From contig BTVV01000060.1 of NCBI GenBank assembly GCA_045863855.1, positions 1 through 35,047 on the forward strand: a stretch of 35,047 nucleotides of DNA, read 5' to 3'. Under the pieces are notes generated by a model. The model was given only the letters and a program-made list of their open reading frames with translations, did not search any database and was not told where the DNA came from. A program made the translations under genes and the position numbers. Source of the stretch: Planctomycetota bacterium (GTDB lineage Bacteria > Planctomycetota > SZUA-567 > H5-PLA8). Below are positions 1-35,047 of this stretch, piece by piece. Within the stretch, counting starts at the first letter, position 1, and every line of letters begins with the position of its first letter.

Positions 1-68
1 CCCCTTTCTGCGACCAAGCTAGCGAGTTTCTCTCGCTAAACCTGGATCAGTTTTTGGGGGGCAGGTCA
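1..68 (-). mobile_element. Probable terminal inverted repeat (likely left end) of an IS3-family insertion sequence, truncated by the window edge
   Basis: Minus strand from 68 reads TGACCTGCCCCCCAAAAACTGATCCAGGTTT, resembling the TGACCTGCCCC.. ends of IS407-group IS3 elements. It is followed by a 7-bp hairpin (20-38) and purine-rich AGAAAGGGG at the edge. No transposase is visible. Confidence 0.5.
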
Positions 69-144
69 ATTCGGTAATCCGTAACCCAGACCCCGCAGAC
101 CTCGCCGCCTTGCCCGCGCCGTCGTGCCCAGACGTTTCCGTTGG

Positions 145-432
145 CTACGGCTGCCGTACAGGCTTCAGCGCCGCCTTATCCAACTCGCCCAACCCTTCAA
201 AGCGCAGGACCGAAGGGTCGTATCCGGTGCAGCGGCACTCGCCGGTACGACCGTCGCTCAGGTGCAGCCGGCACGTACCCACGGCCCCGCGTTTGGCCAT
301 CGGTTGGGCGTCTACGGGCAGCGCGAAGAGCCAGGATCCGTGGGTCTTGTAATCGAAGGTGCACAGGTCGATGCGGTCGGAGCAGTAGCGCGTACCGCAC
401 TCGAACTGAACGTGTCCGCTTACGCTCGGCAT
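145..432 (-). CDS. Small hypothetical protein (95 aa, Cys-containing, beta-strand-like)
   Basis: Internal ATG at 432 of ORF 145..510 is preceded by GGAGG (437-441 on minus). Sequence MPSVSGHVQFECG...LRFEGLGEL looks protein-like; no family recognised. Confidence 0.5.
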   Translation of the reverse strand: MPSVSGHVQFECGTRYCSDRIDLCTFDYKTHGSWLFALPVDAQPMAKRGAVGTCRLHLSDGRTGECRCTGYDPSVLRFEGLGELDKAALKPVRQP

Positions 433-818
433 GGCGCCTCCATGATTCGTGTCCATACGACGCCGGAACGAAGGTTCCCGCCCGTCCACTTCGAAAAGGC
501 TCACGTCCACCGGCAGGTGTTACCGCCTGCTGACTCGCAGGCGGTCATTCACCGCCTTCTTTCTCCCAAGCTTCGAAGGTTTCGTTACCTCCACCGCCGC
601 TGGGATAGCTACCCGGTGGGACGACCTTTGCCGGGGCGGGTCTCGCACCCGCTGGAACCTTCCGCCTTATCACGGCGCACTTGGGCCGATACAACTGCCA
701 GAGTATGCTGCAATACGAGACATTGGATTCTAGCCGAAAGTTGTCACATGCCCTCCGGCCTCAATTCTTAACTGCCACAGAAATGAGACCTTATAAGAAA
801 TCTGAAAAATAATGCCTA

Positions 819-834
819 TGGCACCCTACTTGTT
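819..834 (+). promoter_or_regulatory. Possible non-canonical sigma54 -24/-12 promoter (GG-N10-GT)
   Basis: TGGCAC-CCTAC-TTGTT in the AT-rich region upstream of the bEBP gene; the -12 GC is replaced by GT. Confidence 0.4.
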
Positions 835-905
835 GTGCTGAGTTTGAATAATACAAAGTGGTAATCACTCGTACGCCTGGAAGAAGACAGAAACGGGGGA
901 AGGAC

Positions 906-2303
906 ATGGGAGCTCGTGTCTTAATTATCGATGACGATCCAATTGTACGCCACACGCTCTCGGGCATGGTCCAGGCCTTGAAACATGAACCGATAGGCGC
1001 GGCTTCTGGCGAGGAAGGTATCGCGCAGGTGAAGGCGCAGCGCCCGGATTTGTTGTTGTTGGACTTAAACCTTCCCAATGTCGACGGCTTGGACGTGCTG
1101 CGCGCGGTGAAGGGCGAGATCCCTTCGCTGCCGGTGATCTTCTTCAGCGGATCGCTTTCGATTCAGGATACGGTCGAGGCGATGCGCTTGGGCGCGTTTC
1201 ATTGCATGGCCAAGCCTTTCACGCTTAAGGATTTGGAGCGCGCGGTCAATCAGGCGCTGAGCAAGACGCTGGTGATCAAGGAGATCCGTTGCGAGGGCCA
1301 TCCGGAGATCGGCATGGTGGTGGCCAGCGATTCGATGCGCCGGGTTTCGGAGCTGATCGCGCGCATTTCGAAGAGCCCTGCGGCGACGGTGCTGCTGATG
1401 GGCGAAACGGGAACCGGTAAGGAAGTGGTCGCGCGGTACTTACACAATTTAAGCGAGCGCAAGGACGGCGCTTTTGTTGCGGTGAATTGCGCGGCGATCC
1501 CGGAGACGCTGATCGAGAGCGAGCTGTTTGGGCACGAGCGCGGGGCGTTTACGGATGCCAAAGCGCCCAAAAAAGGCCTCTTCGAGGAAGCGCACGAGGG
1601 CACCATCTTCCTGGACGAGATCGGCGAGCTGCCGCTCGGCATGCAAGCCAAGCTGCTGCGCGTGTTGCAGGAACGCGTAGTGCGCCGCGTAGGCGGATCG
1701 AAGGATTTCAACGTCGATGTGCGCGTGATCGCCGCGACGAACGTGGACCTGAAAGAGGCTTCGGCCGATGGCCGGTTCCGCGAGGATCTCTATTACCGCT
1801 TGAATGTCATACCCTTACAGATTCCTCCGTTGCGCGATCGCAAGGAAGATATCGTTCCGCTGGTGGAGCATTTCTTACAGCGATTCGCCAAGGAATTGGG
1901 GCGCGCGGTGCGCCCGTTGGCCGAACGCGAAAAAGCCGATCTGCTGGCGTATCACTGGCCGGGCAATGTTCGCGAGTTGCGTAACTGCGTGGAGCGCGCG
2001 GTCTTGCTGGATTTGGACCGGATTCTAGGCGATACGCCGGGGATGATTACCAGTTCGACGCCGACCCCTTCTCGAATTGAGAAGCCGGTGCCGGAGTATT
2101 CCCTGCCGGTCGCGGACTTCGCGGTGGCTCTGGAAGATCCCAACTTGGCCGCCGCGGAGCGGACGCTGATCATGAAGGTCATGCAGCAAGTTCACGGCAA
2201 TAAGAATCAAGCCGCCGCGCTGCTGGGGATCAACCGCACGACGCTGTACCGAAAGCTCTCCAGCTACGGGCTTGAGGTGGGCTCCGTAAACGGGATTTCG
2301 TAG
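906..2303 (+). CDS. Sigma54-dependent response regulator (REC-AAA+-Fis HTH), candidate flagellar master regulator
   Basis: REC (IIDDD, LLLDLNLP, KP), Walker A GETGTGKE, ESELFGHERGAFTDA, Walker B FLDEIGE, WPGNVREL, HTH GNKNQAAALLGINRTTLYRKL. ATG 906 follows GGGGGAAGGA. Confidence 0.93.
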   Translation: MGARVLIIDDDPIVRHTLSGMVQALKHEPIGAASGEEGIAQVKAQRPDLLLLDLNLPNVDGLDVLRAVKGEIPSLPVIFFSGSLSIQDTVEAMRLGAFHCMAKPFTLKDLERAVNQALSKTLVIKEIRCEGHPEIGMVVASDSMRRVSELIARISKSPAATVLLMGETGTGKEVVARYLHNLSERKDGAFVAVNCAAIPETLIESELFGHERGAFTDAKAPKKGLFEEAHEGTIFLDEIGELPLGMQAKLLRVLQERVVRRVGGSKDFNVDVRVIAATNVDLKEASADGRFREDLYYRLNVIPLQIPPLRDRKEDIVPLVEHFLQRFAKELGRAVRPLAEREKADLLAYHWPGNVRELRNCVERAVLLDLDRILGDTPGMITSSTPTPSRIEKPVPEYSLPVADFAVALEDPNLAAAERTLIMKVMQQVHGNKNQAAALLGINRTTLYRKLSSYGLEVGSVNGIS

Positions 2304-2573
2304 ATCCCGCGGGTTCGCACGTCCAACCACGCGCCGTTCGCTACGCTTCTTCCTCTCTACCATTAGATGATCTCCGGTTCGTCGGAGGCGCTCCGCGCCT
2401 TGGGCCGAACCGGAGTTCATTCGCGTGTTACAGATCGCCACCGGCGCTGTGGTGAGCTGCAACTTCGCGCCCCGAACCAGGCTGTTTCGGGCGCTGGCGG
2501 CACTTTTGTAACCGGAATCGCCTCAATAACTTCTGCGCCTCACACGGAGCCTTCCAGAAGTCTTTTCAGGTTC

Positions 2574-2589
2574 TGGTCCGGTCCTTGCA
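2574..2589 (+). promoter_or_regulatory. Sigma54 -24/-12 promoter for the TPR-TPR-kinase-regulator unit
   Basis: TGGTCCGGTCCTTGCA = GG-N10-GC with TTGCA, 50 nt before ATG 2639. Confidence 0.7.
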
Positions 2590-2638
2590 CTCTAGCCTTC
2601 GCGATGGTTTCAGTCCAAGAATCGGGACGGGTGCGGCT

Positions 2639-3646
2639 ATGGCCGGAATGGTCAAACAGGATCTGATCAGCATCCTCGGCGGCGGGTTGGCGCTGAGCGC
2701 GCTGATTTTCGGAGCGGGGCTGTTCCTGCTGGGTTCAAGTTCGACTCCGCATGCGGATGCGCATGGGCACGAGGCGGAAGCGAAGTCGGGCGAAGCGACC
2801 GAGCACGCGAAGTCGTCCGATGCATCGAGTCATGCCGAAGAAGAGCATGCCGAGGCTCACGGCGAGGCGCATGCCGACGCGCACGGTGAACCCGGCAAGA
2901 GCGAGCACACCGCGGAGCCAGCGCACGGAAAGGCGGCGGAGTCGCCGCACGCCGCGCCGGACGTGGCGCCGACCGGCGGGGTGCTGGATGCGATCGAAGC
3001 GGGCGAGTCGGCTCTGGCGCGCGGACGGCCCGACCAGGCGCTGACGCATTTGCAGCGCGCGATGAAGATGACGCATCCCGAACCGCCGTCGCCGCGCTTG
3101 CTGCTCTCGTTCGCGCGGGCGACGCTGGCATCCGACCTGCTCCCAACCCAGAAACGCAACGAGGCGGCGCTGGCGCAATATGCGCGGCTGCTGGCGGAGC
3201 ACCCGCACGCGCCGCAGCGCCACGAAGCTCAATACGGGATGGCGCGCTGCTATCTGGCGCTGGGCAAGATGAACGAAGCGATGGAAGTACTGGGCGAATA
3301 CGAGCGGCAGTTCCCGGACGGTCCGCAAGCTTTGGATGCGAAGCTGACGCGGGCGGAAATCCTGCTGGCGAAGAACACGCCCATGGAAGCCTTGAAGCTG
3401 CTGACGGCGCTGCGCCCGGAGAAGTTGACCCAGGTTCAGCACGGCCAGATCGAACTGCTGCGCGCCAACGCGCACCTGAAGCTGGCGCATTCGGGGCGCA
3501 CGCCGGAGCCCGCGCCCGAAGAGTACGAAGAGACGCCCCGCGGCGAACCCATGACGCTGACGCCGCCGCCCGTGGTGGGCGTAACGCCGAAAAAAGAAGA
3601 GGCGCCGAAGGCCGAGAGCCAATCGCCGCACGGAGGAGGCCACTGA
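2639..3646 (+). CDS. Membrane-anchored TPR protein with His/Ala/Glu-rich linker
   Basis: N-terminal hydrophobic helix (ISILGGGLALSALIFGAGLFLLG), His-rich low-complexity stretch, then TPR-like repeats (EAQYGMARCYLALGKMNEAMEVL, YERQFPDGP). The TTG at 2585 lies inside the promoter, so ATG 2639 (or 2648) is preferred. Confidence 0.8.
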   Translation: MAGMVKQDLISILGGGLALSALIFGAGLFLLGSSSTPHADAHGHEAEAKSGEATEHAKSSDASSHAEEEHAEAHGEAHADAHGEPGKSEHTAEPAHGKAAESPHAAPDVAPTGGVLDAIEAGESALARGRPDQALTHLQRAMKMTHPEPPSPRLLLSFARATLASDLLPTQKRNEAALAQYARLLAEHPHAPQRHEAQYGMARCYLALGKMNEAMEVLGEYERQFPDGPQALDAKLTRAEILLAKNTPMEALKLLTALRPEKLTQVQHGQIELLRANAHLKLAHSGRTPEPAPEEYEETPRGEPMTLTPPPVVGVTPKKEEAPKAESQSPHGGGH

Positions 3647-5922
3647 TGGGTGGCGCATGGAAGCGACCGCACCTGTTCTGGACGATCGCGCTGGCGGGTT
3701 TGGCGCTGCCGGGCTGCTCGCGCTTTAAAGAGCGGACGGTGGAACTGATGCAGCAGTCGGGCATCCAGGAACGCGACGACCGCAACGCGATGCTCAACTC
3801 CGAGCGCCCGTTGCCGCCGCCGCGCGACACGCTGCCGCCGATCGCTACGTTTGCCGCGCCGGCCGGCCCGGTGGATACGGGTGCCGACGTGGAGACCGAC
3901 GCCTTGCCGGCGCTGGTGGTGCAACTGGCCGAGAAGCAGGACGCGTTGGCGAGCGAACAGAAGAAACTTCGCACGGACCTGACGAAGCGCGGCGATACGC
4001 TGGCCCAGCAAGCCAAGGAGCAGAAAGACGCTTCAGCCGAACAGATCAAAGCGCTGGATGCCAAGATCGATCAGCGCGTGAAGGGCCTGGAAGATCGGGT
4101 GACCAAGCTGGAGGAACGGCCGTCGCCGCCTGTAGCGCCCAACGCGGTTCCGCAGGTTTCCGTAACGCCGCCCGACCCGGTGAAGTTGCCCGAGACGCAG
4201 GTCTCGCTGCCCCCGGTGAAGCTGCCTGCCGCGCCCGAGCCCGAAGCGCAGCCCGAAGTCGCACAGGCGGCGCCCGAACCGGCCCCGGCTCCGCAGCCGC
4301 CCGCGTTGCGTTCGGCCGATTCGTATCCGCCGCGGCGCCCCCCGGAACGCGCGGCGCGCAAGCCCGAAGTTTTCTCGGCCGAAGCGCAGCGGCATCGCGC
4401 CGAAGCACGCTCGGCGCTCGAGCGCATCGCGGAAGAACTGCCCGATTCGAATGCCGCCGTCGAGGCGCTTCAGAAGCTCTCCCAGCTCGACCTGGAAGAC
4501 GCTCAGGTGACCGTGGCGCGGCAGCGCTTGGAAAAGGTTCTGGAACGCCCGCTGCCTGCGGCCCGCAGCGCTCCGTTGCATGCGCAGGCGGCCGAGTTGT
4601 GCGAAGAACTGGGTGATTACGACGCGGCGCGAAGGCACTGGCTGGAGTTCGTAGACCGCCTGCCCAACGACCGGCGCGTGCCGGATGCGCTGCTGGCGGT
4701 GGCCGGCGATCTGGAAGCGGTGGGCCGCCACGAAGAAGCGTTCGCACACTACCAGGATATCTCGCGGCGCTACGAGACGATGGACACGGGCATGGAGGCG
4801 CGGCGGCGCAAGGCCGACCTGCTCTTCTACCTGGAACGCTACGAGCGCGCGGCAGAAGACTATCTGAGCCTGGCCGAGAAACTGGTGCCGGGCCGCGACG
4901 ACTTCCAGTACGGACTGCTGCAGGCGACGCATTGCATGCTGAAACTCGACCGGGCGTTGGATGCGCGCAAGCACCTGGACAAGCTGCTCTCGAACCATCC
5001 GACGGAAGACGTGGCGGGCGAAGCGATGTGGCTGTTCGCGCAGACGTACGACCGCGAACGGCGCTACCTGGACGCGGCGCGCGCGTTCATGCAGGCGGCC
5101 GACCGCTTCCCGCGGCATCCCCGCGAACCTGAAGAGCGCGAAGAAGCGGCGCGGCGTTTCGCTTCGCTGGGCCTGCATCAGCGGGCGGTGGAGCAATACG
5201 GCGAATCGCTGCAAGGCGTGGCACGCAAAGACGCGGCCGGCCGCGCGCAGGCCGAACCGCGCGTGCGTCTGGGCCTGATCCGCTCGCTGCGCGCGCTGGG
5301 CAAAGGCGAAGACGCGAGGCGCGAGATCGAGACCCTCAAGAGTGCCTGGCCGAACGATCCGGTCACGGCCCAACTGGCGCTGGAGGAAGTGGAACTGCTG
5401 GTAGCCAAGGGCCAGACGGACGCGGCGCGGAGCGAGTTGGAGAAGATCGTGGACCGCACGCCGGGCTCGCCGCTGGCGCTGCGCGCGCTGATCCGCAAGG
5501 CGGAACTGGAAGAACGCTTCCTGCTTTCGAAGGACGCGGCGGAGACGTACGCACGGCTGGACGGGCGGATCACCGAAGCGGAGACGGCGGCGGCGTTCGA
5601 GTTCCGGCGGGCGGTCTTCCTGATGAACGAAGGACGCGACGCGGAAGCACTGCCGATCCTGGATGCGCTGCGCGACCAGGAGCAGGTTCCGGCGCGCTAC
5701 CGGATGCTGGCTTCGTTTCAGCGCGGGATGGCGCTGGAGCGGATGGGCAACTTCCCCGAAGCGACAAAAGCGTATCAGGCGGCGCTGAAGACGGGCGAGT
5801 CGCGCCCCGAAGCGTTTACGGACAAGGACGAACTGCTCAAGGCGTCGCGCTGGAAACTGGAAAAGCTGGAGTGGCTTCAACGGGTGAGCCAGGCTCCGGC
5901 GAACGCCGCGGCGCCGCGCTAG
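3646..5922 (+). CDS. Large TPR-repeat lipoprotein with coiled coil and Pro-rich linker
   Basis: Signal peptide with lipobox LPG-C24, coiled coil (IKALDAKIDQRVKGLEDRVTKLEE), PAPEP-rich spacer, many TPR-like units with 'FP/LP/WP' turns. RBS GGAGGAGG and TGATG overlap with the upstream gene. Confidence 0.85.
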   Translation: MGGAWKRPHLFWTIALAGLALPGCSRFKERTVELMQQSGIQERDDRNAMLNSERPLPPPRDTLPPIATFAAPAGPVDTGADVETDALPALVVQLAEKQDALASEQKKLRTDLTKRGDTLAQQAKEQKDASAEQIKALDAKIDQRVKGLEDRVTKLEERPSPPVAPNAVPQVSVTPPDPVKLPETQVSLPPVKLPAAPEPEAQPEVAQAAPEPAPAPQPPALRSADSYPPRRPPERAARKPEVFSAEAQRHRAEARSALERIAEELPDSNAAVEALQKLSQLDLEDAQVTVARQRLEKVLERPLPAARSAPLHAQAAELCEELGDYDAARRHWLEFVDRLPNDRRVPDALLAVAGDLEAVGRHEEAFAHYQDISRRYETMDTGMEARRRKADLLFYLERYERAAEDYLSLAEKLVPGRDDFQYGLLQATHCMLKLDRALDARKHLDKLLSNHPTEDVAGEAMWLFAQTYDRERRYLDAARAFMQAADRFPRHPREPEEREEAARRFASLGLHQRAVEQYGESLQGVARKDAAGRAQAEPRVRLGLIRSLRALGKGEDARREIETLKSAWPNDPVTAQLALEEVELLVAKGQTDAARSELEKIVDRTPGSPLALRALIRKAELEERFLLSKDAAETYARLDGRITEAETAAAFEFRRAVFLMNEGRDAEALPILDALRDQEQVPARYRMLASFQRGMALERMGNFPEATKAYQAALKTGESRPEAFTDKDELLKASRWKLEKLEWLQRVSQAPANAAAPR

Positions 5923-5938
5923 AGAACCGGGACCCCTA

Positions 5939-7228
5939 ATGAGCATCGGATTGAGCGACCTGACCGCACGCCACCCGGGCCTCCCCACGGAGCCCGCGCA
6001 TGCCGGCGTGCCGCGGCAGGTGCAGCGCTTCTTCGACGCGACGGACCGTGCGCAGCGCGCCTTCGATGCGCTTTCGTCCCGCGTGGACGAACTGAAGAAC
6101 CAGTTGGACGAAGCGAACCGGCGCTTGCAGGAAAAAGTGAACGAGCTGGACCGGCTCTCGGCGCATCAGCGCGCGCTGCTGGACGGGCTGGCCGACGGCG
6201 TGGTGGCGGTGGACGCGGAGCGGACGATTCGCTTCATCAACCCGGCGGCGGAACGGCTGCTGGGCGTGCGTTCGGGCGACCTACTGGGGCGGAGCCTGGC
6301 GCAGACGGCGCTGAATGCGAAGAGCCTGGAAGCGAAGATCGCTCAAGCGGCGGACGCGGGCCCGGTGCGGCTGAGCCTGGCGCTGGCGCGCGGAAGCGCG
6401 GCGCGCTTTCCGGCGGCGCTGGGTGTGGCGCCGGTGACCGACGCACGGGGGACGACGATCGGCGTGGTGCTGGTGATCCAGGACCTGACCGAACTGGCGA
6501 CGCTGCAGGCGCGGGCGCAACGCAACGAAGATCTGGCCGAGATTGGCCGGCTGGCGGCGGTGGTGGCGCACGAGGTCCGCAACCCGCTGGGCGGGATCGA
6601 GGGCTTCGCGAACCTGCTGCGCGAGGACCTGAAGGGCCAGCCGCGCTCGCAGAAGTACGCGCAGCATATCGTCGAAGGCGTGAGCGACCTGAACCGGATC
6701 GTGGACAACCTGCTGCATTTCGCGCGGCAGCCCAAGTTGCACCTGGAATCGCTTTCGCTGAAGCAGTTGTTGCCCGAGCTGATCGAACTGGCGCGCGCGG
6801 ACGCGCAAGGGCGGCGGCAGATCGTGCGCTTTCGCTTCGACGCCGCGACGGACGGCATCCTGAGCGCCGACCGCGGAATGCTGCGGCAGGTGTTCCTGAA
6901 CCTGCTGCGCAACGCGGTGGAAGCGGTGGAGCCGCAGGGCGCGGGCGACGTGAACGTGCGGCTTGCGCGCGCGAGCCTTGACGATGCCGCAGCGGTGGCA
7001 GTGGAGATCCACGATTCGGGTCCGGGTCTGTCCGAAGAAGTGCGCGGGCAGCTCTTCCAGCCCTTCGTCACGAACAAACCCAAAGGCACGGGTCTGGGTC
7101 TTTCGACGGTGAAAAAAATCGTCACGGCGCACGGCGGCCAGATCGCCTGCGTGCCGGACGCCGCGGCGGGTGCGTGTTTCCGCGTCATCCTGCCGCTGAA
7201 CCCGATAAGCGCAAACGAGGAGAACTGA
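5939..7228 (+). CDS. Cytoplasmic PAS histidine kinase (FleS/FlrB/FlgS-like)
   Basis: N-terminal coiled coil, PAS (DGVVAVD..INPAAERLLG), H-box AHEVRNPL, N-box NLLRNAVEA, G1 DSGPG, F/G2 FQPFVTNKPKGTGLGL. No TM segment. Confidence 0.92.
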   Translation: MSIGLSDLTARHPGLPTEPAHAGVPRQVQRFFDATDRAQRAFDALSSRVDELKNQLDEANRRLQEKVNELDRLSAHQRALLDGLADGVVAVDAERTIRFINPAAERLLGVRSGDLLGRSLAQTALNAKSLEAKIAQAADAGPVRLSLALARGSAARFPAALGVAPVTDARGTTIGVVLVIQDLTELATLQARAQRNEDLAEIGRLAAVVAHEVRNPLGGIEGFANLLREDLKGQPRSQKYAQHIVEGVSDLNRIVDNLLHFARQPKLHLESLSLKQLLPELIELARADAQGRRQIVRFRFDAATDGILSADRGMLRQVFLNLLRNAVEAVEPQGAGDVNVRLARASLDDAAAVAVEIHDSGPGLSEEVRGQLFQPFVTNKPKGTGLGLSTVKKIVTAHGGQIACVPDAAAGACFRVILPLNPISANEEN

Positions 7229-7229
7229 G

Positions 7230-8660
7230 ATGCAGATCGAACGCGTGCTGGTGATCGACGACGAACTGTTGATGCGCGAATTCCTCTCGGAATCGCTGCA
7301 GCGCCTGGGCTGCGAGGTAACCACGGCGCCGAACGGCGCCGACGGCGTGGCGCGCCTGCTGGAAGGCGCCGGCTTCGATCTGGTGCTGACGGACCTGCGC
7401 ATGGACGGCATGAGCGGCCTGGAGGTGCTGGCGGCGGTGCGCGAGAAGTCCCCGCGATCGCTGGTGGCGGTGATCACGGCGCACGCGGAGATGGATACGG
7501 TCGCAGAAGCGCTGAACGGAGGCGCGTTCGACTACCTGACCAAACCGCTTTCGCCGAGCCAGGTGCAGGTGCTGCTGGCGAAGGCCGCGCAGCATCGCAC
7601 GCTGGTGGAAGAGAACACGTTCTACCGCGAAGCCTCGGCACGCGCGGACGACGGCTTCGACGATCTGGTTGGCCGCAGCGATCCGATGCGCGAGGTGCTG
7701 AAAGTCGTCTCGAAGGTCGCGCCCAGCAGCGCCACGGTGCTGGTGACGGGCGAGAGCGGGACGGGCAAGGAGCTTATCGCGCGGGCGATCCACCGCCGTT
7801 CGGACCGCGCTTCGCGTCCGTTCATCCGGGTGAACTGCGCGGCGCTGCCGGAGACGCTGCTGGAGAGCGAACTGTTCGGGCACGAGCGCGGGGCGTTCAC
7901 GGGGGCGCTGGAGCGCCGGGCGGGACGCTTCGAGTTGGCGCACACCGGAACGCTGCTGCTGGACGAGATCAGCGAGACGTCTTTGGCGCTTCAGAGCAAG
8001 CTGCTGCGGGTGTTGCAAGAACGCGAGTTCGAGCGCGTGGGCGGGAACAAGACGCTGCAGGTGGATGTGCGCGTGATCTGCACGTCGAACCGGGATCTGA
8101 AGCAAGCGGTGAAGGAAGGCCGCTTCCGCGAAGACCTGTACTACCGCCTGAACGTGGTGCCGATCGAACTTCCAGCGCTGCGCTCACGCGACCAGGATGT
8201 GCTGCTGCTGAGCGAATACTTCGCGCGGCGCTTCACGGCCCGGCACAACAAGAAGGCGCTGACTTTCACCGAAGACGGTCGCGCCGCGCTGCTGCAATAC
8301 CGCTGGCCGGGCAACGTGCGCGAATTGGAGAACACGATCGAACGCGCGGTGCTGCTGGGCGAAGGGACGGCCTTGAACGCTCAGGTGCTCAATCTGCCCG
8401 CCGTGGAAACGGCGGCCGAAGCCACGCCGGGGCAGGAGCCGGCGGAGATCGGTCTGGCGGCGGAAATCTCGGGGCTCACCTCGCTGGCCGAGATCGAACG
8501 CCGGGTAATCATCGAGACCATGCGCGTCATGAACGGGAACCGCACGAAAGCGGCGATCCGGCTGGGCATTAGCGTGCGAACGCTTTACTCGAAGCTGCGC
8601 GAGTACGAAGCGATGGGCCGGATCGAGCAGCGGCAGAATTCGCTGGCCGAGGTGGGTTGA
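7230..8660 (+). CDS. Sigma54-dependent response regulator (FleR/FlrC/FlgR-like)
   Basis: REC (VIDDE, LTDLRM, ITA, YLTKP), GESGTGKE, GAFTGA, LLDEISE, WPGNVREL, HTH GNRTKAAIRLGISVRTL. Lies directly between the kinase and flgB. Confidence 0.93.
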   Translation: MQIERVLVIDDELLMREFLSESLQRLGCEVTTAPNGADGVARLLEGAGFDLVLTDLRMDGMSGLEVLAAVREKSPRSLVAVITAHAEMDTVAEALNGGAFDYLTKPLSPSQVQVLLAKAAQHRTLVEENTFYREASARADDGFDDLVGRSDPMREVLKVVSKVAPSSATVLVTGESGTGKELIARAIHRRSDRASRPFIRVNCAALPETLLESELFGHERGAFTGALERRAGRFELAHTGTLLLDEISETSLALQSKLLRVLQEREFERVGGNKTLQVDVRVICTSNRDLKQAVKEGRFREDLYYRLNVVPIELPALRSRDQDVLLLSEYFARRFTARHNKKALTFTEDGRAALLQYRWPGNVRELENTIERAVLLGEGTALNAQVLNLPAVETAAEATPGQEPAEIGLAAEISGLTSLAEIERRVIIETMRVMNGNRTKAAIRLGISVRTLYSKLREYEAMGRIEQRQNSLAEVG

Positions 8661-8676
8661 GTCGGCATTTTCTGCC
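8631..8676. promoter_or_regulatory. Tandem GGCA-N5-YGCY palindromes, candidate bEBP binding sites upstream of the flgB promoter
   Basis: GGCA-GAATT-CGCT (8632-8644) and GGCA-TTTTC-TGCC (8664-8676), 32 bp apart. The same motif recurs near other sigma54 boxes. Confidence 0.55.
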
Positions 8677-8707
8677 TGAATGGCGGCTGGGGAAGCGGAC
8701 TTAGGGT

Positions 8708-8723
8708 TGGCCTGACGGTTGCT
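8708..8723 (+). promoter_or_regulatory. Sigma54 -24/-12 promoter of the flgB operon
   Basis: TGGCCTGACGGTTGCT = GG-N10-GC with TTGCT, about 43 nt before flgB ATG. Confidence 0.82.
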
Positions 8724-8766
8724 GTAGAGACTTCCGGCCGAAGTGGGTGGCCGGTGGAGCCTAGCG

Positions 8767-9126
8767 ATGGCAAGCACAGGTTCGCTTGAGATTCTGCAGA
8801 AGTCACTGGACCTGACGGCCCGGCGGCACCGGGTGCTGGCGCACAACCTGGCCAACGTGAGCACCCCCGGCTACCGGCGGCAGGATCTGAACTTCGAGGC
8901 GGCGTTTCGGGAAGCGGTCAGCCTGGGACCCGAAGCGGTAGAGCAGTTCGAGCCGGTGGTGACGATCGACGACTCGGCGCCGGTTCGCGCGGACGGCAAC
9001 AGCGTCTCGCTGGACCAGGAACTGGCCGAGATGAGCAAGAACTCGATGGCCTTCCAGATGGCGATGCAAATGCTGAACACGCGGCTCTCGATCGAAAAGA
9101 TGGCGATCTCGGGCCGGTCGATGTAA
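8767..9126 (+). CDS. flgB: Flagellar proximal rod protein FlgB
   Basis: RHRVLAHNLANVSTPGYRRQDLNF and RADGNSVSLDQE motifs; ATG after GGTGGAG. Confidence 0.95.
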   Translation: MASTGSLEILQKSLDLTARRHRVLAHNLANVSTPGYRRQDLNFEAAFREAVSLGPEAVEQFEPVVTIDDSAPVRADGNSVSLDQELAEMSKNSMAFQMAMQMLNTRLSIEKMAISGRSM

Positions 9127-9140
9127 GGGGGCTTTGAACC

Positions 9141-9563
9141 ATGAACAGCTTTTTCGGAAACCTGGATGTGAGCCTCTCCGCGATGCGCGCGGAACGCCGG
9201 CGGATGGACGCGGTGATGAGCAACATCGCGCACGCTTCGACGACGCGCACACCGGACGGCGGCCCTTACCGGCGCAAGGAAGTGGTCTTCTCGGAGATGC
9301 TGGATGCGCAGGGCGGGAATGCCGAACACGGCCTGGGCGTGCAGGTCACCGAGATGGTTCAGTCGCAGGATCCGTTCGTACGCGTGCACCAACCCGGGCA
9401 TCCGGATGCGGACGCCGACGGGTACGTGCTGTATCCGAACGTGAAGCCTGCGGAGGAGATGGTGGATCTGATGGCATCGTCGCGCAGCTACGAAGCGAAC
9501 GTGACGGCCTTCCGTATCGCGCGGGAAATGTTCCAGCGCTCGCTCGAAATGGGCCGCGCGTAA
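9141..9563 (+). CDS. flgC: Flagellar proximal rod protein FlgC
   Basis: NIAHASTTRTPDGGPYRRK, PGHPDADADGYVLYPNV, ASSRSYEAN. Confidence 0.96.
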   Translation: MNSFFGNLDVSLSAMRAERRRMDAVMSNIAHASTTRTPDGGPYRRKEVVFSEMLDAQGGNAEHGLGVQVTEMVQSQDPFVRVHQPGHPDADADGYVLYPNVKPAEEMVDLMASSRSYEANVTAFRIAREMFQRSLEMGRA

Positions 9564-9587
9564 GCGTAAACGACCGGGAGTCCGTTC

Positions 9588-9908
9588 ATGTCCACGCTAC
9601 CTCCTTCCCTGCCCGGCTACACCGACGGCCCAAGCCGAATCACGGGCCCCGGCCCCGCCGCGCCGGGCGGCAAAGCCGAAGGCGCGGACGGCGGCTTTGC
9701 GAGCGTGCTGTCGGACGCGCTGAACCACGTGGACGCGATGCAGACGAAAGCGGATGCGGCGATCGAGAAGGTCGCAACGGGCGAGATGCAGGACGTTCAC
9801 TCGGCCATGATCGCCTTCGAACAGGCGCGGCTGAGCATGCAGATGCTGGTCGAAGTCCGGAACAAGCTGGTGGAGGCGTACCAGGACATCACGCGCATGC
9901 CGCTGTAG
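9588..9908 (+). CDS. fliE: Hook-basal body protein FliE
   Basis: DVHSAMIAFEQARLSMQMLVEVRNKLVEAYQDITRM. Confidence 0.95.
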   Translation: MSTLPPSLPGYTDGPSRITGPGPAAPGGKAEGADGGFASVLSDALNHVDAMQTKADAAIEKVATGEMQDVHSAMIAFEQARLSMQMLVEVRNKLVEAYQDITRMPL

Positions 9909-9966
9909 CGCGCATCCCGCGTATCCATCCGCCCCATGATCGATGAGTTGCCAGTCGGGAGGTTTT

Positions 9967-11553
9967 ATGAGCGCCGGCGGAACTGGATTCTTCACTCAAC
10001 TGCTGGGCGGCACGCGCGAAGTATGGAGCAAGCTGAGCGTGCCTCAGCGCGTAACCCTGGGCATGTTTTTCGGTACAGCCGTGCTGCTGGTGCTGCTCGT
10101 TTCGTTCTGGTCCAACCGCCCCGACTTCGTGCCCGTGACGTCGAACCTTTCGCCGGAGGAATCGGCGGAAGCTTCGGCGAAGCTGCGTGACGCGCAGATC
10201 CCTTTTCGCTACGAAACGAGCCGCGGCACGCTGAGCGTGCCTTCGGGACGGCTCGACGATGCGCGCGGCGTCCTGGCCGAGCTGGGACTTTCCTCGCGAG
10301 GCGCGAAGGGCGAGGGCTTCGAACTCTTCGACCGCAACACGTTTGGGATGACGGAGTTTGAGCAGCGCGTCAATTACTTGCGCGCGCTACAGGGTTCGCT
10401 GGAACGCAAGATCAAGGCGATGGACGGGATCGAAGACGCGCACGTCACGCTGACACTGCCGAAGGACGAACTGTTCGTGCGCGACCGGCAGGCGCCCAAG
10501 GCTTCGGTGGAAGTGCGGCTGCGGCGCATGACGAGCATGAACGGCGGCCACGTGGCGGCAATCCGGCACTTGGTCGCTTCGGCGGTTCCGCAACTGACGC
10601 CGCAGAACGTGGCGGTGATGGACCACGAGGGCCGGATGCTCGCGCGCTTCCAGGACGCGAACGATCCGTCGATTCAGGCCTCGGAGCACCTGGAGGCGCG
10701 GATCAAGGCCGAAAGCTACCTGAAAGAGAAAGTGGAAGAGCTGCTGGGCCACGCGCTGGGGCCGGCACGCGCAGGCGTGCAGGTGGCGGTGGAAATGAAC
10801 TTCGAGGAAGTCGAACGGCGCACGCAGCGGATGAACCCGGACTCGGGCGTGATCTTGGACGAGTCGATCCAGAGCAACGACAGCCAAAATGGAAGCGGCG
10901 GCGGGACGGGTGGCGCACCTGGCGTGCGGGCGAACTCGCCTACTGAAGGCGGAGCCAGCGCGCCTCCGCAGAACTCGCAGGTAAAGCGCGAGAAGACGGT
11001 TTCGAACAAGTACCACTACGACACGGTGACGGAAACGACCAAGCAGCAGGTGGGCGCGGTGCGCCGGATGGGCGTGGCGGTGCTGGTGCGGCCGCGCGTG
11101 ACGGGCGAGGGCGCCGAGCGGAAATACGAGACGCTCTCGAAGGCCGAACTGGACAGCTTGGCGGAAGCGATCAAGAACGCGGTGGGTTTCAGCGCTAAGC
11201 GCGGCGACACGGTGACGGTGGAGAACGCTCCGTCGGTCGCCGGCCCGGACTTGGCGCTGCCGGTCTTGCCGCCGGCGATGCCGCCGGAAGGCCTGAGCGA
11301 ATGGACGCGGCTGTGGCCGGACGTGAGCACGGGCCTGGCAATCCTAATCGTGGCCTTCGTGTTCTGGCGCGCGATGAAGAAGCTTTCGGCGCCGGCTCCA
11401 GACTTCAGCGTGACGGTAGGCGACCCGGTATCGCCGCAGTCGCAGATGGCCGCCACGGGCGCCCAGGGACCGGACGGCGCGAAGGTTCAGGACCTGATCA
11501 GCCAGAATACGGCGCAGGCGACCGAAATTATCCGCTCGCTGCTGCAGAAATAA
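9967..11553 (+). CDS. fliF: MS-ring protein FliF
   Basis: Two TM segments, GFELFD..FGMTEFEQRVNYLRALQGSL, ASAVPQL, GAPGVRAN, AVGFSAKRGD. ATG 9967 follows GGGAGG. Confidence 0.96.
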   Translation: MSAGGTGFFTQLLGGTREVWSKLSVPQRVTLGMFFGTAVLLVLLVSFWSNRPDFVPVTSNLSPEESAEASAKLRDAQIPFRYETSRGTLSVPSGRLDDARGVLAELGLSSRGAKGEGFELFDRNTFGMTEFEQRVNYLRALQGSLERKIKAMDGIEDAHVTLTLPKDELFVRDRQAPKASVEVRLRRMTSMNGGHVAAIRHLVASAVPQLTPQNVAVMDHEGRMLARFQDANDPSIQASEHLEARIKAESYLKEKVEELLGHALGPARAGVQVAVEMNFEEVERRTQRMNPDSGVILDESIQSNDSQNGSGGGTGGAPGVRANSPTEGGASAPPQNSQVKREKTVSNKYHYDTVTETTKQQVGAVRRMGVAVLVRPRVTGEGAERKYETLSKAELDSLAEAIKNAVGFSAKRGDTVTVENAPSVAGPDLALPVLPPAMPPEGLSEWTRLWPDVSTGLAILIVAFVFWRAMKKLSAPAPDFSVTVGDPVSPQSQMAATGAQGPDGAKVQDLISQNTAQATEIIRSLLQK

Positions 11554-11577
11554 TACGCTCTCCCGAGGTGCCGAACC

Positions 11578-12621
11578 GTGGCCGCCAAAACACTCGAGTC
11601 TCCGTCTCAATTCACCTCCACCGAAGACCTGTCGGGTCCGCAGAAAGCGGCGATCCTGATCATGTCGATGGGCGCCGAGGCGGCGGCGGCGATCTTCCGG
11701 CAACTCCAGGACGAAGAGGTCGAACGCCTGACCGCGCTGATCACCGAGGTCTCGGAAGTGCCCGTGGCGGTTCGGAAACTGGTGCTTCAGGAGTTTCGAG
11801 AAAAGCTGGCGACCGGCGACGGTCAGGAAGGCTTCCGGCTCGAGAGCATGCTCAGCCGCGTACTGGGGAAGGAAAAGGCTGAAGAGATTCTGGACAAGGC
11901 CAGCACGTACAAGAGCCGGCACGAGCTGTTCGGATTCATGGCGCAGGTGGAGCCGAACCAACTCGCGGCGTTGATGCGCACCGAACGGCCTCAGTTGATC
12001 GCACTGGTCCTGGCGCACCTGAAGCCGTCGATGGCGGCGGAGGTGCTGAAAAGCCTTTCGGAAGATTTGCAGTCCGAGGTGGTGGAGCGGATCGCGAAGA
12101 TGGACCGCGTTTCGCCGACCGTGGTGCAGCGGGTGGAAGCGTTCCTGCGCGAGCAGCTCGTGCAAGCGGCGCACGCGAAGCCGACGAGCGTGGGCGGCGT
12201 AAAGACGATCGCAGACATACTGAACCTCACCGACAAGGACACGGAAAAGCGCATATTGAAGGACCTCGAAGAGCGCAGCGAGTCGATGGTGGAAGACGTG
12301 CGCCGGCTGATGTTGATCTTCGAGGACCTGAGCCGCCTTCCGGACACGGGGATGCAGGCGATTTTGCGCGAGGTGGATATGGGCCAGATGGCGCTTGCGC
12401 TGAAGGGCGCCTCGGACGGCATGAAGGGCCTGGTCTTCCGCAATCTTTCGAAGCGCGCGACGGAGCGAATGCAGGAAGAGATCGAGCTGATGGGCCCGAA
12501 GATGCGCAGCGAAGTCAACGAAGCGCAGCAGAAGGTATTGGCGGTGGCGCGCAAGCTGGAAGACGAAGGCAAACTCAGCCTGCGCAAGGGCGGCGATTCG
12601 TCCAATGAACTCATCGAATAA
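11578..12621 (+). CDS. fliG: Rotor/switch protein FliG
   Basis: LSGPQKAAIL, ERPQLIA, GG linker, IFEDL, NLSKRA..EEIELMGP torque helix. Confidence 0.96.
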   Translation: MAAKTLESPSQFTSTEDLSGPQKAAILIMSMGAEAAAAIFRQLQDEEVERLTALITEVSEVPVAVRKLVLQEFREKLATGDGQEGFRLESMLSRVLGKEKAEEILDKASTYKSRHELFGFMAQVEPNQLAALMRTERPQLIALVLAHLKPSMAAEVLKSLSEDLQSEVVERIAKMDRVSPTVVQRVEAFLREQLVQAAHAKPTSVGGVKTIADILNLTDKDTEKRILKDLEERSESMVEDVRRLMLIFEDLSRLPDTGMQAILREVDMGQMALALKGASDGMKGLVFRNLSKRATERMQEEIELMGPKMRSEVNEAQQKVLAVARKLEDEGKLSLRKGGDSSNELIE

Positions 12622-13267
12622 CAGCGCTCGGCTGGTCCGCGTGGGCCGGGTGCTTCGCGACGTGAAACCGGTGAACGAGCCGGTGCGATCTGCGCCGCAG
12701 ACGGCCGCCGCCCCCGCTCGCAGCGCGACGACGGCGCCGGGCGCCACAGACGATACGCAGCGCCGCGGCTACGAAGAGGGCTTGGCTCGCGGGCAGGCTC
12801 AAGCGGCGGAAGTCCTGCGCTTGCTGGAACAGATCTCGGTGCAATACCGCGAGTCCCTGAGCGATCTGCAACGCAGCATAAACGAGCAGGTGGTGCCGCT
12901 GGCGCTGGCGATCGCGCAAAAGCTGCTGGGCCGGGAGCTAAACGACCCGGCAGCGATCCGCGGGCTGATCCAGCGCGCAGTCGCAGAACTCCCGCGGCCG
13001 ACGGCGGTTCGGGTGAACCTCAACCCACTGGATCTGGCGGTGCTTGAGGCGCACAAGGGCTGGCTGCAGCAGCATCGCGAAAATCTTCCGGAAGACATGA
13101 TTTTATGCGCCGATCCTTCGCTTCGGCGCGGCGGTTGCCAGATCGAAAGCCCGGCAGGCAACGTGGACGCGCGGCTGGAAACGCAATTGGCGCTGATCGA
13201 GCAAGCGTTGCGGACGTTGGACGATTCGGGGGCGGCGGATGATGACGCACATGCAGCCCAGCCTTGA
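12605..13267 (+). CDS. fliH: Export assembly protein FliH
   Basis: GYEEGLARG glycine repeats, VNLNPLDL, DPSLRRGGCQIES..VDARLETQ; located between fliG and fliI. Confidence 0.9.
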   Translation: MNSSNNSARLVRVGRVLRDVKPVNEPVRSAPQTAAAPARSATTAPGATDDTQRRGYEEGLARGQAQAAEVLRLLEQISVQYRESLSDLQRSINEQVVPLALAIAQKLLGRELNDPAAIRGLIQRAVAELPRPTAVRVNLNPLDLAVLEAHKGWLQQHRENLPEDMILCADPSLRRGGCQIESPAGNVDARLETQLALIEQALRTLDDSGAADDDAHAAQP

Positions 13268-14564
13268 CGACCGGCTCAAGCGGCTGCGCGACACGCGCAC
13301 GCTGCTGAGCACCGGACGCGTCGCACAAGTGATCGGCTTAACCATCGAAGGCCAAGGTCCCAGCGCGGCGCTGGGCGAGTTGTGCCAGGTTCATCTCGAC
13401 CCGCGGAACACGCGCCCAGCGGTGGTGGTCGGCTTTCGCGAGGACCGCGTTTTGTTGATGCCGCTGGGGGAGCTGGAAGGCATCTGCCCCGGCATGGAGA
13501 TCAGCGCATCGGGCCGCCCGCTTTCGATTCATCTGACACCGCGGCTGCGCGGCCGAGTGGTGGACGGGCTGGGCCAACCGCTGGACGAACTGGGCCGATT
13601 GGGCACGGGCGAGATGCGCTCGCTGGCGGCGAACCCGCCCGATCCGCTGCGCCGCCCGCGCGTGAAGGACGTGATCCCGCTGGGCGTGCGCGCAGTAGAC
13701 GGATTGATGACCTGCGGTCGCGGACAGCGCATCGGGATCTTCGGCGGAAGCGGCGTGGGCAAGAGCACGCTGTTGGGCATGTTCGCGCGCTACGCGAAGG
13801 CGGATTTGAATGTGATCGCGCTGATCGGCGAGCGCGGCCGCGAAGTGCGGGATTTCATCGAGCGCGACCTGGGCCCGGAGGGCTTGGCGCGTTCGGTGGT
13901 GGTGGTGGTGACGAGCGACCAGCCGGCGCTAATGCGCGTGAAGGGCGCGCTGACGGCCGCGACGATCGCCGAGTACTTCCGCGATCAGGGCTTGGACGTG
14001 CTGATGATGATGGATTCGGTGACGCGCTTCTGCACGGCGCAGCGCGAGATCGGACTGGCGGTGGGTGAGCCGCCGACGACGCGCGGGTACACGCCTTCGG
14101 TCTTCGCGCTGCTGCCCAAGCTGCTGGAGCGTTCGGGTAATTCGGAGCGCGGTTCGATCACGGGGCTGTACACCGTGCTGGTGGAAGGCGACGACATGAA
14201 CGAGCCGGTGGCGGACGCCGTTCGTTCGATCCTCGACGGGCATATCGTGCTGAGCCGGACGCTGGCCGGCGCGAATCACTATCCGGCCATCGACGTACTG
14301 CACAGCCAGAGCCGGACGTTCGGCGACATCACGACGCCGGAGCATCGCGCGGCGGCGGCGAACGTGCGCGACCTGATGGCGGTGCACGAACAGGTCCGCG
14401 ATCTTGTGCAGGTAGGCGCTTACGTCAAAGGAAGCAACCCGAAGGCGGATTTGGCGTTGAGCATCTGGCCGAAGATCCAAGGCCTCCTGCGGCAGGACGC
14501 GAACGACCTGACTTCCTTCGATCAGGTGGTGGCGCGGTTGCGGGAACTACCGAAAGCCCCTTGA
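13239..14564 (+). CDS. fliI: Flagellar export ATPase FliI
   Basis: GQRIGIFGGSGVGKS, LIGERGREV, MMDSVTRF, GEPPTTRGY, LDGHIVLSR. Confidence 0.97.
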   Translation: MMTHMQPSLDDRLKRLRDTRTLLSTGRVAQVIGLTIEGQGPSAALGELCQVHLDPRNTRPAVVVGFREDRVLLMPLGELEGICPGMEISASGRPLSIHLTPRLRGRVVDGLGQPLDELGRLGTGEMRSLAANPPDPLRRPRVKDVIPLGVRAVDGLMTCGRGQRIGIFGGSGVGKSTLLGMFARYAKADLNVIALIGERGREVRDFIERDLGPEGLARSVVVVVTSDQPALMRVKGALTAATIAEYFRDQGLDVLMMMDSVTRFCTAQREIGLAVGEPPTTRGYTPSVFALLPKLLERSGNSERGSITGLYTVLVEGDDMNEPVADAVRSILDGHIVLSRTLAGANHYPAIDVLHSQSRTFGDITTPEHRAAAANVRDLMAVHEQVRDLVQVGAYVKGSNPKADLALSIWPKIQGLLRQDANDLTSFDQVVARLRELPKAP

Positions 14565-14580
14565 GAGCTGAGCCGCGCGC

Positions 14581-15030
14581 ATGAAAAGCTTCGCGTTCCG
14601 CCTCGAATCGCTGCTGAAGCTGCGCGTGCAGGAAGAACAGGCCGGCCAACTTGACTTCGCCGAAGCGCGGCGCGAAGAAGCGCGCGCGGAAGCCGAAGCG
14701 CACCGAATCGAAGCGCAGCTCACGGACCTCGACCGGGCGTGGTCGTTGCAGGTGCAGGAAGCGCGCATCGACGCGACGGAACTGGTGCGCTTCGACGCGT
14801 ACCGGAGCATGCTGCGGGAACGATCGGCCGCGGCCCAGGCGGAATGGCGCAAGCGCCGGGACGCGGCCCTCGAAGCTTCCCGAAACCTGGAAGGCGCGAT
14901 GCAGAAGCGCAAAGTCCTCGAGAAACTGAAAGAGCGCCGCTACTCGGCTTGGCAGCAAGAAGCAGCTCAACGCGCGCAAGCCGAGTTGGATGAACTGGGA
15001 GCGCGCCGCCACGGCCGCAAGGAGTCCTAA
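14581..15030 (+). CDS. fliJ: Flagellar export protein FliJ
   Basis: FAFRLESLLKLR N-terminus, coiled coil, KVLEKLKER..ELDE; follows fliI. Confidence 0.92.
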   Translation: MKSFAFRLESLLKLRVQEEQAGQLDFAEARREEARAEAEAHRIEAQLTDLDRAWSLQVQEARIDATELVRFDAYRSMLRERSAAAQAEWRKRRDAALEASRNLEGAMQKRKVLEKLKERRYSAWQQEAAQRAQAELDELGARRHGRKES

Positions 15031-15723
15031 ATGCTTACCGATCGCCTTCTCCGAGCCCGCAGGATTCGACGCGCTCCGCGCGGACAGGTCTTGTTCGGCG
15101 CGCTGCTCTTCGCGGCGGGGATCGTGCTGGGGGCCCTGGCGCTGGGTGGCGCACGGATGGCGGGTTTCGATCCGCTGGCGCGGCACGCCCCGGATGCGAA
15201 GCCCGAGCCGGTAAAGGTGGAGGCGGATCCCAGCGCACTGCAGGAGCCCAGCCAAACGGAAGTCGAGAAGATGATTCAAGAGCTGCAAGAATTGCAGGCA
15301 CGGACGGAAAGCGACCGGCAAAAAACGATGCTGGAACAAAGCCGCGTCGCACAAGAGCGTTCGGCCTTGGAGGTGATGCGCCAGCAGATCGACGCGGCTC
15401 AAAAGCAGTTGGATGCGAAGGCAGCCGAGTTGCAGGCGGCGAGTTCGGCCTCGGAACAGCAGAACCTCAAGCGCCTGGCCAAGATGTGGGCCGGTATGAC
15501 GCCCGCGGCGGTTTACGGCGTGGCGAAGGAACTCGGTGAGGTGACCACGGCGCGCATTCTGTTCGCGATGAGCGACAAGCAAGTCGCGCCGGTTCTGGAA
15601 GCCTTTGCCGCACAGGGCGAAGCTGGCACCCGCCTTGCTACCTCGGTGACCAATCGGCTGCGAACGTTCATTCCCGCCGGCCAAAGCGAAGCAGCACCTT
15701 CGGAAACCGGGTCGAACCCATGA
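15031..15723 (+). CDS. MotE/YlxF/FlbB-like membrane-anchored coiled-coil protein
   Basis: One TM helix, long coiled coil, C-terminal MgtE_N-like LKRLAKMWAGMTPAA...ARILFAMSDKQVAPVL; sits in the fliJ-fliK slot. Confidence 0.8.
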   Translation: MLTDRLLRARRIRRAPRGQVLFGALLFAAGIVLGALALGGARMAGFDPLARHAPDAKPEPVKVEADPSALQEPSQTEVEKMIQELQELQARTESDRQKTMLEQSRVAQERSALEVMRQQIDAAQKQLDAKAAELQAASSASEQQNLKRLAKMWAGMTPAAVYGVAKELGEVTTARILFAMSDKQVAPVLEAFAAQGEAGTRLATSVTNRLRTFIPAGQSEAAPSETGSNP

Positions 15724-16958
15724 TGCCTTTACCAGCTCTTCCGTCCGGCGACTTTCAGCCCGCGCAGTCCGGCGCGCCGCGTTCCCAGGAACGTACTCCG
15801 CGCGGAGACGGTGGGTTCAAATCAGGCGCCGACGTGGCGTCCTCCCGCTGCGATGCGCCGCGAGAAACGCGCGAGCTGCGCGAAGGCGCCGAGGCCGAAG
15901 ATGCCGCCCGCAAGTCTGGGGAGCCTTCCGAAGTCCCCTTCGCGGCGATGCTGCAAAGCATCGTCGCCACGCCCAAGCTTCCCGTTGCGCCGCCGGTCGC
16001 GTTGAATTTCGAGATCGAAGCATCCGCCGAACTGGGTGAAGCGGAAGCGGCGGCGTTCGCGGATCGAGCCGGCGGCGAGCTTGCCGAAGGCCGCGCACGC
16101 AGCGCGGTTCCGGCGCTGGCGGCGGCGGAACTGAGCGTACTGGCGCAGACTCCCAAAGGGTGGCAGGAGACTTGGCTTCCGCTGGCCTTGGACGGCGCCG
16201 TAGCGGAAGCGCGGCCGCCAAAAGCCTCGTTGACCGCAAGCGCAGTCCAGCCGCAAGCGCCGGCGACGACGAACGGATTCAAAGCGAGCGAAGGGTCCGC
16301 GGCGATTCTTCCGGCGAGCCCGGAACCGACGCTCCCCGAAGGCAAAATCGAGGCAGCGGTTTCCGAACGTGCGCAGGTCTTGCCGGGCGCGTCTGCCGAG
16401 AAGAGCGCCGTGCTTGCCGCAAGGATGGCCGCGGACGGAGACGACGCGCAGCTTGATGTAGAAATTTCCCCCGATAGCCGCGCGGCGGAAACGCGCTCGC
16501 TGCGCGACGCTTCGAGCGTGCGTGAAGCGCGCCCAGCCACTCGTCCCACTCCAGAAGCCGCGGCCGAGCAAATCGGCGAAGCGTCTCGGCAGGCGTGGAC
16601 GCAAGGGCACAAGACCATCGAGTTGGAGTTGAAGCCGCCGGGTTTGGGACTGGTGCGGCTGAAGCTATCGGGCGATTTCACGCCCGGCGGCGCGCAGGGC
16701 CTGCGCATCGAGATCCACGCCGCTCAGCCGGAAGCTCGGCAATGGCTTTCGGCGCATGCTTCCGAACTGCGCGACGGACTTGCGGCATGGGATGTGCGGT
16801 TACAGCGCTTGGCCGAACCGGCGCAGAGCACGCCGGAGCAAAGCTGGAAGCGCCAGGATGGCCAGCACTCGCAGGGACGGCACGACGGGCAGGGCTCGCG
16901 GCAGCGACAAGGGCGCGGCGATGAGCGCGCGGAACGCTTCCGCGACCTGCTGGGCTAA
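15720..16958 (+). CDS. fliK: Hook-length control protein FliK
   Basis: Ala/Pro-rich low-complexity body, C-terminal LELKPPGLGLVRL..LRDGLAAWDV domain, Q/G-rich tail; precedes flgD. Confidence 0.85.
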   Translation: MMPLPALPSGDFQPAQSGAPRSQERTPRGDGGFKSGADVASSRCDAPRETRELREGAEAEDAARKSGEPSEVPFAAMLQSIVATPKLPVAPPVALNFEIEASAELGEAEAAAFADRAGGELAEGRARSAVPALAAAELSVLAQTPKGWQETWLPLALDGAVAEARPPKASLTASAVQPQAPATTNGFKASEGSAAILPASPEPTLPEGKIEAAVSERAQVLPGASAEKSAVLAARMAADGDDAQLDVEISPDSRAAETRSLRDASSVREARPATRPTPEAAAEQIGEASRQAWTQGHKTIELELKPPGLGLVRLKLSGDFTPGGAQGLRIEIHAAQPEARQWLSAHASELRDGLAAWDVRLQRLAEPAQSTPEQSWKRQDGQHSQGRHDGQGSRQRQGRGDERAERFRDLLG

Positions 16959-16991
16959 GGATTCGCAGTACGGCACCGAAGGAGAATTCAC

Positions 16992-17387
16992 GTGGTCAGC
17001 GCGGTGAGCGGCGGTTCGGGTTCGAAGACCGATTTCAACTTCTCGATCAAGACCGAGGAATTCCTGCATCTGCTGCTGACGGAATTGCAGAACCAGGATC
17101 CCTTGGAGCCGATGTCGAACAGCGAAATGATGGCTCAGGTTTCGGACCTGACGAGCTTGCAGATGACGACGGATCTGGGGACGAGCATTTCGGGCCTCTC
17201 GAACCAGAACAGCGTGCTCCTGGCGTCCAGCCTGCTGTCGCGGCAGGTGGAGTTCGTGGATGCGGCGGGGACGACGCAGACGGCCCGGGTGTCCGACGTG
17301 CGCGTGGGCCATGACCAGAAAGTGTTCCTGGGTCTGGAGAACGGAAGCACGATCGAACTGGGCAGCATCACGCGGCTCATGCAGTAA
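16992..17387 (+). CDS. flgD: Hook capping protein FlgD (short form)
   Basis: FLHLLLTELQNQDPLEPM; GTG start after AAGGAGA; 131 aa. Confidence 0.94.
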   Translation: MVSAVSGGSGSKTDFNFSIKTEEFLHLLLTELQNQDPLEPMSNSEMMAQVSDLTSLQMTTDLGTSISGLSNQNSVLLASSLLSRQVEFVDAAGTTQTARVSDVRVGHDQKVFLGLENGSTIELGSITRLMQ

Positions 17388-17436
17388 GCGCCGCGCCCTT
17401 CGGCGCAGCGCAGCGTACACGGGAAAGGAACCGTAC

Positions 17437-18312
17437 ATGATTCAGTCACTGTTCAGCGGCATTTCGGGCCTCAAGACGCACCAGCAATTGCTGAGCGTGG
17501 TCTCGAACAACCTGGCAAACGTGAACACGGTGGCGCACAAAGCCAGCCGCGCGCTGTTCCAGGATACGCTCTCGCAGGTCGTTCAGCCTCCGACGCAGTC
17601 GGGCCCGCTGGTGGCCGGCACGAACGGCATCCAGATCGGCCTGGGCGTGGGCCTCTCGTCGGTGACCAACCTGTTCACGCAGGGATCGCTGCAATCGACG
17701 GGCGTGAATACGGACTTGGCGATCGAAGGCTCGGGCTTCTTTGTGGTCCGCGACCCCACGGCTCCGGCAGGCGGCGGCGTGTACTACACCCGCGCCGGCG
17801 CGTTCTGGGTCGATGCGAACAACTACCTGGTGGATTCGAACGGCTACCGCATCCAGGGCTACCAGACGCCAGACCAATCGGCGCCGACGGTTCCCGCGGC
17901 CGGCGACCCGGTCCAAGACTTGGTCATCGCGCCGGACGCGACGCAAACCGGCAACATGGTTTCATTCTCGATCGAATCCTCGGGCCGCATCCTGATGCAG
18001 CTCGACGACGGCAGCGTGATTCCGGTGGCGTACATCGCGATGAACAACTTCACGAACGAAGAGGGGCTGTTGAAGGTGGGCCGCAACCTGTACCAGGAAA
18101 CGCCCGCGGCCAACCGGCTCTTCACGGGTTACCACCAGCCGGCGACCGACGGGATCGGCGCGATCCGCGCGGGGTTCCTGGAAATGTCGAACGTGGACCT
18201 GGGTACGGAGTTCACGGACATGATCCGCGCGCAGCGCGGCTTACAGGCGAACTCGCGGACGATCACGACGTCGGACGAGGTGCTGCAGGAACTGATCAAT
18301 CTGAAGCGCTAG
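17437..18312 (+). CDS. flgE: Flagellar hook protein FlgE (short, 291 aa)
   Basis: SLFSGISGL..NNLANVNT, GTNGIQIGLGV, DLAIEGSGFF, YYTRAGAF, LEMSNVDLGTEFTDMIRAQRGLQAN. Follows flgD; ATG after AAAGGA. Confidence 0.88.
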   Translation: MIQSLFSGISGLKTHQQLLSVVSNNLANVNTVAHKASRALFQDTLSQVVQPPTQSGPLVAGTNGIQIGLGVGLSSVTNLFTQGSLQSTGVNTDLAIEGSGFFVVRDPTAPAGGGVYYTRAGAFWVDANNYLVDSNGYRIQGYQTPDQSAPTVPAAGDPVQDLVIAPDATQTGNMVSFSIESSGRILMQLDDGSVIPVAYIAMNNFTNEEGLLKVGRNLYQETPAANRLFTGYHQPATDGIGAIRAGFLEMSNVDLGTEFTDMIRAQRGLQANSRTITTSDEVLQELINLKR

Positions 18313-18406
18313 CGGCGGCGGCCGCCGGAGCGGCCGGCGGGCATTCGAACGGGGCAGCGGTCCGGGCTTGAGCGCCCGGGCGGCATGACGGACGGGAAGC
18401 GCAACC

Positions 18407-19264
18407 GTGGTTATTCCAGGCATCATCTTCATGCTGGTCTGCGTGCTGACCGGCTATTCGATGTCCGGCGGGCAGATCGGCGCGATCCTGCACCCGGCCG
18501 AGTACATCACGATTCTGGGCGCGGCCGCGGGCACGGCGGTGATCATGGCGCCCATGAAGATCCTGAAGAAGATCATCGCGAGCGTGATCGGCGCCTTGAA
18601 GGGTGGTCACAAACTGGGCAAGGGCGCCTACATGGAACTGCTCACTTGCCTGTTCCAACTCTTCTCGCTGGCACGCAAACAGGGCTTGCTGGCGCTGGAA
18701 TCGCACGTCTCCGATCCGCACAAGAGCGACATCTTTTCCAAGTACCCCAAACTGATGAAGGACCATCACGCGCTGGAGTTCCTGGTCGAGTCGCTGCGCC
18801 TGATCATCGACGGCAGCGTGCAGGCCGACGAACTGGGCCAGCTGCTGGATACGTCTCTGGAGACTCATCACGCGGAATCGCACATGCCGATCAACGTGAT
18901 GACGCGCGTGGGCGACGGGTTGCCGGGCATCGGGATCGTCGGCGCGGTACTGGGGATCATCATTACGATGGGTGCGATCGACGGCCCGCCGTCGGAGGTG
19001 GGCCATAAGGTCGCGGCGGCGCTGGTGGGCACGTTCCTGGGCGTATTCTTCGCATACTGCCTGATCAATCCGATCATCGTCTCGATCGAGCAAGAGCACG
19101 CGGAGGAGGAGAAGTTCCTCGAGGTGATCAAGGTGGGACTCCTGAGTTTCGTAGGCGGCGCGACGCCCGGCACGGCGATCGAATACGCGCGCCGGAGCGT
19201 CTTCTCGTTCGACCGGCCCAGCGCCGAAGAGATCGATAAGGCCTGTAAAGCGGCGCGCGGATAA
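18407..19264 (+). CDS. motA: Stator protein MotA (E. coli-like H+ type)
   Basis: LHPAEYITI, ARKQGLLALE, LPGIGIVGAVLG, ALVGTFLGVFFAY. Confidence 0.96.
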   Translation: MVIPGIIFMLVCVLTGYSMSGGQIGAILHPAEYITILGAAAGTAVIMAPMKILKKIIASVIGALKGGHKLGKGAYMELLTCLFQLFSLARKQGLLALESHVSDPHKSDIFSKYPKLMKDHHALEFLVESLRLIIDGSVQADELGQLLDTSLETHHAESHMPINVMTRVGDGLPGIGIVGAVLGIIITMGAIDGPPSEVGHKVAAALVGTFLGVFFAYCLINPIIVSIEQEHAEEEKFLEVIKVGLLSFVGGATPGTAIEYARRSVFSFDRPSAEEIDKACKAARG

Positions 19265-19275
19265 GGATTGAGGCC

Positions 19276-20202
19276 ATGGCGGACGCGGTTCCGGAAGCCC
19301 CGAAGGTCAAGATCATCTACAAGAAGAAGAAGGGCGGGCACGGGCACCACGGCGGCGCGTGGAAGGTGGCGTTCGCCGATTTCATGACCGCGATGATGGC
19401 GCTGTTCCTGGTGCTGTGGATCATGGCGCAGAGCCAGGAAGTGAAGCAGGCGGTGGCGTACTACTTCCGGCACCCGACCGACTACGAAGGCGAAGCGGAC
19501 GCGATCTTGCGCGGCAACATGGGCCTGATGGACCACAAGAGCGGGCGCATGGACGTGATCCCGAACATTGTCGATTCGCCGGGCGGCGGACAGCATCAGA
19601 CGAAGCGCCCCGAGAAGGCCGCGTCGACGCAGTCGGTCGCCGGCGCCTCTGCGCGCGCGGCCTCCGAACCGGGCCTGCGCCCGGCCAATCTGGAACCGCT
19701 CAAGGAAGAACTCAAAGACGACGTGCGCACGTTCCTGAGCCTGGCCGACCTGCTTTGGGATCAGCTCAAGATGGACCCCAGCTTCATGCGCGTGCGGGAG
19801 CAGGTGATGATCCAGACGCACGAAGAAGGACTTGTGGTGCAGATCGTCGAGCGGCCGGGACTGCCGCTGTTCGAAGCACACTCCGACGTATTGCGCGCGG
19901 AAGTGCGCGGCGTGCTCGCCACTCTGGCGGCGCAAATCAAGGAACTGCCCAACAAGCTGGAGATTGACGGGCACGGTCCGGGGCTGAGCAGCACGAAGGA
20001 CACGATCTGGCTCGGTAGTGCGCACCTGGCGGAACGGGCGCGCTTGGCGCTCTTGGAACGCGGGCTGCGTCCGGAACAGATCGTCAAGATTTCGGGCTGC
20101 GCGGACACTCGGCCGCTGAACCCCAAGGACGCGGAAGACGGCCTGAATCGACGCATCTCTATCCTGGTTCGCCCGCGGCAGTGGCAGCCGGAACGCTTCT
20201 AG
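19276..20202 (+). CDS. motB: Stator protein MotB with degenerate OmpA-like domain
   Basis: GGAWKVAFADFMTAMMALFLVLWI TM with the conserved Asp; C-terminal NRRISILV. GHTD and NxxLSxxRA are altered. Confidence 0.93.
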   Translation: MADAVPEAPKVKIIYKKKKGGHGHHGGAWKVAFADFMTAMMALFLVLWIMAQSQEVKQAVAYYFRHPTDYEGEADAILRGNMGLMDHKSGRMDVIPNIVDSPGGGQHQTKRPEKAASTQSVAGASARAASEPGLRPANLEPLKEELKDDVRTFLSLADLLWDQLKMDPSFMRVREQVMIQTHEEGLVVQIVERPGLPLFEAHSDVLRAEVRGVLATLAAQIKELPNKLEIDGHGPGLSSTKDTIWLGSAHLAERARLALLERGLRPEQIVKISGCADTRPLNPKDAEDGLNRRISILVRPRQWQPERF

Positions 20203-20349
20203 CTCTTCTTCTACTATAAGGTAGTAGCCTTCAACAGTCGTCCGTGCGAAGCGCCTCATCCGCACACGGACGCACCTGAGCAGTTTGGCGTTATACGGTA
20301 ACCACTTTATGCCAGATGATTTATGTAATCCCACCAATAACTTTTGATG

Positions 20350-20365
20350 CGGTCCCCAGTTTGCT
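20350..20365 (+). promoter_or_regulatory. Sigma54 -24/-12 promoter of fliL-fliM-REC::fliN
   Basis: CGGTCCCCAGTTTGCT = GG-N10-GC with TTGCT in an AT-rich intergenic gap. Confidence 0.68.
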
Positions 20366-20388
20366 TTTCATTTAACGATAGTCCGCCT

Positions 20389-20405
20389 TCGGCAAAATTT
20401 GCCGA
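20389..20405. promoter_or_regulatory. Perfect palindrome TCGGCAAA-A-TTTGCCGA, candidate bEBP site in the fliL leader
   Basis: 8-bp perfect arms; matches the GGCA-N5-TGCC motif. Confidence 0.6.
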
Positions 20406-20440
20406 CCGGCCAATGAATCGACTCGGCGAGGATGTATCCG

Positions 20441-20950
20441 ATGAGCGAACCCGCGGCACCCGAACAAACACCTGCTTCGAAGCGCAGCAAGGTGAAGCTG
20501 CTGGTGATGATCTTGGCGTTGGGGATTGTGCTGGGCGGCGGCGGACTGGGCGCTTACATGGCGTTCTTCAACAAGGATGCGCATGCGGAACATCCTGAAG
20601 TGGATGCGCATGCACCCAAACCGACAGTGCCGGACACGGAGGCCAACAAATCGAAGATCGTGACCTTGAAGGCGATCGTGGTGAATCTGCGCGATACGCG
20701 CGCTTCGCGGTACTTGAAGGTGACGATCGGGCTTGAGACGAGCAACGAGAAGGTGGTGGCGGAGCTGAACGAGATCCAGGTTCCGCTGAACGACTTTTTC
20801 ATCGACCGGCTGAGCGACTTGAAGATCGAAGACGTGGATAACTCGCAGGGACGCAACAAGCTCAAGCGCGAGCTTCTTTTCGGCGCGAACGAGATGCTCA
20901 AATCGGGCGTGATCAACAAGCTTTACTTCAGCGAATTCGTGGTCCAGTAG
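20441..20950 (+). CDS. fliL: Basal-body associated protein FliL
   Basis: TM followed by GGGG, IVVNL..RYLKVTI, GRNKLKREL, LYFSEFVVQ. ATG 20441 follows GAGGA. Confidence 0.94.
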   Translation: MSEPAAPEQTPASKRSKVKLLVMILALGIVLGGGGLGAYMAFFNKDAHAEHPEVDAHAPKPTVPDTEANKSKIVTLKAIVVNLRDTRASRYLKVTIGLETSNEKVVAELNEIQVPLNDFFIDRLSDLKIEDVDNSQGRNKLKRELLFGANEMLKSGVINKLYFSEFVVQ

Positions 20951-20960
20951 GAGCCTCCAC

Positions 20961-21923
20961 GTGGGCAGCGTACTCTCCAAAGAAGAGATGGACGCCCTGA
21001 ACGACGCGCTGAAGGTCGGCCGCGTCGATACGCAGGGGAACGGTTCGCCTGCGGCGCTGGCGGCGAAGCCGTACGATTTCCAGAAATCGATCAAATTTCC
21101 CGCGCGCAGCCGCGCGCTGTTCCAGTTGATGCACGAAGGCTTGGCCCGGCATCTGGGGCGCGAGCTGACGTCTCTTCTCAATTTGAATTGCGAGTCGAAG
21201 CTGACGGATCTGCAGGTGCTGGCGTTCAAGGAGTTCGACGCGACGCTTCCTTCCAACGCCACCTTGCTGACCTTCCAACTTTCGGCGTTCGAGCTTCCAA
21301 TCCTCATGGTCATTCATCCGCGCCTGAGCATTGCGCTGCTGGACCGCTTCTTGGGCGGCAAAGGCGCGGTGGACGACGAAGCGCGGGCCACGTCGGAGCT
21401 GGAGTCGGAGGTGCTCGAGGAAACCGTCGGATTGTTGCTGGAGCAGGTGCGCGGCGCTTGGAAACGGCTGGCGGACTCCCCGCTGGAAGGCCGGCGCCGT
21501 TTCGCGAACCGCCAGTTGCTCCAATTCGTGGCGGGCGAAGACACGGTGGTGGTGGCCTCGGTGGAGGTGAAGCTTCCGGAGTCGACGGGGCTGCTGACGA
21601 TCTGCTACGCCGAGCGCGCGCTGGAACTGGCCGACGAACACTCGGGCCGCAAGAGCGACCGCGAGGCCGAAGCGCAGAGCGAAGGTCCGGCCCACGTGAC
21701 GACGGATCTGGTGGAACGACTGAGCGTGGACGTCGAGGCGTTTCTTCTGCCGATCGAAATTCCTGTGCGAGAAGTGATGTTCCTGCAGGCGGGCGATGTG
21801 CTGATGTTCGACCACCAGGTGCCGCATCCGGTGGAGCTGCGTGTATCGGGCGGGCTGCGGTTCGAAGGATACATGGGACAGCACGGCGACCGGGTGATGT
21901 GCGCGATCACGGAGCGGCATTGA
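20961..21923 (+). CDS. fliM: Switch protein FliM
   Basis: VLSKEEMDAL N-terminus, PYDF, FLGGKG FliG-binding motif, SELE, C-terminal SPOA-like LQAGDVL. GTG after AGGAG. Confidence 0.88.
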   Translation: MGSVLSKEEMDALNDALKVGRVDTQGNGSPAALAAKPYDFQKSIKFPARSRALFQLMHEGLARHLGRELTSLLNLNCESKLTDLQVLAFKEFDATLPSNATLLTFQLSAFELPILMVIHPRLSIALLDRFLGGKGAVDDEARATSELESEVLEETVGLLLEQVRGAWKRLADSPLEGRRRFANRQLLQFVAGEDTVVVASVEVKLPESTGLLTICYAERALELADEHSGRKSDREAEAQSEGPAHVTTDLVERLSVDVEAFLLPIEIPVREVMFLQAGDVLMFDHQVPHPVELRVSGGLRFEGYMGQHGDRVMCAITERH

Positions 21924-21924
21924 G

Positions 21925-22731
21925 ATGAGCGAAAGCGCGACCCCTGCCGCGGCCGCAAGCACGCTGAAGCTGCTGGTCGTCGACGACGAGCCGGCCATGC
22001 TCCGGCTGCTTAAGGATTCCTTCGAAAGCGACGGGCATCGGGTGCTGGAGGCGTCGAGCGCCGAGCAGGCGCTGGAGGTGCTCGATCGGGAGCCGGTGGA
22101 TCTGGTTCTGACCGACCAGCGCATGCAGGGCATGACGGGGACCGAACTGCTGCTGGAGATCGGAAAGCGCCGCTTGAGCACGGGCGTCATTCTGATCACG
22201 GGATTCGCCACCCTGGAATCTGCGATGGAAGCAATGCGGTTGGGCGCGCTGGACGTGGTCCAGAAGCCGCTCAACCTTTCCGAACTAAACGAGAAGATCG
22301 CGCGCTACGCGCAGAAACGGCGGCTGCATACGCCGTCCAGTGTGGCTCTTCAAGCAGCCAAACCGCGCGCCCAGGAGGAACCCGCCATGCCCACCAAGAC
22401 TCCCGAAGAGGCCGTCGAAGTCCAGCGCGTGGATCTGCCGGCCATCGGCGCGGGCTCGACACAGGACGCGCCGCAGGGGATCGACAAGATTCTCGATATC
22501 CCGGTGCTGGCGATGGTGCGGCTGGGCAAGACCAGCCTGCAGATAGCCGATCTGCTGCGCCTGGGCGTGGGCTCGGTGGTTGAACTGAACAAGCACGCGG
22601 GCGATCCGGTGGAACTGCTGGTGAACAACAAGCTGGTGGCGCTGGGCGAAGTGGTAGTGGTGAACGACACGTTCGGCTTCCGCGTGACAAAGATCCTGGA
22701 TCCCAAGCAGCGCATTCAACAGCTCGCGTAA
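21925..22731 (+). CDS. fliN: Receiver (REC) domain-FliN fusion protein
   Basis: N-terminal REC (VVDDE, LTDQRM, ITG, QKP); C-terminal FliN SPOA (ILDIPV..LGKT..LLRLGVGSVVELNKHAGDPVELLVN..GEVVVVNDTFGFRVT). Internal AGGAGG-N8-ATG at 22387. Confidence 0.92.
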   Translation: MSESATPAAAASTLKLLVVDDEPAMLRLLKDSFESDGHRVLEASSAEQALEVLDREPVDLVLTDQRMQGMTGTELLLEIGKRRLSTGVILITGFATLESAMEAMRLGALDVVQKPLNLSELNEKIARYAQKRRLHTPSSVALQAAKPRAQEEPAMPTKTPEEAVEVQRVDLPAIGAGSTQDAPQGIDKILDIPVLAMVRLGKTSLQIADLLRLGVGSVVELNKHAGDPVELLVNNKLVALGEVVVVNDTFGFRVTKILDPKQRIQQLA

Positions 22732-22759
22732 CGCTTCGAACAGGCTTTTCTCCCCAACC

Positions 22760-22799
22760 CATGCCCGCCCGGAACGTACTCCGGGCCGCATGCCCTTTT
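22760..22799 (+). terminator. Possible intrinsic terminator after fliN
   Basis: GCCCGGA-ACGTAC-TCCGGGC stem, extended by CATGC/GCATG, followed by CCCTTTT. Confidence 0.45.
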
Positions 22800-22879
22800 G
22801 CCTCACCGCTCACCGCTTCGAAATCGCAACATCCTGCTCCGCCACACGCGCACGTCCGCAGGGGCCGGCGGGCGCATCC

Positions 22880-22923
22880 CGGCAGAATTCGCCGAACTGC
22901 GCGGCTTTCCGGCATCTCTTTCC
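22880..22923. promoter_or_regulatory. Tandem GGCA-N5 palindromes upstream of the fliO promoter
   Basis: CGGCA-GAATT-CGCCG (22880-22894) and GGCA-TCTCT-TTCC (22911-22923), 30 bp apart. Confidence 0.55.
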
Positions 22924-22925
22924 AG

Positions 22926-22941
22926 TGGCACCGATGTTGCT
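22926..22941 (+). promoter_or_regulatory. Sigma54 -24/-12 promoter of the fliO..flhA..fliA unit
   Basis: TGGCAC-CGATG-TTGCT, a perfect consensus, 30 nt before the fliO ATG. Confidence 0.88.
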
Positions 22942-22971
22942 TCTGTTCCTCCCAGGCAAGGAGGAGAAATC

Positions 22972-23553
22972 ATGCGCAGTACAATCACTCGAACTCAGCG
23001 AGCACTCTTCGCGGCGCTCCTTTTAGTCGGCGCGCTCGCGGCACCGCATGCGCGGACGGCGGAAGGCGACGGGATGGTGCTCGATCCGCACGGCAAGCTG
23101 GTCAAGTCCTCGACGACGGCCGCGCGCGGCGGGCCCGCGGTGGGAGCCGATGCGGCGAGCGACTCGTGGCTGCGCAGCGCGGGAACGTTCCTGGTGCTGC
23201 TGGGCCTGGCCGGCGGTGCGCTGGTGTTGATGCGGCGGCAGCAGGCGCTGGTGCGGGCGAAAGGCGGCGCACAAAGCCAGCTCGAACTGATCGAACGGAT
23301 GCCGCTGGGGCCGCGACGAGAATTGTTGCTGGTCCGCGCGGGCGGGCGGGTGCTGGTGCTCGCGGCGCTGCAACAAGACCTGAAACTGATCTCCACGCTT
23401 CCGGCCGGGACGCTTCCGGCGCAAGCCGGTGCGCAGGACTTCCTGGCGCTGCTGAACCGCCAGGCGGCCATCCAGGAAGCCGCACCGGTGAAGGCTTCCG
23501 CGCGCAACCCGCTGGACGAGGTCGATTGGCCGGCCGCGGCGGTGCGGAGCTAA
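22972..23553 (+). CDS. fliO: FliO/FliZ family export protein
   Basis: Signal-like N-terminus, TM helix, LELIERMPLGPRRELLLVRAGGRVLVL. ATG after AGGAGGAG; precedes fliP. Confidence 0.88.
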   Translation: MRSTITRTQRALFAALLLVGALAAPHARTAEGDGMVLDPHGKLVKSSTTAARGGPAVGADAASDSWLRSAGTFLVLLGLAGGALVLMRRQQALVRAKGGAQSQLELIERMPLGPRRELLLVRAGGRVLVLAALQQDLKLISTLPAGTLPAQAGAQDFLALLNRQAAIQEAAPVKASARNPLDEVDWPAAAVRS

Positions 23554-23556
23554 CCC

Positions 23557-24342
23557 ATGCGCGCCCTTTCGCTCCCCACCCGCTCCCTGCTTCCGTTCGT
23601 GCTTGGCCTGGCGCTCTGGCAAGCGCAGGCCGGCGCCGAAGAAAGCAAGCCCGCGGGCAATACGCCGAACCTTGAGCTGAACCTCGGCGCGAAGGGCGAT
23701 GCGCAGACCGTCAGCGTCTCGATGAAGATCGTGGTGCTGATGACGCTTCTGTCGGTCGCCCCGGCGCTGCTGGTGATGATGACGGCCTTCACGCGGATCG
23801 TGATCGTGCTCAGCTTCCTGCGGCATGCGCTGGCCACGCAGCAGGTCCCGCCCAACATGGTGCTGATCGGTCTTTCGCTGTTCATGACGATGTTCGTGAT
23901 GGCGCCGATCTGGGAGCGCGTGCACCAGGACGCGTACAAGCCCTACATGGAAGGAAAGATCGGCAACGAAGAGGCCATGGAAAAAGCACTCGTGCCGATG
24001 CGCGATTTCATGGGCCGGCAGACGCGGCAGAGCGACTTGGCGCTGTTTCTGGAATTGAGCCACGCGCCGGAGCCGCAGTCCTTCGACGAGATCAAGACCA
24101 CGACGCTGATTCCGGCGTTCATCCTCAGCGAGCTGCGCACCGCGTTCCATATGGGTTTCCTGATTTTTCTTCCGTTCGTGATCATCGATTTGGTGGTCGC
24201 CTCGGTGCTGATGGCGCTGGGCATGGTGATGCTACCGCCGGCGATGATCGCACTGCCGATCAAACTGCTGCTGTTCGTGATGGCCGATGGCTGGCATCTG
24301 GTGATCCGCTCGCTGGTGGTCTCGTTCCAGGCCGGCGGATAG
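23557..24342 (+). CDS. fliP: Export gate protein FliP
   Basis: MMTAFTRIVIVLSFLRHAL..QQVPPN, LIPAFILSEL, LPFVIIDLVVASVLMALGM, DGW. Confidence 0.97.
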   Translation: MRALSLPTRSLLPFVLGLALWQAQAGAEESKPAGNTPNLELNLGAKGDAQTVSVSMKIVVLMTLLSVAPALLVMMTAFTRIVIVLSFLRHALATQQVPPNMVLIGLSLFMTMFVMAPIWERVHQDAYKPYMEGKIGNEEAMEKALVPMRDFMGRQTRQSDLALFLELSHAPEPQSFDEIKTTTLIPAFILSELRTAFHMGFLIFLPFVIIDLVVASVLMALGMVMLPPAMIALPIKLLLFVMADGWHLVIRSLVVSFQAGG

Positions 24343-24352
24343 GAATCGCGCG

Positions 24353-24622
24353 ATGAGCGACGGGACGCTGTTGGAACTCTTCGGGCTGGCCGCGATGGTG
24401 GCGGTGAAGCTCGCCACGCCGCTCCTGCTGGCCGCGGTGATCGTGGGCCTGGCGGTGAGCCTGTTCCAGGCGTTGACGCAGATCAACGAAAGCACGCTCT
24501 CGTTCATTCCCAAACTGATGGTGATGGGCTTGGTGCTGTGGCTGTGCCTGCCGTGGATGAGCCGCGAGTTAGTCGAGTTTACGACACGCATCCTGCGCAT
24601 GATCGGGGAGGTCACTCGATGA
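24353..24622 (+). CDS. fliQ: Export gate protein FliQ
   Basis: GLAVSLFQALTQINESTLSFIPKL. Confidence 0.96.
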   Translation: MSDGTLLELFGLAAMVAVKLATPLLLAAVIVGLAVSLFQALTQINESTLSFIPKLMVMGLVLWLCLPWMSRELVEFTTRILRMIGEVTR

Positions 24623-25389
24623 CGGTGACCTACGCGGCATTGTGGCCTTTTTTCACCGTACTGATGCGGCTGGGCGGCGCGTTCATGACGGCGCCGGGTT
24701 TCAGCAACCTCCAAGCGCCGATGCGCATTCGCCTGGGCGCGCTGCTGGCGTGCACGTTTCTGCTGGGTTCGGCGCTGGGCGAAAAGGCCGCTCCGCCGGC
24801 CGATTCGTTCATTCTATCGGTCCTCTTCGTGGAACTGGTGATCGGCGTGGGCATCGGATTGGCGTTTCGCTTCACGATGCTGGGCGTCGAAGCCGCAGGC
24901 GAACTGGCCGGACTGCAGATGGGCATGGGCATCGCCTCCACAATCGATCCCGCGTCGGGCAACAACGCGCTCTTCACGCACGCGCTCTTCGCGATGCTGT
25001 ACACGGCGCTGTTCTTGGCGCTGGATGGGCATCACACGGTGCTACGTACGATCTTCGCGAGCTACGAGATCGCGCCCCCCGGCCGAGCGCTGGACTTGCA
25101 AGCCGGGCCGCTGCAACTGATCGACCAGAGCGCGCAGGTGATCCTGATCGGGCTGCGCCTGGCGGCGGGGTTCATCGTACCGCTGATGGCCGTGACCTTC
25201 GCAATGGCGCTGATCTCGCGCGTGTTTCCTCAAGCCAATGTTTTCGTGCTTTCGTACGCGGCGAGCCTGCTGGTGGGGCTGACGCTCTTCGCGACGACGA
25301 CGCCCGCAGTGCGCGCGATCGTCGCCGAAGGGATCCGCGGCGGAGCCGAGGGCGCGGGGCGCTGGATCCGAGCAGCAGCAGGCGTTTAA
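24619..25389 (+). CDS. fliR: Export gate protein FliR
   Basis: AAGELAGLQMGMG..DP, LFLALDGHH, ISRVFPQANVF; ATGA overlap with fliQ. Confidence 0.94.
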   Translation: MTVTYAALWPFFTVLMRLGGAFMTAPGFSNLQAPMRIRLGALLACTFLLGSALGEKAAPPADSFILSVLFVELVIGVGIGLAFRFTMLGVEAAGELAGLQMGMGIASTIDPASGNNALFTHALFAMLYTALFLALDGHHTVLRTIFASYEIAPPGRALDLQAGPLQLIDQSAQVILIGLRLAAGFIVPLMAVTFAMALISRVFPQANVFVLSYAASLLVGLTLFATTTPAVRAIVAEGIRGGAEGAGRWIRAAAGV

Positions 25390-25410
25390 GCATAACAACG
25401 AGGCCGCCAC

Positions 25411-26502
25411 GTGAGCGACCAGAACGACCAGGACAAGACCGAGCCGGCAACACCGCGGCGCCTTGAAGAGGCGCGCAAGGAAGGTCGCGTCGCACGCTCG
25501 AGCGATCTGTCCACGGCGCTGACGATCGTCGCGATGCTGGCGGCGTTCCAGATGGCCGGCCCGCGCCTGTTCGACGCGATGCGTGACGGCATCAAGGGCA
25601 CGCTGCATGTCGTGCCGGCGAACACGCTGGACGGGCCTTCCGTCCAGCAGTTGTGCTTCGATACGGCCGCGCCGGTTGCCGCGGCGTTTCTGGCGTTCGC
25701 GGCGTGCGTGCTGGCGATGGGCGTGGGCGGATCACTCTTGCAGACCGGCATCCTGTTCACGACCAAACCGCTGGAGCCGAGCCTGGACCGCATCAATCCG
25801 ATAAGCGGATTCGGGCGGATTTTCTCAATGCAGTCGGTGGGCACCTTCTGCTTCGGGCTCTTCAAGCTGCTGGCGGTGGGCTGGATCGTGTACGCCTTCC
25901 TGATGAGCCAGCGGCACGAGTTTCCGTCGCTCTCACGCTTGCAGGCGGTGGAGATCCTGCAGCGCGGAGGCGAACTGATCACGGCGCTGGGCTGGCGCGT
26001 GGCCGCGGCGATGCTGGCGATCGGCCTGGGCGATTACGCATTCCAGCGCTGGCGCCACGAGCGCGAGATGCGCATGACGAAGCAAGAGATCAAGGACGAA
26101 CAGAAGCAGCAGGAAGGCGACCCGCACATCAAGCAGCGCATCCGGCAGATCCAGCGCCAGCGCGGCATGAAGCGCATGATGGAAGACGTGCCGAAGGCGA
26201 CGGTGGTGATCACGAACCCGACGCACTTCGCGGTAGCGCTGCGCTACGAAGCGGGCGCGATGGCGGCTCCGACGGTGGTGGCGAAGGGCCAGAATCTGGT
26301 GGCACTGAAGATCAAGGCGCTGGCGGCGGAGCACGGAGTGCCGGTGCAGGAAGACAAGCCGCTGGCGCGCGGACTTTTCCGTACGGTGGAAGTGGGCCAG
26401 GAGATTCCGGCCGAGTTTTACCAAGCGATCGCGCAGGTGCTGGCGGCGCTGCGCCGGCGTAACGGTCCTGCCGGCGGCACGGTGCGGGAGGCGCGCGCGT
26501 AA
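25411..26502 (+). CDS. flhB: Export switch protein FlhB
   Basis: DKTEPATPRRLEEARKEG, MTKQEIKDE..EGDP, intact NPTH autocleavage motif. Confidence 0.97.
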   Translation: MSDQNDQDKTEPATPRRLEEARKEGRVARSSDLSTALTIVAMLAAFQMAGPRLFDAMRDGIKGTLHVVPANTLDGPSVQQLCFDTAAPVAAAFLAFAACVLAMGVGGSLLQTGILFTTKPLEPSLDRINPISGFGRIFSMQSVGTFCFGLFKLLAVGWIVYAFLMSQRHEFPSLSRLQAVEILQRGGELITALGWRVAAAMLAIGLGDYAFQRWRHEREMRMTKQEIKDEQKQQEGDPHIKQRIRQIQRQRGMKRMMEDVPKATVVITNPTHFAVALRYEAGAMAAPTVVAKGQNLVALKIKALAAEHGVPVQEDKPLARGLFRTVEVGQEIPAEFYQAIAQVLAALRRRNGPAGGTVREARA

Positions 26503-26504
26503 TC

Positions 26505-28685
26505 ATGGCTCAAGCAACCGCTCCAGCGGCTCCCCTCGGCGCAACCGGCAACCTGGCGCTCTTCGCCCGCTACGCGGACGTGGGCCTCGCCTTCGGCGTC
26601 GTGGGCGTGGTGATCGTGCTGGTGATCCCGATCCCTACGATCGCGCTGGACCTGCTGCTGTGCTGCCAGATCGCGCTCTCGCTGGCCGTGATCATGGGCA
26701 CGCTGTATTGCAACGAGCCGCTGGACTTCGGCGGCTTCCCCTCCCTGCTCCTCTTCGTCACGCTATTCCGTCTGGCGCTTAACGTCGCCTCTTCGCGGCT
26801 GATTCTGCTACAGGGCGACGCGGGCTCGGTGATCCAGTCCTTCGGCGATTTCGTGGTGGGCGGCAATTACGTCGTCGGCATGACCGTCTTTTTGATTCTG
26901 GTGGCGATCCAGTTCGTGGTGATCACGAAAGGCTCCGGGCGCGTGGCGGAAGTGGCGGCGCGGTTCACGTTGGATGCGATGCCAGGCAAGCAAATGGCGA
27001 TCGACGCGGACCTGAACGCGGGGCTCATCGACGAAGCGCAGGCGAGGATACGCAGGCAGAAGATCGAACGCGAAGCCTCCTTCTTCGGTGCGATGGACGG
27101 CGCGAGCAAGTTCGTACGCGGCGACGCGATCGCCGGATTGCTGATCACCGCGATCAACATCCTCGGCGGGCTGGCCATTGGCGTGCTTCAGAAAGATATG
27201 GCGGTGGGCGATGCGCTGAAGAAGTACACGCTGCTGACGATCGGCGACGGGCTGGTGACGCAGATCCCTGCGCTGCTGGTTTCGACGGGCGCGGGCATTC
27301 TGGTGACGCGCGGGGCGAGCGAGTTCAACCTCGGGCAGGACCTGGGCAAGCAGCTCCTGCTGCGCGCGCGGCCGATCCAGATCACGGCGGTCTTCCTGCT
27401 GATCTTCGCCTTGGTGCCGGGGCTGCCAACGATTCCGTTCGGGCTGCTCTCGGCGGTGCTCTTCTTCGTCGCCTGGGCCGTGGACAAGAAGAGCCTGGCC
27501 GAGCCGGCGGAAGCGGCCGCGCCGGCGGGCAAGGGCGGGCCGGGCGGTTCCGGCGGAACGGCCCCCGCGCGGGAGAGTCTGGAGCCGTTCTTGAAGCAAG
27601 ATGCGGTGGAACTGGAACTGGGCACGACGCTGCTGCAACTCGTGGATGCGCAACGCCAAGGCGACCTGTTGGGTCGGATCGCGCAGATCCGCAAGCGCCT
27701 GGCGGCCGAACTGGGCATCGTGGTCCCGTCGATCCGCGTACGCGACAACCTGAAGCTCACGCCCCGGCGTTACCAACTCCGCATCCGCGGCGCGGTGGTG
27801 GCGGAGCACGAACTGTTCCCCGACAAGCTGCTCGCGATCAACCCCGGCCATGCGCGCCAGCCGCTGCAAGGCACGGCTTCGACCGATCCGGCCTTCGGGC
27901 TGCCGGCCTTCTGGATCACCGACGCGCAGCGCGGACGCGCCGAAGCTTTCGGCTACACGGTGGTCGACGCGACCTCGGTGCTCTCCACGCACGTCCAGGA
28001 AGTGCTGCGCGACCACGCGGCGGACCTGTTGAGCCGGCAGGATGTGCAGGCGATGGTCGAACGGCTGAAAGAGTCCGATCCGGCGGTGGTCAAGGATGTG
28101 GTGCCGAACCAGATCACGCTTCCCATGTTGCACCGCGTCCTGCAAGGCGTGCTGCGCGAACGGGTGCCCGTGCGCGACATCGTCACGGTGCTCGAGACGT
28201 TGGGCGATCAAGGCGGCAAGGGCGAGACCATTCCGAATCTGGTCGAGCAGGTGCGGCTGGCGCTCGCGCCGGCGTTCGTAGGCAGCTACGCGTCGGACCA
28301 GGGCAAGCTTCACGCGCTGGCGCTGGCGCCGGAACTGGAAAGCCGGCTGTTGCGCTCGCTGGTGCGCGCCGAGCAGGGCCTCACGCTGGTCCTGACGCCG
28401 ACGCAGGTGCCGCGCTTGCTGAAGGCGCTGGAAGAGCGGCACACGAAGGCGAGCCGGCGGCAGTCGCGGCTGGTGCTGCTGTGCTCGGCGGCGCTGCGCC
28501 CGCACGTGCAGCGGCTCCTGAGCCGCGCGCTGCCGAAGCTGCCAATCGTTTCTTACCTAGAGGTGCCGCGCGGACTGCAGTTCGAAATCATGGACCAGGT
28601 GCCGGCAACGGCGCTGGGCGACGAGGCGGGCGGGATGTTCGGCACGCAGCCGATGACCGGCGGCGAAGCGGCTCCGGCGACGTAA
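26505..28685 (+). CDS. flhA: Export gate protein FlhA
   Basis: FHIPEP motif RVAEVAARFTLDAMPGKQMAIDADL, GAMDGASKFVRGD, TIGDGLV, DPAFGLPAFWI. Confidence 0.97.
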   Translation: MAQATAPAAPLGATGNLALFARYADVGLAFGVVGVVIVLVIPIPTIALDLLLCCQIALSLAVIMGTLYCNEPLDFGGFPSLLLFVTLFRLALNVASSRLILLQGDAGSVIQSFGDFVVGGNYVVGMTVFLILVAIQFVVITKGSGRVAEVAARFTLDAMPGKQMAIDADLNAGLIDEAQARIRRQKIEREASFFGAMDGASKFVRGDAIAGLLITAINILGGLAIGVLQKDMAVGDALKKYTLLTIGDGLVTQIPALLVSTGAGILVTRGASEFNLGQDLGKQLLLRARPIQITAVFLLIFALVPGLPTIPFGLLSAVLFFVAWAVDKKSLAEPAEAAAPAGKGGPGGSGGTAPARESLEPFLKQDAVELELGTTLLQLVDAQRQGDLLGRIAQIRKRLAAELGIVVPSIRVRDNLKLTPRRYQLRIRGAVVAEHELFPDKLLAINPGHARQPLQGTASTDPAFGLPAFWITDAQRGRAEAFGYTVVDATSVLSTHVQEVLRDHAADLLSRQDVQAMVERLKESDPAVVKDVVPNQITLPMLHRVLQGVLRERVPVRDIVTVLETLGDQGGKGETIPNLVEQVRLALAPAFVGSYASDQGKLHALALAPELESRLLRSLVRAEQGLTLVLTPTQVPRLLKALEERHTKASRRQSRLVLLCSAALRPHVQRLLSRALPKLPIVSYLEVPRGLQFEIMDQVPATALGDEAGGMFGTQPMTGGEAAPAT

Positions 28686-28724
28686 GGCCACGGCACGACC
28701 AGACGACGAAGAAGGGGGTGAGCG

Positions 28725-29603
28725 ATGCGTATCAAGACTCTACGAGGCGCGACGATGCTGGCGCTGCTGGACGCGATTCGCGCGGAACTGGGCCCGCAGG
28801 CCGTGCTGCTTTCGGTGCGCCGCGTGCCGCTGGATCCGCTGGCCGGCATGGACGCGGGCAGCGTGCTGGAAGGCGCGGCCGCGGTGGATCCGGATGCCGT
28901 GGCGCAACCGGAACCGGCGGCGACGGGCACGTACGACCGCCCGGTGATGCCCAGCGCGCCGCGGGCCGCGGAGATGCGTCTCGGTTCCAAGAGCGGCGCG
29001 TCCCAAGAACGGGACCGCGCAGGCGTGGCAGTGTGGCTGCTGGTGGGCGCACCCGGCAGCGGAAAGACCGTGGCTTCGGCAAAAGTTGCGGCGTGGCTGC
29101 GCGGCAAGCAATCCCAGCCGGTAGGACTGCTTTCGACCGATGCCTGCAACACGCGCCAGGAACCGGCGTTACGAATGCACGCGCGAAAATTGGGATTGCC
29201 GTGGACGGCCGCACAATCGGCCTCGGAGTTGCATGAGAAGGTACAGAGCTGGAACGGAAGGGGGCCGCTGGTGGTCGACACGCCGGGTGTGGACGGAGCG
29301 CAAGTAGCGAGTTTGCGAAGCGTGAAGGCGGCGCTGGAGCAGACCGGCGCGCGCGTCGAGACGCATCTGGTGCTGAACGCCGTGGCATCGGCCACCGAAC
29401 ATTCGCGGCTCTGGAAAACCTTCGCGCCGATCGGATGCGGGCAGACGCTGCTGACGCACCTGGACCGGACCGAAGACGGAGCGGATCTGGTGGCGCGGCT
29501 GCTGAGTTCGAAGATCGGCATCTCGTTCCTGGGCACGGGCCCGAAGATTCCGGACGATCTGATCCTGGCCACGCCCGAACGGATGCTGCACGTTTTTGCC
29601 TGA
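28725..29603 (+). CDS. flhF: FlhF-like SRP-family GTPase, short and degenerate
   Basis: MRIKTLRGATM..IRAELGPQAVLLS N-terminus, GAPGSGKT, DTPG, THLD, GTGPKIPDDL; located between flhA and flhG. Confidence 0.85.
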   Translation: MRIKTLRGATMLALLDAIRAELGPQAVLLSVRRVPLDPLAGMDAGSVLEGAAAVDPDAVAQPEPAATGTYDRPVMPSAPRAAEMRLGSKSGASQERDRAGVAVWLLVGAPGSGKTVASAKVAAWLRGKQSQPVGLLSTDACNTRQEPALRMHARKLGLPWTAAQSASELHEKVQSWNGRGPLVVDTPGVDGAQVASLRSVKAALEQTGARVETHLVLNAVASATEHSRLWKTFAPIGCGQTLLTHLDRTEDGADLVARLLSSKIGISFLGTGPKIPDDLILATPERMLHVFA

Positions 29604-29625
29604 ACCCCTGAATCGGAGAGACGCG

Positions 29626-30465
29626 GTGAAACCAGTTCCTCGCCAGACGAAGACCTACGCGATCGCCAGCGGAAAAGGCGGCGTGGGCAAGACGAACGTC
29701 GCGGCGAACCTCGCGATCGCGCTGAGCGGCATGGGACAGCGGGTGCTGCTCTTCGATGCCGACTTAAGCCTGGCGAATACGGATCTGCTCTTCGGCCTCG
29801 CGGCCAGCGCGACGCTGGAGCATGTGATCGCCGGACGGCGGCGGCTGGACGAGATCGTGGTGCAGGGACCGGAAGGCGTGGACATCATTCCGTCGGGCTC
29901 GGGGATCGCCGAGCTGGCGGACCTGGCGCCCGAACGGCTGAACGTGATCGCGGAGCAACTCGCGGCGCTGGCCGGCTCGTACGACACGGTCCTGATCGAC
30001 GTGCCGGCGGGAATCGGCCCGGTGGCGCGGCGCTTTTCGTACCTGGCCGACGAGATCCTGCTGGTGATCACGCCGGAGCCGACGTCGGTCGCGGACGCTT
30101 ACGCGCTGGCGAAGTTGCAGCGCAAGGAAAGCCCCCACGGGCGGCTGCGGCTGATGGTGAACATGGCTCAGGACGACGAAGAAGCGCGGCGCGTGGCGCA
30201 GGCGTTCTCGGAGATCATGGTCCGCTTCCAGTCGTGTCCGGTGGAAAGCCTGGGCCACATTCCTTGGGACGCCAACGTGCCAGAGGCGGTGCGCCGCCAG
30301 CAGCCCTTCATGACTTGCTATCCGAATTGCCGCGCCTCGCGCGTGCTGAAGGCGATCGGGCGGACGCTGTTGCTCCAGCGCGAAGCCTTGGCCGGCGCGC
30401 AGGCGGCGAGTCCGGGCGGCTGGAACCGCCTGCTCACGTGGATGGATCCGCTTCCGGAGAACTGA
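29626..30465 (+). CDS. flhG: MinD-like ATPase FlhG/FleN
   Basis: SGKGGVGKT, FDADLSLAN, PSGSG, TPEPTSVADAYAL, C-terminal amphipathic WNRLLTWM. GTG 29626 follows GGAGAG (TTG 29596 is an alternative start). Confidence 0.92.
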   Translation: MKPVPRQTKTYAIASGKGGVGKTNVAANLAIALSGMGQRVLLFDADLSLANTDLLFGLAASATLEHVIAGRRRLDEIVVQGPEGVDIIPSGSGIAELADLAPERLNVIAEQLAALAGSYDTVLIDVPAGIGPVARRFSYLADEILLVITPEPTSVADAYALAKLQRKESPHGRLRLMVNMAQDDEEARRVAQAFSEIMVRFQSCPVESLGHIPWDANVPEAVRRQQPFMTCYPNCRASRVLKAIGRTLLLQREALAGAQAASPGGWNRLLTWMDPLPEN

Positions 30466-30469
30466 ACGC

Positions 30470-30748
30470 ATGTCGCCCGCCGCTCAACCGCTGCATGTCC
30501 GTCTGCTTTTGACCCGCTTTGTCGTGCTGGTGGCCGCGATCGCGGGAGGCTTGGCGTTCGTGCTCTCGCATTCGAACGGCTGCGCGTGGCCGCAGGCGCT
30601 GCTGCGCAGCCTCCTTTCGGCGCTGGCGTGCGTGGCGCTGGGCGGGATGGCGGTGCCGCTGCTGATTCCCATGCTGAAAGCCGAACCGGCGCCGGAACCC
30701 GAAGCGAAGAAGTCCGATGGCGCGCCGGCCGTTCAACCGGCCCGCTGA
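30470..30748 (+). CDS. Small two-TM hypothetical membrane protein
   Basis: Two hydrophobic helices and a PEPE tail; fills the flhG-fliA gap on the same strand. Confidence 0.7.
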   Translation: MSPAAQPLHVRLLLTRFVVLVAAIAGGLAFVLSHSNGCAWPQALLRSLLSALACVALGGMAVPLLIPMLKAEPAPEPEAKKSDGAPAVQPAR

Positions 30749-30807
30749 TACGTGAGCCGCATCGCGGCTCGATCGAGAATCCGTTTCGCCGTCGAGGTTG
30801 AATCCGC

Positions 30808-31644
30808 ATGACCGCAGCATTGACTTCCGCTCCGCCCGATACGCTGCGCGCATCGCGAGAAGTCGCGGACCGCGCGGCTTGGGAACGCTTTCGCGCCGAG
30901 CCAGACGATCCGGAGTCGCGCGACGCGCTGGTGCGGCGCTACCTGCCGCTGGTGAAGTCCGAAGCGCAGCGCATGTTGGCGCACCTCCCGTCGCACATCG
31001 ACCGCCAGGAGCTGTTCGCCGAAGGCGCGGCCGGATTGCTGCACGCGATCCATCATTACGACGCGAGCCTGGGCGTGACGTTCACCGCGTACGCGCGGCG
31101 GCGCGTCTGGGGCGCGATGCTCGACCGCATCCGCGGACTGGCCGGCGTGCCGCGCTCGTTCCACCAAGCCGTCCGGCAGATCGACCGCGCGCTGGATGCG
31201 TTCCTCAACCGGCACGACCGGCAGCCCAGTGAAGAAGAACTGGCCGAGGAGCTGAAGATATCGGTCGCCGAACTGCATGTGCTGCAACGGCAGGCCTCCC
31301 AATCGCAGATGCTCTCGCTGGACGCCGGCACAGACCAGGACGCGGGGCGGCCGATGGCCGCGACGATTCCGGCGGCAGTCGAGCGGAGCGATTCCCCACT
31401 GGACGGGCTGGTCGAGAAAGAGACCCGTGAACACCTCGTGAAGGCCATGCAGGCGCTGCCCGACCGCGAGCGGGCGGTGCTGGTGCTGCATTTCCACGAA
31501 GGGGTAATGCTGAAGGAAATCGCGCTGGCGCTGGAAGTCTCGGAGTCGCGCGTCTCACAGTTGCTCAGCCAGGCGCTGCAGCGGCTGAAGGTCCAGATGC
31601 GGCGCGTGGCGGGAAGCGGGTCGCCGCCGCCCGACGAAACGTGA
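30808..31644 (+). CDS. fliA: RNA polymerase sigma factor FliA/WhiG (sigma28)
   Basis: RYLPLVK..LPSHID, FTAYARRRVWGAMLDRIR, PSEEELAEEL, LKEIALALEVSESRVSQL. Confidence 0.94.
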   Translation: MTAALTSAPPDTLRASREVADRAAWERFRAEPDDPESRDALVRRYLPLVKSEAQRMLAHLPSHIDRQELFAEGAAGLLHAIHHYDASLGVTFTAYARRRVWGAMLDRIRGLAGVPRSFHQAVRQIDRALDAFLNRHDRQPSEEELAEELKISVAELHVLQRQASQSQMLSLDAGTDQDAGRPMAATIPAAVERSDSPLDGLVEKETREHLVKAMQALPDRERAVLVLHFHEGVMLKEIALALEVSESRVSQLLSQALQRLKVQMRRVAGSGSPPPDET

Positions 31645-31681
31645 CGACTCGTAACGTCGCGAGGGGTAGCAGGGGGAGTGC

Positions 31682-33160
31682 ATGGAGGCCGGTCCTGGGA
31701 TTCAAGCGGTAAGCGCGGGCTTGCAGCCGCTGAGCGCGAACCCGGACGCCTCGATGCAGGCGCGCGCCGGCTTGACGGCGCCGATGTCGCTGCTGGATGC
31801 CGAAGGCGCGGGCAGCCTCCCGGCCGACCGCGTGGACGTTTCTCGCGCGCAGGTAACCACGCGCCCCGAAGTCGCGGTGGCGCATCTCGGTCGCACGCCG
31901 CCTACTCAACTCGCCGATTGGCCCCAAATTGCGCCGCTGCTGCGGCAAGCCGGATTCGAAGCTCCGCCCACGGGCGTCTCGGCGGCGGAAACGCAGGCCG
32001 CCGTGACGCAATGGATGCAACTCATGCCTTCGGCGCAATCGGCTTTCTGGCAGGGCATGCGCGCGGCGCTGGCCTCGCCTCCGCAAGCCGCGGCCGGTCA
32101 AGCGGCCCCCGCGCCGCGCGATCCCGCCGGCGTCTCGAACGCGCTGGACACCCTCATGAACGCATCCGGCCTGACCGTGCTCGTGGCCGATGCGCCGGAG
32201 CCGCCCGCCGGCGCGCCCGAAGGCCGCGCCGCCTCCCCTAACCCGTTGCCACAACCAACCGCGCGCAGCCCGGAAGCACCGGCCCCGCGCATGGCGAGCG
32301 GCGCGCCACAGGCCGCAACCTCCGAGCCGCAGACTGCAAATCTGAGTGCGGACGGCAAGCCTGCTGCCCTCGGAGCGTCCGACAGCACCGCACTCGGCCG
32401 CGCGCCAGGGACTGCTCAAGCGCTGCCTTCGTTCGCCGTGCCGATGCCAGAAGCAACCGACACGCCTGGGGTACCGGTGCGCGTGGAGACGAGCCGAACG
32501 CCGCACGGATTGCCGCAGGAGCAGGCCGCGTCGCGCACGGCGCCGCGCGATAACCAAGCCTCCCAGGCTTCCGCGCCTCCAACGAATCCCTTGGCCCCAC
32601 CGCGGCGCGAAGCACCGGCGCCGGCGCGGGTGCCGCTTGCGAGCGCGCACGCTTCGGGGCCCGCCGAAATGATTGACGAAGAAGCGGCGGCCTCGAAAAA
32701 TGCTCAGATCGAAGCGCTGGTCAACGGCGTGGCGCTCAAAACGCGAGATGCGCTGGGCGCCGAACCGCGCGCGGCTGCTCCCGGCGCGGAGGTTCAAGTT
32801 CAGTGGCAGTCGGCCGTACCGCTCTTCCCGGGCGGCGCGTGGATGCCGACCTGGGTGAATTTCGAATGGGCGGTGCAGGAAGACGGAAAACACGCTTCCG
32901 GACCGGAGACCGGCAAGCCCGCGCGTCCGCTGGCGCTCTCGCTGCATGTTTCGAACGAAGCTTTGGGCCGCGTGAGCTTTCACCTGGCCTGGACGGATCG
33001 CGCGCTGAACGGGACGGTGCAGGCCGAACGCCCCGAAGTGGGCGCGCAAATCCGATCGACGCTGCACCAACTGGGCGCTCAGTTGGAGGCCTTGGGCATG
33101 CCCAGCGCACAACTGTCGGTGCGCGAGGATTCCAACGCCTGGCTGGAGGCGGGCGCATGA
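31682..33160 (+). CDS. Second FliK-like protein (low-complexity body plus FliK-C-like domain)
   Basis: Ala/Pro-rich N-terminal region; C-terminal LSLHVSNEALGRVSFHL..IRSTLHQLGAQLEALGM; overlaps the FlhB-C-like gene. Confidence 0.68.
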   Translation: MEAGPGIQAVSAGLQPLSANPDASMQARAGLTAPMSLLDAEGAGSLPADRVDVSRAQVTTRPEVAVAHLGRTPPTQLADWPQIAPLLRQAGFEAPPTGVSAAETQAAVTQWMQLMPSAQSAFWQGMRAALASPPQAAAGQAAPAPRDPAGVSNALDTLMNASGLTVLVADAPEPPAGAPEGRAASPNPLPQPTARSPEAPAPRMASGAPQAATSEPQTANLSADGKPAALGASDSTALGRAPGTAQALPSFAVPMPEATDTPGVPVRVETSRTPHGLPQEQAASRTAPRDNQASQASAPPTNPLAPPRREAPAPARVPLASAHASGPAEMIDEEAAASKNAQIEALVNGVALKTRDALGAEPRAAAPGAEVQVQWQSAVPLFPGGAWMPTWVNFEWAVQEDGKHASGPETGKPARPLALSLHVSNEALGRVSFHLAWTDRALNGTVQAERPEVGAQIRSTLHQLGAQLEALGMPSAQLSVREDSNAWLEAGA

Positions 33161-33468
33161 GCGAGCACGGCCGAACGGAGCTTCCGCGGCGGCCGCGCAA
33201 GGCCGCGGTGGCTTTGGGCTACGAGCCTTCGCGCGATGCCGCGCCGCGCGTGCTGGCCAAAGGGCACGGCGAAGTCGCCGACGAGATCCTTCGCCGCGCC
33301 GCGGAAGCCGGAGTGCCGATCAATCCCGATACGCAACTCACCCACGCTCTGGGCAAACTGGAAGTCGGCGCCGCCATTCCGCCGGAGTTTTACCGGGTGG
33401 TGGCCGAACTGATCGCCTACGTCTATCGCATGGAGCAGGAGATGCCCTCCCGGAAAGGCAAGCCATGA
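33157..33468 (+). CDS. Stand-alone FlhB C-terminal-like protein (YlqH/FlhX type)
   Basis: KAAVALGY..APRVLAKGHGEVADEI..AGVPI..LEVGAAIPPEFYRVVAELIAYVY. ATG 33157 follows GGAGG; ATGA overlap. Confidence 0.9.
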   Translation: MSEHGRTELPRRPRKAAVALGYEPSRDAAPRVLAKGHGEVADEILRRAAEAGVPINPDTQLTHALGKLEVGAAIPPEFYRVVAELIAYVYRMEQEMPSRKGKP

Positions 33469-34199
33469 TCACCACCGCCACTCAACCTCAGTTTCTCGTC
33501 TGGGCCAGTTCGAAGGAGTTTGGCGCGCACGCCACGGAGTGGTTCTCCAAGACGGCGCTGCCGTGGAGTGTCTTCGACGAACTCTCCGATCTGGAACAGT
33601 CCCCGGCCGGTTTGTGTTACGGCCTTGTGGCCGACGGCGCGCAGCCGGAATGGACAACGCAACTGTTGTGGATGCGGGAGAAACACCGCTGGCCGGATAC
33701 GCCGATCGTGGTGCTGGGCGGACCGCTGCGCAGCGACCTCTGGACGCAGCGGCATCTGTACCAGATCTGCGATTGGCGCAACGAAGCGGACCTGGAAGCG
33801 CAGTTGTGGCTGGCGTCGGCGGGTGAACTGAACGTGCCCGAGGATCGCGGCGCCGCCTTGCGGGCCAGCTACCGGCACGTCTGCGAAGTGAGCGCGCCGG
33901 TCGAACTTGAGCTGCATACGGTGGACGTGAGCGAGGGCGGCGTGCAACTGAACTGCGCATTCCCCATTCCTAAAGGCACTTGCCTGAAGGTGAGCTTGGC
34001 CGCCCTGCACGCGGAACTGAACCGAGCACTGCCGATCGAAGTCTTGCGCTGCCGGCCGGCCGAACCGCCCCTAAGCGGCTATCGCGTGCATGCTCGATTC
34101 GTGAATCTTTCGCGCGATCAGATCCGTGAGATGCGCAAAGCGATGTTCCTGCTGCAATCCCGCGTCGCGCGGACGCTGCAAACGCTTACTGGCAAATGA
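33465..34199 (+). CDS. PilZ-domain protein with an unrecognised N-terminal alpha/beta domain
   Basis: C-terminal VDVSEGGVQL..PKGTCLKVSL..EVLRC..VHARFVNL; the RxxxR motif is altered (EDRGAALR). Confidence 0.8.
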   Translation: MITTATQPQFLVWASSKEFGAHATEWFSKTALPWSVFDELSDLEQSPAGLCYGLVADGAQPEWTTQLLWMREKHRWPDTPIVVLGGPLRSDLWTQRHLYQICDWRNEADLEAQLWLASAGELNVPEDRGAALRASYRHVCEVSAPVELELHTVDVSEGGVQLNCAFPIPKGTCLKVSLAALHAELNRALPIEVLRCRPAEPPLSGYRVHARFVNLSRDQIREMRKAMFLLQSRVARTLQTLTGK

Positions 34200-34410
34200 A
34201 GTGGTCGGTATGCCCACAGGTGCAGCGATAGCGGAAGCTCTTGACGATCCCATTCTCCTTTTCCACGGTCAGCCGCGGATCGCAATTGGTGCCGGGCAAC
34301 AGAAGCTGCCTCGGTTCGTGGCTGTACACCACCTTGCCGCCTTTGATGACCCGCGTGCGGGGGCGCGAGGTCGATTCCATTTCGGGCAGTTGGTTCGCGT
34401 GCGTCACCAT
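34186..34410 (-). CDS. Small (74 aa) protein with C-terminal CxCG-x5-C motif
   Basis: Strong SD GGGAGGGAG before the ATG and its own sigma54 box; ends ...VEKENGIVKSFRYRCTCGHTDHFICQ. Confidence 0.78.
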   Translation of the reverse strand: MVTHANQLPEMESTSRPRTRVIKGGKVVYSHEPRQLLLPGTNCDPRLTVEKENGIVKSFRYRCTCGHTDHFICQ

Positions 34411-34452
34411 GATGGCTCCCTCCCAAAATCAAGCGTTCACCCGAAGAGGTTG

Positions 34453-34468
34453 GGCAACCGGTATGCCA
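34453..34468 (-). promoter_or_regulatory. Sigma54 -24/-12 promoter of the CxCG gene
   Basis: Minus strand TGGCAT-ACCGG-TTGCC, about 42 nt before ATG 34410. Confidence 0.78.
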
Positions 34469-34634
34469 AAGGGCCATTCGGAAAATTCTACCGATGCACC
34501 GTGCATTGAAGAGTGGGCGCGCACCGTCTGCTGCGAATGTCTCACATACATAAGTTCTGTAACAAAAGAATGTTATAGCAGTTCCGTGGTTGTTGATTCT
34601 GAGGCCGAGCGATCCTAAAGCACTTGGGTGATCG

Positions 34635-34650
34635 TGGCACCGCTCTTGCA
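34635..34650 (+). promoter_or_regulatory. Sigma54 -24/-12 promoter of the HDOD gene
   Basis: TGGCAC-CGCTC-TTGCA, a perfect consensus. Confidence 0.82.
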
Positions 34651-34784
34651 AGTATGAGGCAAAGAGGTTCGAAGACGGGCTCCGTTCTTCGAAACTCGAT
34701 ACTGCGTTCTGGAAATCGGGACTCGAAGCCTCATTTCGGGATGCAATCTGCCACTGGGTCCGTTCACCTGGAGAGCTTGAAACG

Positions 34785-35047
34785 ATGTTCAATCTGTTCG
34801 CCAAGGCCAAGCCGGAAGATGCCGCTTCGGCGTCCCAAACGCTCGATGCAGAAGCTTCGCCCAACCGTGTACTGAGGCGCAGTTGCCCGCCCATACCGGG
34901 CCCGGTCAATGCTCATGAAGAACGCTTGGCGCAGCGGGTCGGGACGTTGGTGGACGATTGCGAGAACTTGATTCAATCGCCGCAGTTCGACTTGCCGACG
35001 CTGCCGTCTTCGGCGCTAAAGCTGATGGATTGCCTGCAAGACGCGAG
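34785..35047 (+). CDS. Probable HDOD-domain protein, truncated by the window edge
   Basis: Not in the ORF track (no stop codon). ATG 34785 follows GGAGAG and reads MFNLFAKAKP...FDLPTLPSSALKLMDCLQDA; LPTLP..ALKL is the typical HDOD opening. Confidence 0.7.
   Translation, partial: MFNLFAKAKPEDAASASQTLDAEASPNRVLRRSCPPIPGPVNAHEERLAQRVGTLVDDCENLIQSPQFDLPTLPSSALKLMDCLQDA

Follow-up and report, generated by a model that had tools for sequence, protein, structure and literature searches.

A receiver domain fused to the only FliN of a planctomycete flagellar island

The flagellar island and its two-domain FliN

The DNA analysed here (the window) is a stretch of 35,047 nucleotides, contig BTVV01000060.1 (C60), from a planctomycete genome (G000; assembly GCA_045863855.1; 6.9 Mb, 93.9% complete). 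The features that concern us are the following, in window coordinates.

705..35047, forward strand: half of a flagellar island of 61 kb that lacks chemotaxis genes; the other half lies on contig C80 of G000, 511-26999
5939..7228, forward strand: FleS-like cytoplasmic PAS histidine kinase, a candidate phosphodonor, co-distributed with intact receivers
7230..8660, forward strand: FleR-like sigma-54 activator (REC-AAA-HTH), directly upstream of flgB, with the same distribution as the kinase
11578..12621, forward strand: fliG, the third C-ring subunit
20961..21923, forward strand: fliM, with an N-terminal L-S-x-x-E-M-D-A-L motif of the CheY-docking type
21925..22731, forward strand: REC-FliN fusion gene, 268 aa, the only fliN of the genome
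21964..22308, forward strand: receiver domain, about aa 14-128, with D20/D21, phospho-acceptor D64, T92 and K114-P115 intact; NtrC-class
22309..22479, forward strand: disordered linker, aa 129-185, pLDDT <50, ending with a conserved V-x-P-V-x-L-P motif
22369..22389, forward strand: internal Shine-Dalgarno GGAGG and ATG (M155, ATG at 22387), the probable start of a 114-aa plain FliN
22480..22728, forward strand: FliN SPOA domain, with A225 equivalent to Salmonella FliN A93 and the hydrophobic patch V243-V245 retained
22926..22940, forward strand: sigma-54-like site, TGGCAC-N5-TTGC, downstream of the fusion gene and upstream of fliO, a consensus match only
29596..30465, forward strand: flhG, whose product may be another partner for the N-terminal motif of FliM

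The fusion gene is uninterrupted from ATG to stop and starts one base past the fliM stop codon. An initial annotation of this DNA had read it as a receiver with all catalytic positions in place, joined to a complete FliN SPOA domain in one ORF, and the profile searches agree: Pfam places Response_reg at aa 17-125 (E 3e-27) and FliMN_C at aa 188-258 (E 3e-22), the fliN model TIGR02480 scores 88.7 bits against a cut-off of 84.05, and D20, D21, D64, T92 and K114-P115 are all found. The same annotation called it the only fliN in the window, which holds genome-wide, as the two FliMN_C matches in G000 are fliM and the fusion ORF. The AlphaFold model (mean pLDDT 68.7) has a confident receiver, a disordered linker, whose length ranges from 30 to 62 aa over the fusion family, and a SPOA domain. 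With two domains and 268 aa the protein is unlike the small single-domain FliN, although a 114-aa product is possible. Comparison with the 97%-identical orthologue from a relative in the same genus, G002, gave pN 0.014 and pS 0.243 for the receiver, 0.040 and 0.288 for the linker, and 0.005 and 0.196 for the SPOA domain; judged by these values, the receiver is under purifying selection. An RNA contig, X16 (21900-22186, depth 2.6), covers the end of fliM and part of the receiver and is too weak as a sign of expression.

A fusion of this kind could also be an artefact or a recent accident, in which the stop between a receiver gene and fliN was lost and FliN is made only from M155, as the strong internal Shine-Dalgarno and ATG at the domain junction of G000 and G002 might suggest. 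Contigs assembled in two other studies nevertheless contain no stop: that of run X3 spans 21151-22654 and X7 spans 21541-22434, so that both cross the linker at 22300-22390, where the initial annotation had wanted continuity checked, and both show 0 differences from the window. The X4 contig is broken between 22360 and 22398 and is uninformative on the linker. Relatives have no stop there either, since 58 clusters of homologues, reaching down to about 31% identity, each form a single open frame, and most members are without such an internal start. An accidental fusion is thus largely refuted and very improbable; by the sequence, the fusion is genuine and conserved, its residues for phospho-chemistry are intact, and it is the sole fliN.

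The M155 start, which an earlier reading of the sequence had missed together with Val111 (discussed below), has a Shine-Dalgarno duplex of -10.3 kcal/mol, whereas 0 of 141 internal ATGs from 14 window genes were at or below -8. The site is kept in G002 (-11.4 kcal/mol) although adjoining codons vary. In a set of 14 further family genes, a site of comparable strength precedes an ATG only in L187, and L184, 97% identical to L187, is without that ATG; a Met just before the linker motif occurs in 18 of the 38 family sequences that have lost the phospho-acceptor (see below). Because the strong ribosome site at M155 is kept in G002, we suggest that the G000/G002 genus probably produces a 114-aa FliN next to REC-FliN, while the family at large may not.

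Exact TGGCAC-N5-TTGC sites occur in the window at 15624 (before fliK), 22926 (before fliO) and 34635 (near the window end). Sigma-54-like sites with at most one mismatch number 6 against 3.1 expected, and 10 of 100 shuffles gave as many, so the excess is not significant.

In G002, the C80 and C60 sequences are contiguous and form a 61.2-kb island (C1:3113991-3175183), flanked by a demethylase-like gene and a TetR gene; BLAST found no che genes in the island. In G000, contig C24 carries the demethylase-like and TetR genes with only 125 bp in the island's place (17425-17551), and the flanks of C80 and C60 differ from those in G002, including an IstB fragment and a repeat of about 65 bp that lies near both ends in the same orientation and recurs elsewhere in G000. 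This points either to movement or re-acquisition of the island or to a mixture of strains in the assembly. With flagella in only 7 of 17 family genomes, the system acts as a module that is gained and lost and carries its own kinases along.

Family distribution and two receiver subtypes

Both domains were found in 41 of 120 homologous proteins listed, P0001 being the window's own cluster. Adding 14 clusters from an alignment search and 3 from a search of representatives gave the 58 clusters mentioned above, or 59 rows with the window, and the fused architecture is present in 59 of 59. The named members, labelled simply FliN in databases, are Planctomycetota (P0017, P0037, L047-L049). Within the family, FliMN_C occurs in 6 of 16 relatives, all 6 with the fusion between fliM and fliO; including G000, the fusion is thus present in 7 of 7 flagellated genomes. 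P0241, only 115 aa long, could be a family member without a receiver, or its start could have been called wrongly.

Outside the family, no match spanning both domains is among those listed for 41 FliN-bearing genomes of other families in the class, three FliN inspected from such families are plain proteins of 133-144 aa, and a receiver in the same ORF was found at 0 of 77 plain-FliN loci from other taxa. On this evidence, resting on the 77 loci and the 41 genomes, REC-FliN is a family-restricted invention. A profile search of 1.84 billion representatives yielded full-length matches as 7 of the best 150, the rest being swamped by multi-REC proteins, so that distant independent fusions could be hidden. 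Family members made up 3 of 80 loci listed in a generic FliN pattern scan of contigs, and 11 of the 13 loci from a metagenome pattern scan, the other 2 having no match. An Atlas search returned generic receivers only, and no chain with both domains was among the rows listed in fold and PDB searches. One apparent fusion, L098 (match 16-267), is actually a Bacillota fliY followed directly by a separate cheY-like gene, whereas the receiver in the window is fused.

The family falls into two subtypes. The intact subtype, 21 of 59 rows, keeps the D-D pair, the phospho-Asp, Thr/Ser and Lys and forms one clade (support 97 in a quick tree), with all five catalytic positions in 21 of 21 rows over 48-97% identity. 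The remaining 38 rows are pseudo-receivers, in which the phospho-Asp is lost and the REC fold retained. Of these, 36 make up another clade (100), in which the phospho-Asp is replaced by Gln, His, Lys, Asn or Tyr and the Lys mostly by Thr. The other two, P0021 and P0272, carry Pro at the phospho-site, branch as sister to the intact rows in the quick tree and seem to represent a separate loss. Assuming a phosphorylatable ancestor, the phospho-site would have been lost twice with the fold kept.

Such persistence would be expected if the receiver had a structural role, enlarging or bracing the C-ring or docking FliH/FliI, FlhG or a kinase, somewhat like the FliY middle domain, with phosphorylation incidental. 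The 38 rows that keep the domain after probably two separate losses favour this, as do the residues G37, A103, G107, A108, P115 and L121, which are invariant in both subtypes, and some structural role must hold for the pseudo-receivers. Against it stand the five catalytic positions kept throughout the window protein's clade, surface residues that are not common to the subtypes (cross identity 0.10-0.26), and P0241, if it is indeed REC-less. As a full account of the window protein, we consider a purely structural role quite unlikely.

In the intact rows, pairwise identity comes to 0.96 at the phospho-site, 0.69 at the kinase face, 0.69 at alpha4-beta5-alpha5 and 0.43 at alpha2/alpha3; the corresponding values for pseudo rows are 0.61, 0.63, 0.57 and 0.35, with residues that differ from the intact ones. 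As the pseudo-receivers also conserve the kinase face (0.63), its conservation is not diagnostic.

The initial annotation held that the receiver resembles those of the two local sigma-54 activators (bEBPs) rather than CheY. The class assignment survives, the local kinship only in part: in G000 the highest mean REC identity, 40%, is to an unlinked bEBP on contig C46, against 38% for the FleR-like protein, and the EAMRLGA motif noted as common to the fusion and the first local bEBP is present also in the C46 protein. In structure comparisons, LuxO-like and FleR receivers come first, closely followed by CheY. In a tree of 158 receivers, a quick version with weak basal forks from which no donor is claimed, the family CheYs form a separate clade (99) and FleR receivers form another; a third flagellar bEBP, encoded on C80, and two unrelated proteins join the fusion receivers in a weak group (87). 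This third bEBP has likely orthologues in pseudo-REC genomes. By tree and identity, the receiver is NtrC-class and not CheY-derived. Using what we take to be the CheY numbering, V111 falls at the Tyr106 position, and Val is found there in 20 of 21 intact rows, which implies that the standard Thr-Tyr output is altered.

Kinases and chemotaxis genes in the flagellated genomes

The initial annotation had linked the receiver to the kinase at 5939..7228. Of 20 genomes in the order, four (G000, G002, G004 and G009) have a FleS-like kinase matching at E<=3e-108, the next best match being 1.5e-51, and these four also have a FleR-like activator matching at E<=1e-120. The pair is present in 4 of 4 genomes with an intact receiver and 0 of 3 with a pseudo-receiver (G005, G013 and G014, of which G013 is only 74% complete), and among the genes tested only FleS/FleR tracked the intact subtype. 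In G005 and G014, a TPR gene runs directly into flgB with no kinase pair in between. This co-distribution lends the proposed link a measure of support at the level of gene content, but it is one clade split among kin and not a set of independent events, and therefore no p-value is possible. The metagenome loci end short of the FleS/FleR region, so the co-occurrence is based on 7 genomes; an unpublished genome, G017, enters the counts of 20 and 61 genomes and no others. Two TPR proteins (window 2585-5922), the second with a lipoprotein-like N-terminus, precede the kinase or flgB in G000, G002, G004, G005 and G014.

At nine receiver positions that we take to be kinase-facing, the intact rows are near-constant (EAMLQ[SA][VL]N[LM]), and among 80 G000 receivers FleR ranks 4 in similarity to the fusion. 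FleR and the fusion receiver have E, M and S in common at the kinase-facing alpha1 positions.

The C80 half of the island encodes other signalling proteins beside its flagellin genes (locus L197):

9373-10197: HisKA-only ORF
4187-5635: third sigma-54 activator (bEBP)
1669-3252: PAS hybrid kinase (PAS-HisKA-HATPase-REC)
675-1637: HDOD protein

As the island carries these other kinases, the FleS-like protein is the likeliest donor and not the sole candidate. A tethered regulator could instead be fed by the PAS hybrid kinase or HisKA-only protein of C80, by a host kinase or by a small-molecule phosphodonor, and the weak grouping of fusion receivers with that of the third bEBP encoded alongside would fit this. 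The kinases beside the C80-type bEBP, however, differ among G000, G004 and G009, while the kinase-facing residues of the fusion are near-constant, and it was FleS/FleR alone, among the genes tested, that followed the intact subtype. A tethered regulator fed by a donor other than FleS is in our judgement distinctly unlikely.

Chemotaxis genes show roughly the opposite distribution to the intact receiver, with absences that rest on incomplete assemblies (G000 93.9%, G009 91%). In G000, there are 0 matches to CheW, MCP and CheX, tblastn finds no CheA or CheB catalytic domain but receiver-domain matches only, and there is one unlinked CheR-like methyltransferase. G009 likewise has 0 CheW, MCP and CheX. 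In G002 (8 contigs), the sole chemosensory locus, which we label Wsp-like on its gene content, has 1 MCP and a 147-aa single receiver outside the CheY clade, and is found also in the non-flagellate G001. Among the pseudo-REC genomes, G005 has CheA, W, Y, B, R and X inside its flagellar cluster, G014 has an orthologous set (CheA 61%, CheY 51%), and G013 has fragments of chemotaxis genes. No CheY-type system is thus seen in 3 of 4 intact-REC genomes, including G000, and two pseudo-REC genomes have one. The exception is G004, which combines an intact receiver and FleS/FleR with a CheA-W-MCP-R-Y-X-B system on another contig and a further CheX on its flagellar contig. The Wsp-like locus of G002 (L164:1527-13100) is missing from G000, where both of its flanks are present (C210, C216).

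Possible roles at the C-ring

The N-terminal FliM motif has the family form L-[ST]-x-x-E-[IVM]-[DE]-x-L, with L5, E9, L13 and A16 invariant in 13 of 13 sequences and an identity of 0.58 vs 0.25 in the next stretch, and it is kept also in genomes in which no che genes were found. In Shewanella, FlhG reportedly binds the same motif, and the motif here may be retained for FlhG binding. It also matches the CheY-binding motif of FliM, LSQxEIDxLL (PMC5677366). The position equivalent to FliN A93 (A225, by alignment to Salmonella FliN) is Ala in 52 of 59 rows. The FliN hydrophobic patch also binds FliH. In E. coli, CheY~P is captured by the FliM N-terminus and then switches the motor via FliN A93 (PMC7957414; PMC7355467). 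A complex prediction of the receiver (aa 10-136) with FliM 1-42 scored 0.00 and counts neither for nor against docking. Plain FliN of other families in the class (L028:1378-1812, L029:1420-1827 and L032:1480-1881) start with [LM][ST]QxxIDALL, a CheY-docking-like motif that is normally FliM's, and most such genomes have three FliMN_C genes.

By domain content and position, REC-FliN is a FliN and not a FliY, CheY or Cle. With FliN (TIGR02480; Salmonella FliN, PDB 8umd_D) it has in common a SPOA domain over the cut-off, the place between fliM and fliO, the A93 equivalent and the hydrophobic patch, and it differs in its 115-residue N-terminal receiver, which none of the 77 plain-FliN loci from other taxa has in the same ORF. 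FliY likewise carries a signalling domain N-terminal to a FliN SPOA in the C-ring (PMC7355467), but what it adds is a CheC-like phosphatase, whereas the window protein adds the phospho-acceptor itself; the fusion ORF has no CheC (PF04509) match and stays below the cut-offs of the FliY models, NF005995 among them, with a score of 111.6 against 218. With CheY it has in common the receiver fold and the full catalytic set, sited where CheY acts. CheY, however, is diffusible and works with CheA and receptors, neither of which was found in the 93.9% complete G000, while the window's receiver is tethered, NtrC-class and has Val at the Tyr106 position. The Cle proteins of Caulobacter are CheY-like switch regulators that work without CheA; they are free, CheY-derived and activated by c-di-GMP via an Arg-rich motif (PMC5677366), whereas this receiver is fused to FliN and its translation is without the tandem [YF]xGP[DE][RK]R that follows the receiver in Cle.

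The regulatory pair resembles FleSR, FlrBC and FlgSR in having a cytoplasmic PAS kinase and a sigma-54 activator before flgB, with flhF/flhG in the cluster. For those systems, the available part of the source reports a requirement for FliF and FliG and not for FliM or FliN, and describes no second C-ring substrate (PMC7064773). SctQ/Spa33 genes provide a precedent for two products, a full-length protein and a short FliN-like one made by internal initiation, and for a 1:3 FliM:FliN ratio (PMC4832279); their N-terminal part is FliM-like, that of the window protein is a receiver, and the internal start here looks genus-specific. No description of a natural REC-FliN fusion was found in full-text searches of the largely open-access literature.

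Taking these results together, we tentatively favour, at a little less than an even chance, the view that REC-FliN is a tethered, kinase-controlled regulator of the C-ring, probably fed by the FleS-like kinase, where the kinase partner and the output are what we infer. It would then work like a FliN with a CheY-like appendage. Given a 1:3 FliM:FliN ring, many receivers on flexible linkers would lie at the rotor base, near the FliM N-terminus and the FliN and FliM sites used by CheY. A histidine kinase of the island, the FleS-like PAS kinase being the likeliest, would phosphorylate D64 as a second substrate beside FleR, and REC~P would change C-ring contacts in place and thereby affect rotational bias, pausing or engagement. 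The outcome would be motor control without CheA, CheY or chemoreceptors, a slow state-dependent switch rather than adapting chemotaxis. The M155 start probably supplies plain FliN in this genus, which would leave receivers on only part of the ring. With loss of FleS/FleR, the receiver may have become a non-phosphorylatable structural or allosteric module.

Support for a tethered switch comes from fixation of the fusion in the seven flagellated family genomes, the conserved phospho-site, the co-distribution with FleS/FleR, the Che-less genomes, the FliM motif, the FliN Ala and the precedent of the Cle proteins. It is opposed by G004, where an intact receiver coexists with a Che system, and by the NtrC-class receiver with its Val at the Tyr106 position; and FleS as the donor is opposed by the rank of FleR, only fourth, and by the weak grouping of fusion receivers with the third bEBP and not with FleR.

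The same kinase could make REC-FliN a phosphate sink or assembly checkpoint, as the initial annotation had also proposed. REC-FliN would compete with FleR for FleS phosphate, so that the amount or assembly of FliN would set sigma-54 transcription of flgB and later genes, with rotation unaffected. The presence of the phospho-site exactly where FleS/FleR is found fits this kinase link as well as it fits a switch; the receiver is NtrC-class with E, M and S at alpha1 positions as in FleR; a ring with some 111 FliN would offer a large sink (PMC4832279); and flagellar kinases sense FliF/FliG assembly, the kinase of V. cholerae and P. aeruginosa requiring FliF, FliG and the export gate (PMC7064773). 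That precedent holds only in part, however, since as noted above the known systems need neither FliM nor FliN. An output face would not have to be conserved in a sink, yet residues 92-111 show mostly 90-100% conservation among the intact rows, and a pure sink would leave unexplained why the fold persists in the phospho-dead rows. We regard the sink as unlikely on its own, although switch and sink can both hold.

A more far-reaching combination, possible but somewhat unlikely as a whole, would be that the 61-kb island is mobile and self-contained, with a motor switched by its built-in receiver, which is phosphorylated by the kinase that drives the flagellar genes, and with a start codon that sets the receiver-bearing share; in the sister lineage, the switch would have decayed to a pseudo-receiver where CheA-CheY is present and FleS/FleR absent.

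Described motor switching relies on diffusible CheY reaching the C-ring, and a receiver-FliN fusion would make a C-ring subunit itself a two-component substrate. It may be one answer to how motors are controlled in flagellated bacteria without chemotaxis genes, and it puts the tether model to a natural test: in that model, the FliM N-terminus does no more than deliver CheY to FliN and FliM-M. Controls for such work exist within the family, with 21 intact and 38 pseudo rows and genomes with and without FleS/FleR.

The window has other features of note. A PilZ protein (33465-34199) at the end of the flagellar operon has RxxxR and DxSxxG motifs, which we take in their usual meaning, and is a possible c-di-GMP brake; its N-terminal half has no detectable family, and the idea that this half is a receiver was dropped, no REC being detectable in it. 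Between flhG and fliA lies a 92-aa hydrophobic ORF (30470-30748) that has no Pfam match and is conserved in G002, G009 and L182. A second FliK-domain protein follows fliA (31682-33160), and in G002 and G009 a short ORF resembling the FlhB C-terminus lies downstream of it.
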